Source of the DNA: a phage
Assembly (NCBI GenBank): GCA_038450185.1
Contig: GCA_038450185.1_4765.1
Reading direction: 5' to 3' (one strand)
Length of the DNA: 64,000 bases
Below the pieces are notes generated by a model. The model was not told where the DNA came from. It did not search any database and saw only the letters and a list, made by a program, of their open reading frames with translations. The position numbers were made by a program, and so were the translations under genes. Positions within the stretch are counted from its first letter, which is position 1; each line of letters begins with the position of its first letter. Positions 1 to 64,000 of the stretch are shown here, one piece after another.

Positions 1-83
1 GTTCCATCTTCCAGTAATGCAGTACCGATTTCGTTAATGCGGTCATAAGTTACGTCGGTAATGATGATTTCGATGTTAGCCAT
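1..83 (-). CDS. hypothetical protein, N-terminal part only (gene runs past window start)
   Basis: ATG at 83 on minus strand with AGGAG SD; begins MANIEIIITDV; lies downstream of promoter cassette 120-148. Confidence 0.4.
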   Translation of the reverse strand, partial: MANIEIIITDVTYDRINEIGTALLEDG

Positions 84-119
84 TTGATACTCCTTAGTAG
101 TTCGTTTCGGTATGTGTGC

Positions 120-148
120 ATTATAGGGGATCACCGATCCCCTGTCAA
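120..148 (-). promoter_or_regulatory. sigma70-type early promoter cassette (TTGACA-17-TATAAT), palindromic spacer
   Basis: Minus strand reads TTGACA GGGGATCGGTGATCCCC TATAAT; coordinates span the -10 to -35 hexamers. Confidence 0.6.
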
Positions 149-155
149 CAACTTT

Positions 156-674
156 TTAGTTATTTTTTAATTGTTCATCTTGCAATAATGCAATCACATG
201 CTGGCGATGTTCTTCCGATTGAGGTACACCGAAAAAGTTTGTTTTGTAGAAATACTCTAATCGGTCTTCTCGTGTGCTCTCTTCCATCATGATCGCGGGT
301 AGTCCGAGATTTCGGAAACGTCGCTTTTCTGCTGGCGTAAAATCACTGTAATACAACATAGAATCATCATTACAAGCAATGCTAAACTCATCCTTCATAA
401 AGGAGAATATTGCGTTTAAACGCTGTTTACCGTCCACGATTTCGATCTCATAGCGAGAGCCATCATCAATCTTAGCCATTGCGATAGCACCAACCGGAAA
501 ATCATTAATCAGGTTTTCGATAAACATACGTTTGTTTTCGGTGTCCCATACTAAAGGACGCTGATAATCTGGGTTCATGTTGATATAGCCATCTTCTAAC
601 CATGCTTCGTAAACAGAGATGACAAAGTTTTTAGTATTGGTATAGTAACGGCGTTTAGGCGTTAAACGGTTCAT
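156..674 (-). CDS. DUF262 / ParB-like (GmrS N-terminal type) domain protein
   Basis: ORF track 156..710 trimmed to ATG at 674 with AGGAG SD; motifs DYQRPLVWD, FIENLINDFPVGAI, IVDGKQRL. Confidence 0.5.
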   Translation of the reverse strand: MNRLTPKRRYYTNTKNFVISVYEAWLEDGYINMNPDYQRPLVWDTENKRMFIENLINDFPVGAIAMAKIDDGSRYEIEIVDGKQRLNAIFSFMKDEFSIACNDDSMLYYSDFTPAEKRRFRNLGLPAIMMEESTREDRLEYFYKTNFFGVPQSEEHRQHVIALLQDEQLKNN

Positions 675-675
675 G

Positions 676-1008
676 TTATAGTCTCCTGAATGGATCATCA
701 CGTAAATCAATATCTTTTAAGAACTCATCCCATGAATGGCGGATATTGTTCTTAATTCTCCAGATGAGCGCAGGGATTGAACGCTCTCCCATCTGGAAGT
801 ATGGATCATATGATCCGTATGCCCAATATGCTACTACAATTCCACAATCAGAGCAATAGTATTCTATTTCACTTGCTGGCGACCAAAGTCCATCAATATG
901 ATCGGTGATCTTGCTTTCGATGTTATGGCTATGGCAATCAGGGCAACGGATGCAATGACCTTGTTTGTCGTAATTTGACGTTAGAGAATACTTAAACAAT
1001 CTCATCAT
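676..1008 (-). CDS. small zinc-finger protein (CxxCPDCH ... CSDC)
   Basis: ORF track; ATG at 1008 with AAGGA SD; stop overlaps start of downstream DUF262 gene. Confidence 0.5.
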   Translation of the reverse strand: MMRLFKYSLTSNYDKQGHCIRCPDCHSHNIESKITDHIDGLWSPASEIEYYCSDCGIVVAYWAYGSYDPYFQMGERSIPALIWRIKNNIRHSWDEFLKDIDLRDDPFRRL

Positions 1009-1721
1009 AGATCCTTATTGGCTTCAAATACTGCCTTTGCGAATCCTCGCGGGGTAAGCGACCTGATAGTCTTTGTTCTGGTTCCTTTCCCGCCTAGCTT
1101 AGAATGCTGTTTACTGTACCCTTTATTAATCTGCAAAGGTTTCTTTTCTGGCATTATAAAGCCTTGTCCGGTCCATAAGCAAGTCTTTTTTGGGTACATA
1201 TCACGGGCGGCAATATACTCAGGAAACGTAGGATGCTTATCATCTTCCGGCAAATAACCGCCATATTCCCACGGATGGAACATATAATCAGGCTTACGCC
1301 ACATGCTAGAGATAACGCTTACAGGATTCTCTATCATGTAGGGAACTCCTAGCCATTCACCCAAATAAGCGGTTATTTTAGCTGCCCGTACATCATGAAC
1401 TTGAATCAATGGTCCTTGTCCTCGTTTCTTTCGTTCAAAGTGCGCAGCGCCACTAACAGCTAAATTGGTGCACGGTGGGAATGCAAAGATAATATCCGGT
1501 TTCCCCCATTCAAGGTCCATTGCTCTTTCCAGCCAATTCAAATCAATCCATGTGTTTACATAAGTAATGTTTGGATGTTCAAATCGGGTATTATACTTTT
1601 TGTATGTGCCGTGATCGCCATCGTCAGCATTAAAGCAGATCACCTTATGACCTTCTTTAGCCCATTCTAGCCCCATTATCCCCGATCCGTCAAAGTTGCA
1701 GAATATTAATTTTTGTTTCAT
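1005..1721 (-). CDS. putative compact DNA (cytosine-5)-methyltransferase-like protein
   Basis: ORF track; motif I-like FCNFDGSG, motif IV-like FAFPPCTNLAVSG (catalytic Cys), motif VI-like MIENPV; only about 238 aa, so target-recognition region is short. Confidence 0.4.
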   Translation of the reverse strand: MKQKLIFCNFDGSGIMGLEWAKEGHKVICFNADDGDHGTYKKYNTRFEHPNITYVNTWIDLNWLERAMDLEWGKPDIIFAFPPCTNLAVSGAAHFERKKRGQGPLIQVHDVRAAKITAYLGEWLGVPYMIENPVSVISSMWRKPDYMFHPWEYGGYLPEDDKHPTFPEYIAARDMYPKKTCLWTGQGFIMPEKKPLQINKGYSKQHSKLGGKGTRTKTIRSLTPRGFAKAVFEANKDL

Positions 1722-1963
1722 ATACGCCCCTTTAATCCAACACAGATTTTAGAAGGTTCTTTGCCGTGCCACATTAAGTAAAGTCCGTTAATGCGGCCTT
1801 GTTTTGTATATGATTCTTTTCTGATCTTCTTATAGTGTCGTGTTTCCTCAACTGATTGTTTAGAATACCAATCATAAAGGAAGAGGCACAAAGGCCAACC
1901 ATTAGCGGCCTTAATGCAGTTATTAAGAAATTCCTTATTGCGTTTAATTAATTTTCTTTTCAC
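1718..1963 (-). CDS. hypothetical basic protein
   Basis: ORF track; apparent GTG start at 1963 overlapping upstream stop (GTGA). Confidence 0.3.
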   Translation of the reverse strand: MKRKLIKRNKEFLNNCIKAANGWPLCLFLYDWYSKQSVEETRHYKKIRKESYTKQGRINGLYLMWHGKEPSKICVGLKGRI

Positions 1964-2211
1964 GCTGCCCCCATTGGTTTGATAGTAACAGAATCTAAAA
2001 GACCTTTGTTAGCCAGTTCGCGGCAAGTTTTCAGATCCGCAACTTCCCAGCCAGCCGCAATCAGGTTGTCAATGAGGCTGTTAGCAACTTCTTCGCTCAT
2101 GAAAGAGCACTGTTTGCCGATGGTGTAGCGTACACGCTGTAATTTCAGTTTACGGAAGCCTTTAACGTTCAGGTCTTTAGCGATTTTCTTTGCGGTTTCG
2201 ATGTTAGCCAT
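1960..2211 (-). CDS. hypothetical early protein
   Basis: ORF track; ATG at 2211, GGAGAATCAAA-type RBS, promoter cassette directly upstream. Confidence 0.5.
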   Translation of the reverse strand: MANIETAKKIAKDLNVKGFRKLKLQRVRYTIGKQCSFMSEEVANSLIDNLIAAGWEVADLKTCRELANKGLLDSVTIKPMGAA

Positions 2212-2251
2212 TGTTTGATTCTCCTAAGTGGTATCTCGTCTTGATGGTTGT

Positions 2252-2280
2252 ATTGTAGGGGAGTTATCCTCCCCTGTCAA
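2252..2280 (-). promoter_or_regulatory. early promoter cassette (TTGACA-17-TACAAT), palindromic spacer
   Basis: Spacer GGGGAGGATAACTCCCC on minus strand. Confidence 0.55.
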
Positions 2281-2294
2281 CACTTTTTATAAAA

Positions 2295-2462
2295 TTATTT
2301 GTTAATTTCTGGTGCGTTGCTCGGATAGTAACCTTCTTTAACACCCAGATATTTTGCAACCATCCCTACAATCTTCTGTGCTACTACAATGTCAAATTTC
2401 AGATAATCTTCGCCGTGGGTTTCAATGATATATGCTTCACATGCTGCTTTAGTCTCGAACAT
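2295..2462 (-). CDS. hypothetical small protein (paralogue of 6038..6205)
   Basis: ORF track 2295..2528 trimmed to ATG at 2462 (MFETKAACEAY); near-identical to 6038..6205. Confidence 0.5.
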   Translation of the reverse strand: MFETKAACEAYIIETHGEDYLKFDIVVAQKIVGMVAKYLGVKEGYYPSNAPEINK

Positions 2463-2495
2463 TTTGATTCTCCTATTTCGTTTCGTTATGTGTGT

Positions 2496-2525
2496 ATTAT
2501 AGGGGATCGGTGATCCCCTTGTCAA
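2496..2525 (-). promoter_or_regulatory. early promoter cassette (TTGACA-18-TATAAT), palindromic spacer
   Basis: Spacer contains GGGGATCACCGATCCCC. Confidence 0.55.
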
Positions 2526-2540
2526 CAACTTTTTTTAAAA

Positions 2541-2822
2541 TTATTCGTGATTAGTTTCGATGTTGTGCATTTTGCACCAGTTCAGCCAGTCGCCCAGATC
2601 TTGATAGTTGATGCTTTTATCTGCTGCCATCGTTTTTGTCTTGATACCCATATGTGCGTTATGAGTAAGCATTTTTACAGTGAACTCGATTTTATCGCCT
2701 TTAGCTTTAACATCAACCAGTTTGGTCCACTGGCTACCAGCGCCGCGAATGTTCATACCAACGATGTTTCCGATGTATGCTTCTTTGTTTTTCAGGATTT
2801 CGGTTGCTTTGATGAATTTCAT
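2541..2822 (-). CDS. hypothetical early protein
   Basis: ORF track; ATG at 2822 with GGAG RBS; promoter cassette upstream. Confidence 0.5.
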   Translation of the reverse strand: MKFIKATEILKNKEAYIGNIVGMNIRGAGSQWTKLVDVKAKGDKIEFTVKMLTHNAHMGIKTKTMAADKSINYQDLGDWLNWCKMHNIETNHE

Positions 2823-2855
2823 TTTTGGTTCTCCAGTTCGTTTCGGTATGGGTGT

Positions 2856-2884
2856 ATTATGCTATGTTCTTACTTTGGTGTCAA
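2856..2884 (-). promoter_or_regulatory. early promoter cassette (TTGACA-17-CATAAT)
   Basis: tgtcaa and attatg hexamers on plus strand at correct spacing upstream of gene starting 2822. Confidence 0.5.
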
Positions 2885-2892
2885 CAACTTTT

Positions 2893-3162
2893 TTAGATAT
2901 TTTCAGAAATAAATTTTAAAACTTGACGTAAATGTTTCTCATCTTTGATAGTCGCCGGAAGTTCTTCTTTTACTTCCTGTGCAAGATAGATATTTCCGTT
3001 CCAAGTGAAAGATCCGTCTTCGTTTACGCGATAGCTGAACATCCACTCGCAATCATTTTCGATTTCATATACACACAGAAGGGTGTAATCGTTAAAGCTA
3101 GTGATTTCAAGGTCGAAGCCGTGACGTTTTGCAAAGTTGGTAGTGGTTTTAGTCAGAGCCAT
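2893..3162 (-). CDS. hypothetical early protein
   Basis: ORF track; ATG at 3162; promoter cassette upstream. Confidence 0.5.
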   Translation of the reverse strand: MALTKTTTNFAKRHGFDLEITSFNDYTLLCVYEIENDCEWMFSYRVNEDGSFTWNGNIYLAQEVKEELPATIKDEKHLRQVLKFISENI

Positions 3163-3202
3163 TGTTTGATTCTCCTAAGTGGTATCTCGTTTCGATGTGT
3201 GT

Positions 3203-3231
3203 ATTATGCTATAGGCCGGATCTGGTGTCAA
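3203..3231 (-). promoter_or_regulatory. early promoter cassette (TTGACA-17-CATAAT)
   Basis: Same gtattatgctat...gtgtcaa module as 2856 and 3691. Confidence 0.5.
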
Positions 3232-3240
3232 TGCCTTTTT

Positions 3241-3266
3241 TAAAAAAGCCGACACTAAGGTCGGCA
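3241..3266 (-). terminator. intrinsic terminator
   Basis: GCCGAC-actaag-GTCGGC hairpin flanked by A-run (T-run on minus strand). Confidence 0.55.
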
Positions 3267-3270
3267 CATT

Positions 3271-3525
3271 TTAAAAATTCTTGCTATATATGCAAGCCTC
3301 ATAATCTAGAGGATGACCGCCAATCCTACCCGGCTTAATATTCCAACCGCATCGATATTTGCTGACCATGCTAACAGTTTCGGTTCTTAGAGCATTTCTT
3401 TGCAAATCATACCCCCTAAATTCTTGTCTATAAGGACAGTCCGCTTTGCAAGTTGGCGGTTCTACGTCATTTAGAGGGTCGGAAGCAGTTGGCTTTATTA
3501 TCAATTCTTTGTTTGCAATAATCAT
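3271..3525 (-). CDS. hypothetical protein (start uncertain)
   Basis: ORF track 3271..3588 starts on TTG; first in-frame ATG at 3525 overlaps 3467..3658 in another frame; a short 32-aa product from ATG 3369 is also possible. Confidence 0.25.
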   Translation of the reverse strand: MIIANKELIIKPTASDPLNDVEPPTCKADCPYRQEFRGYDLQRNALRTETVSMVSKYRCGWNIKPGRIGGHPLDYEACIYSKNF

Positions 3526-3658
3526 AAGCACATCCCATTGAAGACAATTTAACATCTTCGCAATAAGTGTTGAATCCGTCAAATACAATCACTTCGTATT
3601 TGACTCCATCAGCGATAGCTTTTACTTTATACCATCCATGCTTGTATAAAATCTTCAT
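3467..3658 (-). CDS. hypothetical small Cys-rich protein
   Basis: ORF track; ATG at 3658; promoter cassette upstream. Confidence 0.5.
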   Translation of the reverse strand: MKILYKHGWYKVKAIADGVKYEVIVFDGFNTYCEDVKLSSMGCAYDYCKQRIDNKANCFRPSK

Positions 3659-3690
3659 CTTTATTTCCTCAATCTCGTTTCGATGGGTGT

Positions 3691-3719
3691 ATTATGCTAT
3701 AGTCGTGATCTGGTGTCAA
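3691..3719 (-). promoter_or_regulatory. early promoter cassette (TTGACA-17-CATAAT)
   Basis: Hexamers at correct spacing upstream of gene starting 3658. Confidence 0.5.
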
Positions 3720-3743
3720 TGCCTTTTTTAAAATTTTATGCAA

Positions 3744-3768
3744 TAAAAAAGCCGACACTAAGGTCGGC
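3744..3768 (-). terminator. intrinsic terminator (second copy of the 3241 element)
   Basis: Same GCCGACACTAAGGTCGGC hairpin preceded by AAAAAA. Confidence 0.55.
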
Positions 3769-3776
3769 TAATGAAA

Positions 3777-4082
3777 TCATTTAGACAAATAATCATTCTG
3801 TGCAATCCGGTCAGCATGTTCCGGCGTTACGTCAATTGCAATCACTTTAACGCGCGCTTTCTTGACTGAATTTTCTCGTAGCCAGTGCGTGTGACCGTGC
3901 ACATTTTTATACTTTGATGCTTTTTCGAAAGTACGGATCGGACCTGGGTAATCAGCGTAAAGGATCTCTAGGTCTTCTGTGATGTAAAAATATACATCAT
4001 AATTACTGTTCTCTAGTTTAAGCAGAGACTTTCGGAACATTGGGAGATTTTCGCGGGTAAATTCAAAGATATTATCTTTCAT
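3777..4082 (-). CDS. hypothetical protein, HxHxHW family paralogue
   Basis: ORF track 3777..4229 trimmed to ATG 4082 with GAGGA SD; motifs YITEDLEILY, HGHTHW, VIAIDV. Confidence 0.5.
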   Translation of the reverse strand: MKDNIFEFTRENLPMFRKSLLKLENSNYDVYFYITEDLEILYADYPGPIRTFEKASKYKNVHGHTHWLRENSVKKARVKVIAIDVTPEHADRIAQNDYLSK

Positions 4083-4131
4083 AGTATTATCCTCAATAGT
4101 TGGATGAAAAGGGGGCTTAACGCCCCGTATA

Positions 4132-4419
4132 TTAAAACAGTCCTTCCTGTACACCGTAGTAGAGTTCATCGCTGATAATTTCATTAATGCGACGGTGTGC
4201 ATATTCCTGATTTGCGAAGTTGTCAGCAAGTTCTACTTTAGTTTCGCCGTCATGAGTCCATTTAGTGATAACTTTACCATCTGCAAATTTGAAGTTGAAC
4301 TCTTTAGCTACTGCATCGCGTACCAGACGTGCAAACTTATTGTTGCGGATTGCATTGTCGGTTTCGTGTGCAGCGTGAGCGAATTTGTTAACTTTCAGGG
4401 TGATAGTAATGTATGCCAT
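4132..4419 (-). CDS. hypothetical early protein
   Basis: ORF track; ATG at 4419; promoter cassette upstream. Confidence 0.5.
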   Translation of the reverse strand: MAYITITLKVNKFAHAAHETDNAIRNNKFARLVRDAVAKEFNFKFADGKVITKWTHDGETKVELADNFANQEYAHRRINEIISDELYYGVQEGLF

Positions 4420-4465
4420 AATTTGATTCTCCTAGTTAGAAAGTGTATCTCGTTTCGATGGGTGT

Positions 4466-4494
4466 ATTATGCTATACACCCAACCTCATGTCAA
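4466..4494 (-). promoter_or_regulatory. early promoter cassette (TTGACA-17-CATAAT)
   Basis: Hexamers at correct spacing upstream of gene starting 4419. Confidence 0.5.
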
Positions 4495-4500
4495 CACTTT

Positions 4501-4779
4501 TTATAAAATAATTTTTTGATATTTTTCTATGATGTTCGTGTAATTCACATCAACCGCTAGCACCGTTGCTTCGAATCCACCGTTTAGCCAATGGCTATGA
4601 TCGTGATCGTGAAAGAAACCTAGACCAGTACGAAGACCTTCTTTATATTCGGCGCGTACATTTAGATCATCATCGATAAACAGATAAAACCATGAATTTT
4701 TACTAGGATTGATGATACAACCTTTCAGATTCGGGAGAATATCACGACTAAGAATAAACTTATCACCTACTTTGAACAT
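4501..4779 (-). CDS. hypothetical protein, HxHxHW family paralogue
   Basis: ORF track 4501..4869 trimmed to ATG 4779 with GTGAGGA SD; motifs FIDDDLNV, HDHDHSHW, VLAVDV. Confidence 0.5.
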   Translation of the reverse strand: MFKVGDKFILSRDILPNLKGCIINPSKNSWFYLFIDDDLNVRAEYKEGLRTGLGFFHDHDHSHWLNGGFEATVLAVDVNYTNIIEKYQKIIL

Positions 4780-4793
4780 AATATTTTCCTCAC

Positions 4794-5102
4794 TTATAAA
4801 GTTTGACCGTTGTTTTTCGCGTAATGCTGAATGCGTGCTTGATCTGCTTCCGATGGTGATAGATTCCATGCAACCACTACAACTTCTGAAGCATCGTCAT
4901 CCGTTTCTGATACCCAATGATTGTGATTCATACAGTTATTTGCTATCGAGTGAGCAAATGATTTCATCACTGGAGACGTATAATCATAGTAACGGATTTT
5001 CAGATTTTCATCAACATACAAGTAGATCGTATACGGCTTATATTCAGTAACCAATAACAGACAGTTACGCAATTCTGGGAAAATCTTTTTAGTTAATTTC
5101 AT
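4794..5102 (-). CDS. hypothetical protein, HxHxHW family paralogue
   Basis: ORF track; motifs YVDENLKIRYYD, NHNHW, VVVAW. Confidence 0.5.
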   Translation of the reverse strand: MKLTKKIFPELRNCLLLVTEYKPYTIYLYVDENLKIRYYDYTSPVMKSFAHSIANNCMNHNHWVSETDDDASEVVVVAWNLSPSEADQARIQHYAKNNGQTL

Positions 5103-5304
5103 ATTCTAGTTCTCCGTAATACACGGTAATCCATTTTTCTTCATACTTTGTATCTTTCCAGCACACAATCCCGTTTACTGTGCAATCTTTGGAATTGACG
5201 AATGATTCATATTGTTCTGCATCTTCCATCATTTCATGAGCGGTCTTTTCATCGAATATATCGCAGATCGCTTTATATGCTCGATAATCTTTAAATTTGC
5301 TCAT
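5089..5304 (-). CDS. hypothetical small protein (tandem paralogue of 5307..5516)
   Basis: ORF track 5089..5316 trimmed to ATG 5304; shares MSKFKDY..AY N-terminus with neighbour. Confidence 0.4.
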   Translation of the reverse strand: MSKFKDYRAYKAICDIFDEKTAHEMMEDAEQYESFVNSKDCTVNGIVCWKDTKYEEKWITVYYGELEYEIN

Positions 5305-5306
5305 AA

Positions 5307-5516
5307 TTAACACCACTCAAGAGTTTTTGAAAACACATCTATCCATTGTTGAGTATATGCGGTTTCTTTCCATGACACAATACCAGTCGAATAATGGTTT
5401 TTGTTTCCAGAAAAGGACGGGCATTTTGATGCATCTTCCATCATCTTTTCGGCGAACTCTGGTGCGTATACTCGCAGGATCTGTTGATATGCTTTATAGT
5501 CTTTAAATTTGCTCAT
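5307..5516 (-). CDS. hypothetical small protein (tandem paralogue of 5089..5304)
   Basis: ORF track; ATG at 5516. Confidence 0.45.
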   Translation of the reverse strand: MSKFKDYKAYQQILRVYAPEFAEKMMEDASKCPSFSGNKNHYSTGIVSWKETAYTQQWIDVFSKTLEWC

Positions 5517-5781
5517 AATCGTTAACTACCTTATCAGCTTCTTTTATTGTTTTTACATCAACTGCGATAATCCGTAAAGGTTCGTCGAAGGTCCACCAAT
5601 GATCGTGAATATCAGCTTGTGATTTATCACCAAAGGAATCACGAATATCATTTTTACATTTATAGCTAATGTGACCGTCATAGTCAACATAAAGGTAATT
5701 ATCGAAAATCGGCGTTTTTAAGATCATACCGAAAAATCTTTCTTTGTGTGTCTTATCCAGTGTTGCAGTAATTCGCATCAT
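5503..5781 (-). CDS. hypothetical protein, HxHxHW family paralogue
   Basis: ORF track; ATG 5781 with AGAGGA SD; motifs YVDYDGHISY, HDHWW, IIAVDV. Confidence 0.5.
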   Translation of the reverse strand: MMRITATLDKTHKERFFGMILKTPIFDNYLYVDYDGHISYKCKNDIRDSFGDKSQADIHDHWWTFDEPLRIIAVDVKTIKEADKVVNDYEQI

Positions 5782-5793
5782 AATATATTCCTC

Positions 5794-5973
5794 TTAGAAA
5801 GGGATGGTCATTTCTTGAGCTTGTACATTCTCGTTAGGATTAAACTTCATCCAACCGATATTGTCTACCAGCATATGTACATTTTTATCATATCCTACGT
5901 GAGTAGTCAACACTAAATGTGCTTTACCTTCAACGATGATTTCCATGTACTTCTGAACTTCGATAGCTTTCAT
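5794..5973 (-). CDS. hypothetical 59-aa protein (below ORF-track size cutoff)
   Basis: Hand translation: ATG at 5973 after GGAGAATCAAA RBS, MKAIEVQKYMEIIVEG..., stop at 5794-5796; promoter cassette upstream. Confidence 0.4.
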   Translation of the reverse strand: MKAIEVQKYMEIIVEGKAHLVLTTHVGYDKNVHMLVDNIGWMKFNPNENVQAQEMTIPF

Positions 5974-6005
5974 TTTGATTCTCCGTTTGTTGTCTTGATG
6001 GGAGT

Positions 6006-6034
6006 ATATTACTACTCCCTTTAATCATTGTCAA
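6006..6034 (-). promoter_or_regulatory. early promoter cassette (TTGACA-17-TAATAT) with palindrome across -10
   Basis: GGGAGTATATTACTACTCCC palindrome overlaps the -10 box. Confidence 0.45.
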
Positions 6035-6037
6035 CTA

Positions 6038-6205
6038 TTATTTGTTAATTTCCGGTGCGTTGCTCGGATAGTAACCTTCTTTAACACCCAGATATTTCGC
6101 AACCATTCCGGTGATCTTCTGTGCTACTACGATATCGAATTTCAGGTAGTCTTCACCGTGGTTTGCTACAATGTATGCTTCGCATTCTGCTTTAGTCTGG
6201 AACAT
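6038..6205 (-). CDS. hypothetical small protein (paralogue of 2295..2462)
   Basis: ORF track 6038..6241 trimmed to ATG 6205 (MFQTKAECEAY). Confidence 0.5.
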   Translation of the reverse strand: MFQTKAECEAYIVANHGEDYLKFDIVVAQKITGMVAKYLGVKEGYYPSNAPEINK

Positions 6206-6239
6206 TTTTGATTCTCCTATATCTCGTTGGTATGTGTGC

Positions 6240-6268
6240 ATTATAGGGGATCACCGATCCCCTGTCAA
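6240..6268 (-). promoter_or_regulatory. early promoter cassette (TTGACA-17-TATAAT), palindromic spacer
   Basis: About 45 bp identical to the cassette at 111-155. Confidence 0.6.
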
Positions 6269-6276
6269 CAACTTTT

Positions 6277-6579
6277 TTATTCTTCGTCTTTATCTTTATA
6301 TGCGTATTTCATAAATTTGTCTGCTACTTCATCGGCATGTTCCGATTCTACGTCGGATTCGAGAACAATAGCAAGATCGGTTTCGTCGTTTCCGTCATAC
6401 CAATGATTATGAGTATCGTTTTCTTCGATATAGAATGAGTCATTTGGAGTTGGACGACAATATACATCTAAATTCTCATCGATGTAAAAGATCCAATCTT
6501 CGTAAAGAATAACCGTATTAGCCAGATTTTTATTGCCTTCAACGAAAGGTTCAGCTACAAATAGCTTAGTTTGTTCCAT
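6277..6579 (-). CDS. hypothetical protein, HxHxHW family paralogue
   Basis: ORF track 6277..6636 trimmed to ATG 6579 with GAGGAAAA SD; motifs YIDENLDVY, THNHW, LAIVLESDV. Confidence 0.5.
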   Translation of the reverse strand: MEQTKLFVAEPFVEGNKNLANTVILYEDWIFYIDENLDVYCRPTPNDSFYIEENDTHNHWYDGNDETDLAIVLESDVESEHADEVADKFMKYAYKDKDEE

Positions 6580-6595
6580 AATATTTTCCTCAAAA

Positions 6596-6787
6596 TTATA
6601 CAGCTTCGTAAACTTCCCAATGTTCAGCGCCAGCACGCTTAACGAAAAGGTTTTCTTTGATGTTATTCATAAACGTCTGGATGGATTTAATGCGGTTGGA
6701 AGGTTTCCAGTCTTCGTTAGCATTTCGGCGATACATTATAACATTACCAGATCGCTTATATTCAGCAACCATTTTAAGACCACACAT
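6596..6787 (-). CDS. hypothetical small protein
   Basis: ORF track; ATG at 6787 with GAGGA SD. Confidence 0.45.
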   Translation of the reverse strand: MCGLKMVAEYKRSGNVIMYRRNANEDWKPSNRIKSIQTFMNNIKENLFVKRAGAEHWEVYEAV

Positions 6788-6843
6788 AATATTATCCTCA
6801 ATTTGTGGGAGAGTATTACCCTCCAGATTATTGTTATACTACA

Positions 6844-7146
6844 TTACGCAAAATGGCGTGTCAATGCTTCTTTTGCTGTTCCGCTAAGATTCTCGATCTC
6901 TCCTGGCATAACATCAACCGCCAGAACTTCTACAACATCCTCTGATCCTAACCAGTGAGTATGACCTTTGTAGAACTTGATATCCCATTTATCGCTATCG
7001 CTAGCCCACCACACATCACCGTCGATAAAGTTGATGTAAAGCACACTACGACACATTGAATTAATTACTTTCAATACTGCGCCTTTCATATCTTCCACGG
7101 TATGGTCTTCCATTTTGAAGACCTCACCTACCTGAACTTTTGCCAT
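6844..7146 (-). CDS. hypothetical protein, HxHxHW family paralogue
   Basis: ORF track; motifs FIDGDVWW, KGHTHW, VLAVDV. Confidence 0.5.
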   Translation of the reverse strand: MAKVQVGEVFKMEDHTVEDMKGAVLKVINSMCRSVLYINFIDGDVWWASDSDKWDIKFYKGHTHWLGSEDVVEVLAVDVMPGEIENLSGTAKEALTRHFA

Positions 7147-7163
7147 TTAGTCACCTCTCTTTA

Positions 7164-7343
7164 TTACATAACAATCACGCCAGCCGTTGAAAGTTGATGT
7201 TTCAACTGAGCATTTTCTGCTACTGTCAAATCAATGATTTCTTGTGACGCTGCAATCATATAGCCATTGGTGATATTGTTTTTCATCAGTTCAATGGTTT
7301 CTTCGTTGTAGCGGATTTTAGCGATGATTTCGTTGAAGTTCAT
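7164..7343 (-). CDS. hypothetical small protein
   Basis: ORF track 7164..7445 trimmed to ATG 7343 (MNFNEIIAKI) with GGAGAATCAA RBS; promoter cassette upstream. Confidence 0.45.
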   Translation of the reverse strand: MNFNEIIAKIRYNEETIELMKNNITNGYMIAASQEIIDLTVAENAQLKHQLSTAGVIVM

Positions 7344-7377
7344 AATTGATTCTCCTAGTTCGTTTCGGTATGTGTGT

Positions 7378-7406
7378 AGTATAGGGGATCGGTGATCCCC
7401 TGTCAA
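7378..7406 (-). promoter_or_regulatory. early promoter cassette (TTGACA-17-TATACT), palindromic spacer
   Basis: Spacer GGGGATCACCGATCCCC on minus strand. Confidence 0.55.
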
Positions 7407-7419
7407 CAACTTTTTTGAA

Positions 7420-7896
7420 TTATTTTTCTTTATGCTCGCGCTCATACTTTTCGAAATAAAATTCTACTGGCTGGTCGTGGATTGACAGTAAGCCAAAGCG
7501 TTTAGCCGCTCGCAATCCCATATTGCGCTGAATGTACTTCTGGAAGTTCTCGCGTATACACTTACGCCAGTATTCTAAGCCCATACAGCTTTTATAAAGA
7601 TTGCATTGCACACATGCCGGATTCATGTTATCAAGTATATCATGCTCCGGTTTATGCATTCCTACAACCTTATACTTCCACGATCCATCATCATTACGGG
7701 CAATTCGTCCATTTTCATCATAGACTACCTTTGAGCGTCGCAATACTGGTTTGATGTGGTCTGCGTGCCAGCGATCCCCTAGTTCCTCGCCACAATAGGC
7801 ACAACGTCCACCATATTTCATTTTCAGGATCTGGCGTTGCTCTTTCTTTGACAATTTTTTAGGTTTAGGGGCTTTCGCCCCTTCATTATCACACAT
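7420..7896 (-). CDS. HNH endonuclease domain protein
   Basis: ORF track; CAYCGEEL...HADHIKP...CVQCNLYKS zinc-binding HNH signature; overlaps ligase gene by a few nt. Confidence 0.55.
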   Translation of the reverse strand: MCDNEGAKAPKPKKLSKKEQRQILKMKYGGRCAYCGEELGDRWHADHIKPVLRRSKVVYDENGRIARNDDGSWKYKVVGMHKPEHDILDNMNPACVQCNLYKSCMGLEYWRKCIRENFQKYIQRNMGLRAAKRFGLLSIHDQPVEFYFEKYEREHKEK

Positions 7897-9382
7897 CGAA
7901 TACCTCTTTTACTGTATTTGCAGTGGTCTTGTCGTAGCGAATACGTTTGATGATCGGGAGAAATAAAGAGAACTCCGGTTCATCTTCTTTACGTGATTTG
8001 CTGCGGATATACCCGTTGCATGTCATCTCAATGACTTTTCCAATCAGGTTATGACGGTCAGCCCATAACATTTCTCGGTCAAGTTCATTTCTACGATCGA
8101 ACGGAATCACACGTTCAATACCATCATCTTTTTCGGTTGTAGTGTCGGTCAATCCCGATCCGGTGTTGGTCATCATTCGTCCGCACGCACTACGGACAGT
8201 AAAACCGCCTACCTTATTAGGATCTTTACTATGCGGATATACATCAACAATTTCCGCGTCGAAGTCAATCACTTCTTTAAATTTAACCTGATCTTTACTG
8301 CGACGATCTTCAAATACACCATGCAGATTTTTAAGGATAATACCTTCTAATCCCATGTTTACATATCGATGATATACTTCGCGAGCTTCATCGATATTGT
8401 TAACTACAGTATTTTCGATTATCTGCACACGAGGATCGTTAAGTTCTTCAACAATCTGTTTTAGTTCTTCGAATCGATCTTTATATTGCTTCGTTGCTTT
8501 CTCGTTTCCGTAATACACATCACGGTTGATAACATCCCAGACAGTGTAAACAATACATTGGGCTTCTTCTTTTGGAATAGTTCCTTTCAGTGATTTGTTG
8601 AGGATACCATTTCCGGTCTGACGATCTGCAACAACGGATTCTTTTACTGCTTCCGCTACTGGCGTTAATGGCATTTCCTCTTCTTCAAATATCCATGACA
8701 GAGTACCATCATAAACGCTTTCAACGAAGTTCTGCGCTGGTGTTTGCGAAAGGGTAGGCATATATACCAATTCGCCATCTAGAACAATTCCACGGCCTCG
8801 TAGACGCTCTAAAACAGCAAACAAATCATCCAGCCCCTGATAGGTATTACCTGAACGGGTATATATTGCTAGTGTTTCCCCGTCAATATCAGCCATACCA
8901 CGAGCGCCATCACTTTTAAGTTGTGCATATGCCGGATATTTGATATTAGCAATAGCCTTATCAGAATATGACGATGCAAGGTGGCATGGTTGCTGTGGGA
9001 TCAGTTTCTTCCATACCTTGTTTGCAGTGGTAGCGGAACAACCGCATTCCAGATCACGATTCAGGACCATCATTGCAACTTTAGCATCATCTTCTGACAA
9101 GCAAGTCAGAGTATCGGTAACTAGTTGTAATGCAGCATTACCAGTTACTTGACGCGTGGCAAGTTTATTTTTAAAGACCTGTAATGCACCGGATAAAGAC
9201 AATACAGACGAATAACGCGATGGTTTATCGTATTTCTTTACGCCAAACGTAACCTGTTTGCAATATGCCAGATAAAAGCATTCTTTCAGCGTTTCATTGC
9301 TTGCAGATTCTTTCAGGATCTTTTCTTTCAGCGATGTTTTGTCTGTCGCTGCAAGCTGATTAATGATATTAAGAATTGACAT
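7889..9382 (-). CDS. 30: ATP-dependent DNA ligase (T4 gp30-like)
   Basis: ORF track 7889..9388, ATG at 9382 with GAGGTG SD; strong similarity to my recollection of T4 ligase (DLECG, AYAQLKSDGAR, GNGILNKSLKG, GLEGIILKN). Confidence 0.9.
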   Translation of the reverse strand: MSILNIINQLAATDKTSLKEKILKESASNETLKECFYLAYCKQVTFGVKKYDKPSRYSSVLSLSGALQVFKNKLATRQVTGNAALQLVTDTLTCLSEDDAKVAMMVLNRDLECGCSATTANKVWKKLIPQQPCHLASSYSDKAIANIKYPAYAQLKSDGARGMADIDGETLAIYTRSGNTYQGLDDLFAVLERLRGRGIVLDGELVYMPTLSQTPAQNFVESVYDGTLSWIFEEEEMPLTPVAEAVKESVVADRQTGNGILNKSLKGTIPKEEAQCIVYTVWDVINRDVYYGNEKATKQYKDRFEELKQIVEELNDPRVQIIENTVVNNIDEAREVYHRYVNMGLEGIILKNLHGVFEDRRSKDQVKFKEVIDFDAEIVDVYPHSKDPNKVGGFTVRSACGRMMTNTGSGLTDTTTEKDDGIERVIPFDRRNELDREMLWADRHNLIGKVIEMTCNGYIRSKSRKEDEPEFSLFLPIIKRIRYDKTTANTVKEVFDV

Positions 9383-9848
9383 TTTCACCTCGTTTTGTTA
9401 AACGTTCACGAATATCATTGAGGATACTACAAAATTCCGATTCGGTCAATATGGTCTTTAACGGATCAGTTCCACCTATACTATGACGTAATTTCTTATT
9501 TCCTGTAGCAAGTAATGCTTTACAAAATTCTGGGTTATTCCGTGCCATCGTAACAAATGCCAGATGTACCAGTCTGTAATAATGCTCACTCATTCGATGA
9601 ATCTGGCGACCCTGAAAATATAACATGTGATTCTCAATCTTTTCAGTTCTTCCGGTTCTTTTTGCTTTGCCACCGTGCATCAAAAAGATTTCTCTTTGTC
9701 TCTGAGGGTTCTTAAATCTTAGCCCCTGTAAAAATCCTTCTGTGCTGTTAATATCGCAACCAAATAGACGGAATGGTCTTTTATTGAAATTACTCAATTC
9801 ACCCGATGGATAAGGTCCACCCGCATAGATATCAATTTCAGAAGTCAT
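9369..9848 (-). CDS. putative NADAR / YbiA-like (DUF1768) protein
   Basis: ORF track; by-eye resemblance to YbiA-type pattern (ELSNFNKRPF, SEHYY, ALLATGNKKL, ILNDIRERL); not verified by search. Confidence 0.35.
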   Translation of the reverse strand: MTSEIDIYAGGPYPSGELSNFNKRPFRLFGCDINSTEGFLQGLRFKNPQRQREIFLMHGGKAKRTGRTEKIENHMLYFQGRQIHRMSEHYYRLVHLAFVTMARNNPEFCKALLATGNKKLRHSIGGTDPLKTILTESEFCSILNDIRERLTKRGENVNS

Positions 9849-10002
9849 TGAAACTAATCTCGCTAATCAGAGAGAACGGATCATAATCGTCATTAGGAAT
9901 ATCGATAGTAATCGAATGAGGATTTACCCATACACCAAACTGGTCTTCTTCGGTGAATACTTCGGTATGGATTTCGTGGATGTTTACATTCATAGTTTTC
10001 AT
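9838..10002 (-). CDS. hypothetical 54-aa protein (below ORF-track size cutoff)
   Basis: Hand translation: ATG 10002 with AAGGA SD, MKTMNVNIHEIHTEV..., stop 9838-9840. Confidence 0.3.
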   Translation of the reverse strand: MKTMNVNIHEIHTEVFTEEDQFGVWVNPHSITIDIPNDDYDPFSLISEISFNDF

Positions 10003-10047
10003 AATAAAATTCCTTAATAATCAATAACTTACAAAATCATATAGCCA

Positions 10048-10073
10048 AAATATAGGCGGGATTATTTCCCGCC
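10048..10073 (-). terminator. intrinsic terminator after gene 31
   Basis: GGCGGGA-ttatt-TCCCGCC hairpin, U-rich tail on minus strand. Confidence 0.5.
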
Positions 10074-10084
10074 GTTTAAAATCA

Positions 10085-10408
10085 TTAACCGTAAACTACC
10101 ACAATATTCTGTTTGTGCGTTACAGTCCATTTCAGGTCGATCTCTTCTTCCTTCTTAACGCCGTTAATAACGTCTGGATGAGGAACTTTATTCATCTTTC
10201 CATGTGGCAGTAGAACAGTTTTACCCAGCAACTCTTTATCTACCGTTTCACCAATATCAATAATCTTACCTACCAGCGGAATCTCGCCCATAGTGCGCTT
10301 TTGCTCAATAATGATCCCCATAGAGCTTTTTACTTCGGTCCCTGCGCTTTCTGCTTTAGCTTCGATAATTACATAATCACCAAGTGCTTTAGGAGTTTTA
10401 ACGGTCAT
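10085..10408 (-). CDS. 31: co-chaperonin GroES-like (T4 gp31-like)
   Basis: ORF track; about 107 aa at the position between ligase and cd as in T4; pattern loosely matches gp31. Confidence 0.55.
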   Translation of the reverse strand: MTVKTPKALGDYVIIEAKAESAGTEVKSSMGIIIEQKRTMGEIPLVGKIIDIGETVDKELLGKTVLLPHGKMNKVPHPDVINGVKKEEEIDLKWTVTHKQNIVVVYG

Positions 10409-10449
10409 AATTTTATTACCTCTTCAAATCAATACAGTTTAATGATGAA

Positions 10450-10764
10450 TTATTTATAAATTTCGACGATCTGCGCTGGAGTCAGCCCGTCTACATTAAT
10501 CAGACTATCAAGCCCAAAACTACGGAAACCTTCAACTGCAATTTCATATACTGGCAAAGATGTTTCTGATTCTTTATGCGGTTTTTCAACATTCGGAACT
10601 AACCACTTTTCGTATGTTTCAAACGGCATCAGTGCCGGATCTCGCGTGGCGATCATCTCACGGACAGTACCATCTTTCTTAGTAAACTGTAAAGAGTGAG
10701 TACCTACAGCAAGCATTTTCTTTAGTGCTTCACGAAGTGCGATATTATCAATTTGTTCAGTCAT
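10450..10764 (-). CDS. hypothetical protein
   Basis: ORF track 10450..10770 (TTG); ATG at 10764. Confidence 0.4.
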   Translation of the reverse strand: MTEQIDNIALREALKKMLAVGTHSLQFTKKDGTVREMIATRDPALMPFETYEKWLVPNVEKPHKESETSLPVYEIAVEGFRSFGLDSLINVDGLTPAQIVEIYK

Positions 10765-11263
10765 TATCAATACCCTTCAAATCAGTCAATAATGCTTTTG
10801 GAATACGCGTAACCGTAATGTCGGCTTTATCCAAAATATCAGCCCAATCACGCCCACCATTTCGGTCGTATGTATCGCAATAGTATAGATGTTTAATACC
10901 ACTGTTTGCAATTGCTTTAGCGCAATCTGGACACGGTGAAGCAGTACACCACATACTAGCGCCTTCAATCGATACACCGCTACGGGCAGCAAACAAAATA
11001 GCATTTAATTCAGCGTGGATCTCGTTTTTCTGTGACCATGCACTATGTTCTGGTCGTTTTTCTGGGATCATTTTACCGTCACCATCCAGCCAACCGCTTT
11101 TATGTGCATGACAGCTACAATTTACTTGCCCTGCTGGAGTGCCATTAAATCCAGTAGAAATGATTCGCCCGTCTTTTTCAATTAGTGCGCCTACCTTCCA
11201 CGAAACACATTTAGAGTTCTTTGCGATTAGATAGGCGATCTGCATGTAAGTTTGTGACAACAT
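10757..11263 (-). CDS. cd: dCMP deaminase
   Basis: ORF track; zinc-binding deaminase motifs HAELNAILFAA and PCPDCAKAI. Confidence 0.85.
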   Translation of the reverse strand: MLSQTYMQIAYLIAKNSKCVSWKVGALIEKDGRIISTGFNGTPAGQVNCSCHAHKSGWLDGDGKMIPEKRPEHSAWSQKNEIHAELNAILFAARSGVSIEGASMWCTASPCPDCAKAIANSGIKHLYYCDTYDRNGGRDWADILDKADITVTRIPKALLTDLKGIDND

Positions 11264-11284
11264 AATATAATCCTCACATATTAA

Positions 11285-11488
11285 TTAACCGTATACGCGA
11301 AAGTATTCTACTGATCCGTCGCTATATTGTTTTACATTGAATGTATTCACGCCATGATCATTGCTCATAATGACATACACACTGCGACGCTCATCACTAA
11401 ACGGGTTAACTGGTGCTGGTTCAATTTCAACATTAAAACCACGTTTAGCAAGTGCTTCGCCTAATTTCTTGAGTTTATCGGTAAACAT
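11285..11488 (-). CDS. hypothetical protein
   Basis: ORF track; ATG 11488. Confidence 0.4.
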   Translation of the reverse strand: MFTDKLKKLGEALAKRGFNVEIEPAPVNPFSDERRSVYVIMSNDHGVNTFNVKQYSDGSVEYFRVYG

Positions 11489-12366
11489 TAAAAGTCTCCG
11501 TAGTTAACCTGAAAACATTCTACACCAATTGAGCGGTACATGTCAACCACTTGATCACGGTCATCTACTGCCAAAACAACATGATATCGCGGTGCAATTT
11601 CAGAGAAGAAAATCTCTTTCTTTACTTCATGATCAGGACGACGATCATTAGTTTCACGTTGAAAGTGATCACTAGGTTCAATACCCTGTTCACGCAACCA
11701 TTGCAGAGTATCTTCTTCGCAAACATCCTCACGCCCTGAGCATGTAATGATACGATAGCCATTATCACGATACAGTTTAAGCATTTCGACCACTTGCTGA
11801 CGTGGTTTATCTTCTTTGACCTTTGTCCAGTCAAACGGATGACGACCGCCCTTATCCGCTAATGTTCCATCAATATCAAAGATCACTGCCTTTGGCAGCA
11901 TAGTATTCGGTTTGTATACTTCTTGACCCATATATTCCTGCATCAGATAAAATTGGTTGCGCAAATGAGAAAGTGGAATTGCTTTCTCGCCGCGATAGAA
12001 ATTACGTTTCTTTAGTGTCTCAAATGATTCATTGAACACTTGTTCAGTATACACCGCGTTAAATTCTTTTGCAAGTTCTTTGTAGAATACACGATGTTTT
12101 TCTTTCAGGTTAGTATCAGAGATAATGATACTTAATCCGCGTGATAGAGTCTCACGAGCAATCATTCTCTGAATAGACTCTACCAGCTTTTCCTTTTCCT
12201 TAGTATATTTGTATTTCAAAAGTGAGTCAACACCAAACAACATAAGACGAAGGTCATCACGATTCACATTACGATAATTACTAAACCTTTTACATGTTTC
12301 CATAGCCCATGTAGTTTTACCGGACCCAGAACAACCAACGGTTAAAATCACTTCACATTTCGGCAT
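11488..12366 (-). CDS. pseT: polynucleotide 5'-kinase / 3'-phosphatase
   Basis: ORF track 11488..12387, ATG 12366 with AGGAG SD; P-loop GCSGSGKTTWA plus HAD motif FDIDGTLAD. Confidence 0.85.
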   Translation of the reverse strand: MPKCEVILTVGCSGSGKTTWAMETCKRFSNYRNVNRDDLRLMLFGVDSLLKYKYTKEKEKLVESIQRMIARETLSRGLSIIISDTNLKEKHRVFYKELAKEFNAVYTEQVFNESFETLKKRNFYRGEKAIPLSHLRNQFYLMQEYMGQEVYKPNTMLPKAVIFDIDGTLADKGGRHPFDWTKVKEDKPRQQVVEMLKLYRDNGYRIITCSGREDVCEEDTLQWLREQGIEPSDHFQRETNDRRPDHEVKKEIFFSEIAPRYHVVLAVDDRDQVVDMYRSIGVECFQVNYGDF

Positions 12367-12821
12367 TATTTCTCCTTCGGTTTGCACCGTTCCTCATTAA
12401 GTTCTTTTCGATAATAACACATGATCAACTTACTTTCAAGTGTATATCTCTTAATATCCGCAAGCCAGACTCTGAATTTTTGGGAGTCCTCCCACGACAT
12501 AGAAACTCTAGGTTTACCGTCTATTGTATCCACTTTCAGGTCAATGTCAACTTTTTCTATTGGTGCTGGTAGTGGAGGATGTAATTTCGGTTCCTGTGAA
12601 TAATGGTCCATTGTACACGAAGAAAGAGCAAATACAATAGGTACAGCGCAGACATGGATTATGGCGGTCTGAAAATTCTTATGTGCTTTCTTAAACATCC
12701 AGTGTATCACGAAAATTGAAAACACCATCAGGATAATAATAATGCTTGCACCTATCCCCAGATAATCAACAAGATTAAAATTGTTTATCTGCTCTTGCGT
12801 AGACAATATTTCTATGCTCAT
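12366..12821 (-). CDS. membrane protein, possible o-spanin-like lipoprotein
   Basis: ORF track; ATG 12821 with AAGGAGG SD; N-terminal TM segment and internal lipobox-like FALSSC; position matches T4 pseT.2. Confidence 0.3.
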   Translation of the reverse strand: MSIEILSTQEQINNFNLVDYLGIGASIIIILMVFSIFVIHWMFKKAHKNFQTAIIHVCAVPIVFALSSCTMDHYSQEPKLHPPLPAPIEKVDIDLKVDTIDGKPRVSMSWEDSQKFRVWLADIKRYTLESKLIMCYYRKELNEERCKPKEK

Positions 12822-13141
12822 TTAGTCGCCTCCTTTAATTCTTCGGTAAACTCCTTAAATGAATCATTAAGCTGTTTCTCTACCAACTTGGGTTTTTGTG
12901 CTACTACATAGCCTCGTGTAGCGTCTTTCATTGCTTTGTTTTGTTCTTCTGCAAACTTAGTTCTTATTCCGTACATCTCCTTTTGTAGTGAGTCTACGAC
13001 CTTCATCTTTTCATCTGTCTTTTTCTTATATTCTGTAAATTCCTGATTCAGTCGATCTACCTCTTTTTTATTTTCCCACCACATATTGCCACCCACCCCC
13101 AGCAATACAGATATGATAACAATGTATATCAGCTTTGACAT
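12818..13141 (-). CDS. i-spanin-like protein (N-terminal TM, periplasmic coiled coil)
   Basis: ORF track 12818..13192 trimmed to ATG 13141 (MSKLIYIVIISVLLGVGG...); charged helical C-terminus; position matches T4 pseT.3. Confidence 0.4.
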   Translation of the reverse strand: MSKLIYIVIISVLLGVGGNMWWENKKEVDRLNQEFTEYKKKTDEKMKVVDSLQKEMYGIRTKFAEEQNKAMKDATRGYVVAQKPKLVEKQLNDSFKEFTEELKEATK

Positions 13142-13156
13142 ATTACCCCCAACGAC

Positions 13157-13180
13157 AAAAGGCGGGGAACTAGCCCCGCT
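13157..13180 (-). terminator. hairpin after rnlA
   Basis: GCGGGG-aacta-CCCCGC with short U-run on minus strand. Confidence 0.4.
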
Positions 13181-13185
13181 TATTA

Positions 13186-14355
13186 TTACCAATCAATCTT
13201 ATCAGCCGGAATAAGTTTCTTATAATTCCGTAGATAGTAAGTTTTCATTGAATCCATAATACGGTCATAATCAAGACCATCAAATGCAATCATCAGACAC
13301 ATGAAAATATATGCTTGTGCATCACCGTGTTTACGTGATTCGATAGTCGCATTTGATGCATATGTCTTTCTGTCTTCTCCCGCGTGTGCGTTATAAAATT
13401 CTGTTGCTGTCGTGAAGGCATTGCGAAGAATAGACCTGAATGCTTCCTCGAATAGCTCGATTCGTTCCATTGCTTCCGGTTCGCCTTCATATGCAGCACG
13501 CAAATCATCGGTTTCGCTTTCTACGACATAGTAGATCAGGTTATTAGGAAACATCGATGTGTTTTTAATGTTGTGCACACCAATATACCATTCACTCTTC
13601 ACTTTGAACATTTGACCGTCTTTAGTGCGGGCAACAATTCCTTCGATACCTTCTGCGATCCTAACTTCATCAAGAATATTGCTAAAACGCGCTGAATCAA
13701 CCTGTAACGCATTTACCAGATGAGGACGTAGGATTGCGTCAGCAAATAGCATTTGATGCGGTACGTACTCTCCTGTGACGTTATGGCGTACATTCAGAAG
13801 TGTTAGCGACGGTTCAGAATATTCTACAACAATTCGGTTGCTGGGTGCTGTATATTCAAAGTTGAAAGTATAATCAGACCCAATATCAGCAATCTTAGCG
13901 CGTAGATCCGCATACTTCTCTGAATACAGAAGACCGTTTGCTCTCTCTGCCTGGCTTGAGTACAAGGCCGCTTTAGACTTCAACTGAACATAGCCGTTAT
14001 CAATGTATGTGCTTACTAGACTACCGTCCATTTTGTCCATGACCATTTCCACATCTTCCGGCTTAAAGCGAGCGCGATCATTCTCGCCCAAATTAAAAAA
14101 CTTCTCCATAGGACGAGATGCAATGCGGATCGGACGACCTTTATCGTCAATTTCAAACATGATCCCGCGACACTCTAACGCATCTGGTTTATTCCACATT
14201 TCAGGTTTGCTCAAGTACAGATAACTAAAAATGCGCATACGGGTTTGCATCGCCGTAATTTCATCTTTGTAATAGAACGTATCAGATCCGTCACATAGTG
14301 CCATCAGATTTTTGAACAATGCTAAAACTTTTTTGTTGTTTTCTTTTGTTGACAT
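13186..14355 (-). CDS. rnlA: RNA ligase 1
   Basis: ORF track; similarity to recalled T4 Rnl1 (LECRGIMFE, RIASRPMEKFFNL, DGSLVSTY, FEYTAPSNRIV). Confidence 0.8.
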   Translation of the reverse strand: MSTKENNKKVLALFKNLMALCDGSDTFYYKDEITAMQTRMRIFSYLYLSKPEMWNKPDALECRGIMFEIDDKGRPIRIASRPMEKFFNLGENDRARFKPEDVEMVMDKMDGSLVSTYIDNGYVQLKSKAALYSSQAERANGLLYSEKYADLRAKIADIGSDYTFNFEYTAPSNRIVVEYSEPSLTLLNVRHNVTGEYVPHQMLFADAILRPHLVNALQVDSARFSNILDEVRIAEGIEGIVARTKDGQMFKVKSEWYIGVHNIKNTSMFPNNLIYYVVESETDDLRAAYEGEPEAMERIELFEEAFRSILRNAFTTATEFYNAHAGEDRKTYASNATIESRKHGDAQAYIFMCLMIAFDGLDYDRIMDSMKTYYLRNYKKLIPADKIDW

Positions 14356-14752
14356 AATTTGTGTTCCATTCTGGTTTAAATTTGGTGATCAAAACAGGTT
14401 CTTCGATATCGGCAGTGCTTATAATATCCTTACCCGTTGGATTCTCGATGTACAACTCAAAGCACTGTCGGTAATAGAATGTTACTGTCTTACCTTCCTC
14501 TAGCGCCTTATGAATATTCTTACTCTTGCGAGTATCCGCTGTTGGTGTTTGTCTGTTAATGCTAGTCCGGTAATAATTGATCCTCTTTCTGAGATTGACA
14601 GTCTGACCAATGTATACCAGTTCATCATCAACCGCAATAGCGTAAAGAACATTTAAACGGTTCTTCTGAGGCGGCAGAATCACATCACCATCTTTACACT
14701 CTAAACATGAATATTTAACGAATCCATAGTTTTCTATTAGCTCATTAATCAT
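14291..14752 (-). CDS. denA: endonuclease II (GIY-YIG)
   Basis: ORF track; YAIAVDDELVYIGQTVNLRKRINYYR matches T4 EndoII GIY-YIG core. Confidence 0.75.
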   Translation of the reverse strand: MINELIENYGFVKYSCLECKDGDVILPPQKNRLNVLYAIAVDDELVYIGQTVNLRKRINYYRTSINRQTPTADTRKSKNIHKALEEGKTVTFYYRQCFELYIENPTGKDIISTADIEEPVLITKFKPEWNTNYVNKRKQQKSFSIVQKSDGTM

Positions 14753-14770
14753 TATCCTTTCCTCACGTCA

Positions 14771-14795
14771 CAACAAAGGCGGGATTTCTCCCGCC
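14771..14795 (-). terminator. hairpin after gene 14803..15201
   Basis: GGCGGGA-tttc-TCCCGCC with UUUGUUG on minus strand. Confidence 0.4.
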
Positions 14796-14802
14796 CACCT
14801 TA

Positions 14803-15201
14803 TTAACTTTCCAGAATATCGCGAGCTTCGTTACGCTCCTTGATGATTTTCAGGACAAATTCCAGTTTTTCTTTGTTTAGTGTTCCGTTTTCCATTGCTT
14901 CTTTGACGGTAAACACTCCTCCACCTTGCCCGTATACAGTGACAGTGATTTCACCTAACATCGTGGTGTGAAAACCGCCAATTTTCGGTGATTCGAAAGA
15001 AACAATTACCTCGCGGACAGTATTGCCGTCGTTGATTTCTGAGAGGGTAATGTCGTTTTTGTAGGCGGTTGCTTTAACCATACGGATCAGCATAGTCTGA
15101 TCTGGGGAGATGGTCATTTTGTCCATTGCATGTTGCAATGCAGCGTAACCGAAAACTTTAACGAAGTCCAGAACGTCTTTGCGAGTTTGAAAATTAATCA
15201 T
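14803..15201 (-). CDS. hypothetical protein
   Basis: ORF track; ATG 15201 with AAGGAG SD; promoter cassette upstream. Confidence 0.45.
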   Translation of the reverse strand: MINFQTRKDVLDFVKVFGYAALQHAMDKMTISPDQTMLIRMVKATAYKNDITLSEINDGNTVREVIVSFESPKIGGFHTTMLGEITVTVYGQGGGVFTVKEAMENGTLNKEKLEFVLKIIKERNEARDILES

Positions 15202-15234
15202 CTTGATACTCCTTAGTTGTTTTGGTATGGGAGT

Positions 15235-15263
15235 ATCTTACTACTCCCGTGATATGCTGTCAA
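15235..15263 (-). promoter_or_regulatory. early promoter cassette (TTGACA-17-TAAGAT) with palindrome across -10
   Basis: GGGAGTATCTTACTACTCCC palindrome. Confidence 0.45.
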
Positions 15264-15271
15264 CTGCTTTT

Positions 15272-15421
15272 TTATGCAACCGCAAACATCAACATTTGAA
15301 CATTCTTGGCTGTCTGGCTTTCAAAGTTCTGACATTCTTTGATAATGTCCTCTACTTTCTCGCCGGAGATCTCCGCGTAAGTTTCGATTGCCATTTTCAG
15401 TACCGCGTCAAAGTTGTTCAT
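15272..15421 (-). CDS. hypothetical 49-aa protein (below ORF-track size cutoff)
   Basis: Hand translation: ATG 15421 after GGAGAATCAAA RBS, MNNFDAVLKMAIETYAEISGEKV..., stop 15272-15274. Confidence 0.35.
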   Translation of the reverse strand: MNNFDAVLKMAIETYAEISGEKVEDIIKECQNFESQTAKNVQMLMFAVA

Positions 15422-15459
15422 TTGATTCTCCTTAAAGTGTATTTCGTTTCGATGGGGGT

Positions 15460-15488
15460 ATATTACTACCCCCGTTTCATGCTGTCAA
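15460..15488 (-). promoter_or_regulatory. early promoter cassette (TTGACA-17-TAATAT) with palindrome across -10
   Basis: GGGGGTATATTACTACCCCC palindrome. Confidence 0.45.
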
Positions 15489-15707
15489 CTACTTTTTAAT
15501 GACAAGTTCGAATTTTGCTACCTTGCGTCCTCGTTTATTGAAAGCAACCCACGGACGGTTTTCAATGTAGAACAATTCTTCGCCAATAATGAATACTGGC
15601 TGATTGTAAAGGCGACCCATCAGGTCACGCTGGCGAATGGTAGTAGATTCGTATACTTCTCCCACTACAAAGTGTTTGCTGATAGAGTCGGTGCAAGTAA
15701 ATTTCAT
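15489..15707 (-). CDS. hypothetical protein
   Basis: ORF track; ATG 15707; promoter cassette upstream. Confidence 0.45.
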   Translation of the reverse strand: MKFTCTDSISKHFVVGEVYESTTIRQRDLMGRLYNQPVFIIGEELFYIENRPWVAFNKRGRKVAKFELVIKK

Positions 15708-15740
15708 TTTGATTCTCCTTTGTTTCGTTTCGATGGGGGT

Positions 15741-15769
15741 ATATTACTACCCCCGTTATTCAGTGTCAA
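15741..15769 (-). promoter_or_regulatory. early promoter cassette (TTGACA-17-TAATAT) with palindrome across -10
   Basis: Identical core to cassette at 15460. Confidence 0.45.
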
Positions 15770-15776
15770 CTACTTT

Positions 15777-15995
15777 TTACTTGTTGTATTCATTCCACCA
15801 TTGGGTTAGCTTATCAATTATTTTTGTGTTTCTATCCAACTTCTCCCACCGTTTTCTAGGGTTTATCAACCGGAATAGGTAAGGTGTACTTGTTAAGTGA
15901 ACTCGGTCAATGTAGTGATTGATGTACTGCTTTTCGATTCTAAGTTTCATCTTTTTACGATGAAAATATGCAATGACTTGTTCTTCTGTTTCCAT
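15777..15995 (-). CDS. hypothetical protein
   Basis: ORF track; ATG 15995; promoter cassette upstream. Confidence 0.45.
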   Translation of the reverse strand: METEEQVIAYFHRKKMKLRIEKQYINHYIDRVHLTSTPYLFRLINPRKRWEKLDRNTKIIDKLTQWWNEYNK

Positions 15996-16019
15996 ATGTT
16001 CCTCCGTTTCGATGTGCGT

Positions 16020-16048
16020 ATTATGCTATGGCAAGATCTGATTGTCAA
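16020..16048 (-). promoter_or_regulatory. early promoter cassette (TTGACA-17-CATAAT)
   Basis: Hexamers at correct spacing upstream of gene starting 15995. Confidence 0.5.
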
Positions 16049-16057
16049 CACCCAATA

Positions 16058-16083
16058 ACAAAAAAGTCGCCACTATGGGCGAC
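16058..16083 (-). terminator. intrinsic terminator
   Basis: GTCGCC-actatg-GGCGAC hairpin flanked by AAAAAA (T-run on minus). Confidence 0.55.
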
Positions 16084-16095
16084 TTTGAACAAACA

Positions 16096-16572
16096 TTAAT
16101 CATGACCGTGATTTGCAATATCCGCTCGTGTCGTGTCTTTGTGATTTCCTACGTCAAAGACACGATAGCCGTTTTCTCTGAGAACTTTAATCACTTCTGG
16201 GTTATCTTCGAATACTCCCACCACTTCATCTTTATCAAATGATTTAATTACCTCTAATTTGATGTGATAGTCTTTACGGGAATCGGTACGTCCTCTCATA
16301 AAGATTTTATCAAAACACACCCCGTTAGAAATTAACCAATCAATTGTTTCCATGTAAGCATGTGAACTTCGTCCTGTGAGGATGTAAATCAAATGCCCGT
16401 TGTCGGAAAGAGCATTGATAACACGGATTACATCGTAAATGGGGGAATCTCCCCCACATGCCTTGTTATATTCGATCCATGACTCGACTTTATCAAGATT
16501 TTCGGTTGGCATCTTTGCTAGTCGATGCGTTGGATCTGTGATCGTAAAATCTAAATCGACAAAATATATCAT
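16096..16572 (-). CDS. HAD-superfamily phosphatase-like protein
   Basis: ORF track; DxD motif DLDFTIT, ILTGRS, FEDNPEV; function inferred from motifs only. Confidence 0.45.
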   Translation of the reverse strand: MIYFVDLDFTITDPTHRLAKMPTENLDKVESWIEYNKACGGDSPIYDVIRVINALSDNGHLIYILTGRSSHAYMETIDWLISNGVCFDKIFMRGRTDSRKDYHIKLEVIKSFDKDEVVGVFEDNPEVIKVLRENGYRVFDVGNHKDTTRADIANHGHD

Positions 16573-17756
16573 AGATATTTCCCGAATCGGTTGTAGTCGT
16601 CGTCTGTTAAATCGGTATTAACCTGAGATACCAGATACATGATCTCTACTTCTTGCGCCGCGTTTTGAACTTCGTCAGAGTTTAACCACTTACGCATCCA
16701 CGGTAAAGGATGACGACGAACACTAAACGGGCTTTTCAGTCCGGCAGCACGCATACGGGAATCTGCCAGGTATTCTACATAGGTTTTCAGAATTTCCGGT
16801 GACAGGTTAGGAATTGCCCCCATTGCGAATAGGTGGTCTACCCATTCTTTTTCTTGCTCGACAACATCCAGAAAGATTTTCGTTGCTTCGCCTTCAAGTT
16901 CTTCCGCAATCTGTTTCCACTCATCACCATCAACCCCCGTTTGCCATTGACGAATAATGTATTGTGTGCCTTTTAAATGAAGTTGTTCATCACGCGCAAT
17001 AAATTTCATGATCTTCGCGTTACCTTCCAGTAAACCACGTTCGGCAAAGCTGAAAGTACATGCAAAGGACACATAAAAACGGATTGCTTCCAGTGCATTG
17101 ACGCAGTGTGCACACAGATAAATCGAAGCCATCAGATCTCGTTTTGTATCTTCAAAAAATCTTCTTGCATCATCTAATTCTGTCTGATCGTCTCGTTCTT
17201 CCCAATAGTGGTGGAGAACTTCTTCTTCCCAATAGCGGAGATCTTCTTTTGCATTCTCATACTTACGAATCCAATAAAGAACATCATCATAATATTTCCC
17301 GATAGATTCCGCTCGCTTCATGATAGCAGGGTTATCGATGATCTGGTCGAACTCACTAGCCGGATCAATGAAACAGTTACGCATAATGTGTGTATAGCTT
17401 CGGCTATGAATCGTTTCGCTGAATGTCCATGTTTGCAACCATGTATCGAGAGTTGGATCAGATACAATTGGACCAAATGCTGCGGACGGTGCGCGACCTT
17501 GAATAGAATCAAGTAATGTCTGATACTTCAAGTTTTCAGTAAAGAAACGCTTTTCAACGTCACCCATATTAAGATATTGAATGCGGTCGGTTGCAAGTGA
17601 AATTTCTTCTGGACGCCAGAAAAATGACAATTGCTTTTCGATCAGTTCTTCAAATACTTGATGACGCTGAATATCATAGCGAGCGATACCCAACCCACTA
17701 CCCAGAAACATTGGTTCGTTCATAATATCAACATGTTCGCGGTTAAATACGCTCAT
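16569..17756 (-). CDS. nrdB: ribonucleotide reductase small subunit
   Basis: ORF track; 395 aa immediately upstream of nrdA as in T4; continuous ORF (no intron). Confidence 0.85.
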   Translation of the reverse strand: MSVFNREHVDIMNEPMFLGSGLGIARYDIQRHQVFEELIEKQLSFFWRPEEISLATDRIQYLNMGDVEKRFFTENLKYQTLLDSIQGRAPSAAFGPIVSDPTLDTWLQTWTFSETIHSRSYTHIMRNCFIDPASEFDQIIDNPAIMKRAESIGKYYDDVLYWIRKYENAKEDLRYWEEEVLHHYWEERDDQTELDDARRFFEDTKRDLMASIYLCAHCVNALEAIRFYVSFACTFSFAERGLLEGNAKIMKFIARDEQLHLKGTQYIIRQWQTGVDGDEWKQIAEELEGEATKIFLDVVEQEKEWVDHLFAMGAIPNLSPEILKTYVEYLADSRMRAAGLKSPFSVRRHPLPWMRKWLNSDEVQNAAQEVEIMYLVSQVNTDLTDDDYNRFGKYL

Positions 17757-17938
17757 TAATTCACCTCACTATCACTTTTTAACACAAAAGAACTTAGTAT
17801 TTCTGTTTATTTCGTTATCCTGTTGCAATTCCTGCACGGCTTCAAAACAGCTTTGATGTGATGAAAACTCCACGCTGGTAACAGTTCCTTTATTATATGA
17901 TCCTACGCTAACGGAAAGCAATAACCATACAGTAGCCA

Positions 17939-18106
17939 TTATCCTACAACCTCAAAACATTTATCATCGGGAAGAATAACCCATTCTACGCCGTATTCAT
18001 CCTCAACGTAGTAGCAAGTCCCATCATATCGAGCCTCATATACATTACCGACAACAAAGCTATCAGCTAGCTCAAAATCTACAGCAACACATTTTAATTT
18101 GGTCAT
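17939..18106 (-). CDS. hypothetical small protein
   Basis: ORF track 17939..18169 trimmed to ATG 18106 (MTKLKCVAV); promoter cassette upstream. Confidence 0.4.
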   Translation of the reverse strand: MTKLKCVAVDFELADSFVVGNVYEARYDGTCYYVEDEYGVEWVILPDDKCFEVVG

Positions 18107-18137
18107 AATAAAATCCTCACTTGTTTTTGATGGTTGT

Positions 18138-18166
18138 ATTATAGCGGGGATTTCTCCCCGCGTCAA
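18138..18166 (-). promoter_or_regulatory. early promoter cassette (TTGACG-17-TATAAT), palindromic spacer
   Basis: Spacer GCGGGGAGAAATCCCCGC. Confidence 0.5.
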
Positions 18167-18174
18167 CACTTATT

Positions 18175-20418
18175 TTACAGCTTGCAAGATGAGCACTCGC
18201 TAGCGTCTTCCGTACCATCTGCACCGTCGCGAACGTTCGCATAATACAGGGTTTTCAGACCGTAATATTGAGCAAACAACATATCATCTAACACATCAGC
18301 AATATCGACTTTACCAGTCTTATAAGTGCTTGGATCATAGGATGTATTGGAACTAATCGCCTGATCTACAAACTTCTGCATGATCGCTGCCAGTGTCAGA
18401 TAGGGCTTGTTACCTTTCTTGATCAGTGTCCAAAGCAGGTCAATAACATCAGCATTATTCTCTACGTTCGGAATAACCTGATTAAATTGCCCTTCTTTCG
18501 ATCCTTTAACCGATACAATCCCGCGAGGCGGTTCAATACCGTTTGTGCTGTTAGATACCTGAGAAGACGACTCACAAGGCATCAGAGCCGAAAGCGTACT
18601 ATTACGAATGCCATATTTTTTCAGGTCTTCGCGCAGTTCTTCCCAATCCATCTCATACACAGGATCAACCAGTTCATCTACTGTCTTTTTGTACCAGTCG
18701 ATAGGCAGTTCACCGCGTCCATAACGTGTTTCGTGCATCAGTTCGCAAGCACCCTTCTCTTTAGCCAGTTGCACACTAGCCTTAATCAGAGCATATTGCA
18801 AGCGTTCAAACGTTTTATGCGTAAACTCGTTAGCGTCTTCATATGTGAAGAAATTATCCGCTAGATATGACGCAAAGTTAGTAACACCAACACCCAGAGA
18901 GCGACGTTTTTTGGCTGTCAGAGCTTGTTCTACAGGATAATCCTGATAATCTAACAGGTTGTCAAGTGCACGCACCATAACCATAGCAATGCGTTCTACT
19001 TCTTCCATGTTTTCGATATCGAAATTACCTAAAACATATGCTGCCAAAGTACATAGGCTGATCTCTGAATCATCACGCCCCATCGGTTTAGTAGGCAGAG
19101 CAATTTCACAACACAGGTTAGATTGTTTAATTGGTGCTACATTACGAATAAACGCCCCGTGATTGTTCATGTTGTCTGTGAATGTTGGGTAGATTCGACC
19201 AGTGTTAAAACGTTCAATTGCCACCGCTAAAAACAGGTCTTCGGCTTTAACACGAGTTTTACGAACACTCGGATCTTTTTCCAGTTTTTCGTAAAGCTGG
19301 CGGAAACCTTCCTCATCTCGGAAGTACAGATCCCACAACAAGCCACCTGCAACATCTGGACTAAACAGAGTAATGTAATCCCGTTTAAGGAATCGCTCTA
19401 CCATCAGGTTATTAATCTGTACGCCGTAGTCAAGATGGCGAATGCGGTTATCTTCCACGCCCTTATTGTTCTTTAACACAATCAGACTTTCAAACTCTAA
19501 ATGCCACATTGGGTAATAGAGAGTCGCCGCCCCGCCACGAATACCGCCTTGTGAGCATGACTTAACGGCAGTCTGAAAATGTTTCCAGAATGGGATAACG
19601 CCAGTATGACGAACTTCACCATGCCCGATCTTAGATCCTTCCGCGCGAATCATGCCAGCGTTGATACCGATACCAGCACGCTTGCTAATATACTTGATGA
19701 TTGCATTTGCTGTTTCGTTGATGCCCTGCAATGAGTCATCACTTTCAATCACCACACACGAACTAAATTGTCGTGTTGGAGTACGCACACCCGCCATAAT
19801 CGGAGTAGGCAGAGAGATTTGCTTATTCGCAACAGCATTATAAAAATCAATCACATGTTCAAGTCGATTTTCTGTCTCTTCTTGATGCAAACACATACCA
19901 ATCAGCATATACGCAAATTGCGGTGTTTCGATGATTTTCTTAGTGCTGCGATCCTGAACAAGATATTTCTCTTTTAACTGCATCGCACCAGCATAGGTCA
20001 TTTTAAAATCAAGTTTATGGTCGATGAATTTCTCCAGATATTCCACTTCTTCACGGGAATATTTTTGCAGAATTTCGCGATCATATTTTCCGGTTGCAAT
20101 ATTACGCTCAATATGGCTATAAAAATCAATAGGTTGGAATTGACCGTATACTGATTTACGAAGCGCGAACATTGCAAGGTTACTTGCTACATATTGATAA
20201 TCAGGCGTTTCTACAGTAATGTTATCTGCGGCGACCTTAATCAATACTTTCTGGATATCATTGGTAGACATACCTTCTGTCAGAAGTGGTTCAACCATAT
20301 CAAACAATTCATATGGATCAACGTTATGACCTTCGGCTGCCGCTTCCAGAATTTTCATTACTTTTTCTTTTTCAAACGGAACAGTCAGACCGGAAGACTT
20401 AACAACATTTTTAATCAT
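18175..20418 (-). CDS. nrdA: ribonucleotide reductase large subunit
   Basis: ORF track; 747 aa with ATP-cone N-terminus and C-terminal CSSCKL-type tail typical of class Ia NrdA. Confidence 0.9.
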   Translation of the reverse strand: MIKNVVKSSGLTVPFEKEKVMKILEAAAEGHNVDPYELFDMVEPLLTEGMSTNDIQKVLIKVAADNITVETPDYQYVASNLAMFALRKSVYGQFQPIDFYSHIERNIATGKYDREILQKYSREEVEYLEKFIDHKLDFKMTYAGAMQLKEKYLVQDRSTKKIIETPQFAYMLIGMCLHQEETENRLEHVIDFYNAVANKQISLPTPIMAGVRTPTRQFSSCVVIESDDSLQGINETANAIIKYISKRAGIGINAGMIRAEGSKIGHGEVRHTGVIPFWKHFQTAVKSCSQGGIRGGAATLYYPMWHLEFESLIVLKNNKGVEDNRIRHLDYGVQINNLMVERFLKRDYITLFSPDVAGGLLWDLYFRDEEGFRQLYEKLEKDPSVRKTRVKAEDLFLAVAIERFNTGRIYPTFTDNMNNHGAFIRNVAPIKQSNLCCEIALPTKPMGRDDSEISLCTLAAYVLGNFDIENMEEVERIAMVMVRALDNLLDYQDYPVEQALTAKKRRSLGVGVTNFASYLADNFFTYEDANEFTHKTFERLQYALIKASVQLAKEKGACELMHETRYGRGELPIDWYKKTVDELVDPVYEMDWEELREDLKKYGIRNSTLSALMPCESSSQVSNSTNGIEPPRGIVSVKGSKEGQFNQVIPNVENNADVIDLLWTLIKKGNKPYLTLAAIMQKFVDQAISSNTSYDPSTYKTGKVDIADVLDDMLFAQYYGLKTLYYANVRDGADGTEDASECSSCKL

Positions 20419-20466
20419 ATTACCTCACTTCATATTTTAGCAGGAACAAGTTTTATCCTCCATATT

Positions 20467-20482
20467 GGGGGCTTTCGCCCCC
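20467..20482 (-). other. GGGGGCGAAAGCCCCC hairpin directly after td stop
   Basis: Reads as GAAA-loop hairpin on the mRNA-sense (minus) strand. Confidence 0.4.
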
Positions 20483-20487
20483 TTTGT

Positions 20488-21723
20488 TTATACTGCCATT
20501 TGAGCGGTGATCGCTGGATGGCTTTGATAGTTGTGAATTTTAAAGTCTTTCGGAGTCTTTGTCAATACCTCATCTAAAGACTTAAATTCCGGCAACTCAA
20601 TTGTTGGTTTATCAAACGGAACACGGCTTAACTGTTCCATAACTTGATCAAAATGGTTTTTGTAAATGTGGCAATCCCCACACTGATAAACCAGTTCGCC
20701 AACTTCTAACCCGCAAATCTTCGCGATGATATGCGTTAACAGTGCATAGCTCGCTACGTTGAACGGATTCCCTAAAAAGAGATCATTCGAACGCATGAAA
20801 AATAAACAACTCAATTTGTTGTCGTTGGAAACATAAAACTGTACCATCGGATGACATACACCTAACACAGCATTATGCGTTTCCTGTACGTTCCATGAAT
20901 CAATGATAATACGACGACTATACGGATCATTCTTGATCATGTCAATAACTTTTTGTAACTGGTCTTCCCAAATCTTCGGGCGATAGACATATTCTTCATC
21001 GTCTTTAGTGCTTGATGTGTCTACGTCCATACTAGCAAAGATCGTGGTATCTGGTGCTAAAATATCCCCACCCAGATAATCACTATCAAGCAGATAACCG
21101 AAATAACCATCATCTACCCATTCCTGGAATCCCCACAAGCAATATGCATCATTAACAAAATTAGATTGAGTCTTCCAGTGATCGGCTACTAAGAATTGAT
21201 TATATTCAGAATCAAACTCTTCATAACGCATACCACGCCAGATAGCACATAAACGGTCTTCTGTTTCATTGGTTGGCGTAAAGTCTTCTACCCACGGGTG
21301 CTTAAATGTATGTGCATATTTGCTCTTAACTCGCTTAATTTTGATTTCACCGTGTGGATGAATCGGTTTGCGTCGCCACGCCATACCATACATATTGCCG
21401 ACATTATAACCATTGAATCGCAAGGGATTCTTTTCTTTCATATCAAGACAGTTGCCGCGCCAAATATCAAAGGCTTCCTCGTCAAACTTGCCGCGTGTAA
21501 TTTCCTGTAAGCGACGGCGGTCAAGTGATCCCTCCATAAACCATAGCAATTCGCCAATTACAGAGGCTGTAGCCATCTTTTTAGTGGTCAGTAAGGGGAA
21601 ACCCTTGCTTAAGTCAATTCGCATTTCTGCACCGAATTTAGAGAGCGTACCTACCCCCGTGCGGTCTTCACGAGGCCAGCCATTATCAAGAACATCACGC
21701 AACAGTTTCAAATATTCTTTCAT
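20488..21723 (-). CDS. td: thymidylate synthase with large internal insertion
   Basis: ORF track; N-terminal DRTGVGT and C-terminal SRRIIIDSWN, LGVCHPMVQFYV, NPFNVASYAL motifs flank an extra ~110-130 aa segment; continuous ORF. Confidence 0.8.
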   Translation of the reverse strand: MKEYLKLLRDVLDNGWPREDRTGVGTLSKFGAEMRIDLSKGFPLLTTKKMATASVIGELLWFMEGSLDRRRLQEITRGKFDEEAFDIWRGNCLDMKEKNPLRFNGYNVGNMYGMAWRRKPIHPHGEIKIKRVKSKYAHTFKHPWVEDFTPTNETEDRLCAIWRGMRYEEFDSEYNQFLVADHWKTQSNFVNDAYCLWGFQEWVDDGYFGYLLDSDYLGGDILAPDTTIFASMDVDTSSTKDDEEYVYRPKIWEDQLQKVIDMIKNDPYSRRIIIDSWNVQETHNAVLGVCHPMVQFYVSNDNKLSCLFFMRSNDLFLGNPFNVASYALLTHIIAKICGLEVGELVYQCGDCHIYKNHFDQVMEQLSRVPFDKPTIELPEFKSLDEVLTKTPKDFKIHNYQSHPAITAQMAV

Positions 21724-21958
21724 CCCACTTCCCCTTTTTCTTTGCTTTCTTACGCAGTTTTGCTACTGTCTCGCTAATGTTAATAAAAATATCGTCTGGA
21801 CCGAATACAGTAACAGGTCTTGATATATCGCTATTTTCTTGTACAGGAAACCATGACGCTTTCGATTCATCATAGAGATATTGCAACCCGTAAAGATCTT
21901 CTGCTACTGCGTAGTTTTCATGGGTTGCCGACCATAATCGAATAATACTGATTTTCAT
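21695..21958 (-). CDS. hypothetical protein
   Basis: ORF track 21695..21985 (GTG); first ATG at 21958 overlaps stop of upstream mini-ORF (TAATG). Confidence 0.35.
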   Translation of the reverse strand: MKISIIRLWSATHENYAVAEDLYGLQYLYDESKASWFPVQENSDISRPVTVFGPDDIFINISETVAKLRKKAKKKGKWDERIFETVA

Positions 21959-22050
21959 TATTGTTCCCGTCCGCAGTGTAAACACCGACTACCAGCAAAC
22001 ATCAAAGATTCACCACAATGTTTGCATTCATAATCTGTCAGAATTTTCAT
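21958..22050 (-). CDS. hypothetical 30-aa zinc-ribbon peptide (CxxC-x13-CxxC)
   Basis: Hand translation MKILTDYECKHCGESLMFAGSRCLHCGREQ; sits between frd stop and next ORF. Confidence 0.3.
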   Translation of the reverse strand: MKILTDYECKHCGESLMFAGSRCLHCGREQ

Positions 22051-22051
22051 G

Positions 22052-22621
22052 TTACGCCTTCTTACGTTCTAAAATTTGTTCGCTGATCAGGTAATCATCA
22101 AGGAAGTAATTATGTTCTTCTTTTGTTGCAAAGTCAAAATATAATTCCTGAATCATTTCCTTAGAGATACCAACATCATATTCGAACGGATCATTAATTC
22201 CTGCTCGTTGAACATACGTTAACACAATACGGTCCGCAAAGTCAACCGCTTTTTCAATCAGGGAAGGTCCGCCGATAACACTTACCAAACCTTGCGTTTT
22301 CTCTAGGGCTTTTAACAGATCCTTCAATTCAATTCCAGTATACACATCAGGTTGGTCGCCGTTTTTAGCTTTCGGTTCTGGCTTGTTGGTATCGGTGCTA
22401 ACAACCACATTCAAACGTCCCCAAAGTGCTTTAGGCAGACTTTCAAAGGTATTGCGTCCCATTACTACCGCAGAAAAATCAACCTCGCCAATAGTGCGGA
22501 TTTGAAAGTTTTCCATATCTTTTTTGATTGGACGACCCCACGGTAAACCGCCTTTAAAACCAAAAGCCCAATTTTCATCCGACATTTTAGTGTCACCAAT
22601 AGCAAATACACATTGAATCAT
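22052..22621 (-). CDS. frd: dihydrofolate reductase
   Basis: ORF track; GLPWGRPIKKDM and VIGGPSL motifs; adjacent to td as in T4. Confidence 0.75.
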   Translation of the reverse strand: MIQCVFAIGDTKMSDENWAFGFKGGLPWGRPIKKDMENFQIRTIGEVDFSAVVMGRNTFESLPKALWGRLNVVVSTDTNKPEPKAKNGDQPDVYTGIELKDLLKALEKTQGLVSVIGGPSLIEKAVDFADRIVLTYVQRAGINDPFEYDVGISKEMIQELYFDFATKEEHNYFLDDYLISEQILERKKA

Positions 22622-22636
22622 AATATAAATCTCCCA

Positions 22637-22966
22637 TCAAATCAGTTTGAAATAGTTTTCGTTTACATTTTCTTCTGTGATTGCTGTCTTAAATTCTTGA
22701 CCGTTATCCGGTGTGATGAAATAACGGTCAGAATAATCACGAAAACGTTTTAAGTGAGATACACCAACATTAACACCATTTTCCCAAAAACGAAAGGTAA
22801 TCATTTTTGGTTCATATCGATAGTCGCTGGTTAACACAGTACCATCACCGCGACGGGCTTCATAAACCGTAATACATTCACGATTGGCGGCTTTTAAGCA
22901 TTCTTCAATAGTGCCGCACGAGATAATACTTACTTTTTCATCTACGATTTGTTCTACAGTCCACAT
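22637..22966 (-). CDS. hypothetical protein
   Basis: ORF track 22637..22999 trimmed to ATG 22966 with AGAGGA SD. Confidence 0.4.
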   Translation of the reverse strand: MWTVEQIVDEKVSIISCGTIEECLKAANRECITVYEARRGDGTVLTSDYRYEPKMITFRFWENGVNVGVSHLKRFRDYSDRYFITPDNGQEFKTAITEENVNENYFKLI

Positions 22967-22997
22967 AATATAATCCTCTCTTTGTTTCGATATGTGC

Positions 22998-23025
22998 ATT
23001 ATACACTATTGCGTTACGCTGTCAA
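22998..23025 (-). promoter_or_regulatory. early promoter (TTGACA-16-TATAAT)
   Basis: Hexamers upstream of gene starting 22966. Confidence 0.5.
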
Positions 23026-24030
23026 CTCTTTTTCAAAAGTTTTTACGATATACATGATAGTGCTCAATTCAGACGGCGCGACTGTTTCTGTGTAGCCATC
23101 CGGCATATCTTCTTTTGAGATATAGGAAGTTTTACCTTTCATCGCTTCCTTGATCTTGTTCTCTAATTCTAAGATCTTTTGACCGTCTTGTAAAGTCAAT
23201 TCATAAAAGATCTCGTGGTCGAATTTAGATTTCGCTGATTGGTTTCTCATTCGTTCTTGTGTTGTTAAATTGGTTATTCCAAATTTGATTCCATAAAAAC
23301 ATGATTTTTTAATTAGTTTTTGAATGTATAGTGTTCCGTGTTTTAAAGTGTTGTATCCAAATCTAGCACAACTTGAACATCTATTTCCTGATAGAAACCC
23401 GTTAATTGTTGGTGTAAATGTATGACCATTACAACATTGCAATTTTAATTTTGTTGTATTTCCTTTCCATTCACCTATAAATCCATTGAATAGTATGTTT
23501 TCTTTATCAAAGATTGGTTTAATTCTAATAATATAGTCATCTTTGGGTATTGATTTTAATTCTTTCAGTTTTAACCGGTAGCATTCTTGGCAGCGTCTTC
23601 CATTTTTGAAATTGTTAATTGTTGGTGTAAATGTATGTCCATTACAACATTGTAGATTTAATTTTGTCGATGACCTTTTCCATTCACCTATAAATCCATT
23701 GAATAGTATGTTTTCTTTATCAAAGATTGGAGTTAACTTATGTAGATGTTCATCTTCCGAAAAAGATTTCATCCTTCCATTCTTTATGTCTGCACATTTA
23801 TGACAGCGATTTCCAGCGTTGAAATTGTTAATTGTTATTGTAAATGTATGACCATTACAACATTGCAATTTTAATTTTGTTGTATTTCCTTTCCATTCAC
23901 CTATAAATCCAATAAACTTTATATTTTCTTTAAAGAATGTTGGTTTTAATTCTTCGTAGTAATTCACTGGAGATTTTGAATTGTGAGCTTTTCTAACCCA
24001 TTCAATCTCATGTGCTTGACGTACTAACAT
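23014..24030 (-). CDS. triple zinc-finger repeat protein with C-terminal T5orf172 / GIY-YIG-like domain
   Basis: ORF track 23014..24075 trimmed to ATG 24030 with GGAGG SD; three ~70-aa repeats each carrying QCCNGHTFT...C..C; C-terminal FYGIKFGITNLTTQERMRNQ. Confidence 0.5.
   Translation of the reverse strand: MLVRQAHEIEWVRKAHNSKSPVNYYEELKPTFFKENIKFIGFIGEWKGNTTKLKLQCCNGHTFTITINNFNAGNRCHKCADIKNGRMKSFSEDEHLHKLTPIFDKENILFNGFIGEWKRSSTKLNLQCCNGHTFTPTINNFKNGRRCQECYRLKLKELKSIPKDDYIIRIKPIFDKENILFNGFIGEWKGNTTKLKLQCCNGHTFTPTINGFLSGNRCSSCARFGYNTLKHGTLYIQKLIKKSCFYGIKFGITNLTTQERMRNQSAKSKFDHEIFYELTLQDGQKILELENKIKEAMKGKTSYISKEDMPDGYTETVAPSELSTIMYIVKTFEKELTA
23370..23935 (-). repeat. three in-frame tandem repeats of ~210 bp inside CDS 23014..24030
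   Basis: Near-identical nucleotide blocks visible three times in this span, encoding the zinc-finger units. Confidence 0.6.
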
Positions 24031-24060
24031 AATTTTATCCTCCGTTGTTTCTATGGGTGC

Positions 24061-24089
24061 ATTATACATTACCACATCAGCATGTCAAT
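24061..24089 (-). promoter_or_regulatory. early promoter (TTGACA-17-TATAAT)
   Basis: Hexamers upstream of gene starting 24030. Confidence 0.5.
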
Positions 24090-24114
24090 ACATTTTCATA
24101 AAATTTTATGCAAT

Positions 24115-24138
24115 AAAAAAGCCTCCCCGAAGGAAGGC
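24115..24138 (-). terminator. intrinsic terminator after gene 32
   Basis: GCCTCCC-cgaa-GGAAGGC hairpin preceded by AAAAAA. Confidence 0.55.
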
Positions 24139-24149
24139 TTTAAAATTCA

Positions 24150-25124
24150 TTACATCCCTAACAGAGCGTCAAGATCATCCAGATCAGAAGCGGAGGAAGT
24201 ACCGCCACCCAGGTCCAGAGATGCCATCAGGTCATCAGCGGAAGAATCTAACGCCGTGCTAGCTGCGTTAATACCAACTACAGTGCTAGCTGCGGTCATA
24301 CCAGAATCGAATGCATTCATCTGTGCGTCAAAATCGTCAAGCTGGCTGTTAATCGCTGCCGCAGCACTGGAAGCCGCAGCACCAGCTACCATAGAAACGC
24401 CCATAGTTTTCTTAAATTTGGTTTCCAGTTCATCGAACGGTTTAAACTGGCTAGGCGCTACAATCTCACTCAGATCAACCATGTTTTCCATCAGATATTT
24501 CTGATATGCTTCGTCTTCAATTTTCGGAAGCTGTGATTGCTGCATGAAACGAGAATCATCATAGTTCTGGTGTTTATCAACCTTCTTAGCTTTCAGGAGG
24601 AAGTTAGCACCGGAGAACACACAAGTTACATCGACCGGAACTTCGCCCATGTCGGTATTCACGTTCACCATTGCAACGATCTTATCATAAATTTTCTGAC
24701 CGAAGCGGAATTTGAATACCTTACCTTCATTTTCTGGTGCTTGAGGATCTTTCAGTACCAGAATATTTGCGTAGTAAGACGCTTTACGCTTAATCAGTTG
24801 CCATTCGGTTTTATCGGTATTGTACAAGTCTTTTTCGTTAATATATTTGCACACAGGGCAAGAATCAAAATCACCGTGGGTGCTAGAGCAGTTTTCCCAA
24901 TACCATTTGCCATTAACTTTGAAGGAATGGTTTACCAGTTTCACAATCGGCAGACCGTCTTCTGTCTTAGACGGCAGGAAGCGAATCAGGGCTTCACCGT
25001 TACCTGCTGCATCAGTCTTAATCTTCCACTCTTTCGGATCTTCTTTGGAGAAACCGTTGCCACCTTTCAGTGCGGCCAGTTGAGCTTGCAATTTGGAGCT
25101 ATCTTGACGACGAAACATGTTCAT
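24150..25124 (-). CDS. 32: single-stranded DNA-binding protein
   Basis: ORF track; strong similarity to recalled T4 gp32 ([36 protein letters not shown], acidic Ser/Asp-rich tail). Confidence 0.9.
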
Positions 25125-25170
25125 AATTATACCTCTTTATACATTAACTATTGATTAATTTACGTTTTAT

Positions 25171-25199
25171 ACTATATCAGATACTTAATTGCTTGTCAA
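25171..25199 (-). promoter_or_regulatory. possible promoter for gene 32 (TTGACA-17-TATAGT)
   Basis: Hexamers about 45 nt upstream of gene 32 start; overlaps 3' end of HNH gene. Confidence 0.35.
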
Positions 25200-25781
25200 T
25201 ACTTTATCAATTATATCTAACAGTTTTGGCTTTCTATTTTCAAATTCTAACATCTCTTCGGGAGAAATGTCAACTACTTCTGTTTTGTTGAAAAAGTTTG
25301 GGTCTATAGCATCAGCAACAAAGTTTCTCGCAAGTGCTGCCGCTTTCTCATGAACATATATTCCCAAATATATCAACTTCTTTCTTTCGACCTGAATATT
25401 GGCAACATATTTACCATCTCGTTTATAAAGACTAACACCGATATATTCAGACGATCGACCTTTCTGTTTACCCATATTTCTTGAGTTTTGTTGCTCGTTC
25501 GCATCTCTCAAGTTTTCAATCCGATTATCTGTTATAATTCGGTTAACATGGTCAACGTATTTTGGCATGTATCCATGATGCATAAAGAAAATTATTCTAT
25601 GCTCTTTATGATGTTTACCATCGATACACACCAATCTGTATCCATGACTAGGATTAACTCCACCAGCTCTAGATCCGACTTTATGCTTTCGGTTTGTCGA
25701 TATCTTGCAAATCAGCTTACCGTTATCATATTTAAAGAGTTCATGACAACGAGCATACAATTCAGGATCATATGTTTTCAC
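25185..25781 (-). CDS. HNH homing-endonuclease-like protein with AP2-type DNA-binding domain
   Basis: ORF track; HNH core HGYRLVCIDGKHHKEHRII...VDHVNRIITDNRIENLR and AP2-like SEYIGVSLYKRDGKYVA; apparent GTG start with GAGGT SD; inserted between 32 and 59. Confidence 0.55.
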   Translation of the reverse strand: MKTYDPELYARCHELFKYDNGKLICKISTNRKHKVGSRAGGVNPSHGYRLVCIDGKHHKEHRIIFFMHHGYMPKYVDHVNRIITDNRIENLRDANEQQNSRNMGKQKGRSSEYIGVSLYKRDGKYVANIQVERKKLIYLGIYVHEKAAALARNFVADAIDPNFFNKTEVVDISPEEMLEFENRKPKLLDIIDKVLTSN

Positions 25782-26445
25782 CTTTTAACCTCGATATTTC
25801 TTTACACTCTTTAACTACTTTAACAAATAATGCTCTTGCTTTTGCGGCGTCAATAACAAGTAGTTTCTTGTACGCCTTCATTTTAACACTATAAGTTTGC
25901 CAAATCAAGTCTTTGGCTACCTTGTCGTGTTCGTCGATTATATTTAGAAAGCTATCTAACAACATAAACGACTCAAACGATATAATCCGATTTTGCAGTA
26001 GTTTAAAAATACCGCTTGTTTCGGTTGCGGGATTATATGTAATTAGCTCTTTAAGAGTAACCCCGCGTTTCTCGGAGAAGTATACCAGACTTTTAATGTC
26101 ATCGTCAAATCTTGTTGCTGCATCGGTTATCTTTCCTATGTATTCCATATAAAAGCCGTATGCGTCAACATCAGTGATTTCACCTACCCATGCATCGGTA
26201 TTAGCTACCAGATTGCTTAGGAATAGGAAGTATAATTCTCTTAGATTGTATTTTTCCGCTAATTTCGCGAAATAATACTTATCTCTGCGTTTATTGAATG
26301 CGGCATCAGATAACCGCATCCTCCAATTATATTTTACGCAATCATAACGCCCGTTCATATGAGCTTTCATCATGCAATATAACATATACACAGATTTAGC
26401 ATTAATTCGCATATCTGGATCTGGAGGAAGACGGTTTCTGATCAT
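25768..26445 (-). CDS. 59: helicase loader
   Basis: ORF track; similarity to recalled T4 gp59 (KSVYMLYCMMKAHMNGRYD, RRDKYYFAKL, FLSNLVAN, FMLLDSFLNIID). Confidence 0.85.
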   Translation of the reverse strand: MIRNRLPPDPDMRINAKSVYMLYCMMKAHMNGRYDCVKYNWRMRLSDAAFNKRRDKYYFAKLAEKYNLRELYFLFLSNLVANTDAWVGEITDVDAYGFYMEYIGKITDAATRFDDDIKSLVYFSEKRGVTLKELITYNPATETSGIFKLLQNRIISFESFMLLDSFLNIIDEHDKVAKDLIWQTYSVKMKAYKKLLVIDAAKARALFVKVVKECKEISRLKGENI

Positions 26446-26454
26446 ACATACCCC

Positions 26455-26724
26455 TTAAATATCGAGAGTGTTGGTCGGTTCGTCGATCACTCCCTTCCTG
26501 AGTGTTCTATTTACTATACATTCTTGTGTGATCTTGTCAATAATGGACACCGGAATATACTTCTGATAGTGACCATATTCTATAGAGTTTTCCTCTACAA
26601 ACTGAGTGGTCGCTTCAAGATAAGTCAATCCCTCTTCAACAACCAGTTTTTCGATTGCAAGACCGTTTGCTGTTTTGTTCGCGGCTTTTACCGCATGTTC
26701 ATTAAGCATTGAACACCCGATCAT
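26455..26724 (-). CDS. 33: possible late-transcription accessory protein (gp33-like by position)
   Basis: ORF track; assignment by synteny between 59 and dsbA only; start uncertain (ATG 26724 or 26709). Confidence 0.3.
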   Translation of the reverse strand: MIGCSMLNEHAVKAANKTANGLAIEKLVVEEGLTYLEATTQFVEENSIEYGHYQKYIPVSIIDKITQECIVNRTLRKGVIDEPTNTLDI

Positions 26725-26977
26725 AGAGTTCTACCGCTTCGTCGCGTTCTGCTTCGAAGGTTTCGCGCTGTTGCTGGTGATACAGTTTAAACAGAATGCC
26801 CCACATTTTACCATCTACGCCTAATTCTTCTTTAGCACGCTGTTTGATCTCTTTGATCTTATCGCCATATGCTTCTTGAATTGTTTTCTGATCGCTGGCT
26901 TCTTTAATCAGTTGTGCCAGGGTATTTCCGTGTACATTTTCATCGAATACTACTTTTTCTTTTTTCTGTTCAGTCAT
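26702..26977 (-). CDS. dsbA: possible dsDNA-binding protein DsbA-like (by position)
   Basis: ORF track; ~91 aa between 33-like gene and rnh as in T4. Confidence 0.4.
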   Translation of the reverse strand: MTEQKKEKVVFDENVHGNTLAQLIKEASDQKTIQEAYGDKIKEIKQRAKEELGVDGKMWGILFKLYHQQQRETFEAERDEAVELYDRVFNA

Positions 26978-26982
26978 AATAT

Positions 26983-27585
26983 TTAACCCTCTTTCGTCAT
27001 TAATTGAAAACCACGTTCAGCTTTTGAAATTTCGCTAGGACTTAAATCGTCACCAACATATTCTAGCATCATTTCTCGGATAATGTCAAGTGCTTTTTCA
27101 TCACCTGATTTTAACTCGAACTCAAGTTCATAATTTGCGCTTGTGTTGATAGTATATCTACCTATTCCTGCATAATTAAATGCATCTGTGCATATTTCAA
27201 CTAAGCCTACACCAGTATCAATTGTTCTAGCTACTCTCGCTGTCATCACATAAAATTGCGGTCTAAGTTGTGTTAAATTGACACCCAGACAATCAACAAA
27301 TTCAGAAAAATCTTGATAATTACATAACACTATTTCTTCTCGGTTAAATAAACCGCTTTCGTGACTTCCATGTTTTATTAGAAATTTATTTGTCTTTTTG
27401 TCAAGACGTGCATACACTCCCTGTTTATGTAAAATATATTCTTCGTCATCATAATACGATTCTAGCTTATTATAGATTTTTCTGTCTACAATACTATAAC
27501 AATCATATAACTTAGAACATGCGTCAAAAATAGACTTAAGCCCTTTGTTTGACCTTGCATAGTATTTTAATTCAAGTTCTTTCAT
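26983..27585 (-). CDS. CYTH-like (triphosphate tunnel metalloenzyme / class IV adenylate cyclase fold) protein
   Basis: ORF track; N-terminal ELELKY (ExExK) and C-terminal YELEFELK acidic strand pattern typical of CYTH; ATG 27585 with AAGGA SD. Confidence 0.45.
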   Translation of the reverse strand: MKELELKYYARSNKGLKSIFDACSKLYDCYSIVDRKIYNKLESYYDDEEYILHKQGVYARLDKKTNKFLIKHGSHESGLFNREEIVLCNYQDFSEFVDCLGVNLTQLRPQFYVMTARVARTIDTGVGLVEICTDAFNYAGIGRYTINTSANYELEFELKSGDEKALDIIREMMLEYVGDDLSPSEISKAERGFQLMTKEG

Positions 27586-27595
27586 ATGTCAATCC

Positions 27596-28543
27596 TTAGA
27601 ACTCACCAATTTTCTGCAACATTTTAACTAACGCATTTGTTACAAAATAGTTATAAATCTTACCGCGTGGTGCTGGTTTAGATTTCTCCCATGACTCCAG
27701 GATCTGATTCTGGATATTGTCTGGGATCTCGTCAAAGTCAATCAACTGACGGTTTTCATCAAAGCGTCGTGCTTCTTCCTCTGTCATCAAAGACTTTGGA
27801 TCTTCGGCATCGAAAATTTGCTCTAACCATTTGGTTGCAATTGGTTTAGCTCGTTCTCCTTCCAGTCGTGAGATAATGAAATCACTACGGCACTTGATCG
27901 AAGCTACACCGTCTTTTGCGTCACCCTTAACACATTTTACCATAAGGTCTTTGTAAGGGCTACCATATTTGCATTTCTTCCATGCTTTCTGTACTGGCGC
28001 CCACTGTTTCACGTTTTTGTATTTGTGCAACTGTGTGTAGTCACCATCGCCGGAGTTGATTAGCACCTGGCGACCTTCTACAGAAAACTTTTTAGTTAAC
28101 ACAGCGATTATATCATCCGCTTCAACTTTGTCAACCTTAATAACGTGATAAGGCATGTTCTCTTTAAACTCTTCGGTGATCTTATTGATCGCAGCAAAGA
28201 TCATCTCCCAATCACGCGGATCTGCGTCTCGTTTTTCCTTACGGTTGCGTTTATAGTAAGGGGCGATATCACGTCGCCAGTAACCTTTGCTTGAATCAAA
28301 GGCAAGTACCGTAATTGGGTATTGCTCTTTGAATTTTGTCATATTATAACGCATGGTGTCAAGAATAAGATGACGGATCATGCCTTCACTAATAGGGTCT
28401 TCCGGTTTAAAGGTATGCGAGATAGTAGCAATCATAAGCTGCGACATATCAATCAAATGCACACCTTCCGGCAGTTTATCTTCTGGATCATCGAAGAAAT
28501 CATTAAGTGTAGCGGTAGTTTTTGTAAACGGGTTATACGTCAT
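27596..28543 (-). CDS. rnh: RNase H / 5'-3' exonuclease
   Basis: ORF track; similarity to recalled T4 RNase H (GYWRRDIAPYYKRNR, INSGDGDYTQLHKY, PPRGKIYNYF). Confidence 0.85.
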   Translation of the reverse strand: MTYNPFTKTTATLNDFFDDPEDKLPEGVHLIDMSQLMIATISHTFKPEDPISEGMIRHLILDTMRYNMTKFKEQYPITVLAFDSSKGYWRRDIAPYYKRNRKEKRDADPRDWEMIFAAINKITEEFKENMPYHVIKVDKVEADDIIAVLTKKFSVEGRQVLINSGDGDYTQLHKYKNVKQWAPVQKAWKKCKYGSPYKDLMVKCVKGDAKDGVASIKCRSDFIISRLEGERAKPIATKWLEQIFDAEDPKSLMTEEEARRFDENRQLIDFDEIPDNIQNQILESWEKSKPAPRGKIYNYFVTNALVKMLQKIGEF

Positions 28544-28545
28544 AA

Positions 28546-28731
28546 TTAAGTTCTCTCCACTCTCACAACAACATATTCGCCAAACGAGTTAGATACTTCA
28601 CGATCATACCCGTATTTCTCCATAACTCGCAGAATTGCATTGTTTAATTCGGCACGGAAATAATTATAATCCTTATCAGGGATTCTGTCAACTACCCATT
28701 TTGCACCTTCTGACAAATCAACTTTAACCAT
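28546..28731 (-). CDS. hypothetical small protein
   Basis: ORF track; ATG 28731 with AAGAGGA SD. Confidence 0.45.
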   Translation of the reverse strand: MVKVDLSEGAKWVVDRIPDKDYNYFRAELNNAILRVMEKYGYDREVSNSFGEYVVVRVERT

Positions 28732-28769
28732 AATATATCATCCTCTTTTGTTTCTATCAAGCCTCATTT

Positions 28770-28777
28770 TATAAATA
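28770..28777 (+). promoter_or_regulatory. T4-type late promoter box TATAAATA upstream of gene 34
   Basis: TATAAATA about 28 nt before the ATG at 28806, followed by AAGGAG RBS. Confidence 0.65.
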
Positions 28778-28805
28778 TGAACATACTATAAAAGGAGACC
28801 CAATA

Positions 28806-31800
28806 ATGGCAGATTTTTCTCAACATTTCAAGGCCACATTTGGCTTTGACGCTGGTAATGAAAAGGTCGTCAATGTAGCATTGGCTGATAAGAATGTCAA
28901 CACCGATGCGGTCAACGTTGAATTTTTCAATTACCATAATGGTATTACTCAGTATGACACAACTCGCGGTTATGATCAATACGGAACTACAATCTATCAA
29001 AACCGTCCGTATTATGCAAAAGAAGATATCACAAAACCAGCAGGTGACTTTGACCCGACTAAATGGCAAGCACTGCGCACGGACCCACGTTGGGATTATG
29101 TTGCAGCAACTTCCGGCGATACTCCTTTAAAGTCCGGTGATTATATCGCAGCGGACTGTCAGTTTGCAAACTTGACATTCTCAATGCCTACTAATCCGGC
29201 AGAGGGCGACACTATAACAGTAAAAGATATCGGTGGCAAGTGCGGTGTTAATGAGTTATCGTTCCTTGCGGCTGGTCATGAGTTCTATCATAACGGTGTG
29301 GTAAACAACCGCAAATGGTATTGTACTACCCCTTATGCAATGAACTACTTCATTTTTGCTCGCAATCGCTGGCACGTTTACCAGACGGGAACAGAGCCGC
29401 GCGGGGTATATGCACAACCATCTATCGACCCGATTCAGATGCAAAACGGTGATCAGGTATTCCGCCGTAGTTCTTTGGGTAACATTGTTTTGATGCTTCC
29501 TAAGTTTGCTAATAACGGTGATATAATCCAGACTACCGATCTTGACGGATTGACTGCAACCAACCATGTTACGGTAAAAGTGCATGAAGGTGCGCAAGAA
29601 CAATCGATCGGTACTTTCGGGGTAAAAGAAATTGTTGGTAAGCGTAGCGGTCATGGTGTATTCATATTTGACAAACCGGAAAACTTATGGCGTTTGTGGG
29701 ATGGTGATCAGTCTGTTCGCTTGAATCCTATCATTAGTGATACTCGCTTATCCCCCAATAGCTATGTTGCAGTATTTGGTGATCGTGATGTTACCTTGAC
29801 TTTACCGACCAATGTCGAGCCGGGTGATCGTATTCAAGTTTCTATGCAGTATATGCACGGAAACCAGACTTGCCGAATCATTACCTCAGAAGAGGATACA
29901 AAAATCCTTATGCAGAAAAACATGGTTCAGTTTCCTAAGCGTAGCGAGTACCCATTCAATGGGGCCGATACATGGACGGGAGTGTCTGAATTGTCTTTCA
30001 ACGCTGCAAATGATTATGTACCTTATCTGGAGTTCTCTTATTCAGAAGGTGATGATGGTAAGAAATACTGGTTGGTGGCACATGCTCACCCGATTGTAGA
30101 ACGAGTAGATCCGACTCGTAAAGATCGTGTTGGTGTAATTGCACTGGCTACCCAGGATGAAACAAACAAAAACCATGAAGATAATCCTAGCGACGAAGTT
30201 GCGGTGACTCCAAAGGTTCTGGCTAATAAAACAGCCAACGAAACTCGACGCGGTATTGCTCGCATTGCAACTCAAGCGGAAACTCATCAAGATACTGGTT
30301 CCAGCTTCCTGGATGATGTTATCGTTACACCTAAAAAGTTAAATGACTGTGTTGCTACCGAAGCCCGTCGTGGTGTGATGGAAATTGCAACTCAACATGA
30401 AACCAACGAAGGTTTAGACGATACCCGCGCAATCACTCCTAAGAAGTTAGAAGAGCGTCGAGCGTCAGAGGATCTTGCTGGTATCGCTGAAATTGTTCAG
30501 GTAGGCGGTAATGCTGCCGCTCTAAGGGGTGAAGCTGGTACAGGGATCTATAACATCAATGACCATGCTAAAATTGTTACACCGCAAAACATCAACGAAG
30601 TTAAGGCGACCGAAACTTCCCGTGGTGTTGGGTATCTGGCGACGGATGAGGAAGTTCAAGGGGCTACTGAATCAACCCCGCAAGATGCATTGCTGATCAC
30701 TACTCGCACGTTAACCAAGCGCACTGCTACCGAATCCCGTACTGGTATCGCTGAAATTGCAACTCAAGAAGAAACAAACTTAGGCCAAAGTGATGACCAT
30801 ATCATCACACCTAAAAAACTGCATACTCGCCGCGCAACGGAAACTTTACATGGTTTAGCAGAAATTGCAACTCAAGAAGAGTTTGACGCAGGTCTTGACG
30901 ATGCTCGCATTTCTACCCCATTGAAGATTAAAACCTTCTTTGAGAATGCACAGCGTTTGAAAGTAGACCCGACTCAGGGGCTTAACCTTACTGGTGATTT
31001 GTGGCAAGGTATCATGATCAGCGGTCTGGACGCAACCGAAGACACAAAAGGTGTCGCTAAAGTTGCTACTACTCAGCTTACGGATGCTGGTCAAGATGAT
31101 ACTACAATCATCACGCCTAAAAAGCTGCAAGGCAAAAAAGCCACCGAAGGTAAAGAAGGTATTATCCGCGTTGGTACTCAAGCCGAAACCGTGGCTGGTA
31201 CACTGGCTAATGTAGCAATTTCTCCGAAGAACTTCAAATATGTTGTTCAGACAGAGGATACATGGAAAGCAACCGAAGCGCGTCGTGGATTCTTGAAAGT
31301 TGCTACTCAGGAAAACTGTTTTGTTGGTGATAATCTGCAAGGTTCTACTCAAGAACTAGGAAACTACCAGCATGACGGAATTGCTGTTACCCCGAAAGGA
31401 TTAAACTACGCACTTGCTAATTTCTTACCTAAGATGGCAACTGCTCAGAATAGTTTGAAATTGGGTAACGTAGAGGCCGCTAAATGGGCGCGTAGAGACA
31501 TTGACCAGACCATAGAGAGCAATTACACGTTTAATAAAAACGTTAACGTGAAGGGCGATTTAGAGTGCTTAAAATCAGGTTCCTTTGAAACTCTATCTGT
31601 GACTAAGAACTCGACCGATGTTCCGAGTAATGGTCATCTGGTGTTGGGTGAGCGTGGAGTTGACGGTCACACCGGAATTACTCTGCATGGCACAACCGCA
31701 TCGGAAGGCATGAAAAACTCTTGGTCTATTATCGTTGGTGGCACTGGAACAGCGCAAGTTGTTGATAGTGATGCTATCGCTTTCGGTAAAATCAATGATG

Positions 31801-32546
31801 GTGGAGTCGTTGAGCATTACGCCTTTGCTATGAAACACAATGGCGACGCGACAGCATATAGAGACTTTATTGCAGGTCGTAACCTGTATGCGAAACAAGG
31901 CGGTTTATACATTGTTGACCAGTCTAATCCGGCAATGACTCGTTCCCCAGATGGTATGCTGAATATCGGTCACGGTGGAAGTGTTAACATCAAGGCAGGT
32001 CATCAAACGTTAACTACAGAGATCGCCGGACAGAAATATCAGATCGTACACGCAGGAAACGCTGACGAAGTTCTTAACCGTCAGTTTGTTAAGAATGCTG
32101 GCGATACAATGGTCGGTAAGCTGACTATGGATAATGCGCCTATTGTTTCTGTTAAGCATGAAGCTAGCGCGGCAACCGCTCCGGCAATCGGTAACATCGG
32201 TTTCTGGAATATGCGAGTTACTACCCAGAACATCAAAGAAACTTATCCAGAGAAGAAAAACGGTACTCTGATGCAATGGGGTACTGACGCGGACGGGCTT
32301 ACCCAGCTTTGGTCCCCCGATGGTACTCATAAACATTATATCCGTTCCGGTACTGGTGGTCAATGGACCGCATGGGGTGAAATTTACACCAAACAGAATA
32401 AGCCTACCGCTCAGGAAATCGGGGCAGTAGTTGCAGAAGGTGGTTTAATGAACTCTATGACGGTTCGTGATTGGATCAAAGTTGGTAATGTTAAAATCAT
32501 CGCCAATAATCTGACTCGTACCGTAGACTTTATCTGGGAAGACTAA
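28806..32546 (+). CDS. 34: long tail fibre proximal subunit
   Basis: ORF track; 1246 aa; repeated ATETRRGIARIATQ-type motifs and C-terminus as in recalled T4 gp34. Confidence 0.9.
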   Translation: MADFSQHFKATFGFDAGNEKVVNVALADKNVNTDAVNVEFFNYHNGITQYDTTRGYDQYGTTIYQNRPYYAKEDITKPAGDFDPTKWQALRTDPRWDYVAATSGDTPLKSGDYIAADCQFANLTFSMPTNPAEGDTITVKDIGGKCGVNELSFLAAGHEFYHNGVVNNRKWYCTTPYAMNYFIFARNRWHVYQTGTEPRGVYAQPSIDPIQMQNGDQVFRRSSLGNIVLMLPKFANNGDIIQTTDLDGLTATNHVTVKVHEGAQEQSIGTFGVKEIVGKRSGHGVFIFDKPENLWRLWDGDQSVRLNPIISDTRLSPNSYVAVFGDRDVTLTLPTNVEPGDRIQVSMQYMHGNQTCRIITSEEDTKILMQKNMVQFPKRSEYPFNGADTWTGVSELSFNAANDYVPYLEFSYSEGDDGKKYWLVAHAHPIVERVDPTRKDRVGVIALATQDETNKNHEDNPSDEVAVTPKVLANKTANETRRGIARIATQAETHQDTGSSFLDDVIVTPKKLNDCVATEARRGVMEIATQHETNEGLDDTRAITPKKLEERRASEDLAGIAEIVQVGGNAAALRGEAGTGIYNINDHAKIVTPQNINEVKATETSRGVGYLATDEEVQGATESTPQDALLITTRTLTKRTATESRTGIAEIATQEETNLGQSDDHIITPKKLHTRRATETLHGLAEIATQEEFDAGLDDARISTPLKIKTFFENAQRLKVDPTQGLNLTGDLWQGIMISGLDATEDTKGVAKVATTQLTDAGQDDTTIITPKKLQGKKATEGKEGIIRVGTQAETVAGTLANVAISPKNFKYVVQTEDTWKATEARRGFLKVATQENCFVGDNLQGSTQELGNYQHDGIAVTPKGLNYALANFLPKMATAQNSLKLGNVEAAKWARRDIDQTIESNYTFNKNVNVKGDLECLKSGSFETLSVTKNSTDVPSNGHLVLGERGVDGHTGITLHGTTASEGMKNSWSIIVGGTGTAQVVDSDAIAFGKINDGGVVEHYAFAMKHNGDATAYRDFIAGRNLYAKQGGLYIVDQSNPAMTRSPDGMLNIGHGGSVNIKAGHQTLTTEIAGQKYQIVHAGNADEVLNRQFVKNAGDTMVGKLTMDNAPIVSVKHEASAATAPAIGNIGFWNMRVTTQNIKETYPEKKNGTLMQWGTDADGLTQLWSPDGTHKHYIRSGTGGQWTAWGEIYTKQNKPTAQEIGAVVAEGGLMNSMTVRDWIKVGNVKIIANNLTRTVDFIWED

Positions 32547-32551
32547 TTAAA

Positions 32552-32567
32552 GGGGGCGAAAGCCCCC
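32552..32567 (+). other. GGGGGCGAAAGCCCCC hairpin (GAAA tetraloop) between genes 34 and 35
   Basis: Perfect 6-bp GC stem with GAAA loop, no U-run; same element occurs at 20467-20482 and 7867-7882 on the minus strand. Confidence 0.45.
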
Positions 32568-32579
32568 TATGGGGTTATT

Positions 32580-33719
32580 ATGACACAAGAGATAGAATTA
32601 CGCAACACTGGAATTACGTTTGCGCATTTCGACGAAGACTCTGCGACATTTACAAGCATTTCAGAAAACAACTCTGTAATGTATAAGCTGGAAGTGCGCG
32701 GATCTAATGCAGATTCTACCAAACCAGCAAGGATTAGATTTAATGGAGTGGAGATCGTTGGTACTGGCTATGAAAATGGCCTAAATTTTAAAGTTCTTAC
32801 TCCAACTGGACAACTACACGAAGAAAAGGTATTCTATGGTCGCGGTGCTGTTTTGGCAATGCGTGATTATCTTTCTTTGCTGAAAGGTGACTATATCATT
32901 GCGATGGCAACTCATGGAGAATTGTTTGCAGATCCGATAAGTGATGTTGTATTTTCTAAGATGGGATCTGTATCATTCCCGAATCACATTTTGTTACAGC
33001 AAATGCCTCGTGTATCCTATGCAGCAATTTATTCTACTAAAATGGGTAAAATTGTGTGCGAAGGGATGCAAGCAACTAACGGGGAAGGACAAAATTCATC
33101 TATACAAATTGAGAAAGTCTATGATACTATAGATGATCTTGCTATAACAGGAACACCACAACGATTTTTAGATTATCCGGTTGAGTATGTTAGCGAAGAT
33201 GCCGAACATTTCGAGCTAATACAATGGCCTCATGATGAGACCAGCGCCCCACTTGAGGATTTTAACATAAAGGCAGGTGACAAACTATCAATATCCTTTG
33301 AATTGTTCCGTGATAGTGCCGCAGCCGCAGCCAACGTAACAGCGCGTTTCTATCACAACTACTTCACCGATGGACAATATAAAACTGGTGTTCGATACAA
33401 TGCCAGCAAAAAAGACCAGTGGGAAAAGTTTGAAGCAGTCTATACCGTACCGGAAGGTGTCGATAGTGTAGTAACTGGTTGTATCAGATATCCAACCAAC
33501 TCAAATGAAGGTATTGTTAAAATTAGAAACATACTAATAACGCCGATCAGTGGAGTCGTCAAAACTACTGGTCCGACTTCATTTGGTGTTAATGGTGTTA
33601 GAACAACTCATATTCAGGATAACGGTGATTTTACTAACCCTGTAATGAGTCTTCTTAAACTTCCTAGAGACAATAAACATATCACATCCAACAACTTTAA
33701 AGAGTTCGATGTTGATTAA
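32580..33719 (+). CDS. 35: long tail fibre hinge/connector protein
   Basis: ORF track; 379 aa directly after gene 34. Confidence 0.7.
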   Translation: MTQEIELRNTGITFAHFDEDSATFTSISENNSVMYKLEVRGSNADSTKPARIRFNGVEIVGTGYENGLNFKVLTPTGQLHEEKVFYGRGAVLAMRDYLSLLKGDYIIAMATHGELFADPISDVVFSKMGSVSFPNHILLQQMPRVSYAAIYSTKMGKIVCEGMQATNGEGQNSSIQIEKVYDTIDDLAITGTPQRFLDYPVEYVSEDAEHFELIQWPHDETSAPLEDFNIKAGDKLSISFELFRDSAAAAANVTARFYHNYFTDGQYKTGVRYNASKKDQWEKFEAVYTVPEGVDSVVTGCIRYPTNSNEGIVKIRNILITPISGVVKTTGPTSFGVNGVRTTHIQDNGDFTNPVMSLLKLPRDNKHITSNNFKEFDVD

Positions 33720-33730
33720 CATTTTTAACA

Positions 33731-33760
33731 AGCCGATCCTCGTGGTCGGCTTTATTTTTA
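33731..33760 (+). terminator. intrinsic terminator after gene 35
   Basis: Hairpin AGCCGATC...GGTCGGCT followed by TTTATTTTTA. Confidence 0.55.
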
Positions 33761-33879
33761 TACAGTTGGTTAAATTGTAACCAAAACGAAGAAAGATCTT
33801 TAGAATAATAAAAATTTGTTTCGGTTAAAAAGTAGTCAGTGCCTACGGCACGTCGCGAAGCGATATTTTGTTAACATTC

Positions 33880-33887
33880 TATAAATA
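33880..33887 (+). promoter_or_regulatory. T4-type late promoter box TATAAATA upstream of gene 36
   Basis: TATAAATA 33 nt before ATG 33921. Confidence 0.65.
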
Positions 33888-33920
33888 CTCGGAACTATAA
33901 CTAATTTTTGAGGTTACTTT

Positions 33921-35411
33921 ATGGCAGATTTGAAATATGGATCTACTGTAGGTGGATCTCCCATTTGGACGCAAGGAAACTTGACGATCCAGCCAGCGGG
34001 GGATCAGCTTTTCTACAAAGGTCATAAAATCTATACCGCTTTTGATAGACCTTCGGCTACCGATTTTGATGCTGTTAGTGCATCTGAAGGTGGCACATTT
34101 CAAAAGCAAGTTCATTTCGAGGAAGGTTTAAGCGTAGGTAGCGCATCGGCTGGAGAAACCAAAAAGAATGGTATCTTTAAAGGTCAGAGTGACGCTGCTA
34201 ATTTTGACGGCGTAAGCTGGGGTTTGCATTCATGGAAGTCAATCGGCTTTGTTAATGCCCGTGATGGCGTTATTATGGCGTATATTGACACCACAACGGG
34301 CGAATTTAAGTCTAAAGGGACTATCGAAGGGACAACCATTAAAGACACAGGTCAACGCGTCTATAGCCCTGTTAATAAACCAACGAATAATGATTTAGAT
34401 TTGGTGTCTCGTCGCGGTGATACTCTCACAGGAACATATAATTTAAACACTGTCACTGTTAAACTATCGGTTGATTCGAAATTAATTGCAAGGGAACGTG
34501 ATTTAATTAATTTTGATGCGACTAAGATCTATTATGGTAACGTTCTTGATACGTTGGTCTTCCGAAGTAAAGATGAGCCTACCATTTTTGTTAATGGCAT
34601 AGAAGGTCGTTTTTATCACACCAACAATAAACCAACTAAAGCCGATGTTGGACTAGGCAATGTCACCAATGATGCACAGGTTAAACGTGCTGGTGATATT
34701 ATGGAAGGTAACTTGCAAGCGCCTAGAATGTTGGCGACAAACGATCCTGCTGGTCCTAATGAATTGGTTCGTTTGAGCTACTTTGAGAGAAAATCAATGG
34801 TAGCAAATCCAACCATCATAGGAAACGTTGATTGGAACACTCTTATTAATCGCGGTATCTATCGTGTGGAAAATGCTGGGTCGGGTACTAATAAACCGTC
34901 TGATAGCTATTATAACGGCGTTTTGATGGTATATCGCCCAGAAGATGCGGTCGGTACTCGTCGAATTGTTCAGGTGTATTATCCTGAATCTATTGACCAT
35001 CCGATGTGCTGGCGTTCGTGTTCTAATGAATCATGGACTGCATGGAACTATGTAGATCACCGTAAATTGGCTGATATTCGCTATGTTAACGTCACTGGCG
35101 ATACCATGACAGGACCGTTAACTGTTCCTGCTGCAAATGGCGTTAGAACGGCTAGAGGTGCATATAATGGTGATAACTACTATGCTGGGTTAAATAGTGC
35201 TGATGGCACTGCTATGATTCACCGTATCAGCGATATTAAAGCCACCGAAAAATTGGGTATTACTCACGATTCTAAAGCTGTTTTCATTAAAGCGCGTGGA
35301 AATACTCAAGACACAGACCGCTATGAACTTTACCACGAAGGCCATAAACCGACACCCGCAGAGGTTGGCGCGGTTCCACTTAATGCGGTGATTGATTTTG
35401 GTACTTTCTAA
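33921..35411 (+). CDS. 36: long tail fibre distal-half small subunit (gp36-like, enlarged)
   Basis: ORF track; position between 35 and 37; 496 aa, much longer than T4 gp36 as I recall it. Confidence 0.65.
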   Translation: MADLKYGSTVGGSPIWTQGNLTIQPAGDQLFYKGHKIYTAFDRPSATDFDAVSASEGGTFQKQVHFEEGLSVGSASAGETKKNGIFKGQSDAANFDGVSWGLHSWKSIGFVNARDGVIMAYIDTTTGEFKSKGTIEGTTIKDTGQRVYSPVNKPTNNDLDLVSRRGDTLTGTYNLNTVTVKLSVDSKLIARERDLINFDATKIYYGNVLDTLVFRSKDEPTIFVNGIEGRFYHTNNKPTKADVGLGNVTNDAQVKRAGDIMEGNLQAPRMLATNDPAGPNELVRLSYFERKSMVANPTIIGNVDWNTLINRGIYRVENAGSGTNKPSDSYYNGVLMVYRPEDAVGTRRIVQVYYPESIDHPMCWRSCSNESWTAWNYVDHRKLADIRYVNVTGDTMTGPLTVPAANGVRTARGAYNGDNYYAGLNSADGTAMIHRISDIKATEKLGITHDSKAVFIKARGNTQDTDRYELYHEGHKPTPAEVGAVPLNAVIDFGTF

Positions 35412-35416
35412 TTTTA

Positions 35417-35440
35417 GCGGGGAGATAATCCCCGCTTTTC
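35417..35440 (+). terminator. hairpin plus T-run between genes 36 and 37
   Basis: GCGGGGA-gataa-TCCCCGC followed by TTTTC. Confidence 0.4.
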
Positions 35441-35481
35441 TAAATAATATTATTCTAATAACCGTTTAAGGATTTTATAAA

Positions 35482-38397
35482 ATGGCAGATTTAAGCAGAA
35501 TCCAATTTAAACGTACTAGCACTAAAGGCCGTCGACCTGATGCTGGTACGATGAATCCGGGGGAATTGGCAATCAACCTTGCGGATCAATATCTTCTTAC
35601 TAAAAATGATTCCGGTGCTATTATCAATTTAAGTTGTCCTCCGGTTTATGACAGCGATGTTACAATGGCGGGTAAGGTTAAAGGAAATAATTATATTTTA
35701 AGTAAAACCGCTAATTATTTTGAAGACCAAACCGCGCGAGATCTTAATTATTTTGGTGCGTTTCGACCGAATAATGCTGATGGTTGGTCTAACTTGATTC
35801 TGAACATTCCTCATCCCAGCGGTAAAGCACACGGTCGCGGGTTTGAATTTGAATATGGTTCTAGTTCCTCTCAGGTTAAAACCTATGGCTTTGATAAGGA
35901 TGGTAACAAGAGATTCAGCTTTCGCATGTATCACGAAGGTGATAAACCTACTCCCTCAGAATTGAACGTCTATAGCAAACAAGAAATTGACCGTATGTTT
36001 GTTAAGAACGTTAAAATGGTTGTTCCTTCTGGTGGTGCAACCCGTGGTTATTTTAAAATTGCATCCGCAATGATCCCGCAGAGTGGTCGGATGGCGTTTC
36101 TGCGAATCTATGGTGGTAATGGATATAATGTAAACTCATATGATCAAGTTGATTTTCTTGAAATTGTTATTCGTAGTGGTAATAATAACCCTAAAGGCGT
36201 TAGTATTGCTGCATATCGTCGAAATTCTTTGAACGTCCATGAAGTATTTGCAATTAATACTTCCGGTGATAACTATGACATTTATGTTAACTATGGTCGC
36301 TTCACCGATAACGTTATTGTAGAGTTTGGAAAAACTGTTGATGTTGCATTGACTGTTCACGATGTTCCTGAATTTTCGGCGACTAAACCAGAAACCGGAA
36401 CTAAATTTGATGCTCGTGTTATTACTATGTTCAACACCGAAAACAAAGCCGGAACGTTGATGTTTGATAATAACTCACAAACAACCTATGATATTGTTAG
36501 CCTTAATAACGTACCAGACAACAATAAAAAATATATGCGTAAATTCCGCAGTCGTGCGGCGGAAACAATATGGCATGAAACTGTTCAAGGTGATGTTTAT
36601 CGCCTAGCGACAGGGGCTACCGATCAGAAAGAAGTGTTAAAGATTGTAGGTAGTGATGGTTTATTTGTCAATAGACTTCATCTGCAAGGCAATAACGCGA
36701 TTCGTATGTGGCGTCCTACTGGTTGTAGTAACTATTTTGAATATATGGATCAGCGAGACGGGGCTAATAAACGTCAAGGCTGGTTTGGTTTTGGTTCTAC
36801 AGAAACCAACGATTTTCAATGGTATAGTGACGAAGGTAAAAACTTTGTTAAGCTAGAAGCAAGTGGTCAAGTATCTTTAAGCGCAGGTGCAACCAAAATT
36901 GTATACACTAATGGTCAATATGTAGCTGCCAATTCTGATGCATACCGTATGATCTTTGGTAATTATGGTGCATTCTGGCGTAATGACGGCACTAAAGTTT
37001 ATCTTATGTCTACTGCCGAAAATGATAGATTTGGTGGCTGGAATGCCTATCGTCCATTCATTTATGATTTAACTTCCGGTAACGTTCAATTAGGCGGTGA
37101 TGGTAACGAAGATGCATTAACGTTAGAAAGTGCTTCTCGTGCCGCTCGCTTTAGTAATGACGTTTACATTAAGAAAGGGCTTTTGACTTTCGACGCTGGG
37201 CGATTAAATTCCCGCGATTACTTCCGGTTTAACCATTGGGGCGATAGCAATAACGGTCGCGATAACATTTTACAGCTTGACGATAGCATAGGTCCACACT
37301 TCACCACTGAACGTACTTTAGCAACTGGTTCAATTAAAACTAAATTCTTCGGTAATTTGGAATCTGCTGGTCAAATTAAATGGGGTAAAGGGACCGCCAC
37401 ATCTACGTTTACTCTACGTGTATGGGGTAGCGATAGCCGTAAACAAATATTTGAATGCGGCGATGAAAGCGGGTGGCATTGGTATACCCAACGCGCGGGC
37501 GGTCCTGATACTTCTGCAATTGATTTTGCCATCAATGGTACTGTTAGGCCTCAAGCAATTCACACTGGCGGTAATATCACTATCAACGGTGCTGATATTG
37601 AGTTTAAACGCACTGGCAATAAGCACATCTGGTTTAGAGATCCAAACGGCTTAGAGTTAGGTCTGTTGTACTGCGATGATGCTGGCGTTATGCGTATGCG
37701 CGGTAAGAAACAAACCGAAGTCTGGAAATTCGGCGGTAAGATGATTCAACTTGAAACTGGTACTGTAACCGGTGGCGGTAGTGGTCTGATTCGTGGTAGC
37801 GTTGCTGGTGGTAGTTGGACTAGCTGGCGCGATCGTGCTTCCGGTTTACAGGTCGACTGTCAACAATCAACCGTTTCCGCTCATAACGTATGGAAAGCAA
37901 CCCATCAAGGTAAATATCATATAGCAGCAATGGGTGTACACGTTCCTAGTGGTACTATCGGAAATGCTATGGTGCGTATGCACGTACACGATGCAACTTT
38001 TGACTTTGGTGCGAGCGGTGACTTCCAGGCAAGCCGTAATGGTAATTTTAACGATGTTTATATTCGTTCTGATGCTCGCCTTAAAATCAATAAGGAAGAG
38101 TATAAGGAGAATGCCACCGATAAAGTTAATCGCTTGACGGTATACACCTATGACAAGGTTAAATCTTTAACCGACCGTACTGTCATTGCTCATGAAGTTG
38201 GTATTATTGCTCAGGATCTTGAAAAAGAATTGCCGGAAGCCGTAACAACTTCTAAGATCGGCGATCCAGATAATCCAGAAGAGATCTTAACAATTTCTAA
38301 CTCCGCTGTCAACGCTCTTTTAATTAAGGCGTTTCAGGAAATGAGCGAAGAACTTAAAGCCGTTAAAGCTGAACTAGCGGAACTTAAAAAGAATTAA
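35482..38397 (+). CDS. 37: long tail fibre distal subunit with C-terminal intramolecular chaperone domain
   Basis: ORF track; 971 aa; C-terminal SDARLK ... IAHEVGIIAQDLEKELPEAV ... ISNSAVNALLIKAFQE resembles the self-cleaving S74 chaperone domain. Confidence 0.8.
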   Translation: MADLSRIQFKRTSTKGRRPDAGTMNPGELAINLADQYLLTKNDSGAIINLSCPPVYDSDVTMAGKVKGNNYILSKTANYFEDQTARDLNYFGAFRPNNADGWSNLILNIPHPSGKAHGRGFEFEYGSSSSQVKTYGFDKDGNKRFSFRMYHEGDKPTPSELNVYSKQEIDRMFVKNVKMVVPSGGATRGYFKIASAMIPQSGRMAFLRIYGGNGYNVNSYDQVDFLEIVIRSGNNNPKGVSIAAYRRNSLNVHEVFAINTSGDNYDIYVNYGRFTDNVIVEFGKTVDVALTVHDVPEFSATKPETGTKFDARVITMFNTENKAGTLMFDNNSQTTYDIVSLNNVPDNNKKYMRKFRSRAAETIWHETVQGDVYRLATGATDQKEVLKIVGSDGLFVNRLHLQGNNAIRMWRPTGCSNYFEYMDQRDGANKRQGWFGFGSTETNDFQWYSDEGKNFVKLEASGQVSLSAGATKIVYTNGQYVAANSDAYRMIFGNYGAFWRNDGTKVYLMSTAENDRFGGWNAYRPFIYDLTSGNVQLGGDGNEDALTLESASRAARFSNDVYIKKGLLTFDAGRLNSRDYFRFNHWGDSNNGRDNILQLDDSIGPHFTTERTLATGSIKTKFFGNLESAGQIKWGKGTATSTFTLRVWGSDSRKQIFECGDESGWHWYTQRAGGPDTSAIDFAINGTVRPQAIHTGGNITINGADIEFKRTGNKHIWFRDPNGLELGLLYCDDAGVMRMRGKKQTEVWKFGGKMIQLETGTVTGGGSGLIRGSVAGGSWTSWRDRASGLQVDCQQSTVSAHNVWKATHQGKYHIAAMGVHVPSGTIGNAMVRMHVHDATFDFGASGDFQASRNGNFNDVYIRSDARLKINKEEYKENATDKVNRLTVYTYDKVKSLTDRTVIAHEVGIIAQDLEKELPEAVTTSKIGDPDNPEEILTISNSAVNALLIKAFQEMSEELKAVKAELAELKKN

Positions 38398-38439
38398 GGA
38401 AAAATCCCAGGGAAGGGAAACTATTAAGGAGAAACGGCT

Positions 38440-38679
38440 ATGGTCTATAATATCGTCATTGGTGCTTTGTCTAGTTTCGGAATGAAACTATTATCAAAGT
38501 TAATTAGTGAAAAGATGCTCACTAAAATTTTCTTCTATTGCGCTCGTCGTCTTGCGGCTTATACCAATACGCCAATTGATGATCGTTTTGTGGAAGAACT
38601 TTATAAGGAGTTTAATAAAGATCAGTCAGAAGATAGTAACGAGCAAGATAAACCTAGTGATAGTCAACTACCTAAATAA
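38440..38679 (+). CDS. hypothetical small protein between 37 and holin
   Basis: ORF track; ATG 38440 with AAGGAG SD; occupies the slot where T4 has gp38. Confidence 0.5.
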   Translation: MVYNIVIGALSSFGMKLLSKLISEKMLTKIFFYCARRLAAYTNTPIDDRFVEELYKEFNKDQSEDSNEQDKPSDSQLPK

Positions 38680-38712
38680 GAATACACTGTCATAGTTATC
38701 TTAGGGCATTAT

Positions 38713-39369
38713 ATGCAAGTTTCTGAAAAAGGGAAAGACTTTGCTATCTCAAATGTCCTGCGCGCTATTTTCACAACTAAAAGCACGGAGTTGCTCGTAC
38801 TTCGTGTTTTTGCTGCCGTCGTGTTGTCCGTATTGGCATTTGTCGTTTATAGTAAAAACGAGTTATTTGCGCTTTATAAAGAGACTCGTTATGAGACTTA
38901 TGCTCACATTCTCCAGGTAGAGAAAGACCGCAATTTTGATAATGCAGCACAGGAGCAGTTACAGATAGTTCATGTGTCGGCTGATGCCGATTTTTCTGCT
39001 GTTTTTAGCTTTCGTCCGAAAAACCTAAACTATTTTGTTGATTTGGTGGCATATGAAGGAAAGCTACCGCATACGATCGATGAAAAGAATTTAGGCGGAT
39101 TCCCTATCAATAAAACGAGTGAAGAATATCGTAGGCATCTTTTAGGTAAATCATATTTTACCGATAAAGATTTCCAGTATATTCCATCGAGGGAGAAAAA
39201 ATTAGAGAATATCGATATAGGGTTTATGTATTCTTGTCCTATATTCAATCTCGATAATGTCTATTCTGGTAGTATCGCCATTGCATGGAAGAATAAACCG
39301 GATATTGACATTGAGAATTTGGATACTCTTTGCAATCAATCTGCCAGAATCCTCGGAAGGATTAGATAA
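38713..39369 (+). CDS. t: holin
   Basis: ORF track; 218 aa; similarity to recalled T4 holin T (LEQLQIVHVS, FSAVFSFRPKNLNYFVDL, YEGKLP, CNQSARILGRIR). Confidence 0.85.
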   Translation: MQVSEKGKDFAISNVLRAIFTTKSTELLVLRVFAAVVLSVLAFVVYSKNELFALYKETRYETYAHILQVEKDRNFDNAAQEQLQIVHVSADADFSAVFSFRPKNLNYFVDLVAYEGKLPHTIDEKNLGGFPINKTSEEYRRHLLGKSYFTDKDFQYIPSREKKLENIDIGFMYSCPIFNLDNVYSGSIAIAWKNKPDIDIENLDTLCNQSARILGRIR

Positions 39370-39375
39370 CTTAAA

Positions 39376-39409
39376 GGGGAAGCCTTTCGGCCTCCCCTTC
39401 TTTTTTATT
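39376..39409 (+). terminator. intrinsic terminator after holin gene, possibly bidirectional
   Basis: GGGGAAGCC-tttc-GGCCTCCCC hairpin followed by TTCTTTTTTATT. Confidence 0.6.
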
Positions 39410-39653
39410 GGCGCATAGAAGCCCCTGAATCACATTTTGACGCTGTATGATGAAAACAGGTAGCGTACCAGTCATCGGCTTGTTTGTCTTCGTCAGAAAA
39501 CGCGTAATTTCGTTGTATGCCGTTTTCTACTTTGACCAGCGCAATAGCTGTTTCTGGAAGATCAATCAATCGGACAAAATCGCCATCTTCCCATTCTACA
39601 CGAGCAATATCATAACCCATCTCAAAGTATACAATCGCTTGTCCTAATTTCAT
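39405..39653 (-). CDS. hypothetical protein
   Basis: ORF track; ATG 39653. Confidence 0.4.
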   Translation of the reverse strand: MKLGQAIVYFEMGYDIARVEWEDGDFVRLIDLPETAIALVKVENGIQRNYAFSDEDKQADDWYATCFHHTASKCDSGASMRQ

Positions 39654-39961
39654 TCTGGAAACTTCCCGTAAATGTTCTCTGCCAACATACGCGCATCGCT
39701 AATGATATCTTTCATGCTATGACCGTAGTGTTCAGCCATTGAGTTGACACAATCAACAAAGAAATTATAACGGCGACGGTTTAAGATTTCTTCTCTGCTA
39801 TAGTTTTCATATTTGACGGTCGAGTGTGCTTTCTCGATTGCCTTGATCGCTATATTGACTTCATTGATAATGGTTTTAGCATTGTATGCGCCACGACGGA
39901 TCAGGATATTTGTCAATTCTCTTGCAATATCTTGCAATTCTTCATATTCATGTTCAAACAT
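39650..39961 (-). CDS. hypothetical protein
   Basis: ORF track 39650..39982 (TTG); ATG 39961 with GAGAGGT SD. Confidence 0.4.
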   Translation of the reverse strand: MFEHEYEELQDIARELTNILIRRGAYNAKTIINEVNIAIKAIEKAHSTVKYENYSREEILNRRRYNFFVDCVNSMAEHYGHSMKDIISDARMLAENIYGKFPE

Positions 39962-39985
39962 AATCAACCTCTCAAAATACAATCC

Positions 39986-40318
39986 TTACAGATGAAAACC
40001 TGTTACGATCACCGCATCGATCTTACCGCTAGGAATAAACGGTTCGCCCTCTTTTATTTCAACTTTGAATTGATGCCATTTCGCTAATACTTCTTCCGGT
40101 ACACCCAGCGATTCGGCGTCTGCTTTAGTTTCATCCATAATCCAACTAGGCTGCATGAGAGCATAGTTTACATAGTCCATTTCTGGGGTCATGTCATCAA
40201 TGTTAATATATTTGCAGTTGACGCGTTTCAGAATTTCAAATTCTTTATTATCAACCTGTACCATGTATAATTCAGTAGTTTCTGGAATCAGTTCCCACAC
40301 AATCAGTACATTTTTCAT
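39986..40318 (-). CDS. hypothetical protein
   Basis: ORF track; ATG 40318 with GAGGTG SD. Confidence 0.45.
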   Translation of the reverse strand: MKNVLIVWELIPETTELYMVQVDNKEFEILKRVNCKYINIDDMTPEMDYVNYALMQPSWIMDETKADAESLGVPEEVLAKWHQFKVEIKEGEPFIPSGKIDAVIVTGFHL

Positions 40319-40326
40319 AGTTCACC

Positions 40327-40695
40327 TCACTTAACAAAGATTTTCTTTAATGCTTTCAGGATCGTTGCTTCCGGCGCTTCTTCCGGTGGAGGAAGCAATT
40401 CTACCACTTCCTCTTCCAACTCGATATAGTCTACCAGATATTCTACATAGAATGCAAGTGCTTCCATGAAATTAGATGCTACATCCGATTCACCACAAGC
40501 GCCTACATGCATTGTATAAACATCACTGCGATCAAGTTTGTGGATGCTTCCCAGATAGTTTCGGTTATACCAGACTTCCCACACTTTCAGCTTTCCGGTT
40601 TTGGTTGCTGTTTTATAATCGGTTTCGTAATGATGCAATTGACGTTGCAAATCATTGATAATAACACATTTTTCGTAATTGTTTTGAATTTCCAT
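40327..40695 (-). CDS. hypothetical protein
   Basis: ORF track; ATG 40695 with GAGGA SD. Confidence 0.45.
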   Translation of the reverse strand: MEIQNNYEKCVIINDLQRQLHHYETDYKTATKTGKLKVWEVWYNRNYLGSIHKLDRSDVYTMHVGACGESDVASNFMEALAFYVEYLVDYIELEEEVVELLPPPEEAPEATILKALKKIFVK

Positions 40696-40705
40696 GATGT
40701 AATCC

Positions 40706-40897
40706 TCACTTATCGTTAAGAAGTTCTAAAACTTTCTGTCGTACTTTGTCAATATTAGTTGATTCAAAAACTGTACGGTATCCCCAGCTTTGACCGTATG
40801 AGCGGTTGCAATCTCCATATCCCCATTGTTCAACCTGATAGTATTCAAGGAATGGGTGCTGCCGAACTATGATACCATCGCGATTAAAAATTACCAT
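40706..40897 (-). CDS. hypothetical protein
   Basis: ORF track; ATG 40897 with GTGAGGA SD. Confidence 0.45.
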   Translation of the reverse strand: MVIFNRDGIIVRQHPFLEYYQVEQWGYGDCNRSYGQSWGYRTVFESTNIDKVRQKVLELLNDK

Positions 40898-40920
40898 AAT
40901 ATAATCCTCACGTCAACAAC

Positions 40921-41208
40921 TTATTTTCGGTTGTGGTCACGATATGTTTTAAAATATCCCTCGTACCACGGTAAAACATCTGGATTTTTACCACTATACA
41001 GACCTTTAACCATCATGTCAATAAGACCGTCCGGTGTTTGATAATTACCAGCTTTTATAAGCTCTCTGATTAAAATTTCCCTGTATATGTCTTTCGGATC
41101 TTCGTAATCAACTTGTATCGTGGTTGTTGTCTCGCTTAATTTGGTTTCTGGAGTATCTTGCATCGCCTTCCACCAATCTTTTGTGATCTTCATGTTATTG
41201 AATTGCAT
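40921..41208 (-). CDS. hypothetical protein
   Basis: ORF track; ATG 41208. Confidence 0.4.
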   Translation of the reverse strand: MQFNNMKITKDWWKAMQDTPETKLSETTTTIQVDYEDPKDIYREILIRELIKAGNYQTPDGLIDMMVKGLYSGKNPDVLPWYEGYFKTYRDHNRK

Positions 41209-41219
41209 AATTTAACCTA

Positions 41220-41978
41220 TTACTTGCAAACGTATTGATCTACATCAATTGCGCCACCGAATGTAGGATGACGTTTTTCGAATCGAATAGTTCCGTCGTT
41301 TGGTTCGAAAACGGAGTATTCATATAGATCTTTCTTGCCAACATTCTTATAAAACCCGCCTTTAGTCATAACGGTTTCTTGTACGTTTGCTTTGTGTACG
41401 TTGTATTCATCAATGTATACAAAATCAACCATCTTCCCATTTTTAATTGTTACTTTAAGATCTCCTGGTTGGTTTCCATATTTGGCATACAGTGGCGCTT
41501 CTTTAATTTTTGTGGAAATTCCATCTTTCATACTCCACTCATAACGAACGGTGCATTGATAGGTAAAAGTTTCGACCTTCGGTTCTTCTACCACTTTTTC
41601 TTCCTGTTTCGGTTGTTCTTCTTCAACCTTCACAGAAGTCTCTGAATCGCTTTCTGACGCGGTTTCTTCTTTAGGTAATACATTCATCAAGTTTTGGATT
41701 TGAGCGTTGTATACAGCCTCCAGTGGCTGAATCTGCCCGATATTGATCATTGTATCACGAACAGTTTTATTCCAGTTGCGTTGCTCTTGTTTCAGAGACG
41801 GATCAATCTTAACAGCTTTAACATATACTTCATGAAGTTTCGAATCCAGTGCGGAGATTGACTCATTAACACAAATAAACTTCTCTGATTTGGTAGTAGC
41901 CTTAGTGCAATCAAAGGACGCAGCATTAGCACCTAAAGCAGTAGCAGAAAGAACGATAGCAGCGATAATGTTTTTCAT
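41220..41978 (-). CDS. secreted protein with DUF1311 / LprI-like N-terminal domain
   Basis: ORF track; signal peptide MKNIIAAIVLSATALGANA; SFDCTKATTKSEKFICVNESISALDSKLHEVY pattern; promoter cassette upstream. Confidence 0.45.
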   Translation of the reverse strand: MKNIIAAIVLSATALGANAASFDCTKATTKSEKFICVNESISALDSKLHEVYVKAVKIDPSLKQEQRNWNKTVRDTMINIGQIQPLEAVYNAQIQNLMNVLPKEETASESDSETSVKVEEEQPKQEEKVVEEPKVETFTYQCTVRYEWSMKDGISTKIKEAPLYAKYGNQPGDLKVTIKNGKMVDFVYIDEYNVHKANVQETVMTKGGFYKNVGKKDLYEYSVFEPNDGTIRFEKRHPTFGGAIDVDQYVCK

Positions 41979-42012
41979 AATATATTCCTCAATGTTTTGT
42001 CTTGATGGGAGT

Positions 42013-42041
42013 ATCTTACTACTCCCTTAATCCGGTGTCAA
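42013..42041 (-). promoter_or_regulatory. early promoter cassette (TTGACA-17-TAAGAT) with palindrome across -10
   Basis: GGGAGTATCTTACTACTCCC palindrome. Confidence 0.45.
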
Positions 42042-42048
42042 CTACTTT

Positions 42049-42204
42049 TTAAATTTCTTCTACAGTAAAGTCTTCAATGTTGTTGTGCTCGGCGAACGTT
42101 GCCAGACCAGCATTCCATGCATCATCCTCAGAGAAGAATACACCGTAACGTTCATATCCTTTAGCGCCTTCAAATTTAACCATTAATTTGTGAGTATGTT
42201 TCAT
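42049..42204 (-). CDS. hypothetical small protein
   Basis: ORF track 42049..42264 trimmed to ATG 42204 (MKHTHKLMV) after GGAGAATCAAA RBS. Confidence 0.4.
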   Translation of the reverse strand: MKHTHKLMVKFEGAKGYERYGVFFSEDDAWNAGLATFAEHNNIEDFTVEEI

Positions 42205-42235
42205 TTTGATTCTCCTTCGTTGTCTTGATGAGTTC

Positions 42236-42264
42236 ATTATAGGGGATCGCAGATCCCCTGTCAA
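42236..42264 (-). promoter_or_regulatory. early promoter cassette (TTGACA-17-TATAAT), palindromic spacer
   Basis: Spacer GGGGATCTGCGATCCCC. Confidence 0.55.
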
Positions 42265-42276
42265 CTATTTTTTAAA

Positions 42277-42537
42277 TTATTTTCGCCATTCACCGGAAAC
42301 AATGAAGTTTGTAAAGTGATTGTGGTCCGTGATAATGTCATTAAGTACCATATGCGGATATGCTTTAGTGTAATCACGTTTACGATCAGTCATCCAACCA
42401 ACGAAAGTCGGTGCAAAGTACGGCACACCGTCAGATGATGCCATATTAAACCCTTTATCAGCCATAAATGCAGCCGCCCTAAGATTTTTAATTGAAGTAG
42501 TGCGACTAATTTCAAAAACTTTATCGGTAAAATTCAT
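42277..42537 (-). CDS. hypothetical protein
   Basis: ORF track 42277..42558; ATG 42537 with GGGGG SD adjacent to upstream stop. Confidence 0.35.
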   Translation of the reverse strand: MNFTDKVFEISRTTSIKNLRAAAFMADKGFNMASSDGVPYFAPTFVGWMTDRKRDYTKAYPHMVLNDIITDHNHFTNFIVSGEWRK

Positions 42538-42538
42538 T

Positions 42539-42748
42539 TTAAACCCCCACTCGTGCATTAATACGCATTTTCTGCATAGCCATGATCTGGCTTACTGCTT
42601 CTTCTTTACGTTCTTGCGTGATAACGTGACCAGATTCCGCAAACTCTCCCGTAACTTCTTCTATGATCTCGCGAACTTGAGAACGTCCAAAGATGCGGTT
42701 TCCTTCGTAGCTCATAAATTCAGTCACTACTTGCTCAATAGATTTCAT
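42539..42748 (-). CDS. hypothetical protein
   Basis: ORF track; ATG 42748; promoter cassette upstream. Confidence 0.45.
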   Translation of the reverse strand: MKSIEQVVTEFMSYEGNRIFGRSQVREIIEEVTGEFAESGHVITQERKEEAVSQIMAMQKMRINARVGV

Positions 42749-42777
42749 GTGATTCTCCTTTCGTTTGGTATGGGAGT

Positions 42778-42806
42778 ATCTTACTACTCCCTTATCTTTA
42801 CGTCAA
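42778..42806 (-). promoter_or_regulatory. early promoter cassette (TTGACG-17-TAAGAT) with palindrome across -10
   Basis: GGGAGTATCTTACTACTCCC palindrome. Confidence 0.4.
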
Positions 42807-42813
42807 CCAGTTT

Positions 42814-43056
42814 TTAGAAATTTTTCGCTTCTTCTTCGGTCATCATCACCGCGCATTCGTGCATAACTTTGAAAACCGGGTCAATCATATCGAATGCTTC
42901 GCGGGACAGTTTACGAGAAGCGATTTTGATTGCTTCAACGTCTTCTACTACAGGAACAAAAACAGTTTTCAGTTCGTCGAGCACGGCAGCTTCTTTTTCA
43001 TTCAGGAAGATTCCAGCGTCGTACAATGCAACTTCGATAACATTAACTTTAACCAT
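42814..43056 (-). CDS. hypothetical acidic protein
   Basis: ORF track 42814..43119 trimmed to ATG 43056 (MVKVNVIEV). Confidence 0.4.
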   Translation of the reverse strand: MVKVNVIEVALYDAGIFLNEKEAAVLDELKTVFVPVVEDVEAIKIASRKLSREAFDMIDPVFKVMHECAVMMTEEEAKNF

Positions 43057-43090
43057 TTTTATTTCCTCCAGTTCGTTTCGGTATGGGAGT

Positions 43091-43119
43091 ATAATACTAC
43101 CGATGACCTTTGGCGTCAA
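43091..43119 (-). promoter_or_regulatory. early promoter cassette (TTGACG-17-TATTAT)
   Basis: Hexamers upstream of gene starting 43056. Confidence 0.4.
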
Positions 43120-43320
43120 CTAGTTTTTGTTATTTTCGTGAAAATTTTTCGTCGCCTCATGTGCTTTTCGCTGGGCTTCTTGTTGTGCTTGCTGGCGTGC
43201 TGCCTCTTGCGATGCCATAACAGACGCATTTGCAGCAGTTACAGCCGCGACCATCGCTGCGGTATTAGCATTTACCGTACATGCACTAGCCAGCAAAGCA
43301 ATTGCAATCATTTTCTTCAT
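43120..43320 (-). CDS. small secreted or lipoprotein-like protein
   Basis: ORF track; signal peptide MKKMIAIALLASACTVNA, Ala/Gln-rich mature part; ATG 43320 with AAAGGGGA SD. Confidence 0.45.
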   Translation of the reverse strand: MKKMIAIALLASACTVNANTAAMVAAVTAANASVMASQEAARQQAQQEAQRKAHEATKNFHENNKN

Positions 43321-43487
43321 AGTTTCCCCTTTAGGTTATCTTCGACCTTCACCCATTCCGCGTATTCTTGCGCGGCTACTTTCGGATTTAAGCCGTCTTC
43401 GTACATTGCTTCAAGTAATTCTTCGTCGGTTGGCTTATACCCTAGATAAGCCTCCACCTGATTTTTCCAAATTTTATACCAGTTCAT
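43317..43487 (-). CDS. hypothetical small protein
   Basis: ORF track 43317..43556; first ATG not overlapping the upstream gene is 43487. Confidence 0.3.
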   Translation of the reverse strand: MNWYKIWKNQVEAYLGYKPTDEELLEAMYEDGLNPKVAAQEYAEWVKVEDNLKGKL

Positions 43488-43491
43488 ATTA

Positions 43492-43764
43492 TCACCAGTC
43501 AAGAGCGCGTGTCTCTGCGTCTTCCCATGCTTGATCCATAACAGCCTTGAAAACATATTCTAGAGTATCATCTTTAGAGAATCCGAAGACTTTAGACGGA
43601 ATATCTTCGATTGCTACTCCCGCAACTTCTGCATTACGCGCTTGGCAATAATGCAACTCTAAGTTATCGAGATAGCGACCGCCTAATTTCTCCATATCAT
43701 CCCAGCATTTCCAGTAACCTACTTTATCTGCAATTGCCAACACTTTGCTGTTTTCGTTGTTCAT
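43492..43764 (-). CDS. hypothetical protein
   Basis: ORF track 43492..43827 trimmed to ATG 43764 (MNNENSKV) after GGAGAATCAAA RBS. Confidence 0.4.
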   Translation of the reverse strand: MNNENSKVLAIADKVGYWKCWDDMEKLGGRYLDNLELHYCQARNAEVAGVAIEDIPSKVFGFSKDDTLEYVFKAVMDQAWEDAETRALDW

Positions 43765-43795
43765 CTTTGATTCTCCTTTTGTTTGGTATGTGTGT

Positions 43796-43824
43796 ATTAT
43801 GCAATGATGGATTATGGAAGTCAA
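43796..43824 (-). promoter_or_regulatory. early promoter cassette (TTGACT-17-CATAAT)
   Basis: Hexamers upstream of gene starting 43764. Confidence 0.45.
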
Positions 43825-43835
43825 CAACTTTTAAA

Positions 43836-43863
43836 ATAAAAAAGCCGACCACAAGGATCGGCT
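43836..43863 (-). terminator. intrinsic terminator
   Basis: AGCCGA...TCGGCT hairpin preceded by A-run. Confidence 0.5.
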
Positions 43864-43873
43864 TAATAATCAG

Positions 43874-44269
43874 TTACTTACTAAATTTCTTTTTGGCTTC
43901 GTCTACTGCATGAGATGCTAGTACCGCTGCCGCATGTGCACTTTTATCTGTGTTGCAGAGAACACCCAGATAAACATCACGCCAAAGTTTAATCATCTCA
44001 TAGATCATATCAATATCATTTTCTTGTTTGTTGGCGATGCTATTCGTCGTTATCTGGTAAGGTAACGGCTTGATCTGTACTGGTTCCGCCATCGGGCTAA
44101 TCGGTTTCGGATCAGTCATAATAGGTGCTGTTGTGGGTGGTGTTTTCCATACATCATTATTCCACGGTTTAATCGTTGTGTCGTAAAGTTTATAAGGATT
44201 TTTGTCTGGGTCAACCATCCATGCATGATGAGTACCCAAACCATTTGAAGTGATGCGTCGTTCAGTCAT
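43874..44269 (-). CDS. hypothetical protein
   Basis: ORF track; ATG 44269 with GGAGGG SD. Confidence 0.45.
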   Translation of the reverse strand: MTERRITSNGLGTHHAWMVDPDKNPYKLYDTTIKPWNNDVWKTPPTTAPIMTDPKPISPMAEPVQIKPLPYQITTNSIANKQENDIDMIYEMIKLWRDVYLGVLCNTDKSAHAAAVLASHAVDEAKKKFSK

Positions 44270-44465
44270 ACTTTCCCTCCAAAAATTCTTTCATCAAATA
44301 GTCTATCGTTACTCTGTGTTCTGGTGTGTTTGTTATCTCTGCTAACTTATTCAGAGATTCAATAGTGATCCGGTTGGCTTCTTCCATAGTCTCAACGACC
44401 ATCGGTACAATCTTTTTATTGTTGTACACGAAAGCCACATAACCGCCTTCTGGATATTCTTTCAT
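44262..44465 (-). CDS. hypothetical protein
   Basis: ORF track 44262..44471 (TTG); ATG 44465. Confidence 0.4.
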   Translation of the reverse strand: MKEYPEGGYVAFVYNNKKIVPMVVETMEEANRITIESLNKLAEITNTPEHRVTIDYLMKEFLEGKYD

Positions 44466-44467
44466 AA

Positions 44468-45832
44468 TCAACCCTTCTTAAGTTCTTTAAGATCTTTCTT
44501 ATATTCCTTCATTGCGGTCGTCTTTGTCCAATACTCATATTCACTATGATGTTTATCGGCATCTTTGACCAGTCGATCATACTCTTCTTGAGTAACGCTA
44601 TACAATGGCATAGAAACTAGCTTATCGGCGTATGGACGCAGTTTTTCATGTCCATTGATGGATTGCATTACCTCGGCCTTTTTCTTTCCCTGTAGCTCGA
44701 TTTCGCCCTTAATTACAAGGTCGATAAATTCAGCTTTAGCCATTGCATAATTGTATGCTTCCAGTGTTTCCGCTTGCATCAATTCAATGCGTTTATCTAC
44801 ATAGCCTAATCGGATTTCGACGAATCGACGGATCAGATCGCTCGCTTTTTCGAATACTTCTACTAAACCACGTTCGTTAACTACTACGATATTCTGGGCT
44901 ACTAACTGCGTTAGTTTAAAATCCTTCATGATTTGCTCATGTCGAGCGGATTCATCTTCGCTTTTGAAATAATCACGTTTCAGTGTTACTTCAAATCTGA
45001 ATCCGTCCTTAGAGCAACGGTCATTATACGATACAATCAGATCTTTTTCTTCCAGTGCATCCAGTACCGCTACATATTCTTCACGGTCGAACTTATAAGG
45101 AACTTCTGATATTGTCAGTTTAGTCTTGCCGTTTAGTTCATATGTACCCTCAAGAATCACACCATCGCGATCATCTCGCGGGATAACTTTACCCGTGAAT
45201 TTCGGGAATTGAACACTAGGTTCTTTATCCAGTTTTCCGGCAAGTGCTAGCTCTGTGCATTCAATAAGGCTTTCCAGTGAATGCGGTAAAATGTCAGTTT
45301 TATACCCTGTAGCAATACCACTAATACCGTTAGCCAATACCATTGGAACAACTGGCAAGTAGAACGCTGGCGGGATGTGTTCCAGATCTTCGTGCTTAGG
45401 TGCGCAATTCATATCTTTATAGATTTTAAAGAAGTTTTCATGAACACGAGCAAAGATATAACGTGCCGCACCTGCTTTCTGGACTAAACGCGATCCGAAG
45501 TTACCTTGACCGTCAAGCAGTGGAGTATTATTGCTCCATGTATTCGCCATGAGTGATCCGGCTTCTACGGCATTAGTTTCCCCGTGGTGATAACCCAACT
45601 CAGCAACACCAGATCCAATATCTGCCATCTTACGGAATTTCTTACGGTCGCCTTTACTCTTTTGAAGTGCGCACTCCATAACAAAGCGTTGCACTGGTTT
45701 AAGCCCATCCACTAATTGAGGAATCCCGCGTTCCTCGGCAGAATAGATCGCATATTCCTTAGCTTCATTATGTACAATGCTTTCAAGGCTGCGGTAAGTA
45801 AATGTGTTTACAATTTGACTAATTTTATCCAT
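44468..45832 (-). CDS. 52: DNA topoisomerase II medium subunit
   Basis: ORF track 44468..45847; ATG 45832 with GAGGTG SD; similarity to recalled T4 gp52 (GLKPVQRF, LGYHHGE, PLLDGQGNFGSR, ARYIFAR). Confidence 0.85.
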   Translation of the reverse strand: MDKISQIVNTFTYRSLESIVHNEAKEYAIYSAEERGIPQLVDGLKPVQRFVMECALQKSKGDRKKFRKMADIGSGVAELGYHHGETNAVEAGSLMANTWSNNTPLLDGQGNFGSRLVQKAGAARYIFARVHENFFKIYKDMNCAPKHEDLEHIPPAFYLPVVPMVLANGISGIATGYKTDILPHSLESLIECTELALAGKLDKEPSVQFPKFTGKVIPRDDRDGVILEGTYELNGKTKLTISEVPYKFDREEYVAVLDALEEKDLIVSYNDRCSKDGFRFEVTLKRDYFKSEDESARHEQIMKDFKLTQLVAQNIVVVNERGLVEVFEKASDLIRRFVEIRLGYVDKRIELMQAETLEAYNYAMAKAEFIDLVIKGEIELQGKKKAEVMQSINGHEKLRPYADKLVSMPLYSVTQEEYDRLVKDADKHHSEYEYWTKTTAMKEYKKDLKELKKG

Positions 45833-45839
45833 CTTCACC

Positions 45840-46202
45840 TCATACACGCTTACAAATCACATTCTTTACTTTATCAGATTTATCAGCCCAATCCAATAGC
45901 CATTTTAACGGAAGGATTGAAACAATAAACGGGGCAGCAATCAAAGCAAACATGATACCCCTGATAATCAGGAAAGCGCAAGTGACAAAACTGGCGATAG
46001 TGATCCCGACAAAACAAAATACCATAGAAAACAGAGTAATGATATAGAAAGGCCAGAATACCCACTCCCGCATCTTAACTCCTTTGTATTCTCTGAATTG
46101 CTTAAAATCTACAAACAACTCTCGGATAGACGCGTACAGGACCGAAAAATCATCTTTCATTGCTCTGAATGAGCAATCTTCTATTTTAGAATGACCTAGC
46201 AT
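45840..46202 (-). CDS. integral membrane protein
   Basis: ORF track; two or three hydrophobic helices. Confidence 0.45.
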   Translation of the reverse strand: MLGHSKIEDCSFRAMKDDFSVLYASIRELFVDFKQFREYKGVKMREWVFWPFYIITLFSMVFCFVGITIASFVTCAFLIIRGIMFALIAAPFIVSILPLKWLLDWADKSDKVKNVICKRV

Positions 46203-46204
46203 TA

Positions 46205-46498
46205 TTAACCGCCTTTAACCATTGATACAGGAATTGTTTTCTGATTTGTGTATAAGTGGCCTACTTCAATTTTTTCTTGAATCACCACGACGTTACAATA
46301 TCCACTGTCTTTAAGTTTTCTGATAATGACTCGCTTTTGTTCGTCGGTGATAGGATTGACTGTTCTCACCAATTCACCACAAATAATAGCACCATCTTTA
46401 CAATTACCAGTAACTTTCATGCTACGACCGTGAACAACAACCACGTCACCGTAAATCACATTTTCGTCGTCGTATTTGGTAATAACCGTGACCGTCAT
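46205..46498 (-). CDS. hypothetical protein
   Basis: ORF track; ATG 46498 with AGAGGG SD. Confidence 0.45.
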   Translation of the reverse strand: MTVTVITKYDDENVIYGDVVVVHGRSMKVTGNCKDGAIICGELVRTVNPITDEQKRVIIRKLKDSGYCNVVVIQEKIEVGHLYTNQKTIPVSMVKGG

Positions 46499-46513
46499 AA
46501 TGTATACCCTCTA

Positions 46514-46536
46514 AGAAAGGCCGCTTTGCGCGGCCT
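46514..46536 (-). terminator. hairpin after gene 46544..46861
   Basis: GGCCGC-tttg-GCGGCC with UUUCUU on minus strand. Confidence 0.4.
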
Positions 46537-46543
46537 ATGTTTA

Positions 46544-46861
46544 TTATTGTTCTACAGTATAACCGTTGTTTTCAAGCCATGCAATAACAATCTTTTCGCC
46601 AATTTCATCGAGCATTTCATCAGCGCCATATTCTTTAATGAAAGTCGATGGATCATTATTGCTTACTACGTGCTGGATCACAACATGTTCAGGGATTGCA
46701 TCTAACAGTTCATCATGGTCATACTCGTTAGCAATATCTTCAACGGTAACATTATTAGCCAGATCCACATCGTCTAAAGTCACCGTAACGCGTCGAGATG
46801 GATATAATACCTGTTCTACTTCAACATGTGCACTTTCGCAAGTAACCTTCATATCAATCAT
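46544..46861 (-). CDS. hypothetical acidic protein
   Basis: ORF track; ATG 46861 with AGAGGA SD. Confidence 0.45.
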   Translation of the reverse strand: MIDMKVTCESAHVEVEQVLYPSRRVTVTLDDVDLANNVTVEDIANEYDHDELLDAIPEHVVIQHVVSNNDPSTFIKEYGADEMLDEIGEKIVIAWLENNGYTVEQ

Positions 46862-46875
46862 AATTAATTCCTCTA

Positions 46876-47877
46876 TTAGTAATGGCTAAAACCTTCGGTT
46901 ACATCTTCAACCACATAGTAACGATGACAGCGCATTTTGGCATTCGCATAATCTTTCGGGATACTTACAACGTGACGCGGATCAACTTTGCATTTAATGA
47001 TTCGGCCTCGCCCACCGCCATAGTGCGGAATATAGTGTTTCGCTGCAACGTGGAGGCCATTAGAGCAAGTGCGATCATCATCTGGGTCCACGTCTTTACG
47101 CTTCATTTTAACCGTGCGCCCTGGGCTATTATCAAACGTATGCGTAAAGAAATCTTTATAATCAACATCAACACGTTTCCATGCATAGAAACAACCATCT
47201 TCCCCGATCTCAATGTCGTTGTGCTCTAAGAAGTCAAACAGACGATCTACGGCCTTACGGCTAGGGTTTTTCTTGCACTTCTCAAAGAAGTTCAGATAGT
47301 GCGTATATGGCTTATTCTCTTTAATCGACTCCACCACTCGACGAGTCAGATTATTATCAAGAACAATATTATGATAATACACAATACCATTTTCGATACG
47401 GAAAGCACCGTGATAATATACTTCAACCGCTTTCTTAATGTCAATCAGCGTAATAGCTTTGATGAAATCATTATGTTTAATCGCTTCCAGTGCTTCATTA
47501 AAGTTAACATGTGATGGGTCAGCAGTATAAACAATGTCACCACATGTAATAGTAATAAATTTAGATGAGGCTATTGCTACGATTTTTGAGGAAGTAGTCA
47601 CGGGCTTTTTTGCGCGTTCACCGCCTTTTCCTTTACTGGTTTTACGGCGTGCTTTACGGTTTTCCAGTGCCTTGCGACCTTCCGCTACTGCGTCTTTCTG
47701 AATCAGTAATACACGAGAGGCAGTGCGACGAGATACACCGAATGCTGCCGCAAGTGCTTCGCGGGTAGTAAACTTACCTTCGCCCCACTGTTTAGCCAGT
47801 TTGATTTGTTTTGCGGAGTCCAGACATTGAACGTTACGGTCAGAGACGGTGATTTTTGCTTTAGTCATATTATTCAT
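46876..47877 (-). CDS. rIIB: rIIB protein
   Basis: ORF track; similarity to recalled T4 rIIB (PSRKAVDRLFDFLEHNDIEI, FDNSPGRTVKM, RYYVVEDVTEGF). Confidence 0.8.
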   Translation of the reverse strand: MNNMTKAKITVSDRNVQCLDSAKQIKLAKQWGEGKFTTREALAAAFGVSRRTASRVLLIQKDAVAEGRKALENRKARRKTSKGKGGERAKKPVTTSSKIVAIASSKFITITCGDIVYTADPSHVNFNEALEAIKHNDFIKAITLIDIKKAVEVYYHGAFRIENGIVYYHNIVLDNNLTRRVVESIKENKPYTHYLNFFEKCKKNPSRKAVDRLFDFLEHNDIEIGEDGCFYAWKRVDVDYKDFFTHTFDNSPGRTVKMKRKDVDPDDDRTCSNGLHVAAKHYIPHYGGGRGRIIKCKVDPRHVVSIPKDYANAKMRCHRYYVVEDVTEGFSHY

Positions 47878-47930
47878 TCCTCTATTAGTTGGGCGACTCT
47901 CGCCGCCCGATTCACATCATTATACCAGAA

Positions 47931-48062
47931 TTATTTTGCTTCTACAACCTTGCGGATTGTGCGGTCTGATACATTATAGATTCGTGCCAGTTCGCCTTTA
48001 GTCAAGCCGCGAGCGTATTGTTTACGGATGGTTTCTTTCTGGATAGCGGTCAGTTTAGTCAT
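47931..48062 (-). CDS. hypothetical 43-aa helix-turn-helix-like protein (below ORF-track size cutoff)
   Basis: Hand translation MTKLTAIQKETIRKQYARGLTKGELARIYNVSDRTIRKVVEAK; ATG 48062 with AAGAGGTGA SD. Confidence 0.4.
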   Translation of the reverse strand: MTKLTAIQKETIRKQYARGLTKGELARIYNVSDRTIRKVVEAK

Positions 48063-48073
48063 AATATCACCTC

Positions 48074-50179
48074 TTAAAATTTAACATTCTTAACCAGTTT
48101 CATAAAGTCTTGTGCGCGTTTGTCGTTATGCAGAATACGATACCAGTTATCTACAATATCATACAGTAACGGGCTATTCTCTTTAAACTTCGCACAAACT
48201 GCTTTAATTCGTTCGTTTGCTGCCGTGAATTTTTCATCACAAATCTTTTTAGTTTCTTCGTCCATAATCCAACGAGTACGAAGGAGTAACTTGGAAACCT
48301 CTTTATTATAATGACGACCGTACAGTCTGTCAATAAATTCTGGAATACAGCGTTCTAGTTCATCGTCATGAAACAACATAGTGATCACACCCAGATATTC
48401 GCCATACCCCAGATGATTGGTCTTAACCTTCTTAGCCAGACCAGCCAGCTTACCGCGAACAAATTCTAGCGCACATTCCAATTGTTCGTCAACGAGATAT
48501 TTTTGTGTCTCGTTTCTAGTAATAATATACTTTGTTACCCCGAAGTAGTCAAGCGCCGTGTGTAATGTATTTTCACTATAGATCGATTTACGACTACGGC
48601 TTTCGAATGCATCACCTACGCGGAACATGTGCAAGCCTGATAACTCGCGAATCTCTGCCGCTTTCATGTGATGGCTGGTTTTATGCCAACTGTCACCAAT
48701 CTTTTCCATGATATACACGTTAGGCAGCTTGGGAGTCGCTTCACGTTGTGTGCTCGGTCTTTCCGGTTTAACTGCTTTAGCACGCAGATCATCGGCCTCT
48801 GATACCTTAATCACGGTCATTTCAGAATCATCATAATACTGTTTGATGTACTCGAAAGTCTCCATATGTTTTTCGTTGTTCTGACGGAACACCAGTACCT
48901 TTTTATTGATGCCGTATTCTTGGACCATGCCGTTAAGAGTCAGTGCACGCAGTTTCGGTTTATCAGTATCATCAATAAGACACGTAATATCTTCTTTATG
49001 CATCCATACAAAATGCGTAATGTTGTATTGACTGCTAACGAAAGCAGGGCGCAATTTGCTGATTGTGTGACGAGTACGATACAGAGTATACACCTGACCT
49101 TCTACGTCATTTGGCGAATCTTTACCCGCATTCACAAACTTATTATAGGTTGCTACCGGATCATCCCACTGCCCGATCTTACCCATCTTGCTAATAATAT
49201 TGCGTTGAGTCGATGAATACTCGCTCATAAATTGCGCAAGTTTACGCTCTGTTTTAATGTTGGCGATCTTTTCTTTAACCTTTTCCAACATCATTTCATT
49301 GATTTCTGCAATGCGTTTTTCGATGTTCGCTTTAGTCTCAATTGACAAGTGAACTTCTTCACGCGATGGCATCAGGTCCAGATCACCCAACTCAAAACTA
49401 ATGTAAATGGTCTGGTGCTGGCGGTTTACAGCTTCTAACCATGTTCCGCGAACATATTCATACGGGATCGGATACTGGATCTTACCCATGATTGCATATA
49501 CTACATAGGAATCGTTATCACGCCCATTACAAACATAATAATTATCAAAGCTAGGGAAATAATTAATTTCGATTGCATTGATATTCGGTTTGTGTTCCCC
49601 AAAATGACGCAGTACAAATTGCGCTTCTCGATGCCATGTCTGAATGTCTTTTTCTTTCACCGGAATAGTGATTTTCAGACCGTTGTCTTCATAGGTCGGT
49701 TCGTCGAAAATCTGCACCATTTTCGGAATAGAGTTTTGCACAAATGCAGTAAAGCCATAAGCGCGACCATTGTAGTAGTTTACGATTGTAAAGGTGTCAG
49801 TATAGCTATAAGCAGACTTCGCACCTAAACCAAAAGATCCGATATAATCATTAGTCTGGTCTTTGGTTGATTCAAAGTAAACAGTAAACAGTTGTTCTAA
49901 TTCTTTCTTAGACGGAATACCCGTACCATAATCACGCACAGAGAAATAAGGTTCAATTGCGGTAGGCAAATGAATATCAAACGGACGATCTAAGGTTCCG
50001 GCTTCTTTGTGGGTGTCGGTAGCATTACATGAATACTCACGGACACAAGCACGTTCACAATATTGATAAGTGTTCTTAGAAAGCACCATAAAAGCCTTGC
50101 TACTTGCTTTCAGAGAAAAATCAACCGCACCGCTCAAGTCACTGCCAAATACTTCTTCATTATCAATATGCATTTTCAT
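48074..50179 (-). CDS. rIIA: rIIA protein (GHKL-type ATPase-like)
   Basis: ORF track; 701 aa; IGSFGLGAKSAYSYTDTFTI matches recalled T4 rIIA; adjacent to rIIB. Confidence 0.75.
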   Translation of the reverse strand: MKMHIDNEEVFGSDLSGAVDFSLKASSKAFMVLSKNTYQYCERACVREYSCNATDTHKEAGTLDRPFDIHLPTAIEPYFSVRDYGTGIPSKKELEQLFTVYFESTKDQTNDYIGSFGLGAKSAYSYTDTFTIVNYYNGRAYGFTAFVQNSIPKMVQIFDEPTYEDNGLKITIPVKEKDIQTWHREAQFVLRHFGEHKPNINAIEINYFPSFDNYYVCNGRDNDSYVVYAIMGKIQYPIPYEYVRGTWLEAVNRQHQTIYISFELGDLDLMPSREEVHLSIETKANIEKRIAEINEMMLEKVKEKIANIKTERKLAQFMSEYSSTQRNIISKMGKIGQWDDPVATYNKFVNAGKDSPNDVEGQVYTLYRTRHTISKLRPAFVSSQYNITHFVWMHKEDITCLIDDTDKPKLRALTLNGMVQEYGINKKVLVFRQNNEKHMETFEYIKQYYDDSEMTVIKVSEADDLRAKAVKPERPSTQREATPKLPNVYIMEKIGDSWHKTSHHMKAAEIRELSGLHMFRVGDAFESRSRKSIYSENTLHTALDYFGVTKYIITRNETQKYLVDEQLECALEFVRGKLAGLAKKVKTNHLGYGEYLGVITMLFHDDELERCIPEFIDRLYGRHYNKEVSKLLLRTRWIMDEETKKICDEKFTAANERIKAVCAKFKENSPLLYDIVDNWYRILHNDKRAQDFMKLVKNVKF

Positions 50180-50193
50180 AATATAATCCTCAC

Positions 50194-50451
50194 TTAATTA
50201 AAATCTTCTTTGTCCATCTCTGCGTAGATTACATCCCACGCCCATAAATCAATAAACGCATTATATGTCACGGTGCAATCGTTGTCAATCACTTCTTTCG
50301 CATATTTCTTGATGTTTTCGTAGGAAACTTGCGGATCAATTTTGTGTTTACGAAGGTGTGCATATTCATACCTCAAACATTTCATAAACAGGTCCATCGA
50401 TTTCTTTTCTCGATGGTACTTGGCGAACATAAAATCAAAACTTCTATTCAT
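50194..50451 (-). CDS. hypothetical protein
   Basis: ORF track; ATG 50451 with AAGGAG SD. Confidence 0.45.
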   Translation of the reverse strand: MNRSFDFMFAKYHREKKSMDLFMKCLRYEYAHLRKHKIDPQVSYENIKKYAKEVIDNDCTVTYNAFIDLWAWDVIYAEMDKEDFN

Positions 50452-50461
50452 TTTCTACTCC

Positions 50462-50656
50462 TTATACATTTTCAATCACCCATTGCAGATGGGCTTCTGC
50501 GTCAACCAGTTCAGCGCGGCTTTTCTCTAAGCACTTGCTGTATTCTTTACGTTCCCAATCAGCAATTTCGTTTTTCAGGACTTCTTCATAGTAAGCAATT
50601 ACGCCTTTCAGATCGGAAACTTTACGGCTTGCCAGTTCGATGTAATGGTTACGCAT
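50462..50656 (-). CDS. hypothetical protein
   Basis: ORF track; ATG 50656 with GGAGAATCAAA RBS. Confidence 0.45.
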   Translation of the reverse strand: MRNHYIELASRKVSDLKGVIAYYEEVLKNEIADWERKEYSKCLEKSRAELVDAEAHLQWVIENV

Positions 50657-50843
50657 TTTGATTCTCCTTTGTTACTAGATAACGAATTTGGTCTTGCATT
50701 GCAATCAGTTCCCAGCGTGCTACTTTCATCATAGAAACCGACTCTTTGAACATAATATTAGCTTTTTCCTTATCCCCTGTCAAGTAGATTTCTGCAATTT
50801 TTTCACAAAATTTTTGAGTTTCTTCATTCTTAAACGGTTTCAT
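50649..50843 (-). CDS. hypothetical protein
   Basis: ORF track 50649..50852 (TTG); ATG 50843; promoter cassette upstream. Confidence 0.4.
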   Translation of the reverse strand: MKPFKNEETQKFCEKIAEIYLTGDKEKANIMFKESVSMMKVARWELIAMQDQIRYLVTKENQNA

Positions 50844-50873
50844 ATAAGTCAACCTTTTGTTTTCGATGGGGAT

Positions 50874-50902
50874 ATTATGATATATCCCCGATCCAGTGTC
50901 AA
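50874..50902 (-). promoter_or_regulatory. early promoter cassette (TTGACA-17-CATAAT) with palindrome
   Basis: GGGGATATTATGATATATCCCC palindrome across the -10 box. Confidence 0.45.
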
Positions 50903-50909
50903 CAGATTT

Positions 50910-51209
50910 TTAATCTTTTTTCAGTGCATCCATTACTCGCTCTGCGATCAGTTCTCTTAAGCACTGATAACCATGATATTTGATGGCAATGTCACGCAGA
51001 TCATTAACCAGTTCCCGTACTTCATGGTCTTTCAGATCGTCTCTGTATTTCGATTTAATCGTATCTTTAGGTGGATTGCGGATAACCTGAAAACCTTGTT
51101 CTGCAATCACTGCGGCTTCTCGCTGGCGTTCATGCTGTACGGTATTTTTGATCAGGTCTGCTTCCATGAACTTTGCCATACTCATCATCATGTTATTCTT
51201 TTTGCTCAT
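50910..51209 (-). CDS. hypothetical protein
   Basis: ORF track 50910..51290 trimmed to ATG 51209 (MSKKNNMMM) with GAGGAT SD; consensus promoter just upstream. Confidence 0.4.
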   Translation of the reverse strand: MSKKNNMMMSMAKFMEADLIKNTVQHERQREAAVIAEQGFQVIRNPPKDTIKSKYRDDLKDHEVRELVNDLRDIAIKYHGYQCLRELIAERVMDALKKD

Positions 51210-51243
51210 CGTTAAATCCTCATAAAAGAAAAGGGAGACTCCC

Positions 51244-51271
51244 ATTATAGAGAATCTCCCTTGTATGTCAA
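51244..51271 (-). promoter_or_regulatory. consensus sigma70 promoter (TTGACA-16-TATAAT)
   Basis: Immediately after gene 39 stop, upstream of gene starting 51209. Confidence 0.55.
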
Positions 51272-51274
51272 GTG

Positions 51275-53098
51275 TTATGATTGCATCCAAATTTTGCGCT
51301 GATCTGCATCTTCACTATAGAGCAAATCGAATAGCTCTTTATAGTTTTCCGGTAACGTGATGATCTCCATGACAGGATCGTTGATCACGCGATGATAGTC
51401 GGATTCTGTGAGCGATGCTAAACCTTTGATATATCGAATGTTGTAACCTTTGATATTATCTCGGTCGTTCTCGAAATCTTCTAGGTCATAATACCATCGA
51501 ACATCATCACCTTTCTTTGGTTCAGCAATGATAATAGGTGTTTTGATAAACCGGATTCGTCCATCTTCAAACAATTCAGGCCAACGTGCAAAGAAAGAGA
51601 TCAGACTAGGTTTAATAGACCCGATCCCGTCAGTATCAGCGTCGGTCATAATCGCAATATTTTTGTATTGCATAACTTCCAATGCATCAACACCAAATTG
51701 CAAACCAGTGATCGCCATGATGTTAAAAATTTCGGCGTTCTTAACGATCTTTGCCTCTGGTTGTTCCCACGTTGTAAGAGTTTTACCTCGCAACGGGAAA
51801 CCGCCATGTAAATCTTGATCACGTACAGAGATCAGATAGTTGATCGCGGAATCACCTTCCGTCAAAAACAGGGTAGTTTCTGCGTCAGTTCCAATAAGGT
51901 TAGCTTTAACGTGTTTTGCTACCTTAGCCCGTTTCGCTGCTTTTGCTGCCTTAGTCGCTGCCGCTTTATCTGCTGCCTCTTTGCGTGCCAGGACTACAGC
52001 AATAATAGGCATGATAATGTTTTCTTTCTTCGCAATGACTTTAGCCAGCTTTTTAAAATCAAGAACAATATGACGCTTGATATCACCAGTTGGGTTAGTC
52101 AAGCGTTCTTTTGTCTGTGAATCAAAGCGCAAGTTAGGCAATTCACGAACAATAAGAATACAGGTCAATCCAGACTTAACCGCAGCTTTAGTAACATCAA
52201 CCTTATATTCTTTCTTGATTCGTTTTACAATCTCTTCACAAAGATCATCTGTCACATAATCAACGTGTGTTCCCCCGTTTTTGGTAAACAGACCATTAGC
52301 AAAGGATACTGATTTAAAACCTTCTCCCTCGACCGCCGGAACTAGAGCAAGTGAAAAGTTTTTATCTTCAATGACAAACGGATCATCATTGTATAGTTTA
52401 GCATAATCCTTGAACTTACTAACAATGCGTTTACCATTAAACTTAAACGTGATCTTAGGAAAGATTACGCTCAATGATTGCAGACGATCATGAACAATAT
52501 CTAAAACAGAGTTGTCCATCATATAACCTTCGAAGTGGTCGAAGTCTGGGCAAAATGTAACCTTTGTTCCCTTCAATTTTGATGGTTTTGATGACCATGT
52601 GATATTTTCAGCACCGTTTGTGCATTGAACGGTCATTTCTGTTTCGCCGTCACAGGTCACACCAGTAAACCAATCGCTAAAGAAATTTGACAACGACGAC
52701 CCCACACCGTTCATCCCTTGCGTTAATCGATTGGTATCATCAAAGTTAGACCCTGCTTTTGTTCGTGTCCATGCGGCTACAGGTTGCGGAATCTGCGTAC
52801 CCTCTGGGGTAGTAACCATATGTTGAGGAATACCGCGACCATTGTCTGTTACCGTAACAATATTGTTTTGGATATCGACGCTAATCACATTGGCAAATTC
52901 AAAATTAGTGCGGATCGCCTCGTCTACAGAGTTGTCGATGATCTCATCAATGATTTTAACCAGTCCAGGAACGTATGAAATTTTTGTCCATTTACCGAAC
53001 AGGAAACGTTGATGTTCTTCGTAAGTTGTTGATCCTATATACATTCCTGCACGCTTAAGGACATGTTCACGATCAGATAAAATGCGAAACTCACTCAT
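51275..53098 (-). CDS. 39: DNA topoisomerase II large subunit, unsplit (39 plus 60 equivalent)
   Basis: ORF track; 607 aa; GyrB-type ATPase N-terminus and Toprim region in one continuous ORF. Confidence 0.85.
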   Translation of the reverse strand: MSEFRILSDREHVLKRAGMYIGSTTYEEHQRFLFGKWTKISYVPGLVKIIDEIIDNSVDEAIRTNFEFANVISVDIQNNIVTVTDNGRGIPQHMVTTPEGTQIPQPVAAWTRTKAGSNFDDTNRLTQGMNGVGSSLSNFFSDWFTGVTCDGETEMTVQCTNGAENITWSSKPSKLKGTKVTFCPDFDHFEGYMMDNSVLDIVHDRLQSLSVIFPKITFKFNGKRIVSKFKDYAKLYNDDPFVIEDKNFSLALVPAVEGEGFKSVSFANGLFTKNGGTHVDYVTDDLCEEIVKRIKKEYKVDVTKAAVKSGLTCILIVRELPNLRFDSQTKERLTNPTGDIKRHIVLDFKKLAKVIAKKENIIMPIIAVVLARKEAADKAAATKAAKAAKRAKVAKHVKANLIGTDAETTLFLTEGDSAINYLISVRDQDLHGGFPLRGKTLTTWEQPEAKIVKNAEIFNIMAITGLQFGVDALEVMQYKNIAIMTDADTDGIGSIKPSLISFFARWPELFEDGRIRFIKTPIIIAEPKKGDDVRWYYDLEDFENDRDNIKGYNIRYIKGLASLTESDYHRVINDPVMEIITLPENYKELFDLLYSEDADQRKIWMQS

Positions 53099-53201
53099 TA
53101 TTAAACCTCTTCATAACATAACCATAACTTACTGCAACCGCCACAAAGACGGCTGCAACAATCATATTAAAAATTGAGTGATTGTCAAGTATATGACTCA
53201 T
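53091..53201 (-). CDS. hypothetical 36-aa hydrophobic peptide
   Basis: Hand translation MSHILDNHSIFNMIVAAVFVAVAVSYGYVMKRFNNE; start overlaps upstream stop (ATGA), stop overlaps gene 39 start. Confidence 0.25.
   Translation of the reverse strand: MSHILDNHSIFNMIVAAVFVAVAVSYGYVMKRFNNE
53161..53188 (-). promoter_or_regulatory. possible promoter upstream of gene 39 (TTGACA-16-TATGAT)
   Basis: Hexamers about 60 nt upstream of gene 39 start; lies inside a proposed mini-ORF. Confidence 0.3.
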
Positions 53202-53371
53202 GACACGCGCACATTTTTATCATAGTACCCGCCATTAATCCCGCGCGGGGCAGTTAATCCCTGTTTGCATTCTTTACCACATTCAGGGCATTCTGCCTTT
53301 TCACGCTCGGAAATTTTGCGGATTTTCTGAAATTGACCGTGTTCTTCACAAGAATAATCGTATAATGGCAT
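53198..53371 (-). CDS. FmdB-type zinc-ribbon protein
   Basis: ORF track 53198..53452 trimmed to ATG 53371 (MPLYDYSCEEHGQFQ ... CPECG) with AAGGGGA SD. Confidence 0.45.
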   Translation of the reverse strand: MPLYDYSCEEHGQFQKIRKISEREKAECPECGKECKQGLTAPRGINGGYYDKNVRVS

Positions 53372-53372
53372 A

Positions 53373-54041
53373 TTATCCCCTTTGTTTCTTAACTGAATTT
53401 GGATCTGGATTTTCTGGTAGGTCTTCCAGACCCATAGCATAACGTTGTGCATAGATTAGCATAAGAATATCGCGAGCGCAATCATGAATTGCATCATGTG
53501 CGATAAAACCATCTAGCGTACCCATTGGTAACGGACACTCACACATCCCGCGATGCATCAATGTACGCTCAATGGCGGTGCGAACATCTCGGATGTTCCA
53601 GAATCGCACAGGTTCAAGATTGAACGTCTCTCGTGTATTGTGTGCACAGCGGATCATATCAACTAGTAACGGAATATCAAACGCATTACCGCGTGACCAC
53701 ATTACGGATTTAACCGGATCTACCCCTACGGCTTCACAGAATGCGTTAAAACGCGCTAAACCTTCTTTAGTTGATACTTCCGTACCATTTGTGATTAATT
53801 GCTTTCTCATACCTTCTGAGGCGGTATTCTTCCACCATTCAACCACACCATGATCAAACACCCTTACACCTTTCTGGGAAGGAATATCAAATTTTACCAG
53901 AAAGGAATTGTCGACCAGTTCTTTAAATGTAGGTGGATTGTGCGGATCTTCTTTAAATCCGATTGCCGCCATATTGATAACCGCCCCATCGGGCGGATAA
54001 CCTAAACTTTCAAAGTCAATCATTAAATCCACTGGAAGCAT
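53373..54041 (-). CDS. dexA: exonuclease A
   Basis: ORF track 53373..54113 trimmed to ATG 54041 (MLPVDLMIDFESLG); similarity to recalled T4 DexA (VEWWKN, FNLEPVRFWNIRDVRT, CPLPMGTLDGF, YAMGLED). Confidence 0.75.
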   Translation of the reverse strand: MLPVDLMIDFESLGYPPDGAVINMAAIGFKEDPHNPPTFKELVDNSFLVKFDIPSQKGVRVFDHGVVEWWKNTASEGMRKQLITNGTEVSTKEGLARFNAFCEAVGVDPVKSVMWSRGNAFDIPLLVDMIRCAHNTRETFNLEPVRFWNIRDVRTAIERTLMHRGMCECPLPMGTLDGFIAHDAIHDCARDILMLIYAQRYAMGLEDLPENPDPNSVKKQRG

Positions 54042-54042
54042 T

Positions 54043-54285
54043 TTAAATATCCTCCGCGATATGCCGGAACAACTCCAGATCGTTTTTATCCAGAATGAAA
54101 CCGCTACAATCAATAATCCCGTTACCGTAATTATCGGTTAACAGTCGTTCCGTTGCCATGTATGCGCGTACTTTGTTGTTAAAATTCATTACATGTTGTG
54201 CATAGTCACAATGAATCTTTTGACGGTTCCACGCGACAATTGATTGTAGATGTATTACATTAGCCACATTATTAATAACAACCAT
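54043..54285 (-). CDS. hypothetical protein
   Basis: ORF track 54043..54348 trimmed to ATG 54285. Confidence 0.35.
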   Translation of the reverse strand: MVVINNVANVIHLQSIVAWNRQKIHCDYAQHVMNFNNKVRAYMATERLLTDNYGNGIIDCSGFILDKNDLELFRHIAEDI

Positions 54286-54286
54286 A

Positions 54287-54463
54287 TCAAAACCCTCGCT
54301 TAGTGGAATGTTCTGGCATTTTATTGATACATTCAGCTTGGTCGTCACGAGATTTTTTTGACGAATTAAGAGCTACAGCCAAAAAATCCTGTAACTGTTC
54401 GTTTGTCATTTTTGGCTTACACCGCGTATCTAAACCCTTCGTTCTTCTAGCTTCATTAGCCAT
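54287..54463 (-). CDS. hypothetical 58-aa protein sharing C-terminal tail with 54465..54632
   Basis: Hand translation MANEARRTKGLDTRCKPKMTNEQ ... AECINKMPEHSTKRGF. Confidence 0.35.
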   Translation of the reverse strand: MANEARRTKGLDTRCKPKMTNEQLQDFLAVALNSSKKSRDDQAECINKMPEHSTKRGF

Positions 54464-54464
54464 A

Positions 54465-54632
54465 TCAAAACCCTCGCTTAGTGAAATGCTCGATCATTTT
54501 ATTGATACATGCAGCTTCACTATCGCCGGACACGTTCCAGCCGTATAGACCCCATCTAAAGCACATGGTAACAGTTCCATTGTGACGGCTTACCGTCACA
54601 TCATTAAATTCTGGGATACTTCGCATAATCAT
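54465..54632 (-). CDS. hypothetical 55-aa protein sharing C-terminal tail with 54287..54463
   Basis: Hand translation MIMRSIPEFNDVTVSRHNG ... AACINKMIEHFTKRGF; GAGGA SD. Confidence 0.35.
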   Translation of the reverse strand: MIMRSIPEFNDVTVSRHNGTVTMCFRWGLYGWNVSGDSEAACINKMIEHFTKRGF

Positions 54633-54642
54633 AATAATTTCC

Positions 54643-56034
54643 TCAAATATAGTCTACTCGATACCGCGCACGGGTAACACCCACATATAATAACTGCATT
54701 GCCAATTCAAAGTCAACATTGTCTGTACACATGCAAGGAGTATACAGGAACACGCGGTCTACGCTGATCCCTTGTGACTTATGAATGGTGCAAGCTGGTA
54801 ATGCTTTTACATTCAAGAACATACGCTTCATCGTCCAGAAGGAATCCCAATCTGGTTTAAATTTTGGATTCTCTTTCTTCATTTCGCGATATTGTCCGGC
54901 GACCGTATTCAGATAGATAGAGAAAATGTTCTTCTGACGTTGTTCTGTCAGAATGTTGATTTCTACTAAATCTGGTTTATCTGTAGTGATTCCGACTGCA
55001 TCTAAACCGACTTTCTGATTTAGGATTTCTTTGTCTTCGTCATCATCGACGCTTTCCACTTTCAGAGTATAGCCTAAAACTGGTTGCGGATCTACCCCCG
55101 TGCAACGTAATGTAAATTCGCGCGGGATGACCTCTTTAACTCGGATCATCTCACCATTGTTAAAAATAACATTGGGAATCTTCTTCCCGCGTTCATCTCG
55201 CAGATATTCGATCAATGGTTCCTGAGTAACCAGAATTTCATCTACAATCACTGGTTCATCGGTGTTATAAACGCGCTTACGCACAATTTCATTGAGTTTT
55301 TCGACGCTCTTGTTAGTGTAGGCCAGAATACGGTTTTCTAGCAGGTCTTCCGGCGTTTTAACGGTTTCGAAATAATGCTTCATAAACTCCGGCAGAGTTG
55401 AGCTATGGAATACACCCTCGTTGCCGCACTGCTTTTCGAATACCCATTTACCATTACGGACAGCGGTCGCCACATCAATGATCGGTGCATTAGATCGTTT
55501 AATTTCTGTCAACTCCACGTTTTGAAAATTTTCATCCGTGAAGAAAGGAGAGATCGACGTTGCACCGCTCGGATCAACTGGTCGTAACTGGTGCGGATCG
55601 CCAACTGCAATAACAACAATTCGACCGTTGATACTCTTCATGAGAATATCAAATAGTTTCTTATCGACCATACTCGCTTCATCAACAATGATGATCTGAA
55701 CATCATCTAGCTTAGGAGTATCTTTTTGTTCAAATACTTGAGTATCTTCATAGTTGGTTGGATTTAGTCGCAGTAGTGCATGTAAAGTAAATGCTTGACG
55801 ACCTACCGCCTTACTCAAAACTTTTTTAGCCTGGTGGGTAGGCGTTGCCAAAACCACACCAGTTACACCACGGCGGACCATTTCCTGAACAATGAATTTC
55901 ATCATTGCGGTTTTACCAGTACCCGCCGCACCACGGACAGTTGTATGCTTCTTTTGTTCAATACGTTTCATTAGAACATCAAAAGCATGTTTTTGCCCGT
56001 CTGTTAACATATCGAAAGTTAATACTCTGCTCAT
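54643..56034 (-). CDS. dda: SF1 DNA helicase
   Basis: ORF track; Walker A GAAGTGKT, similarity across length to recalled T4 Dda (IKRSNAPIIDVAT, LLYVGVTRARY). Confidence 0.85.
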   Translation of the reverse strand: MSRVLTFDMLTDGQKHAFDVLMKRIEQKKHTTVRGAAGTGKTAMMKFIVQEMVRRGVTGVVLATPTHQAKKVLSKAVGRQAFTLHALLRLNPTNYEDTQVFEQKDTPKLDDVQIIIVDEASMVDKKLFDILMKSINGRIVVIAVGDPHQLRPVDPSGATSISPFFTDENFQNVELTEIKRSNAPIIDVATAVRNGKWVFEKQCGNEGVFHSSTLPEFMKHYFETVKTPEDLLENRILAYTNKSVEKLNEIVRKRVYNTDEPVIVDEILVTQEPLIEYLRDERGKKIPNVIFNNGEMIRVKEVIPREFTLRCTGVDPQPVLGYTLKVESVDDDEDKEILNQKVGLDAVGITTDKPDLVEINILTEQRQKNIFSIYLNTVAGQYREMKKENPKFKPDWDSFWTMKRMFLNVKALPACTIHKSQGISVDRVFLYTPCMCTDNVDFELAMQLLYVGVTRARYRVDYI

Positions 56035-56348
56035 TATCCTAAAATCCTCACCTTGCGAACACAGATAGTATTGAGTTCTCGCCGTACCCGTTCTTTTTCA
56101 TATTCAGGAATTTTATATTCGATACCATCCCGAACAATTTCAGAAGACCGGATTATGCCAAATTTTCGTTTAGGTACAACCTTGTATTTCGGTTCACCCG
56201 CCAATAGACTCTCACAATAATCTATCTGATCACACATTGACGCTAACGCAGCATCATGTGTTTCGCAAGTTAGGACGCGACCCTTCGCGTCCACTGAGTA
56301 TTGAAAGAATCCGTCTTTATCACGATAACATACAGCAAATACATGCAT
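56034..56348 (-). CDS. hypothetical protein
   Basis: ORF track 56034..56384 trimmed to ATG 56348 overlapping upstream stop (TAATG). Confidence 0.4.
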   Translation of the reverse strand: MHVFAVCYRDKDGFFQYSVDAKGRVLTCETHDAALASMCDQIDYCESLLAGEPKYKVVPKRKFGIIRSSEIVRDGIEYKIPEYEKERVRRELNTICVRKVRILG

Positions 56349-57103
56349 TATAAACCTACCTTCGCTTTCATCAATTCGATCCACGACGCATCAATCGGAA
56401 GCCCGTATTTCACGCGTTCTTTTTGTGCTGGCGTTAAGTTCTCATACTTAGAAAGAGATTCAATCAAAACGCTGGTATATTTTAGCACGATTTCGGTATT
56501 GTTTGCAATAGCCTTAAGTTTTTCTTCTTTCTTGTTGATTTCGCTAAGGGCTTGCTTGAGATCTGCAATTTTCTGATAACGTTCTTCCATACGTAAGAGA
56601 GTATTTTTAATCGCTCGCTCGGCTGCCTCTGCTTTCTCCGGTTCGTTGTGCTTTTTGTGGCGCTCTATTGCTAATTTCTTTTCTTCGATTGCCATTTCCT
56701 GATTTTTGATGCGATTCTCGTTAAGTTCGATCCACTCGATGTACTTCGCACGTAGGGCAATTTCATCATCAGAAAGTTTACCGTTAGTTCCTAGTTCCTG
56801 GATCTCTTTAAGAGATTCGATAGTGTGATTGCCACGGAAAGAATTGTATTTCAGTTTAACCGGAATTACATTGCCATCAACATATCCCAGATTGCAATCA
56901 ATGCGCTCTAAGGAGAGTCCGTCATCACCTTCACCGAAAGCCTCACCTGAATAGGCACAATGAGTCTGGCGGTAAATGTTACGCACAGTGACTAAGCTCA
57001 TAGAGAAGTCTTTGTTGCGACGTGAAGCACCAGCCATGATAGAGTTCAGCCGGAAAACAACCAGCGCCAATTCTTCGTTAGATTTAAAAGCAAACAGTTT
57101 CAT
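56348..57103 (-). CDS. hypothetical protein with coiled-coil C-terminal half
   Basis: ORF track; ATG 57103 with AAGGAG SD; promoter cassette upstream; position corresponds to srd/mod region of T4 but identity unverified. Confidence 0.45.
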   Translation of the reverse strand: MKLFAFKSNEELALVVFRLNSIMAGASRRNKDFSMSLVTVRNIYRQTHCAYSGEAFGEGDDGLSLERIDCNLGYVDGNVIPVKLKYNSFRGNHTIESLKEIQELGTNGKLSDDEIALRAKYIEWIELNENRIKNQEMAIEEKKLAIERHKKHNEPEKAEAAERAIKNTLLRMEERYQKIADLKQALSEINKKEEKLKAIANNTEIVLKYTSVLIESLSKYENLTPAQKERVKYGLPIDASWIELMKAKVGL

Positions 57104-57131
57104 AATTGATTCTCCTTAGTTGGTATGTGTG

Positions 57132-57161
57132 TATTATTGTCTATCTGGTTTGTGCTGTCAA
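57132..57161 (-). promoter_or_regulatory. early promoter cassette (TTGACA, weak AT-rich -10)
   Basis: tgtcaa plus gtattatt upstream of gene starting 57103. Confidence 0.4.
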
Positions 57162-57164
57162 CAC

Positions 57165-57668
57165 TTAAATTAAAGAAAATTTGTAAATCTCTATCAGATC
57201 GCCATTACACGCGTAAACTTCCTCGATCTCATCAAGGATCATGGTCGTCCCTGTCTTGTATATGCACTCGCGCTCATCTGCCAACATAGCATACAAAGAC
57301 AGTCGAGTAGTCGGATTGTCATACTCTTTAGACACCACTCGGTCAATAGCATGTTCGTAATAATTCATGCAAGGCTTGGTAGGTTTTATTGCAATAATCT
57401 TTCCTGTTGCATAAACATCGGTTGCAAAGTCCTCTGCTGTTGATTGCAGTGGCGTAAAGCTCATAGGACGCTCTACAACGAAAGAATCGCCTACAATTAA
57501 GGTATCCAGCTTACGGCCTTCTCTTTTGCTCACACCGCGATACAAGGCTTCATGATGCACTAACCGCTCAGTCTTTTCAATCAATCCATTAAGGATCGAC
57601 ATATCGATATTTTCTTTAGAGTTCATCACCTCATCAATGATGTTAAGTTCTTCTGGTGTAAATTGCAT
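57165..57668 (-). CDS. putative ADP-ribosyltransferase (Mod-like)
   Basis: ORF track; R (ALYRGV), S-T (FTPLQST) and E-x-E (ADERECI) spacing consistent with ART fold; synteny with T4 modA/modB. Confidence 0.4.
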   Translation of the reverse strand: MQFTPEELNIIDEVMNSKENIDMSILNGLIEKTERLVHHEALYRGVSKREGRKLDTLIVGDSFVVERPMSFTPLQSTAEDFATDVYATGKIIAIKPTKPCMNYYEHAIDRVVSKEYDNPTTRLSLYAMLADERECIYKTGTTMILDEIEEVYACNGDLIEIYKFSLI

Positions 57669-57670
57669 AA

Positions 57671-57701
57671 TAAAAAAGCCTCCAATCTTTCGACGGGAGG
57701 C
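57671..57701 (-). terminator. terminator-like hairpin whose 3' arm is the SD of the mod-like gene
   Basis: GCCTCC...GGAGGC hairpin followed by TTTTTTA then ATG 57668. Confidence 0.45.
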
Positions 57702-57730
57702 ATAATAAAACCATTATAGAGTAGTGTCAA
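57702..57730 (-). promoter_or_regulatory. possible promoter (TTGACA-17-TATTAT) abutting a terminator hairpin
   Basis: Hexamers between gene 56 stop and the hairpin at 57678-57701. Confidence 0.3.
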
Positions 57731-57737
57731 CTAATTT

Positions 57738-58256
57738 TTAGTAGCCGCGTTCTTGACGGGCGAAGTTTTCAGCATTTTTCAGATAGTACAGAATAAAGAG
57801 TTCTTGAGCGTCAATACCCAGCGGGATCATCTTTGACAGAATGAAGTGGATCGCGTCCACAAATTCAAATTTCACTTCAAGCTGATCTTCCGGTGACAGT
57901 TCAGAGAATTTACGCGCTCGCGCTTCCCCGTGGTTCTTTTTCCACATTTTCCAGATTGCACTTGCATCTTTACCATTGGACATTCCACCCAGAGATGTGT
58001 AAAGCTCTCGTGTTTCGTCTGCGATAGCGTCATCCATCCGTTGCATCCAATCCAGCATTTCACCGCAAGTCTCTAGCTTAGTTGGATTTGGGACCCAATC
58101 AAATTTTTCGGATAATGCAACCTGCAAACCAGTTTGCATTTCGAGCATCACCTGAAACGGATCTTTACCTTCTGCAATCGCGTGATGATATGCGGCGATA
58201 GCCGCGTTAATATCTTTTTCGTTAACCAGACCAGCACAAGAATTAAATTCTGACAT
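57738..58256 (-). CDS. 56: dCTP pyrophosphatase (MazG-like)
   Basis: ORF track 57738..58262 (GTG); ATG 58256; similarity to recalled T4 gp56 (KDPFQVMLEMQ, ASAIWKMWKK, LSPEDQLEVKFE, YYLKNAENFARQERGY). Confidence 0.75.
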   Translation of the reverse strand: MSEFNSCAGLVNEKDINAAIAAYHHAIAEGKDPFQVMLEMQTGLQVALSEKFDWVPNPTKLETCGEMLDWMQRMDDAIADETRELYTSLGGMSNGKDASAIWKMWKKNHGEARARKFSELSPEDQLEVKFEFVDAIHFILSKMIPLGIDAQELFILYYLKNAENFARQERGY

Positions 58257-58270
58257 ATTCACCTCATTAA

Positions 58271-59299
58271 TTAAAATTTACAATATTTCATAAACCGCAT
58301 TTTAGCCATCAGACCTTGTACGGTGTTCTCTTTGATATATTCCATGATCTGGTCGCGTGTAGCGCCCTCGTCCTGAATCATGGCGTTAACGTCTTTAGAA
58401 TGCCACGGGCAGCGATCCCACAAAACAATCTTTTCCCCTGCATTGATAAACTTTTCCAGTCGGTGCATTGTATCGGCAGACCGTGGTTCCGCATCAAGTA
58501 CAAACACTCGCTGATCAGGGAAAGGAATTTCATCTAATCCCAAAGTACCGCCAGTAATTGCACACCCGTTATCAATAAACAATGAATCGATCGGACCTTC
58601 TAAGAAATACACAGGTTTACTCGGATCGGCGCGTTCAAGACCATAGACCTTACTCGCTAACTCATGAGTTTTAATCGTCATATATTTGGTCTTTCCGTAA
58701 TCCTTTCTCAATGCTCGCCCCTGAATGGATTCTATCTTGTTCTCGCGGTTAAAGATAGGAATCACTAAACGCGGTTCAGGTTGTGGATTCTTGAAAGTAT
58801 CAGCCTTAATGTGATTTGCTACCTTTTGCCATTCTCTCGTGAAATACAGAAGATCCCATTTATCGTGAGGAATACAGCGATCACTGACATACTTTATTAT
58901 AGGATGATTAGCCGGAAGAGTATCTAATCTCTCGCAGAAAGGCAATGTTTGCACTTTCTTAATCTCCGGCTTTTCTACCTTTTTCAGTGGCTTGAACGTG
59001 GTGTTCTTGTGGTCGCCTTGTTCCTTCCGTCTCTCCATAAGCCATTCCCTGAATAGGTCCGGCTTATACTGTTTGAGAAATTCACCTAACGGCTGATTGT
59101 AGTTACAGTTGAAACAACCACAACGCAAACTATCTTTATAGGTATAGATACGGAATCGCGCTTGAGTATGATTTTTCTTTGAGTCACCGCAGATCGGACA
59201 ACTACAGACCAGCGTAAATGAGCTAGTATGCAACCGTTTAAAATTTCGTTCGCCGTATATGGCTTTTTCCGCTATTTCATAATCTGCGTAGTAAATCAT
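58271..59299 (-). CDS. 61: DNA primase
   Basis: ORF track; 342 aa; N-terminal zinc ribbon CSCPICGD...CFNC plus Toprim-like core. Confidence 0.8.
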   Translation of the reverse strand: MIYYADYEIAEKAIYGERNFKRLHTSSFTLVCSCPICGDSKKNHTQARFRIYTYKDSLRCGCFNCNYNQPLGEFLKQYKPDLFREWLMERRKEQGDHKNTTFKPLKKVEKPEIKKVQTLPFCERLDTLPANHPIIKYVSDRCIPHDKWDLLYFTREWQKVANHIKADTFKNPQPEPRLVIPIFNRENKIESIQGRALRKDYGKTKYMTIKTHELASKVYGLERADPSKPVYFLEGPIDSLFIDNGCAITGGTLGLDEIPFPDQRVFVLDAEPRSADTMHRLEKFINAGEKIVLWDRCPWHSKDVNAMIQDEGATRDQIMEYIKENTVQGLMAKMRFMKYCKF

Positions 59300-59308
59300 A
59301 ATAACCTC

Positions 59309-59512
59309 TTATAGCTCAAATTTCATGAAAGTTCCTACACTTTCATTTTCATTCTCTCCGTTTTCATCTAAGCCAAATTTGTAGACACTACCATCTGGCG
59401 ATGTGTAAGAGAATACACGAAAACGGCCTACCGAATCAAGTTCTGTAAATTCATATTCTTTTCCGGCTTCAAAAAGTGCATATGTGCTTTTAAGACATTT
59501 CATCGTAATCAT
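59309..59512 (-). CDS. hypothetical protein
   Basis: ORF track; ATG 59512 overlapping upstream stop. Confidence 0.4.
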   Translation of the reverse strand: MITMKCLKSTYALFEAGKEYEFTELDSVGRFRVFSYTSPDGSVYKFGLDENGENENESVGTFMKFEL

Positions 59513-59652
59513 TTAAGCGCCACCGACAACAGAATGAGAACTACACCAACATACATTGTGATCTCGGATAACTTTTCTGTTTTTGTTTTGTGTCCAGATA
59601 ATCCGAAAACAACAACACCGATAATAGCGGACAGCAAGCCAACGATAAACAT
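59509..59652 (-). CDS. hypothetical 47-aa two-helix membrane peptide
   Basis: Hand translation MFIVGLLSAIIGVVVFGLSGHKTKTEKLSEITMYVGVVLILLSVALK. Confidence 0.3.
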   Translation of the reverse strand: MFIVGLLSAIIGVVVFGLSGHKTKTEKLSEITMYVGVVLILLSVALK

Positions 59653-59659
59653 GATGATA

Positions 59660-59836
59660 CTAAGCACCGTCTTTCTCCTTTTTGCGTTTTTCTTTACCCG
59701 CTACACTAGGTCCACGATTGGTAATAGATCCGCTCGTTTCACCTGCTGCGATCTTCTCAGGATTGCCGCCAGCATCGCCAGCGGTCATATCTTCTTTGAG
59801 TTTATTTTCTTCAACAAACTGTTTAAAGCCAATCAT
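59660..59836 (-). CDS. hypothetical 58-aa protein
   Basis: Hand translation MIGFKQFVEENKLKEDMTAGDAGGNPEK...; ATG overlaps upstream stop (ATGA). Confidence 0.3.
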   Translation of the reverse strand: MIGFKQFVEENKLKEDMTAGDAGGNPEKIAAGETSGSITNRGPSVAGKEKRKKEKDGA

Positions 59837-60210
59837 AGAATAATCTCTTTCAGTAAGTCAACAATCTGGTCTTTCGTCAGTTTATCCTGATTCTCTACAA
59901 TCTTGATAACACAAGCGTTAACATCTTTTCGAGTAACGCGGGAGATCGTTTTAATACGATGAAACGGTTCGTAGAAATATACTGCTTCATTATAGAGCGC
60001 AGCAATTTTTCGACGCATTTGATCTTTATCCGACAAGAAAACAAGTGCTGTTTTATGACCTTCTACACCCGCCACGTTATATAGTTCAGCAACACCCCAG
60101 CGACCTTCCGGTTCAATCATTCCGGCGTGTTTACCGTCGATAAAAATAAGAATATCTCCGTTGAATGCGGTTTTGAATGCTACATCTTCCGGCGTAATCA
60201 TATTTTTCAT
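59833..60210 (-). CDS. hypothetical protein
   Basis: ORF track; ATG 60210 with AAGGAG SD. Confidence 0.45.
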   Translation of the reverse strand: MKNMITPEDVAFKTAFNGDILIFIDGKHAGMIEPEGRWGVAELYNVAGVEGHKTALVFLSDKDQMRRKIAALYNEAVYFYEPFHRIKTISRVTRKDVNACVIKIVENQDKLTKDQIVDLLKEIIL

Positions 60211-60240
60211 AATATAGTCTCCTTAGAGTTTCATTATAGA

Positions 60241-60876
60241 TCAATCGAATGTAGAAAGCAAATGTTTTGTTTCTTTCAGTTGTCGTTCAAGATCTTTGCG
60301 TTTCTCTTTAAGTTGCATTTTAGCATTATTTCGCTGTTTTTCAACATCTTTATCAATGCTCTTATTCCAGTTATCAATATCAGAATAAGTTGGCATACCC
60401 AATTCTAGACCTAATGCGGTTGGATACAGGGTAACAGTCCATAAACCGCTAATCTTCTTAAATAGGTCGGGGTGTAGTGTACTATCTACATCTTCCGGTG
60501 TCAACTCTTTTTCTTCTTTCAGTGGTGGGATCTCGTCATATGGTTCCAGTGCATTTACTTTAATATCAGATACCTCATCAAAGAATCCGCGTACATCCGC
60601 AGGAAATACACAAGCAATTTCCCAACCGTGATCACGCAGAGAAGTAATATTTTTCACTCCCCCACCATGTGTGATGATTGATGTGACATTGCCATCAAGG
60701 TCCACCGAATTTACGAGAAATGGCTTATCGTCTGTCAGATCATTATAAAACTGTGCTTCGGCTGTAGTCATCTCCAGAAACAGATCTCGGATCGGACGAC
60801 CATCAGGTGCGTTACCTTCCTTGAGAGTATAAAAGCGACTTACGATCCATTTTGGCGGTAAAGCATTAGCGATCAT
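60241..60876 (-). CDS. hypothetical protein
   Basis: ORF track; ATG 60876 with AGGAG SD. Confidence 0.45.
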   Translation of the reverse strand: MIANALPPKWIVSRFYTLKEGNAPDGRPIRDLFLEMTTAEAQFYNDLTDDKPFLVNSVDLDGNVTSIITHGGGVKNITSLRDHGWEIACVFPADVRGFFDEVSDIKVNALEPYDEIPPLKEEKELTPEDVDSTLHPDLFKKISGLWTVTLYPTALGLELGMPTYSDIDNWNKSIDKDVEKQRNNAKMQLKEKRKDLERQLKETKHLLSTFD

Positions 60877-60926
60877 GTTATATCTCCTATCAAATCATTC
60901 ACCAGCGCCCCGCAGGGCGCATTTTA

Positions 60927-62339
60927 TTAGAAAGTCATGTTATTTGCTAGCTCGTCGAGTTTTTCTCGTTTCTCGGCTTGCTGTGCGCTTTGTGGTTTAA
61001 CTTGTGCATTCTCCTGATCTGCGATCTGGTTTGGTACTTCATACCAACGCTGATTGCCTTTCTTCACACCAACGTTAAACCGTGAATAATAGTTCTTGTC
61101 ACCGTAACGAGACTTGATCTGCTTCATGAGTTGGACGCCCATTTTAGCCAGGTCTTCGGTTTCGATAACACCCAACATAAAGTCGGCAGTAGCCGGAAGA
61201 CCTGCTGATTCAGCGGTATCACTCATGTTAAGGTCGGAAGCATCCCAACCCGCGCGGGTAGTCTGTGCCGCAGTCCAACCAACAACATCCCACTTAACAA
61301 AAAATCCTCGCAGTTCTTCCGCAATCGCCTTAACTAGTGTGTAACTATTTTCAGAGTATACACGCAAGCGAGACGATGCGCAAATCCCAAGATAGTCAAC
61401 AATCACAACATCAGGTTTAAACTGTTTCTTGAGTCGCAATTCATTCATTAACGCCTCAAAGTGATTGGAGTTTGCGCCACCAGTCGGATACTGCTTGATC
61501 ATCAATTTTCCAACCGGACGATCTCCGATCTTCTTATTCTTAACACGCTTCATGCGTGCGGAATATTCCGCAAAAGAAACATTACCATTATCCAATTCAT
61601 CTAATGTAATGTCAAGCAAGTTTGCGTCGATACGTTTTGCTACTACATGCTCTGCCATCTCCATTGAGATATACAATACATCATAACCACATTCCATATA
61701 ATCCGCAGCAAGAGAACACAATCCAAGCGATTTGCCAACGTTTACACCAGCAAGCAACACATTTAGCGTTTTTCTTTCCGCCCCTCCTTTCGTGATTTTA
61801 TTCAACATCGGCAGCTTAAATGGGATCTTATTCGCCTTAGTCTGATATAGCAAGAATCGTTTTTCAAAGTCATTAAACCAGTCATGACCTACATCAGAAT
61901 CAAACGTAATGGATAGTGCTTCCTGCATGATCTCAGGAATAGCACCCTCACTCGGCAATTTCTTATTCTGTTTCTCTTTTGGTAGTTGTGCGTTCGCCTG
62001 AATCTCTAGCGCCCGTGACATTGCATTGTACATAGCACGGTCACGAATAAATTTTTCGGTTTCCTTCATTAACCAATCAAGGTCTTCCGGTGTATTCTCC
62101 AGCGAATCGAGAAGAGTTTTAGCCCCTTCATATGTTGTCTGACTGCCTCTCTCCTTGTCTAAAGCAATCTGTAATGCAGTTGGCGTAGGAATATTGGAAT
62201 ATTCGTCTACGTGCTTTTTAATCAGCTTATAAATCAGTTTTTCTTCGTCTTCGGTGAAGTAGTCCGCTTTAAGGTGAGGCCATACATTCGTAAAGAATGC
62301 GCCATTGTAAATCAACTGTGAAAAGATAGTTTTAATCAT
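60927..62339 (-). CDS. 41: replicative DNA helicase (DnaB-like)
   Basis: ORF track; Walker A GVNVGKS, RecA-like core, 470 aa. Confidence 0.9.
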   Translation of the reverse strand: MIKTIFSQLIYNGAFFTNVWPHLKADYFTEDEEKLIYKLIKKHVDEYSNIPTPTALQIALDKERGSQTTYEGAKTLLDSLENTPEDLDWLMKETEKFIRDRAMYNAMSRALEIQANAQLPKEKQNKKLPSEGAIPEIMQEALSITFDSDVGHDWFNDFEKRFLLYQTKANKIPFKLPMLNKITKGGAERKTLNVLLAGVNVGKSLGLCSLAADYMECGYDVLYISMEMAEHVVAKRIDANLLDITLDELDNGNVSFAEYSARMKRVKNKKIGDRPVGKLMIKQYPTGGANSNHFEALMNELRLKKQFKPDVVIVDYLGICASSRLRVYSENSYTLVKAIAEELRGFFVKWDVVGWTAAQTTRAGWDASDLNMSDTAESAGLPATADFMLGVIETEDLAKMGVQLMKQIKSRYGDKNYYSRFNVGVKKGNQRWYEVPNQIADQENAQVKPQSAQQAEKREKLDELANNMTF

Positions 62340-62653
62340 ACATAGCCCCCAACTACACGCATAACAAAGGTCTTGAGTTTATACCAGAAAGTTTCTTTTT
62401 TCAACTTTTCTTCTGCTTCTTTGATCTGCGCGGTTAACGCCTTAATGACGTGTGGATATACCACATCACGATCTGACGGCGTGGAGTAGTCGACCACAAT
62501 ACCTTTAGTGTCTGGATCGTATTCAACATTATGAATATAGACAATATGATGTTCTCCCTCTTCATCAACAATTATCAGTTCCTGGATAACTGTCTTCATT
62601 GCTTCTTGAATCAAGCTGTGTGCTTCTTCTAAACTTGTTGGTTTCTTATCCAT
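62336..62653 (-). CDS. 40: hypothetical protein, gp40-like by position
   Basis: ORF track 62336..62707 trimmed to ATG 62653 with GAGAGGA SD located after the uvsX terminator; stop overlaps gene 41 start. Confidence 0.4.
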   Translation of the reverse strand: MDKKPTSLEEAHSLIQEAMKTVIQELIIVDEEGEHHIVYIHNVEYDPDTKGIVVDYSTPSDRDVVYPHVIKALTAQIKEAEEKLKKETFWYKLKTFVMRVVGGYV

Positions 62654-62676
62654 AATATAATCCTCTCTAGATATGA

Positions 62677-62699
62677 AAAAAGGGGCACGTAGCCCCTTT
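62677..62699 (-). terminator. intrinsic terminator after uvsX
   Basis: AGGGGC-tacgt-GCCCCT hairpin followed by TTTTTT on minus strand. Confidence 0.55.
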
Positions 62700-62709
62700 A
62701 CTACCATTG

Positions 62710-63780
62710 TTATGCTAACATATCTTCGATTTCTTTGTCAACTGCTTCGTCGCTGATCACTTGCCCCAGCTTATAATGATCGTTGATTGCTTCGTTAAAC
62801 TTATCGTTTGTCAGAAGTGGTTTCCAGAACTCAATGCTATTGGTTTCTTTAGCACGGAACTTGCGTTCTTCGGTTTCCATCTCTCCGGTCTCGGTATTTA
62901 GGATTGAACGAGAATACCAGCCGTTTGACGGTTTCACTACCCAGCCTAACTCTACAGCCAATTCCAGCAAGCCGGAATAAGGATCGATGCCACCGCTAAA
63001 TGTTACGCTAATCGGGAACTTCGATTTTTCTTTAACTGTTCGTGATTTTTCCGCATTCAGGATAAAATCATAACCAGTAATTTCGGTTCCTTCTTTCTGC
63101 TGACGACGACCAATAATGAAAACTTCATTGGCTGAATACATCGCGCCCGTACCGCCGGACATAACGGTCTTACTAAACATTTCTTGCGTTTCGTAAGTGT
63201 GGTTAATAGCGATGCACGGGATATCATTCATAGTCAGATATGGCGTCACCATACGGAACAAGCCTTTAAGTGCTTTAGCTCGCGTCATATCCTGTGCGGA
63301 TTTCTCATTAATCGCGTCTTCAACTTCTTTTTTACTTGCTAAGTTACCGATTGAGTCAATAAAGATGATCACTTTATCTTCACGGGTAATTTGCTCAAGC
63401 TGGTTCATGATTTCAAATTTAAGTTCTTCGATGTTCTTGATTGGAACATGCACCACGCGATCAGGATCTACACCCATAGATTCCAGATATGCGGAAGTAA
63501 TACCGAACTCAGAATCAAAGAACAAACAAGCCGCATCGGGATTCTGTTTCATGTATGCACTAACACAAGTTAATCCCATGTTTGATTTAAAGTGCTTAGA
63601 CGGACCAGCAAAGAAAATCAGACCAGATTGAAAGCCTTTTTTAAGATCACCAGAAAACGCAATATTCAGCATCGGTATCTTAGTGCGAGTATTTGTTTTT
63701 TCGTTAAAGAAGCTGGATTTAGACAGTACCGCAGTAGTTTTCAGGGTAGAGTTCTTTTTCAGTTTTTCCAGTACAGACAT
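62710..63780 (-). CDS. uvsX: RecA-like recombinase
   Basis: ORF track; similarity to recalled T4 UvsX (KIPMLNIAFSG, LIFFAGPSKHFKSN, IAINHTYETQEMFSKTVMSGGTG). Confidence 0.9.
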   Translation of the reverse strand: MSVLEKLKKNSTLKTTAVLSKSSFFNEKTNTRTKIPMLNIAFSGDLKKGFQSGLIFFAGPSKHFKSNMGLTCVSAYMKQNPDAACLFFDSEFGITSAYLESMGVDPDRVVHVPIKNIEELKFEIMNQLEQITREDKVIIFIDSIGNLASKKEVEDAINEKSAQDMTRAKALKGLFRMVTPYLTMNDIPCIAINHTYETQEMFSKTVMSGGTGAMYSANEVFIIGRRQQKEGTEITGYDFILNAEKSRTVKEKSKFPISVTFSGGIDPYSGLLELAVELGWVVKPSNGWYSRSILNTETGEMETEERKFRAKETNSIEFWKPLLTNDKFNEAINDHYKLGQVISDEAVDKEIEDMLA

Positions 63781-63791
63781 TATTAATACCT

Positions 63792-63980
63792 CTATTCAGT
63801 TAATCCGTAATACTTTAATTGCTTCATTGTTATTCGATCTTTGTAGTGCTCTTGAATTAACTTTTTCATCGCATCAACATCGATCGTCACAAATACTTCG
63901 TTGCTGTGATTTCCGTGAACTTTCTTGAAATGCTCTATGCCTTCCTCACGTTCACGTTTAATCTTTTCAATGTCTCTCAT
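63792..63980 (-). CDS. hypothetical protein
   Basis: ORF track; ATG 63980. Confidence 0.35.
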   Translation of the reverse strand: MRDIEKIKREREEGIEHFKKVHGNHSNEVFVTIDVDAMKKLIQEHYKDRITMKQLKYYGLTE

Positions 63981-64000
63981 AATATATTTCTCACATCGGC

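Follow-up and report, generated by a model that had tools for sequence, protein, structure and literature searches.

The repeated elements of the window (the whole 64,000-nt stretch of phage DNA that was analysed) are very probably the promoter-early stem-loops (PeSLs) of RB49-type (Krischvirus) phages, together with the recombination role proposed for them. Each cassette, about 80–100 bp long, serves as a start module for both transcription and translation, and recombination between the repeated copies would allow small genes to be gained, lost and exchanged. The cassette class has already been published and is not new; the preliminary description made a real observation, correctly interpreted and already known.

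Relationship to the PeSLs of RB49

The window shows 92–98% identity to RB49 and further Krischvirus genomes and, judged by its sequence, is itself a Krischvirus (RB49-like) genome. Positions 1–7420 are syntenic with RB49 ORF185–ORF209, a hyperplastic region in which PeSLs were defined by Arbiol et al. 2010 (PMC2839356), who also tested PeSL193/192, PeSL206/205 and PeSL211/210. Cassette 6203..6282 shares a stretch of 72 identical nt with RB49 PeSL206/205; the promoter strength of the latter, taken from the literature, amounts to ~13,000 Miller units (Arbiol et al. 2010, PMC2839356). All the sequence-level features of PeSLs occur in the window, namely the A/T-rich upstream tract, TTGACA-N17-TATAAT, the Gn-loop-Cn stem-loop and the Shine-Dalgarno sequence with its ATG, and the position of the stem-loop varies among the cassettes as it does among PeSLs. 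The predicted tie of PeSLs to gene gain and loss among relatives is also borne out. The match to RB49-like cassettes, suggested beforehand, is thus upheld by lineage, synteny, the full PeSL features and the 72-nt identity. The mapping of early transcripts, proposed at the same time, is in effect already available for RB49, where mapped 5' ends of early transcripts bear out the early-promoter consensus according to Nolan 2006 (PMC1524935), citing Desplats 2002. The case for documenting copy number and sub-families is weak, since 51–52 PeSL copies per genome and five subclasses, distinguished by stem-loop position, have been published (Arbiol et al. 2010, PMC2839356).

Catalogue and architecture of the cassettes

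A search of the window with an nhmmer profile built from 24 seed copies yielded 24 strong cassettes and a weaker one (60504), all on the minus strand (Table 1). Four looser promoter/stem-loop sites (6864, 25199, 51271 and 57730) also occur. The match of the seeds to their own model (30–51 bits) is expected by construction; the scores are nevertheless bimodal, the non-seed copy at 60504 reaching 20.7 bits and the rest staying below 10 bits. The repeated minus-strand promoter-leader-ribosome site cassettes are accordingly real, and copies were recovered at every place listed previously. An ORF lies directly downstream of each of the 24 strong cassettes, while no ORF start was found behind the partial cassette 60470..60512. 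Throughout the window and 16 related loci, all 145 of 145 profile matches occur on the coding strand.

Table 1. Positions and distinctive features of the cassettes and looser sites in the 64,000-nt window (all on the minus strand; -35 given by its start).
Type	Span	-35	ATG	Features
Cassette	81..162	148 (148-143)	83	-10 125-120; spacer hairpin GGGGATCggtGATCCCC; 47.7 bits
Cassette	2209..2294	2280	2211	Spacer hairpin GGGGAGgataaCTCCCC; -10 TACAAT; z -3.6
Cassette	2460..2539	2525	2462	18-nt spacer; hairpin GGGGATCaccGATCCCC
Cassette	2820..2898	2884	2822	-10 CATAAT; no hairpin (no structure found)
Cassette	3160..3265	3231	3162	No internal hairpin; canonical terminator 3265-3248, then T6, just upstream of -35 box
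Cassette	3656..3769	3719	3658	No internal hairpin; upstream terminator 3769-3750
Cassette	4417..4508	4494	4419	-10-overlapping hairpin GGGTGTATagcataATACACCC; z -2.4
Cassette	5971..6048	6034	5973	-10-overlapping hairpin GGGAGTAgtaataTACTCCC; z -3.4
Cassette	6203..6282	6268	6205	Spacer hairpin GGGGATCggtGATCCCC; 51.1 bits
Looser PeSL-like site	6785..6878	6864	6787	TTGACA-N17-TAGTAT; hairpin downstream of -10; 3 bits
Cassette	7341..7420	7406	7343	Spacer hairpin GGGGATCaccGATCCCC; -10 TATACT
Cassette	15199..15277	15263	15201	-10-overlapping hairpin GGGAGTA/TACTCCC
Cassette	15419..15502	15488	15421	-10-overlapping hairpin GGGGGTA/TACCCCC; z -3.0
Cassette	15705..15783	15769	15707	-10-overlapping hairpin GGGGGTA/TACCCCC
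Cassette	15993..16083	16048	15995	No internal hairpin; upstream terminator ~16083-16066, GTCGCCCATAGTGGCGAC then T6
Cassette	18104..18180	18166	18106	Spacer hairpin GCGGGGAgaaaTCCCCGC; -10 TATAAT; GAGGA-type ribosome site; z -4.1
Cassette	22964..23039	23025	22966	16-nt spacer; no strong hairpin
Cassette	24028..24139	24088	24030	16-nt spacer; upstream terminator AGCCTTCCTTCGGGGAGGCT then T run
Looser promoter site	25122..25213	25199		Upstream of gene 32; TTGACA-N17-TATAGT; long leader; 4.8 bits
Cassette	41976..42055	42041	41978	-10-overlapping hairpin GGGAGTA/TACTCCC
Cassette	42202..42278	42264	42204	Spacer hairpin GGGGATCtgcGATCCCC; z -2.4
Cassette	42746..42820	42806 (TTGACG)	42748	-10-overlapping hairpin GGGAGTA/TACTCCC
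Cassette	43054..43133	43119 (TTGACG)	43056	Left hairpin arm degenerate
Cassette	43762..43864	43824 (TTGACT)	43764	-10 CATAAT; upstream terminator ~43864-43842, then T run
Cassette	50838..50916	50902	50840	-10-overlapping hairpin GGGGATAT/ATATCCCC; weak ribosome site; z -2.0
Looser PeSL-like site	51207..51285	51271	51209	TTGACA-N16-TATAAT within 13-bp hairpin, then T run; -21.3 kcal/mol, z -5.0
Cassette	57101..57175	57161	57103	-10 AATAAT; no hairpin; 31.6 bits
Looser site	57666..57744	57730	57668	TTGACA-N17-TATTAT; terminator-like hairpin 57701-57678, then T run
Partial cassette (non-seed)	60470..60512	60504		Promoter part only, TTGACA-N17-TACACT-ACACCC; 20.7 bits

The anatomy observed in these copies begins with an A-tract (UP-like) and a GTTG flank, followed by a near-consensus sigma-70 promoter (TTGACA-N17-TATAAT/CATAAT/TAATAT), a C-rich discriminator after the -10 box, and an invariant CAT. 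The CAT is located 12–14 nt past the first position of the -10 box, and its A is the predicted transcription start. The A-rich leader of 24–46 nt (50% A), of the AUCGAAACGA or AUACCGAAACGAAC type, leads to a GGAG Shine-Dalgarno sequence (GGAGAAUCAAA) and the ATG. With respect to the consensus, aaaaatttt.AAAAAgttG-TTGACA-N17-tAtaAT-ACaCcC-AT..., the 17-bp spacer described previously holds for all but three copies, in which it measures 16 or 18. Within the window, AAAAGTTGTTGACA was found 43 times with at most three mismatches (13.2 expected), nearly always on the minus strand, GTTGACA-N17-TANNNT 39 times (6.0 expected), and TAGGAGAATCAAA 15 times with at most two mismatches (2.7 expected; 15/15 on the minus strand). 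Cassettes also provide the top nine sigma-70 matches in 1–8000.

Conservation is highest at the functional positions, i.e., -35, -10, CAT and GGAG, as would be anticipated if the likeness of the copies were that of an optimised promoter and ribosome site under pure functional constraint, devoid of any role in recombination, with indel ends marking only the viable places. This explanation is most improbable. The 45-bp identity previously noted between 111-155 and 6231-6275 is genuine and belongs to a 49-bp block of perfect identity (109-157 = 6229-6277) which spans the spacer and discriminator, parts unread by sigma-70. Moreover, the promoter, hairpin and leader modules are combined as a mosaic across the copies, the same hairpin and leader modules recurring in different combinations and orthologous sites carrying different modules.

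Hairpins and terminators

Depending on the copy, a GC-rich hairpin, occurring in about two thirds of them, is located in the spacer or overlaps the -10 box, with a stability of -12 to -21 kcal/mol (z -1.7 to -5.0). Compensated stem pairs were observed in class A (TA/GC/AT and GC/AT) and class B (AT/GC), and the RB49 ortholog of cassette 4417..4508 possesses the compensated stem GGGGATAT/ATATCCCC. Pairing of the stems reaches 96–100% in register, compared to 33–74% with a shifted register. Roughly a third of the unique copies lack the internal hairpin; five copies devoid of it display a canonical terminator just upstream, and four window copies (2884, 23025, 43119 and 57161) have no hairpin and no terminator nearby.

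Since the -10-overlapping hairpins are followed by AUCGAAAC instead of a U run, they are not canonical intrinsic terminators. This missing U tract, together with the inclusion of part of the -10 hexamer in the loop and the G-T pairs tolerated in the stems, would suit hairpins that are not terminators but serve read-through RNA as sites of processing or as stabilisers of its 3' end, or act on the DNA itself, e.g., in tuning the promoter via the structure of its spacer. G-T and A-C mismatches amount to ~4 and 2 events, respectively, too low a count for choosing between RNA and DNA. Such a role is rather unlikely, taking into account that a spacer-type stem-loop, the only type tested experimentally, lowered the expression of lacZ placed downstream to nearly the same degree as rrnB T1 in the assays of Arbiol et al. 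2010 (PMC2839356), where the stem-loop of PeSL211/210 proved to be a strong terminator. In addition, the canonical terminators of hairpin-less copies occupy the equivalent place, which suggests one common role.

Genes behind the cassettes

The preliminary description placed a cassette before most small early genes, which is overstated. Only 24 of the ~97 predicted minus-strand genes of the window, about a quarter, start right after a cassette, and about 45% do so in the densest span, 1–7400 (9/21 by automatic counting, 10–11 of ~23 by hand). The remaining genes are located inside operons of 2–6 genes. The cargo consists mostly of orphans, 17 of 20 having no Pfam match, and includes an RB49 ORF191 homolog (ATG 2462) and a paralogous gene pair (2295-2462 and 6038-6205), each preceded by a spacer-hairpin cassette. 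With respect to its own indels, the isolate is devoid of ORF186, ORF192 and ORF210/211 and contains an extra gene at 23014-24030.

Host RNA polymerase very probably fires the cassette promoters immediately after infection, each driving a short operon of 1–6 small, mostly orphan genes. Because the hairpin lies upstream of the predicted start of its cassette, it would arise solely in read-through transcripts of the preceding unit, which it would attenuate, terminate or protect at the 3' end, thus insulating neighbouring units.

Indels and recombination at the cassettes

The proposed role of the cassettes in modular gene shuffling is supported by the comparison of flanking genes with 12 related phages, in which 23 indel events were found. 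All break points fall within cassettes in 13 of these, and at least one end does so in 18/23. The junction alignments overlap by 25–94 bp of common cassette sequence. Among 38 end points, 25 occur within cassettes, which represent 6.7% of the sequence (p = 1e-20) and occupy 37% of gene boundaries (p = 3e-4). Of the five events without a cassette end, one is a clean one-gene deletion and another a slip between tandem small paralogs; two are insertions, one of a homing endonuclease and one at a site between nrdA and td, and the last, in JEP8, is a replaced, divergent stretch.

Several cassettes serve as junctions in distinct relatives. Cassette 2460..2539 is the junction for the ORF192 indel and for deletions in MIZ4 and Brandy, cassette 7341..7420 the insertion point of ORF210/211 in RB49, ECD7, MIZ4 and MIZ6, and cassette 41976..42055 a junction in LF73P4, MIZ4, Sf20 and FL15. 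Other junctions occur at 15199..15277 (JSE), 15705..15783 (011D4), 18104..18180 (851-bp insertion, LF73P4) and 43762..43864 (235-bp insertion, LF73P4). Chimeras were observed as well, e.g., cassette 81..162, the promoter half of which is unlike that of the orthologous RB49 cassette.

Viability selection would also put indel ends at gene boundaries, so that the enrichment is perhaps partly survivorship, and part of it could reflect this rather than a higher recombination rate. Functional constraint by itself fits poorly with end points exceeding the cassette-bearing share of gene boundaries, with alignments overlapping through the cassette at the junctions, and with the published mini-circles, known from the literature, whose crossovers fall within the part of the PeSL that runs from the -10 box to the ATG (Arbiol et al. 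2010, PMC2839356).

The crossover points are not at one fixed place in the cassette, in keeping with general homologous recombination: the MIZ4 148x2525 crossover occurred in the A-tract/-35 region, while those of the Brandy 2280x2525 event and of the ORF186 loss occurred between the -10 box and the leader. Such differences between events argue against a site-specific, integron-like mobility in which a dedicated recombinase or structure-specific nuclease would recognise the G-rich stem-loop and move ORF-plus-cassette units. The idea, close to a speculation by Arbiol et al. 2010 (PMC2839356), finds some echo in the conserved GGGG...CCCC stems, in the published circular intermediates, and in the spacer-hairpin loops GGT and ACC, each the reverse complement of the other, which replace one another at orthologous sites. 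It is, if anything, even less probable than pure functional constraint: hairpin-less cassettes participate too, as junction partners (3231x3719 in ECD7; 23025x24088), no integrase was identified in RB49 or phi1, and one loop change travels with the adjacent -10 module, indicating gene conversion. Under general homologous recombination, the T4-type machinery would cross over between cassette copies because 60–100 bp of near-identical sequence repeats between genes in one orientation, with whole gene units being deleted, inserted, duplicated or replaced and cassettes patchwise converted.

Comparison with known systems

The closest counterparts are the PeSLs of RB49 and phi1 (Arbiol et al. 2010, PMC2839356), found in the same genus and at the same loci (RB49 ORF185–211 and other hyperplastic regions), with a common architecture and a similar association with orphan-gene indels. 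There is no difference in kind; the window has its own indel set and chimeric copies, and the conserved leader, module mosaic and loop flips seen here are not discussed by these authors. The PeSLs and PmSLs of PST/T4 and nt-1/KVP40 (Comeau et al. 2014, PMC4122927) are also composites of promoter, stem-loop and ribosome site, repeated in hyperplastic regions and adjoining indels. However, they differ in promoter consensus (TTTACW or TTGYVH) and in stems (A3-4G3-loop-C3T3-4, AGNA-loop-TCNT), the PST stem-loops sitting just upstream of the promoter, and are analogues rather than sequence relatives.

T4 early promoters similarly rely on host sigma-70 RNA polymerase and share the A-rich upstream element, the extended -35 flank and the C-rich -3 to -1 positions. 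They lack a long conserved cassette carrying G/C hairpins and read GTTTAC, whereas the G at -33 (GTTGACA) makes the RB49 type a near-perfect E. coli consensus. The morons of lambdoid phages (Hendrix et al. 2000, as discussed in later work) likewise consist of a single accessory gene with its own promoter and terminator, placed between genes; they have no conserved flanks and are thought to enter by illegitimate recombination, whereas here the cassette itself gives the homology. Integron gene cassettes (attC hairpins) resemble PeSL units as small orphan-gene units with hairpin-forming repeats and circular intermediates. PeSL units differ in having no integrase, in possessing their own promoters and in their variable crossover points, their repeats being direct in contrast to the folded single-strand recombination sites of integrons.

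Identity of the repeated cassettes

The cassettes repeated along the minus strand of the window are promoter-early stem-loops (PeSLs) of the RB49 type; the finding is real but already known. As judged from sequence identity, the window belongs to a Krischvirus genome (RB49-like, Straboviridae): phages Brandy, JK32 and RB49 share an overall identity of 94-96% with region 1-8000, single aligned blocks ranging from 92% to 98%, the remaining two cassette clusters also match Krischvirus, and no record identical to the window occurs in the genome collection searched. Positions 1-7420, located between the alt and HNH/ligase genes, are syntenic with RB49 ORF185-ORF209 and equal to the hyperplastic region of RB49 in which PeSLs were defined (Arbiol et al. 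2010, PMC2839356). The same paper reported 51 PeSLs in RB49 and 52 in phi1, subdivided into five subclasses by stem-loop position, a promoter activity of ~13,000 Miller units for PeSL206/205, the PeSL between ORF206 and ORF205, and a terminator-like activity for the stem-loop of PeSL211/210, the sole stem-loop tested, which is of the spacer type (PMC2839356). Mini-circles sequenced from RB49 and phi1 resulted from crossovers between neighbouring PeSLs, at points located after the -10 box and before the ATG (PMC2839356).

The preliminary description, which had proposed an RB49-like element class, was right in this reading, all the sequence-level defining features of PeSLs being found in the window; its view that copy number and sub-families were worth documenting has been overtaken, since element class, copy number, subclasses and role are already published for the genus and the locus. 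The experimental features rest on identical or same-type published sequences and are predicted for the window copies. Cassette 6203-6282 corresponds to the RB49 ORF206/205 intergenic cassette, to which it is identical over 72 nt, from AAAGTTGTTGACA to the ATG, and the literature on PeSL206/205 predicts early promoter activity; PeSL211/210 possesses a spacer-type hairpin like several window copies. Nolan et al. (2006, PMC1524935), citing Desplats et al. 2002, state that the mapped 5' ends of early transcripts conform to the early-promoter consensus of RB49; transcript mapping is also the test which the preliminary description had named. The present analysis adds a replication with a dozen newer Krischvirus genomes, compared to a published result based on two genomes, which gives the same answer and confirms existing knowledge, together with small observations absent from the Arbiol paper, namely the module mosaic, the conserved leader and the loop flips.

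Organization of the promoter, leader and ribosome site

Read directly at 1-7600 of the window, the minus-strand cassette comprises, in this order, an A-tract, GTTG and TTGACA, then, after 17 nt, a hexamer resembling TATAAT, C-rich DNA with CAT at its end, an A-rich leader of the CGAAACGA-like type, and the ribosome site (T/A)AGGAGAATCAAA followed by ATG. Compared to dinucleotide shuffles, AAAAGTTGTTGACA with up to 3 mismatches yielded 43 matches (13.2 expected) and GTTGACA-N17-TANNNT 39 matches (6.0 expected), both almost exclusively on the minus strand, and TAGGAGAATCAAA with up to 2 mismatches 15 matches (2.7 expected), all on the minus strand. The form AAAAAGTTGNTTGACA, with a spacer base inserted in the motif, has no match in the window, the motif being contiguous. 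In a profile built from 24 copies, whose high scores are by construction, these seeds reached 30-51 bits, the non-seed cassette 60504 (cassettes are designated by the window position of their -35 start) 20.7 bits, and everything else less than 10 bits. Four looser sites (6864, 25199, 51271 and 57730) consist of a consensus promoter and a hairpin or terminator in other arrangements.

Cassette copies occur at every position named in the preliminary description, and the identity of 111-155 with 6231-6275 holds, the identical block even reaching 49 bp. That the cassette precedes most small early genes was overstated: by a simple gene count, a cassette immediately precedes 24 of ~97 minus-strand genes of the window and, within 1-7400, 9 of 21. 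The cassettes head short operons, not most genes. The only long plus-strand block of the window, presumably made of late tail-fibre genes, lacks any full cassette, and its best profile matches, located inside the 971-aa ORF, are partial (9.2 and 3.5 bits).

The 24 copies share the consensus aaaaatttt.AAAAAgttG-TTGACA-N17-tAtaAT-ACaCcC-AT, in which both the near-consensus sigma-70 early promoter TTGACA-N17-TATAAT of PeSLs and, in aaaaatttt.AAAAAgttG, their A/T-rich upstream tract are recognized. The -35 box reads TTGACA in 20 copies and TTGACG/T in the other four, and the spacer measures 17 nt in 21 of the 24; the -10 boxes are TATAAT, CATAAT, TAATAT and TAAGAT, with TACAAT, TATACT, TATTAT and AATAAT as single variants. 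Counted from the start of the -10 box, the positions at 12-14 nt hold C, A and T with little or no variation, and transcription likely starts at the A of this CAT; the predicted start then follows a C-rich stretch at -3 to -1, like the one described for RB49. The leader, of 24-46 nt and 50% A, ends in a Shine-Dalgarno sequence and start codon, with GGAG in 19/24 copies and GAGG or a weak site in the rest. Since RB49 has a diverged regB, these GGAG sites are plausible candidate targets of the RegB endoribonuclease.

A second translation-initiation motif, GAGGAWWWWATTATG, occurs 16 times (0.2 expected), always on the minus strand. It is used by internal operon genes and by cassettes 18166, 23025, 24088 and 42041, so that two families of ribosome sites coexist in the window. 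In addition, 9 of 25 cassettes, hairpin-less ones included, carry GATC at position 4-7 (or 5-8) of the spacer, counted from TTGACA; genome-wide, GATC is about as frequent as expected (359 occurrences versus 341), and its fixed position is probably due to shared descent.

Stem-loops and terminators

In PeSLs, a stable Gn-loop-Cn stem-loop takes one of five positions: in the spacer, across the -35 box, across the -10 box, ahead of -35 or past -10. In the window, depending on the copy, the hairpin occupies the spacer (7 copies), overlaps the -10 box (9), corresponds to an upstream terminator (5) or lies downstream (2-3, among the looser sites), and four copies have none. Among 101 unique copies from the window and 16 related loci, the stems are paired at 96-100% in register, versus 33-74% when shifted, and compensatory changes occur at two class A pairs (TA/GC/AT and GC/AT) and at a class B pair (AT/GC). 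The hairpins fold at -12 to -21 kcal/mol (z -1.7 to -5.0), whereas the folds of hairpin-less copies, e.g., 2884 and 3719, are not more stable than those of shuffled sequences. Five hairpin-less copies (3231, 3719, 16048, 24088 and 43824) are preceded, 10-45 nt upstream of -35, by a canonical hairpin with a T-run terminator, and represent the "upstream" subclass of the Arbiol paper. No Rfam family matched any part of the window at the gathering threshold, and a search of 1-7600 at E<=1 was equally negative.

The internal hairpins lie upstream of the predicted start and would thus arise solely in transcripts reading through from the preceding unit, a restriction which fits an insulating role. 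Those overlapping the -10 box are devoid of a U tract, and for this reason their terminator function is one that we infer. It could also be imagined that the G-rich stem-loop is more than a terminator and acts as a signal which, recognized through its structure by a phage protein or by an enzyme processing cruciforms or hairpins, would mobilize ORF-plus-cassette units in an integron-like manner without an integrase, or else that the -10-overlap hairpins, lacking a U tract, would regulate and not terminate; taken jointly, this proposal seems to us very improbable. If the stem-loop were such a mobilizing signal, hairpin processing would have left its footprints in the GGT/ACC flips seen between orthologous loops. 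Once over-extended-stem artefacts are removed, G-T and A-C stem mismatches amount to ~4 versus 2 independent events, a small sample for weighing selection on the RNA against selection on the DNA.

The loops GGT and ACC of the spacer hairpins are reverse complements and alternate at orthologous sites in close relatives. This exchange was rejected as a proof of in-situ inversion: in MIZ4 the flip arrives with the neighbouring -10 module of another cassette and is a gene conversion patch. Only JK32 at site 7406 differs by the loop alone, which could reflect an in-place flip or a very short conversion patch.

Recombination between cassettes

Regions 1-9000, 13500-26500 and 39500-53000 were compared with 12 relatives by local BLAST with chained alignments. 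In PeSLs, indels and replacements between close relatives are expected to have their ends and crossovers within the elements; here, 13 of 23 distinct events have all their ends in cassettes, and 18 have at least one, which bears out the expectation of the preliminary description that flanking-gene comparison would reveal cassette recombination junctions. Many junctions show 25-94 bp of overlapping alignment, a pattern characteristic of crossing-over inside a repeat common to both sites. Cassettes, which cover 6.7% of the sequence, harbour 25 of the 38 end points (p = 1e-20); taking into account that they occur at 26 of 70 gene boundaries, the excess of end points has p = 3e-4. The five other events have no end in a cassette. 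A homing endonuclease also stands directly upstream of the looser site 51271 in FL15, with a same-size insertion in LF73P4, and cassettes do not account for this indel site either.

Orthologous cassettes are chimeric between phages. At site 148 the window has a spacer-hairpin promoter and RB49, Brandy and MIZ6 the -10-overlap type, because ORF186 is kept there, with the same gene and leader downstream; at site 2280 MIZ6 possesses a hybrid cassette, and one leader module is found behind differing hairpin classes. The crossover point varies with the event: one event crosses in the A-tract/-35 region, others in the stretch separating the -10 box from the leader. Such variation favours general homologous recombination over site-specific exchange at a fixed point, and the junctions of the published mini-circles (-10 box to ATG) are in accord with it. 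In this respect the cassettes differ from the attC sites of integrons, which require a tyrosine-recombinase integrase and a fixed crossover in a folded site; for RB49 and phi1, no such enzyme is known (Arbiol et al. 2010, PMC2839356). They also differ from MITE- or REP-like repeats, characterized by terminal inverted repeats, target-site duplications and both orientations: all 145 copies from the window and 16 related loci lie on the coding strand, each with an ORF immediately downstream, and their sole inverted repeat is the internal hairpin. In IMG/VR, the spacer-hairpin promoter was retrieved from two contigs only, both Krischvirus-sized (~150-165 kb).

Events, motifs and genes associated with the cassettes
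Feature	Position	Strand	Cassettes	Phages	Remarks
Deletion	157-2463		148 x 2525	MIZ4	75-bp overlap
Deletion	2302-2463		2280 x 2525	Brandy, JK32	
Deletion	3245-3672		3231 x 3719	ECD7	
Deletion	15276-15410		15263 x 15488	JSE	
Deletion	23045-24027		23025 x 24088	LF73P4, JSE	
Replacement			between 23025 and 24088	RB49 (assembly OZ035808), 011D4	321 bp
Deletion	42055-42253		42041 x 42264	Sf20, FL15	
ORF192 insertion	2541-2545			RB49, MIZ6	
ORF210/211 insertion	7359-7427			several phages	
Homing-endonuclease insertion	17750/17938		none	JSE	
nrdA-td insertion site	20435-20488		none	011D4	two methylase genes
147-bp slip	17916-17941		none		between tandem 55-aa paralog genes
Clean one-gene deletion	1720/1947		none		
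Divergent replaced stretch	23950/25776		none	JEP8	
Homing endonuclease	51271-51303		51271	FL15	
Class C and C2 hairpins	spacer				GGGGATC-nnn-GATCCCC, GGGGAG-gataa-CTCCCC, GCGGGGA-gaaa-TCCCCGC
Class A hairpin	13-20:27-34 (0 = first T of TTGACA)				overlaps -10; GGGTGTAT/ATACACCC
Class B hairpin	15-21:28-34 (same index)				overlaps -10; GGGAGTA/TACTCCC
Loop-flip sites	6240-6268, 7378-7406 and orthologous sites			JK32 (L003), MIZ4 (L005)	sequence comparison
GAGGAWWWWATTATG sites, e.g.	4777-4791, 6577-6591, 6785-6799, 18104-18118, 22964-22978, 41976-41990, 62651-62665	minus			motif search
GATC in spacer		minus	148, 2525, 3231, 3719, 6268, 7406, 16048, 42264, 50902		sequence
Plus-strand block	28806-39369	plus			ORFs of 1246, 379, 496, 971, 218 aa
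Cassette-bounded module	157-2463				DUF262 gene (annotated in relative), zinc-finger-like gene, C5-cytosine methyltransferase (FPPC, ENPV motifs by eye), 2 small ORFs
338-aa gene	23014-24030	minus	between 23025 and 24088		CapR repeats
55-aa paralogs	2295-2462, 6038-6205	minus			RB49 ORF191 and ORF205 counterparts, respectively
~100-aa family, by BLASTP	3777-4082, 4501-4779, 4794-5102, 6844-7146	minus			within 3777-7146
~100-aa family, probable members	5503-5781, 6277-6579				by eye, common motif H-x-H-W ... AVDV
Tandem paralog pair	5089-5307, 5307-5516				46% identical

Genes located behind the cassettes

PeSLs are among the few concrete mechanisms proposed for the shuffling of accessory genes by large lytic phages, each gene being kept both expressed and insulated. 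For annotation purposes, the cassettes serve as markers of early transcription units and of the borders of gene modules that can be exchanged, e.g., the DUF262/C5-methyltransferase module and the CapR-repeat gene. As in PeSLs, they are intergenic, concentrate in hyperplastic regions and stand upstream of orphan genes; 17 of 20 cassette-led proteins have no Pfam match. The DUF262/C5-methyltransferase module, of 2.3 kb, is fully missing from MIZ4. The 338-aa CapR-repeat protein shows in Pfam three stretches matching the CapR homology domain, besides weaker overlapping zinc-finger (DUF4379, treble clef) and zinc-ribbon matches (PF21817, E = 9e-23), and its gene is missing or replaced in RB49 (OZ035808), LF73P4, JSE and 011D4.

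Two 55-aa paralogs, 89% identical, each stand behind a spacer-hairpin cassette, and to judge from their sequences the pair looks like a duplication of a whole cassette-plus-gene unit. A family of ~100-aa proteins, encoded on the minus strand, comprises four genes recognized by BLASTP and probably two more, and a tandem paralog pair located in the same minus-strand stretch is separate from this family.

Follow-up and report, generated by a model that had tools for sequence, protein, structure and literature searches.

The five-gene unit and its borders

The DNA analysed here, referred to as the window, is a stretch of 64,000 nucleotides from a Krischvirus (RB49-like coliphage; 98.6% identity). 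It contains three adjoining genes on the minus strand that encode a C5-methyltransferase-like (MTase) protein, a zinc-ribbon protein and a protein with a DUF262 domain, and the RB49 annotation carries the same three coding sequences (RB49p189, RB49p188 and RB49p187). A sequence-only reading had placed this trio in a T4-like early region, a setting that was borne out, and had described its stops and starts as overlapping or abutting, which the open reading frames confirmed. The features of the region are listed in Table 1.

Table 1. Genes and promoters of the five-gene unit (window coordinates).
Feature	Position	Strand	Description	RB49 gene	PHROG
Promoter heading the unit	2252..2280	-	PeSL-type early promoter, TTGACA-17-TACAAT with embedded GGGGA..TCCCC palindrome; promoter scan 11/12		
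Gene 1	1960..2211	-	83-aa protein	RB49p190	14908
Gene 2	1718..1963	-	81-aa protein	RB49p189.1	7065
Gene 3	1005..1721	-	Predicted Dcm-like orphan C5-cytosine DNA methyltransferase, 238 aa	RB49p189	
Gene 4	676..1008	-	Four-cysteine zinc-ribbon protein, 110 aa	RB49p188	2993
Gene 5	156..674	-	Stand-alone DUF262 protein (ParB/GmrS-like NTPase-type domain) without nuclease, 172 aa	RB49p187	1583
Next promoter	120..148	-	PeSL early promoter (12/12 consensus) of the following gene, whose ATG is at 83; forms the unit's downstream limit		

The MTase and zinc-ribbon genes share 4 nt (ATGA, 1005–1008), and the zinc-ribbon stop codon (678–676) is one base away from the ATG of the DUF262 gene at 674. The longest reading frame of this last gene begins at a TTG at 710; its 172 residues are counted from the ATG. 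Each of the three starts is preceded by a Shine–Dalgarno-like sequence inside the upstream gene (AAAGGGG, AAGGA and AGGAG). The junctions of the tight string are real, but its size is five genes and not three, the open reading frames at 1960–2211 and 1718–1963 being linked to the trio by 4-nt overlaps too: gene 2 has a GTG start that overlaps the upstream stop, and its own stop overlaps the MTase ATG. Such translational coupling is generic in the window and not special to the trio, with tight same-strand junctions (overlapping or ≤5 nt) making up 33/91 (~36%) in a crude gene call. The GC content of the unit's genes (0.36–0.46) brackets the window mean of 0.40.

PADLOC gives gene 1 a weak hit in the C-terminal portion of the RT_UG35 model (E 2.6e-5). 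Gene 2, distributed independently of the other genes, occurs in 170 phage records, Dhakavirus and T5-like phages among them. It was considered as a conserved partner of the MTase and rejected on this ground, and also because it is unlike the gene upstream of the KarlJaspers dcm.

PeSLs have been described for RB49 and phi1 (PMC2839356). In the window the PeSL pattern gives 6 matches against 0 expected, and four of the cassettes were aligned for comparison. The cassette at 120–148 has its ribosome-binding site and first 15 coding nucleotides (ATGGCTAACATCGAA) in common with the cassette at 2197–2280. PeSLs thus lie at both borders of the unit (2252–2280 and 120–148), and indels among close relatives map to PeSLs, as described for PeSL-bounded modular cassettes (Arbiol et al., 2010). 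The arrangement does not differ from that of the mobile cassettes of RB49 and phi1, in that identical promoter/stem-loop cassettes flank the five-gene block (PMC2839356; PMC4122927). Among the relatives, Krischvirus SAP carries a PeSL duplication of 79 bp downstream of gene 5, and a cassette carrying RB49p186 is present in RB49 and TB34 and missing from the window's phage.

The methyltransferase

The C5-MTase motifs noticed earlier in gene 3, namely motif I (F10-D-G12-S13-G14), motif IV (P82-P83-C84-T85, with the catalytic Cys84) and motif VI (E131-N132-P133), are invariant across 30 homologues, and the predicted fold is that of a C5-MTase. The relationship is borne out by a match to PHROG 757 (E 6e-90) and by 55% identity over the full length (E 3e-91) to the Dcm-like MTase of KarlJaspers (Bas06 gp55, Drexlerviridae), a protein of near-equal length (236 versus 238 aa). 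The length of only ~238 residues had been remarked on; it lies within the family range of 219–259 aa, and the family comprises 1,523 phage records. Its K42 member, 95% identical to the KarlJaspers enzyme, forms 5mC on msDNA and triggers retron Ec86; C82, E128, K175 and K176 of K42 Dcm (catalytic and substrate residues, C82 being the residue mutated in the inactive control) align with C84, E131, K178 and K179 here. The catalytic Cys, Glu and Lys-Lys and a DNMT3-like minimal fold are thus shared by the Drexlerviridae enzymes and the window's MTase. Their genomic settings differ, as the former adjoin helicase genes and the latter lies in a PeSL-bounded early unit.

The protein is further removed from the classical enzymes. 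It is ~90–240 residues shorter than E. coli Dcm, M.HhaI (PF00145) and the DNMT3 catalytic domain and contains no separate target-recognition domain, for which a lower-confidence loop at about residues 186–215 is the only candidate. Motif IV reads PPCT instead of PCQ, and motif VI ENP instead of ENV. The match to Pfam PF00145 is below the cut-off (13.9 bits versus 22) and covers only residues 10–101, and neither single-sequence nor profile searches against the PDB matched anything useful. By homology, gene 3 nevertheless belongs to a known, widespread and experimentally tested phage Dcm-like family and is not a truncated oddity. We infer that the enzyme would be active in Krischvirus; CCWGG is the reported specificity of the K42 orthologue.

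Published modification data bear on this assignment. HpaII and NheI both cut RB49 DNA, and no modified nucleosides were detected in TB34 DNA by HPLC/MS, although the bulk assays on both phages are insensitive to sparse sites, host Dam and Dcm marks having also been missed in TB34. In Krischvirus SAP hmC and glc-hmC have been reported. These results, together with the sub-threshold Pfam score and the lack of an obvious target-recognition domain, could be taken to mean that the gene 3 product does not make 5mC in DNA but is inactive, acts on RNA or transfers another group in cytosine hypermodification, the last of which would bear on the hmC and glc-hmC of SAP. This is improbable given that the catalytic motifs are all invariant and that the protein is 55% identical to one with demonstrated 5mC formation. 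Nor can the MTase explain the modification of SAP, because the coding sequences of all three genes are identical in TB34 and SAP and yet their DNA modification differs. The trio was rejected as the cause of that difference on the same evidence, the 79-bp PeSL duplication being the only local change.

The zinc-ribbon and DUF262 proteins

The protein encoded by gene 4 contains two CxxC pairs (C22/C25 and C52/C55) that are invariant across six homologues, in agreement with its earlier identification as a CxxC zinc-finger protein. Matches to Pfam are confined to sub-threshold zinc-ribbon families. Only the four cysteines are conserved; there is no His/Asn catalytic set, and the DHIDG segment is not conserved among the homologues. 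A hidden HNH/GmrD nuclease was considered and rejected, as the DH is not conserved, the Pfam matches are to zinc ribbons only and a PDB profile search finds zinc fingers and ribbons.

Gene 5 carries the DUF262 motifs reported from the sequence (DYQRPLVWD and DGKQRL): the protein matches Pfam GmrSD_N with 72.9 bits (cut-off 33.2; E 5e-20), and YQRPLVW and DGKQRL are invariant in its family. The predicted fold resembles a ParB N-terminal domain. The model is mediocre because the word-indexed protein search gave few matches (7, and 1 for the zinc-ribbon protein). The protein belongs to a separate clade of short phage and metagenome proteins, here called DUF262-short, with an invariant C-terminal GVPQSEEH motif and ~17,000 detectable relatives. 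About 100 of the nearest relatives carry an N-terminal extension of 110–130 aa. A Rosetta-stone link between zinc ribbon and DUF262 through this extension was rejected, as the extension HMM scores ~0 bits against the zinc-ribbon protein, RB43ORF183c and KP15_145.

An N-terminal DUF262/ParB-like domain with a DGQQR-type motif (DGKQR here) and a YQR..W motif is common to GmrSD, Eco94GmrSD, BrxU and SspE, although the relationship to the DUF262 N-terminus of BrxU is weak (E 3e-4). The gene 5 protein had been compared with the N-terminus of GmrSD-type modification-dependent nucleases, and the comparison stands for that half only: the DUF262 domain is present, whereas the DUF1524/HNH nuclease half of GmrSD-family enzymes is found neither fused to it nor in an adjacent gene. 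No nuclease domain occurs in the protein, which ends at residue 172, or in its 150 nearest relatives, none of which is extended at the C-terminus, and the five proteins of the unit give no Pfam nuclease match at E ≤ 1, HNH and DUF1524 included. Lacking such a domain, the DUF262 protein cannot on its own constitute a GmrSD-type nuclease. The settings also differ, since GmrSD-family enzymes sit in host defence islands and this protein is carried by a virulent phage. Another parallel is GmrS1 of the natural type IV enzyme GmrS1/GmrSD2, likewise a ParB_n-only protein without nuclease, which is needed by that enzyme and works with the adjacent GmrSD2 nuclease (PMC12373910); the Krischvirus unit has no such partner.

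Linkage across phages

The three genes differ in their distribution, with 1,523 phage records for the MTase and 94 and 302 for the other two. They are adjacent only in ~57 Krischvirus genomes, in strictly conserved order; as these genomes are 97–99% identical, they count as essentially one observation. Outside Krischvirus, 0/78 other Dcm-like MTase loci and 0/53 other DUF262-short loci have either partner within 5 kb, and neither an MTase nor a DUF262 gene neighbours the zinc-ribbon homologues of 9g-like, Gorganvirus, Seuratvirus and Suspvirus phages. In the Krischvirus kaaroe an extra 59-aa open reading frame separates the zinc-ribbon and DUF262 genes. The contexts in RB43, KP15 and ST64B differ from that of the trio; a conserved upstream partner of DUF262 in RB43 and KP15 was considered and rejected, the ~110-aa upstream proteins having a hydrophobic C-terminal tail and being unlike the zinc ribbon.

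Fusions of ParB domains to MTases are known, and ParB-like domains may have some loose functional relationship with MTases. In Vequintavirinae a DUF262-short gene lies ~1 kb downstream of an NPPY-class DNA MTase. A general rule of MTase–DUF262 affinity is not supported by this case, as the NPPY-type MTase is unrelated to the one in the window and a Pfam DNA-MTase domain was present in only 2 of 147 DUF262-short neighbours, drawn from 25 clusters.

Interpretation

The three genes are probably independently shuffled accessory genes that form an ordinary string of the hyperplastic region and not a three-part system. They would be part of one early transcription unit of the Krischvirus hyperplastic region, in which five small genes, each an independently mobile accessory gene, are placed between two PeSL cassettes. 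Adjacency and overlapping stops and starts would then reflect compact PeSL-mediated gene shuffling instead of a dedicated three-component machine. Through SAM and Cys84 the gene 3 methylase would add methyl groups to a short DNA site following replication, presumably blunting type II restriction, with the triggering of retron Ec86 by enzymes of its family as a known liability. Gene 4 supplies a small zinc-ribbon protein. Gene 5 appears to encode a minimal ParB/GmrS-type nucleotide-binding domain that is unable to cut DNA as GmrSD does. Its product most likely works alone, binding DNA or protein in an NTP-dependent manner as an early factor in host takeover or anti-defence. Some observations count against this explanation. 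The order of the trio is strictly kept within Krischvirus, although in what is essentially a single case, and the Vequintavirinae place a DUF262-short gene near a DNA MTase. No modification was found in RB49 or TB34 by bulk assays, which would overlook sparse sites. Finally, CCWGG is strongly under-represented in the window (22 sites observed versus 49–66 expected), an avoidance that one would not expect of a site fully shielded by methylation.

Alternatively, the zinc-ribbon protein, DUF262-short or both may offset costs of the C5-MTase, for example as a nuclease-less GmrS-like decoy that poisons host type IV enzymes of the GmrSD/BrxU type active on 5mC DNA, or by blocking Ec86. BrxU cleaves 5mC DNA and has a DUF262 N-terminus related to the gene 5 protein, and the nuclease-less GmrS1 partner demonstrates that domains of this type are able to engage GmrSD proteins. 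Ec86, the retron that Dcm-like MTases trigger, is native to BL21(DE3), yet RB49 is routinely grown on E. coli B, and in every Krischvirus genome the three genes are coupled and transcribed together. We consider this unlikely, however, as neither partner lies within 5 kb of any of the 78 other Dcm-like loci, and none of the 53 other DUF262-short loci is accompanied by the MTase. The similarity to BrxU is, as noted, weak, and the nearest relatives of the DUF262 protein make up a separate clade from phages and metagenomes and do not resemble a host defence protein. That the short DUF262 subfamily is a phage counter-defence factor, perhaps acting with the zinc-ribbon protein, that in Krischvirus offsets the liabilities of the adjacent Dcm-like methylase by either of these routes is distinctly unlikely; if true, it would explain the growth of RB49-type phages on Ec86-bearing E. 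coli B.

The functional trio first proposed, which would combine self-modification with exclusion or anti-restriction, is not supported. As a true three-component system of self-modification and exclusion, in which the MTase marks phage DNA while the zinc-ribbon and DUF262 proteins jointly recognise or attack unmarked or competitor DNA, it could draw on the operon organization and coupling and on DUF262 being the sensing/NTPase half of GmrSD enzymes, but is very improbable with no nuclease domain in the unit (no HNH or DUF1524 in Pfam), no conservation of the His/Asp candidates of the zinc-ribbon protein, no conserved co-occurrence or linkage outside Krischvirus and an inserted open reading frame in kaaroe. 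The trio should not be catalogued as a new system of defence or anti-defence, and in practice the analysis serves chiefly as a correction. In RB49-type phages the short C5-MTase-like gene can confidently be annotated as a Dcm-like orphan methylase, belonging to a family whose activity has been demonstrated and which is known to trigger Ec86; the DUF262-short subfamily is mildly interesting.

Organization of the gene string

The sequence-only reading had described three minus-strand genes with overlapping or abutting stops and starts, encoding a C5-methyltransferase-like protein (MTase), a CxxC zinc-finger protein (Zn protein) and a protein with DUF262 (ParB/GmrS-like) motifs, as a trio with a suggested function in self-modification plus exclusion or anti-restriction. 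The observation is confirmed, and the domain assignments are correct, but there is no support for a functional trio. The three open reading frames are real, the MTase and Zn genes overlapping by ATGA and the DUF262 ATG lying one base past the Zn stop, and a separate Shine-Dalgarno-like sequence precedes each start. Two further ORFs are joined upstream by the same 4-nt overlaps, and the coupled string therefore comprises five genes. Such tight junctions are nothing special in the window, where 33 of the 91 same-strand junctions overlap or are at most 5 nt apart by a crude gene call. In PADLOC the first gene product of the string, of 83 aa, weakly matches (E 2.6e-5) positions 722–785 of the 938-position RT_UG35 (DRT) reverse-transcriptase model, which could reflect a common small domain or chance.

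Coding sequences of the five-gene string and early-promoter/stem-loop (PeSL) cassettes in the window
Feature	Position	Strand	Remarks
83-aa ORF	1960-2211	minus	first gene of the unit
81-aa ORF	1718-1963	minus	
MTase ORF	1005-1721	minus	238 aa
Zn ORF	676-1008	minus	110 aa
DUF262 ORF	156-674	minus	172 aa, from the same ATG as in the RB49 annotation
PeSL	120-148	minus	borders the five-gene unit
PeSL	2252-2280	minus	borders the five-gene unit
PeSL	6240-6268	minus	
PeSL	7378-7406	minus	
PeSL	42236-42264	minus	
PeSL	18138-18166		weaker match

Bases 1–2400 of the window match 64 phage records, 57 of them with at least 80% query coverage and approximately 97–99% identity, all Krischvirus (RB49, phi1, JSE, Sf20, TB34 and others). 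In RB49 the three genes lie immediately upstream of alt and are annotated as ‘DNA methyltransferase’ (RB49p189) and hypothetical (RB49p188 and RB49p187); other matching records already carry the labels ‘Dcm’, ‘putative C-5 cytosine DNA methylase’ and ‘DUF262 domain protein’.

At each end of the string lies a near-consensus early promoter that contains a GGGGA..TCCCC palindrome; these promoters are the PeSL cassettes previously described for RB49/phi1 (PMC2839356). The pattern (TTGACAGGGGA..TCCCCTATAAT) has 6 matches in the window against 0 expected. Both flanking copies also have in common a ribosome-binding site and the first 15 coding nt, ATGGCTAACATCGAA (69–83 and 2197–2211); they are direct repeats and could mediate gain or loss of the entire five-gene block. 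The string is not inviolable within Krischvirus: in kaaroe an additional ORF of 59 aa separates the Zn gene from the DUF262 gene (L012 1221–1400), and in RB49 (L001 3155–3334) and TB34 a 59-aa ORF (RB49p186) with its own PeSL, absent from the window, lies downstream of the DUF262 gene.

The methyltransferase

The MTase matches Pfam PF00145 at its N-terminus only and below threshold (13.9 bits against 22), and PHROG 757 ‘DNA methyltransferase’ from end to end (E 6e-90). The C5-methylase motifs noted earlier hold, FDGSG, PPCT and ENP being invariant in the homologues, but the short length is no oddity: a metagenome-scale search gave a family of 7,299 proteins, nearly all of 220–260 aa, and 1,523 phage records encode a member, among them records of Drexlerviridae, Webervirus and Vequintavirinae. 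Over its full length the MTase is 55% identical (E 3e-91) to the product of the 711-bp ‘Dcm-like C5 cytosine methyltransferase’ gene of KarlJaspers. According to a preprint on phage K42, which is 95% identical to KarlJaspers, the Dcm-like enzyme places 5mC on the msDNA of retron Ec86 (by LC-MS), mutation of the CCWGG site of the msDNA affects defence, the gene is lost in escape mutants, and the mutant C82A/E128A/K175A/K176A is inert. In the alignment their exact counterparts in the MTase are C84, E131, K178 and K179. Taken together, the identity to the KarlJaspers enzyme and the K42 data make the apparently short methylase a normal family member, and homology places it in a recognised, experimentally tested family of known kind.

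The DUF262 and zinc proteins

The proposed DUF262 motifs are borne out by a match to Pfam GmrSD_N (E 5e-20). The DUF262-containing defence models of PADLOC (NsnA, PD-T4-2_A) are matched through their N-terminal parts only, and a seven-homologue profile matches three DUF262 proteins of solved structure, 9jfl, 20yv and BrxU (7p9k), at their N-termini. Of the 16,999 relatives found in an exhaustive HMMER search, the closest 150 are stand-alone proteins of 160–190 aa or proteins of 250–300 aa with an N-terminal extension; none has a C-terminal extension. YQR..VW, DGKQRL and a C-terminal GVPQSEEH are invariant in the subfamily (DUF262-short). The protein thus shares the GmrS-like part of GmrSD but lacks GmrD; as no nuclease domain was found in it, it is by itself no GmrSD-type nuclease. 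DUF262-short represents an uncharacterised version of a domain already known.

The extension, of 110–130 aa in about 100 of the 150 relatives (P0146–P0276), combines a ‘VGDxVxV’ segment, which is KOW/SH3-like, with a conserved linker, ‘G(A/E)NPF’, and one extended relative (P0178) begins with a CxxC..CxxC zinc ribbon. The extension has no sequence relationship to the Zn protein of the window.

The zinc-finger assignment also stands. Six homologues have only C22, C25, C52, C55 and a YWAYGSY(D/E)P motif in common, and Pfam and PDB profile searches returned only generic zinc ribbons and fingers. The Krischvirus protein alone has, at its C-terminus, a tail of about 17 aa. An HNH site at the DHIDG segment was rejected, this segment not being conserved in the six homologues.

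Separate distribution of the genes

Each gene has its own distribution, with the MTase in 1,523 phage records, DUF262-short in 302, the Zn ribbon in 94 and the 81-aa ORF in 170. DUF262-short has other neighbours in RB43, KP15 and ST64B, and the Zn ribbon lies amid unrelated small genes in 9g-like phages, Gorganvirus, Seuratvirus, Suspvirus and a Klebsiella siphovirus. In IMG/VR, 55 loci in 27 clusters encode DUF262-short; a Dcm-like MTase or the Zn ribbon lies within 5 kb of it in none but the two Krischvirus loci. Likewise, only the two Krischvirus loci among the best 80 Dcm-like MTase loci contain DUF262-short or the Zn ribbon. A Pfam scan of 147 neighbours (150 aa or longer, no more than 4 kb away) from 25 non-Krischvirus clusters detected DNA-methylase domains of any kind in two, both N6_N4_Mtase. 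These distributions, the linkage confined to Krischvirus and the kaaroe insertion argue against the functional trio.

In two Vequintavirinae phages, of Mydovirus and Henunavirus (L016 806–3013, L017 896–3016), DUF262-short follows, at a distance of about 1 kb, the genes for a small NPPY-type MTase and a ClpB-like protease, and two small ORFs occupy the interval. This enzyme is unrelated to the MTase of the window; the loci represent a second, independent MTase–DUF262 neighbourhood with another MTase class.

Possible function and DNA modification

Transcription would start at the PeSL early promoter (2280–2252) and run through the five coupled genes. By analogy with its K42 orthologue, the MTase would methylate cytosine C5 at a short site in phage (and host) DNA, which would confer partial protection against cognate type II enzymes at the risk of activating retron Ec86. 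DUF262-short would work independently, most likely binding a nucleotide and a DNA or protein partner as other ParB/Srx domains do.

HpaII and NheI cut RB49 DNA, and HPLC/MS of TB34 DNA showed no modified nucleosides; as the marks of the dam+ dcm+ host (DH5alpha) were not reported either, only bulk modification is excluded. Within the window GAATTC (0 against approximately 17 expected), CCSGG (4 against 30), CCWGG (22 against 49–66) and GGCC (32 against 74) are strongly avoided, so the phage relies on site avoidance too, whereas GATC, TCGA and GCWGC occur as expected. CCWGG may not be the target of the Krischvirus MTase.

RB49 is routinely propagated on E. coli B, and in BL21(DE3), a derivative of that strain, a native Ec86 retron responds to expression of Dcm (K42 preprint). 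Ec86 is triggered by Dcm-like methylases from the family to which the RB49 enzyme belongs. No account was found in the literature of how RB49-type phages avoid or tolerate Ec86; the MTase may differ in specificity, the host may be shut off rapidly, or the phage may have a counter-measure. The idea of a counter-measure underlies a counter-defence reading of DUF262-short, a reading of low probability.

A 2026 paper reported hmC/glc-hmC, of unknown pathway, in SAP and canonical cytosine in TB34, to which SAP is 99.96% identical. The five-gene unit is no explanation for this difference, its coding sequences being identical in the two phages (5.7-kb region compared). Locally, the two phages differ notably only in an extra 79-bp PeSL copy of SAP, directly downstream of the DUF262 gene (L014 1836–1914 against TB34 L002 1835), and in four 1–2-nt differences downstream of the unit, three of which are single-T insertions in SAP.

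Follow-up and report, generated by a model that had tools for sequence, protein, structure and literature searches.

Two genes of 55 codons lie about 3.7 kb apart in a phage genome, and almost the same promoter cassette precedes each of them. It can be asked whether this arrangement is the trace of recent, cassette-mediated recombination, as an earlier note on this DNA had claimed, or a feature of the whole phage group. The phage of the window (the complete 64-kb stretch of DNA that was analysed) is a Krischvirus, i.e., an RB49-like, T4-type coliphage. Over 5.3 kb, the region of the two genes matches 59 Krischvirus records at 93–95% of nucleotides; it is syntenic with RB49 ORF187-213 and represents RB49 hyperplastic region 3 (HPR3). 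In the window, HPR3 consists of early genes that are small, non-essential, and without exception on the minus strand; its topology is of the phi1 type, without ORF192, and RB49 ORF210 and ORF211 are missing. Promoter-early stem-loops (PeSLs) were described and tested at the HPR3 locus (Arbiol et al. 2010, PMC2839356), and in RB49 and phi1 they are reported to be the means by which modules are shuffled (Arbiol et al. 2010, PMC2839356; Comeau et al. 2014, PMC4122927). The duplication of the gene and the likeness of its promoters are real, but the cassettes are the already known PeSLs of RB49-like T4-type coliphages. The duplication and the cassettes are ordinary for the Krischvirus group and are already explained. 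The anatomy of the cassettes, the orthology and age of the copies, the conversion patches, and the recombinant junctions were computed here, and transcription starts, hairpin termination, and mini-circles are taken from the work on RB49/phi1 (PMC2839356). The features are listed in Table 1.

Table 1. Genes and cassettes of the region (positions in the window; RB49 numbering for orthologues).
Feature	Position	Strand	Description
Copy A	2295..2462	-	55-aa early gene, orthologue of RB49 ORF191, phrog_8009
Copy B	6038..6205	-	55-aa early gene, orthologue of RB49 ORF205, phrog_8009
Tandem paralogue 1	5089..5304	-	RB49 ORF201 position, phrog_8471
Tandem paralogue 2	5307..5516	-	RB49 ORF202, phrog_8471
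PeSL 193/191	2463..2540	-	Predicted to drive copy A; AT-rich tract holding ORF193 stop, promoter, hairpin, SD; -35 TTGACA 2525-2520; hairpin GGGGATCACCGATCCCC 2518-2502; -10 TATAAT 2501-2496; SD GGAG 2473-2470
PeSL 191/190	2212..2294	-	Downstream boundary of copy A module; TTGACA 2280-2275; hairpin GGGGAGGATAACTCCCC; TACAAT 2257-2252
PeSL 206/205	6206..6276	-	Predicted to drive copy B; -35 TTGACA 6268-6263; hairpin GGGGATCGGTGATCCCC 6262-6246; -10 TATAAT 6245-6240
PeSL-like cassette 205/204	5974..6037	-	Downstream boundary of copy B module; TTGACA-N17-TAATAT; hairpin GGGAGTA...TACTCCC overlaps -10
PeSL 187/186	84..155	-	Same hairpin and same 49 nt as copy B cassette; predicted to drive unrelated gene MANIE..., cut by window start
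PeSL 212/209	7347..7419	-	Hairpin as in copy A cassette (loop ACC orientation); predicted to drive ORF209
Terminator + PeSL 195/194	3163..3270	-	94% identity over 62 nt to cassette at 3659-3776
Terminator + PeSL 197/196	3659..3776	-	Partner of 3163-3270 cassette; pair flanks dispensable ORF195/196 module

Both copies encode 55 aa from an ATG preceded by a GGAG Shine-Dalgarno (SD) sequence. Longer ORFs with TTG or ATG starts lie over both copies; these starts are upstream of the -10 box, and the longer frames were therefore rejected as genes. As claimed, the two proteins differ at few residues (6 of 55; 89% identity, BLASTP E 7e-35), and the gene coordinates hold. A repeat search returned the copies as a 172-nt direct repeat with 87% identity and a spacing of 3743 nt, in agreement with the proposed distance, and they are the sole close paralogue pair among the 245 ORFs of the window. 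The pairwise alignment suggested as a check found differences at 22 of 165 coding nucleotides. The likeness stops at the stop codon, and each copy is then followed by a different cassette. The longest perfect identity between the copies, 44 nt, lies inside the coding sequence.

The near-identity of the upstream cassettes was confirmed from the AT-rich tract through the -35 box, the GGGGATC-loop-GATCCCC hairpin, the -10 box, and the leader to the SD. The tract upstream of -35 contains the stop codon of the upstream gene (TAATTTTAAAAAAAGTTG for A, TAAAAAAGTTG for B). Both predicted sigma-70 promoters match at 12 of 12 positions (A, TTGACA-18-TATAAT; B, TTGACA-17-TATAAT), and their spacer is filled by GGGGATC-N3-GATCCCC, an 8-bp stem with an MFE of -13 to -14 kcal/mol and a z-score of -2.0 to -2.8 (-13.9 kcal/mol and -2.8 for PeSL 193/191). 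The z-scores of GGGGATC-type hairpins are modest overall (-2.0 to -3.7). The cassettes end with the SD and ATG of the downstream ORFan (GGAGAATCAAAATG and GGAGAATCAAAAATG). At the downstream module boundaries, the hairpin of PeSL 191/190 has an MFE of -19.4 kcal/mol (z -5.1) and that of cassette 205/204, with a promoter match of 10/12, an MFE of -12.2 kcal/mol (z -4.3). The nine top sigma-70 matches within positions 1-9000 (11–12 of 12) are all intergenic and all on the minus strand. From -35 to ATG, the copy B cassette is identical to RB49 PeSL206/205, a strong promoter with a measured activity of about 13,000 Miller units, and terminator activity has been published for the PeSL211/210 hairpin (PMC2839356). 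In their sequence, location, and junctions, the cassettes upstream of A and B are thus PeSLs of the RB49 type, with promoter and terminator activity carried over from RB49/phi1; the location rests on HPR3 synteny, gene presence or absence between close relatives, and chimeric cassettes at the junctions. The description of an identical promoter cassette was correct as to likeness but not as to specificity for the duplicated gene: GGGGATC...GATCCCC PeSLs occupy five sites in the window and also precede unrelated genes.

Related phages contain natural recombinants. In Cognac and FL04, ORF206 is followed by a single copy and then by ORF190, and the intervening 3.7 kb is missing, which is the deletion expected from recombination between the A and B repeats; the two phages have different crossover points. 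Both of these collapses crossed over inside the PeSL, though the longest perfect identity is coding. Brandy and JK32 are without copy A, and the Brandy junction is a chimeric PeSL made of the 5' part of 193/191 and the 3' part of 191/190. The ORF195/196 module was lost from 011D4 and G2248 between near-identical cassettes, and the chimeric PeSL that is left takes its 3' half from 195/194 (3163-3270). Such chimeric PeSLs match halves of both parental cassettes exactly. Mini-circles between PeSLs were shown by inverse PCR in RB49 for ORF191-194 and ORF192-193 (PMC2839356), and the reciprocal deletion products of PeSL-PeSL excision are seen in other genomes. These observations support a role of PeSL cassettes, including those of A and B, as recombination substrates, which matches the model published for RB49/phi1 (PMC2839356).

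With a probability of about 0.88, copies A and B are two old PeSL + ORF modules with paralogous genes, shuffled by PeSL-PeSL recombination. In a PeSL, the stop codon of the gene upstream lies in an AT-rich tract, which is followed by a sigma-70 promoter close to the consensus (TTGACA-N17-TATAAT); a hairpin of a G-run and a C-run sits between the hexamers or overlaps them, and a conserved leader precedes GGAG-AATCAAA-ATG. Most HPR3 genes have a PeSL upstream. By analogy with RB49/phi1 (PMC2839356), the promoter would be fired by host RNA polymerase immediately after infection, and the hairpin would attenuate upstream read-through. PeSLs may recombine with each other via the phage's own homologous recombination system because about 50–100 nt of their sequence is repeated in direct orientation at intervals of a few hundred bases. 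An exchange would excise or insert whole PeSL + ORF modules and leave one chimeric PeSL at the junction. The duplicated block, which starts in the AT-rich/-35 part of one PeSL and ends at the stop codon before the next, is exactly the unit that such a PeSL-to-PeSL exchange would move. The two copies still trade short tracts by gene conversion, and the pair, a direct repeat with a spacing of 3.7 kb, has been reduced to a single copy in some natural isolates. The original duplication probably arose by PeSL-mediated insertion; had a homologous cassette been captured independently from another phage, the footprint would look the same as that of copying.

That capture might have happened twice: A and B would then be xenologues, each brought into an ancestral Krischvirus from its own donor phage as a separate self-promoted cassette, and not the result of copying within one genome. 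We regard this origin as unlikely. It would agree with the synonymous divergence between the copies, which is saturated in the 5' half (dS about 1.5 in codons 1-33 vs 0.16 in codons 34-55; overall dS 0.67, dN 0.055, dN/dS about 0.08), and PeSL mini-circles have been proposed as horizontal-transfer vehicles (PMC2839356). Homologues with PeSL-like cassettes also exist in lambdoid prophages of another enterobacterium. At one prophage end, the order is 191-like > 193-like > 194-like, the reverse of ORF194 > 193 > 191 here; the 53-aa (191/205-like) and 194-like genes each follow a cassette of the same architecture with the same GGAGAATCAAA-ATG leader, and the 193-like gene lies 12 nt after the 53-aa gene with no promoter of its own. 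However, the family is tiny: a search of 5.8 billion proteins gave only 5 clusters, and one of 1.84 billion representatives a further 2 small homologues. A and B (89%) are far closer to each other than to any outside homologue; with P0006 they share 57–60% identity and with P0007 about 50%. Family size and distance discriminate only weakly here, and the recombination mechanism would be the same in either case.

A recent copying of the cassette and gene within this genome or its immediate ancestor, in line with the recency suggested earlier, is very improbable. The high overall identity, the near-identical promoters, and the last 66 nt of the genes, which differ at only 2 positions, speak for it. 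The comparison with related genomes, also suggested as a check, did not bear it out: in a census of 59 genomes, 52 have two copies, 7 have one, and none has zero, and in those 52 both copies occupy the same two orthologous positions. Across genomes, A copies cluster with A copies and B copies with B copies (1–7 nt differences within A; 1–10 within B, or 1–5 without the mosaic copy of Brandy; 16–28 between A and B), and three to five of the six amino-acid differences are fixed, depending on the genomes counted. The copy A protein is 98–100% identical in 9 genomes, including ORF191 of RB49, GoldenSnicker, SAP, 011D4, G2248, and phi1, and of the 9 genomes with B that were compared, 8 have a 100% identical copy B protein and phi1 one with 96% identity. 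A dS of about 1.5 in the 5' half likewise contradicts a recent event. The duplication is thus older than the sampled Krischvirus radiation, and A and B are separate orthologous lineages. Both frames are intact wherever a copy is present (13 sequences, the window and 12 loci), and purifying selection maintains both copies.

The similarity of the 3' halves is explained by gene-conversion patches that differ between genomes. The 5' part differs at 20 of 99 nt and the 3' part at 2 of 66 (Fisher p = 0.001). Copy A of the window and of SAP carries B-type bases at CDS nt 114, 117, and 120, in the window also at nt 141, and copy B of Brandy has six consecutive A-type bases (nt 51-75). A and B are thus joined by short gene-conversion patches. 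The low 3' divergence could partly reflect constraint instead, yet orthologues vary there at synonymous sites. Of the claim of recent cassette-mediated recombination, only the mediation by cassettes stands.

Even less probable is convergence, in which the cassettes would have come to resemble each other without recombination because a perfect sigma-70 promoter and a terminator hairpin are both selected for. The hexamers and the AT-rich, UP-like tract are indeed functionally constrained, and promoter patterns taken together are no more frequent than in shuffles (32 found vs 27.4 expected). However, the pattern GTTGAC-N16-19-TANAATA occurs 4 times vs 0.08 expected, and the copy B cassette shares 49 nt of perfect identity, loop and leader included, with the one at 84-155 ahead of an unrelated gene. 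Loop variants also shift between sites and between orthologous positions, and the exact parental halves in the chimeric PeSLs contradict convergence. The last explanation, a false duplication from a collapsed or mis-joined repeat, which the earlier note had named as a refutation, has nothing in its favour beyond the presence of repeats and is excluded because the copies differ at 22 positions (and in 6 aa and their flanks) and recur at the same sites in 52 independently sequenced genomes, including Sanger-era RB49 and phi1.

The tandem pair, attributed to the same process, has a different history. Its members are true paralogues, as had been noted (46% identity, E 4e-21), and are present in 10 of 10 genomes that keep the segment. 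The first 14 nt of ORF202 overlap the end of ORF203, the ORF201 ATG follows 2 nt after the ORF202 stop, and no promoter was found in this 2-nt gap. Because no cassette lies between the members, ORF201/202 is an old tandem duplication that was not cassette-mediated.

The cassettes can be compared with several known systems. They share with the PeSLs of RB49/phi1 the locus (HPR3, ORF190-212), the architecture, the link to ORFan presence or absence, and crossovers in the AT-rich tract or between -10 and ATG (PMC2839356, PMC4122927). Like lambdoid morons (Hendrix et al. 2000, via PMC2839356), the modules are lone accessory genes with their own promoter and terminator between resident genes, and homologues of ORF191/205, ORF193, and ORF194 form a self-promoted cluster at a lambdoid-type prophage end. 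Morons, however, are thought to be inserted by illegitimate recombination, with their regulatory sequences not acting as the vehicle, whereas here recombination takes place at the conserved cassette itself. Integron gene cassettes, an analogy drawn by Arbiol et al. (PMC2839356), are likewise small promoter-served ORF modules excised or inserted as circles at a repeated site; in contrast, each module here has its own promoter, and general T4-type homologous machinery is presumed. No integrase or attC was seen, the known-domain scan covering ten proteins of the region. Repeated promoter and hairpin elements also flank highly variable small early genes at the T-even internal-protein (IP) locus (Repoila et al. 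1994, cited in PMC2839356), but with T4-type early promoters and weak AT-rich hairpins, which makes them analogues and not homologues.

The hairpin loop GGT/ACC occurs both ways round between perfectly palindromic stems. The two orientations exist side by side in a single genome, and different genomes have exact reverse complements of the loop at one orthologous site. In chloroplast non-coding DNA, small inversions of hairpin loops flanked by inverted repeats are known; here the hairpin lies inside a phage promoter spacer. In the sections of PMC2839356 and PMC4122927 that were consulted, loop inversion is not mentioned, and a term search of the two papers returned no mention of ORF191/ORF205 as paralogues or of duplication.

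The protein has two predicted helices and no Pfam family; phrog_8009 has no assigned function, and homology offers none. It is probably a non-toxic early accessory factor that modulates the host or its defence. A wider reading is allowed by the prophage recurrence, the reverse-complement loops, and the crossovers inside PeSLs, and we consider it quite doubtful: PeSL-type cassettes might be a cross-lifestyle exchange system whose palindromic hairpins are sites of an active structure-specific process, and the 55-aa protein, kept in at least one copy in 59 of 59 genomes, might act against a host function that is common, and A and B might have become specialised through the six surface residues at which they differ. 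To the biology of the Krischvirus group, the locus contributes the natural collapse of the A/B repeat in Cognac and FL04, the gene-conversion tracts between A and B, and the flipping of hairpin loops, which are additions to the PeSL system and not new principles.

The 5.3 kb around the duplicated 55-codon gene share 92-95% identity with 59 phage records, all of them Krischvirus, the RB49-like T4-type coliphages, and the minus strand holds every gene of window 1-9000. Against the annotated RB49 genome, the counterpart of the region is ORF187-ORF213, which runs from a DNA methyltransferase to an HNH endonuclease and the gp30 ligase. The window is without RB49 ORF192, ORF210 and ORF211 and keeps ORF195/196. 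None of the 12 compared loci lacks these three genes while carrying ORF195/196 and the two 55-aa copies (sites 7347-7419 and 2463-2540), so the window phage is a new mosaic built from modules already known. No known RNA families were found in window 1-9000 at gathering thresholds.

The two 55-aa genes, named here copies A and B, are indeed near-identical and preceded by near-identical cassettes, as the earlier note had described. Both start at an ATG 7-8 nt past GGAG; the longer ORFs of a mechanical ORF listing were rejected as genes because their starts lie upstream of the -10 box. The copies differ at 6 of 55 residues and at 22 of the 165 nt of coding sequence, and a repeat search places them in a direct repeat of 172 nt with 87% identity, 3743 nt apart. 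The similarity sets in within the AT-rich tract that precedes the -35 box and breaks off at the stop codon, and different intergenic cassettes follow A and B. An all-against-all BLASTP of the 245 window ORFs identified A and B as the sole close paralogue pair in the 64 kb (E 7e-35). Two weak pairs were also returned by this search, one tandem (57% identity over 28 aa) and one dispersed (28% over 102 aa).

Coordinates of the duplicated genes, cassettes and other repeats in the window
Feature	Position	Strand	RB49 counterpart
Copy A (55-aa gene)	2295-2462	-	ORF191
Copy B (55-aa gene)	6038-6205	-	ORF205
Tandem pair	5089-5304 / 5307-5516	-	ORF201 / ORF202
HNH gene	7420-7896	-	
Weak tandem paralogue pair	54287-54463 / 54465-54632		
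Weak dispersed paralogue pair	11488-12366 / 16096-16572		
GGGGATC-N3-GATCCCC hairpins (plus-strand coordinates)	126-142, 2502-2518, 6246-6262, 7384-7400, 42242-42258		
Cassette sharing 49 nt with the B cassette	84-155		
Repeat of the ORF190 and ORF194 leaders	2176-2254 / 3127-3205		

The cassette before A reads TAA-TTTTAAAAAAAGT-TGTTGACA-A-GGGGATCACCGATCCCC-TATAAT-ACACACATAACGAAACGAAATA-GGAG-AATCAAA-ATG. The layout before B is the same, but the loop is inverted (GGGGATCGGTGATCCCC) and the spacer is 17 nt. Both hairpins fold with 8-bp stems, at minimum free energies of -13 to -14 kcal/mol (z -2.0 to -2.8), and the best nine sigma-70 matches in window 1-9000 (11-12 of 12 positions) are all intergenic and all on the minus strand. 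Judged by their layout, the cassettes upstream of A and B are promoter-early stem-loops (PeSLs), a name given by Arbiol et al. 2010 (PMC2839356). In that account, a PeSL opens with an AT-rich tract that contains the upstream stop and closes with a Shine-Dalgarno sequence (SD) and an ATG; in between is a consensus sigma-70 promoter with a Gn-loop-Cn hairpin that lies between its hexamers or overlaps them. Such units are reported there from RB49 and phi1, mainly from this hyperplastic region. The same source gives about 13,000 Miller units for cloned PeSL206/205 (the cassette between ORF206 and ORF205), termination by a PeSL hairpin as efficient as that of rrnB T1, and the detection of circular excision products with ORF191-194 and ORF192-193 (PMC2839356). 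From its -35 box through the ATG, the B cassette of the window matches RB49 PeSL206/205 without a difference. For strong sigma-70 promoter activity, termination at hairpins and the excision of circles, the evidence comes from these published experiments on identical or orthologous sequences (PMC2839356).

PeSLs of the GGGGATC-N3-GATCCCC type occur at five sites in the window. A stretch of 49 nt of the B cassette is identical in a cassette upstream of an unrelated gene, and the nearest match to the A cassette is the one at 7347-7419, before ORF209. Six other phages carry a different loop (GGGGATCGGGAGATCCCC) at the orthologous site upstream of copy A, so in the window the cassette of A has been replaced by a different PeSL variant. 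The near-identity of the two promoters is a property of a dispersed PeSL family and not evidence of a recent joint copying of promoter and gene. Enrichment of Dam sites (GATC) was rejected as the cause of the GGGGATC stems (359 observed vs. 341 expected under a Markov model). The loop is the most variable cassette part. The window contains both GGGGATC-GGT-GATCCCC and its exact reverse complement, GGGGATC-ACC-GATCCCC; at the IG206/205 site, GGT is found in the window, RB49, GoldenSnicker and Brandy and ACC in SAP and MIZ4, and the loops TGT, GGGA and TGC were also seen. The PeSL loop appears to flip or to be exchanged. A 79-nt repeat (77% identity; …GAGATACCACTTAGGAGAATCAAACAATGGCT…) covers the leader and the first codons of both ORF190 and ORF194, so PeSL homology runs past the SD into the starts of otherwise unrelated genes.

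The age of the duplication was assessed by tblastn with the window and 12 related loci, 11 of them in Krischvirus genomes and one on a metagenomic contig. A and B form separate orthologous lineages in this set. The B protein is 100% identical in eight of the nine B-carrying genomes compared (96% in phi1), the A protein is 98-100% identical in nine genomes, and three to five of the six residue differences seen in the window hold in every compared genome. Nucleotide differences number 1-7 within A, 1-10 within B (1-5 without the mosaic copy of Brandy) and 16-28 between A and B. By the Nei-Gojobori method, dN between the window copies is 0.055 and dS is 0.67; the differences are unevenly split, with dS about 1.5 in codons 1-33 (20 differences in 99 nt) and 0.16 in codons 34-55 (2 in 66 nt; Fisher's exact test, p = 0.001). 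A census with the 168-nt gene in the 59 records gave two copies in 52, one in 7 and zero in none. From the separate lineages, the dS and the predominance of two-copy genomes, it follows that the duplication is older than the sampled genus, and the earlier description of it as recent has to be abandoned. A and B are both under purifying selection.

Exchange between the copies has left its marks. Copy A of the window and of SAP has B-type bases at coding nt 114, 117 and 120 (in the window also at 141), where four other A orthologues read TAC CTC GGA. Brandy, which lacks copy A, has in its copy B six consecutive A-type bases (nt 51-75) with B-type bases on either side. These patches are best read as conversion tracts, with exchange between the copies ongoing. 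In Cognac and FL04, ORF206 is followed by one copy and then ORF190; about 3.7 kb, with ORF193 to ORF204 and one copy, has been lost, and the coding sequence left is A-type in both. The Cognac leader is B-type up to the SD, which places the crossover between the SD and codon 3, and the FL04 hairpin and leader are A-type, which places it in the AT-rich/-35 part. The two collapses are independent events.

Other indels in the region have similar boundaries. Copy A is absent from Brandy and JK32, and the Brandy junction is a chimeric PeSL in which the AT-rich tract, -35 box, hairpin and -10 box of PeSL193/191 are followed by the leader and SD of PeSL191/190. 011D4, G2248 and phi1 lack ORF195/196, which in the window lies between two terminator-plus-PeSL units (94% identity over 62 nt); 011D4 and G2248 have, as expected, a chimera of these units at the junction. 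The extra ORF192 of RB49 lies between two PeSLs where other genomes have a single one, in agreement with the published account, and MIZ4 is without ORF187-191. Module boundaries coincide with PeSLs, and the crossovers fall in the AT-rich tract or between the -10 box and the ATG, which are the zones mapped by Arbiol et al. in mini-circles, according to their account (PMC2839356).

The A/B duplication probably began when a unit of PeSL plus ORF, possibly a mini-circle, inserted into another PeSL. Recombination between PeSLs would run on the general T4-type machinery, for which short homology is sufficient. It seems rather unlikely that, instead of being copied, a homologous cassette was separately captured from another phage. 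Transposon or homing-endonuclease mobility was rejected, as the sole nearby nuclease, the HNH gene, flanks neither copy and every examined junction lies inside a PeSL.

The earlier note had extended cassette-mediated recombination to the tandem pair ORF201/ORF202. This idea holds for the A/B region, with its chimeric junctions, conversion tracts and collapses, and fails for the tandem pair, which is unrelated to the cassettes: its members are separated by a 2-nt gap with no promoter. They are paralogues, as had been claimed (46% protein identity, E 4e-21); their first 42 nt are 79% identical vs. 52% for the remainder, and their family, phrog_8471, is confined to Krischvirus-like contigs. ORF201 has two alleles with only 62% protein identity in genomes that are otherwise >90% identical (the window gene vs. 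5265-5474 of locus L001, and L002, L003 and L007), and phi1 ORF203 is likewise only 57% identical. By their sequences, these variants look like allelic replacements within the operon, and no PeSL obviously flanks them.

The 55-aa protein has no match to a Pfam family and none at E <= 1 to PDB sequences; it belongs to phrog_8009, a PHROG of unknown function. Its AlphaFold model (mean pLDDT 66) is a two-helix hairpin (helices 5-16 and 18-39) with an unstructured tail, GYYPSNAPEINK, which shows no variation among the full-length copies from Krischvirus, and a Foldseek search of the model against the PDB returned nothing below E = 5. Homologues are rare: a word-indexed search of 5.8 billion proteins gave only five clusters, two small homologues were all that a full HMMER profile scan added from 1.84 billion representatives, and a scan of GTDB species-representative genomes found none.

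The gene of one homologue (P0006, 53 aa) is present on 18 bacterial contigs with lengths of up to 600 kb (L013 and L017-L024 among them; gene at L013 4001-4162). A lambdoid-type prophage has this gene at its end; it also encodes a portal, a GpA terminase and a Nu1-like protein, and it is inserted in ycdX and adjoins ghrA (assemblies GCA_041540295.1, GCA_023349675.1 and GCA_031913005.1). The host ghrA is only 72% identical to that of E. coli, megablast found the island absent from 5,426 complete E. coli genomes, and the host is an enterobacterium other than E. coli. The 53-aa gene is followed by an ORF193-like (96 aa) and an ORF194-like (92 aa) gene, the same three families that neighbour each other in the window, in reversed order. 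The prophage cassettes have a PeSL-like layout: a terminator and an AT-rich tract precede GTTGACA-N17-TAATAT and CATCAAG, and past the -10 box come a GGGG-loop-CCCC hairpin and GGAGAATCAAAgATG; leader and SD are in common with the phage PeSLs. A second homologue, P0007, adjoins a NinG gene. The cluster fits the published idea that self-promoted modules of this kind move horizontally (PMC2839356), whichever the direction of transfer, and it links classical morons to PeSL modules. The 55-aa protein might, as a tentative guess, act early as a non-toxic accessory factor, with its conserved tail binding to a component of the host or of a defence system, because it would by analogy be expressed immediate-early from a very strong promoter, a copy is retained in every genome, and the prophage homologues sit behind constitutive-type promoters.

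The feature itself is already known: PeSL-mediated modular shuffling is a published mechanism of phage genome plasticity, first demonstrated at this locus. The additions made here are incremental and comprise the ORF191/ORF205 paralogy, conversion tracts, natural collapse products, loop flips and prophage homologues. For annotation, similar promoters should not count as evidence of a recent event, and ORF191 and ORF205 should be treated as one family, of which at least one copy is always kept (59/59 genomes). The mechanism gains modest comparative support that was out of reach for earlier papers, given the much smaller number of genomes at that time: natural isolates in which particular pairs of PeSLs have produced the predicted deletions, conversion tracts that join two paralogous modules, and homologous self-promoted modules in a temperate prophage.
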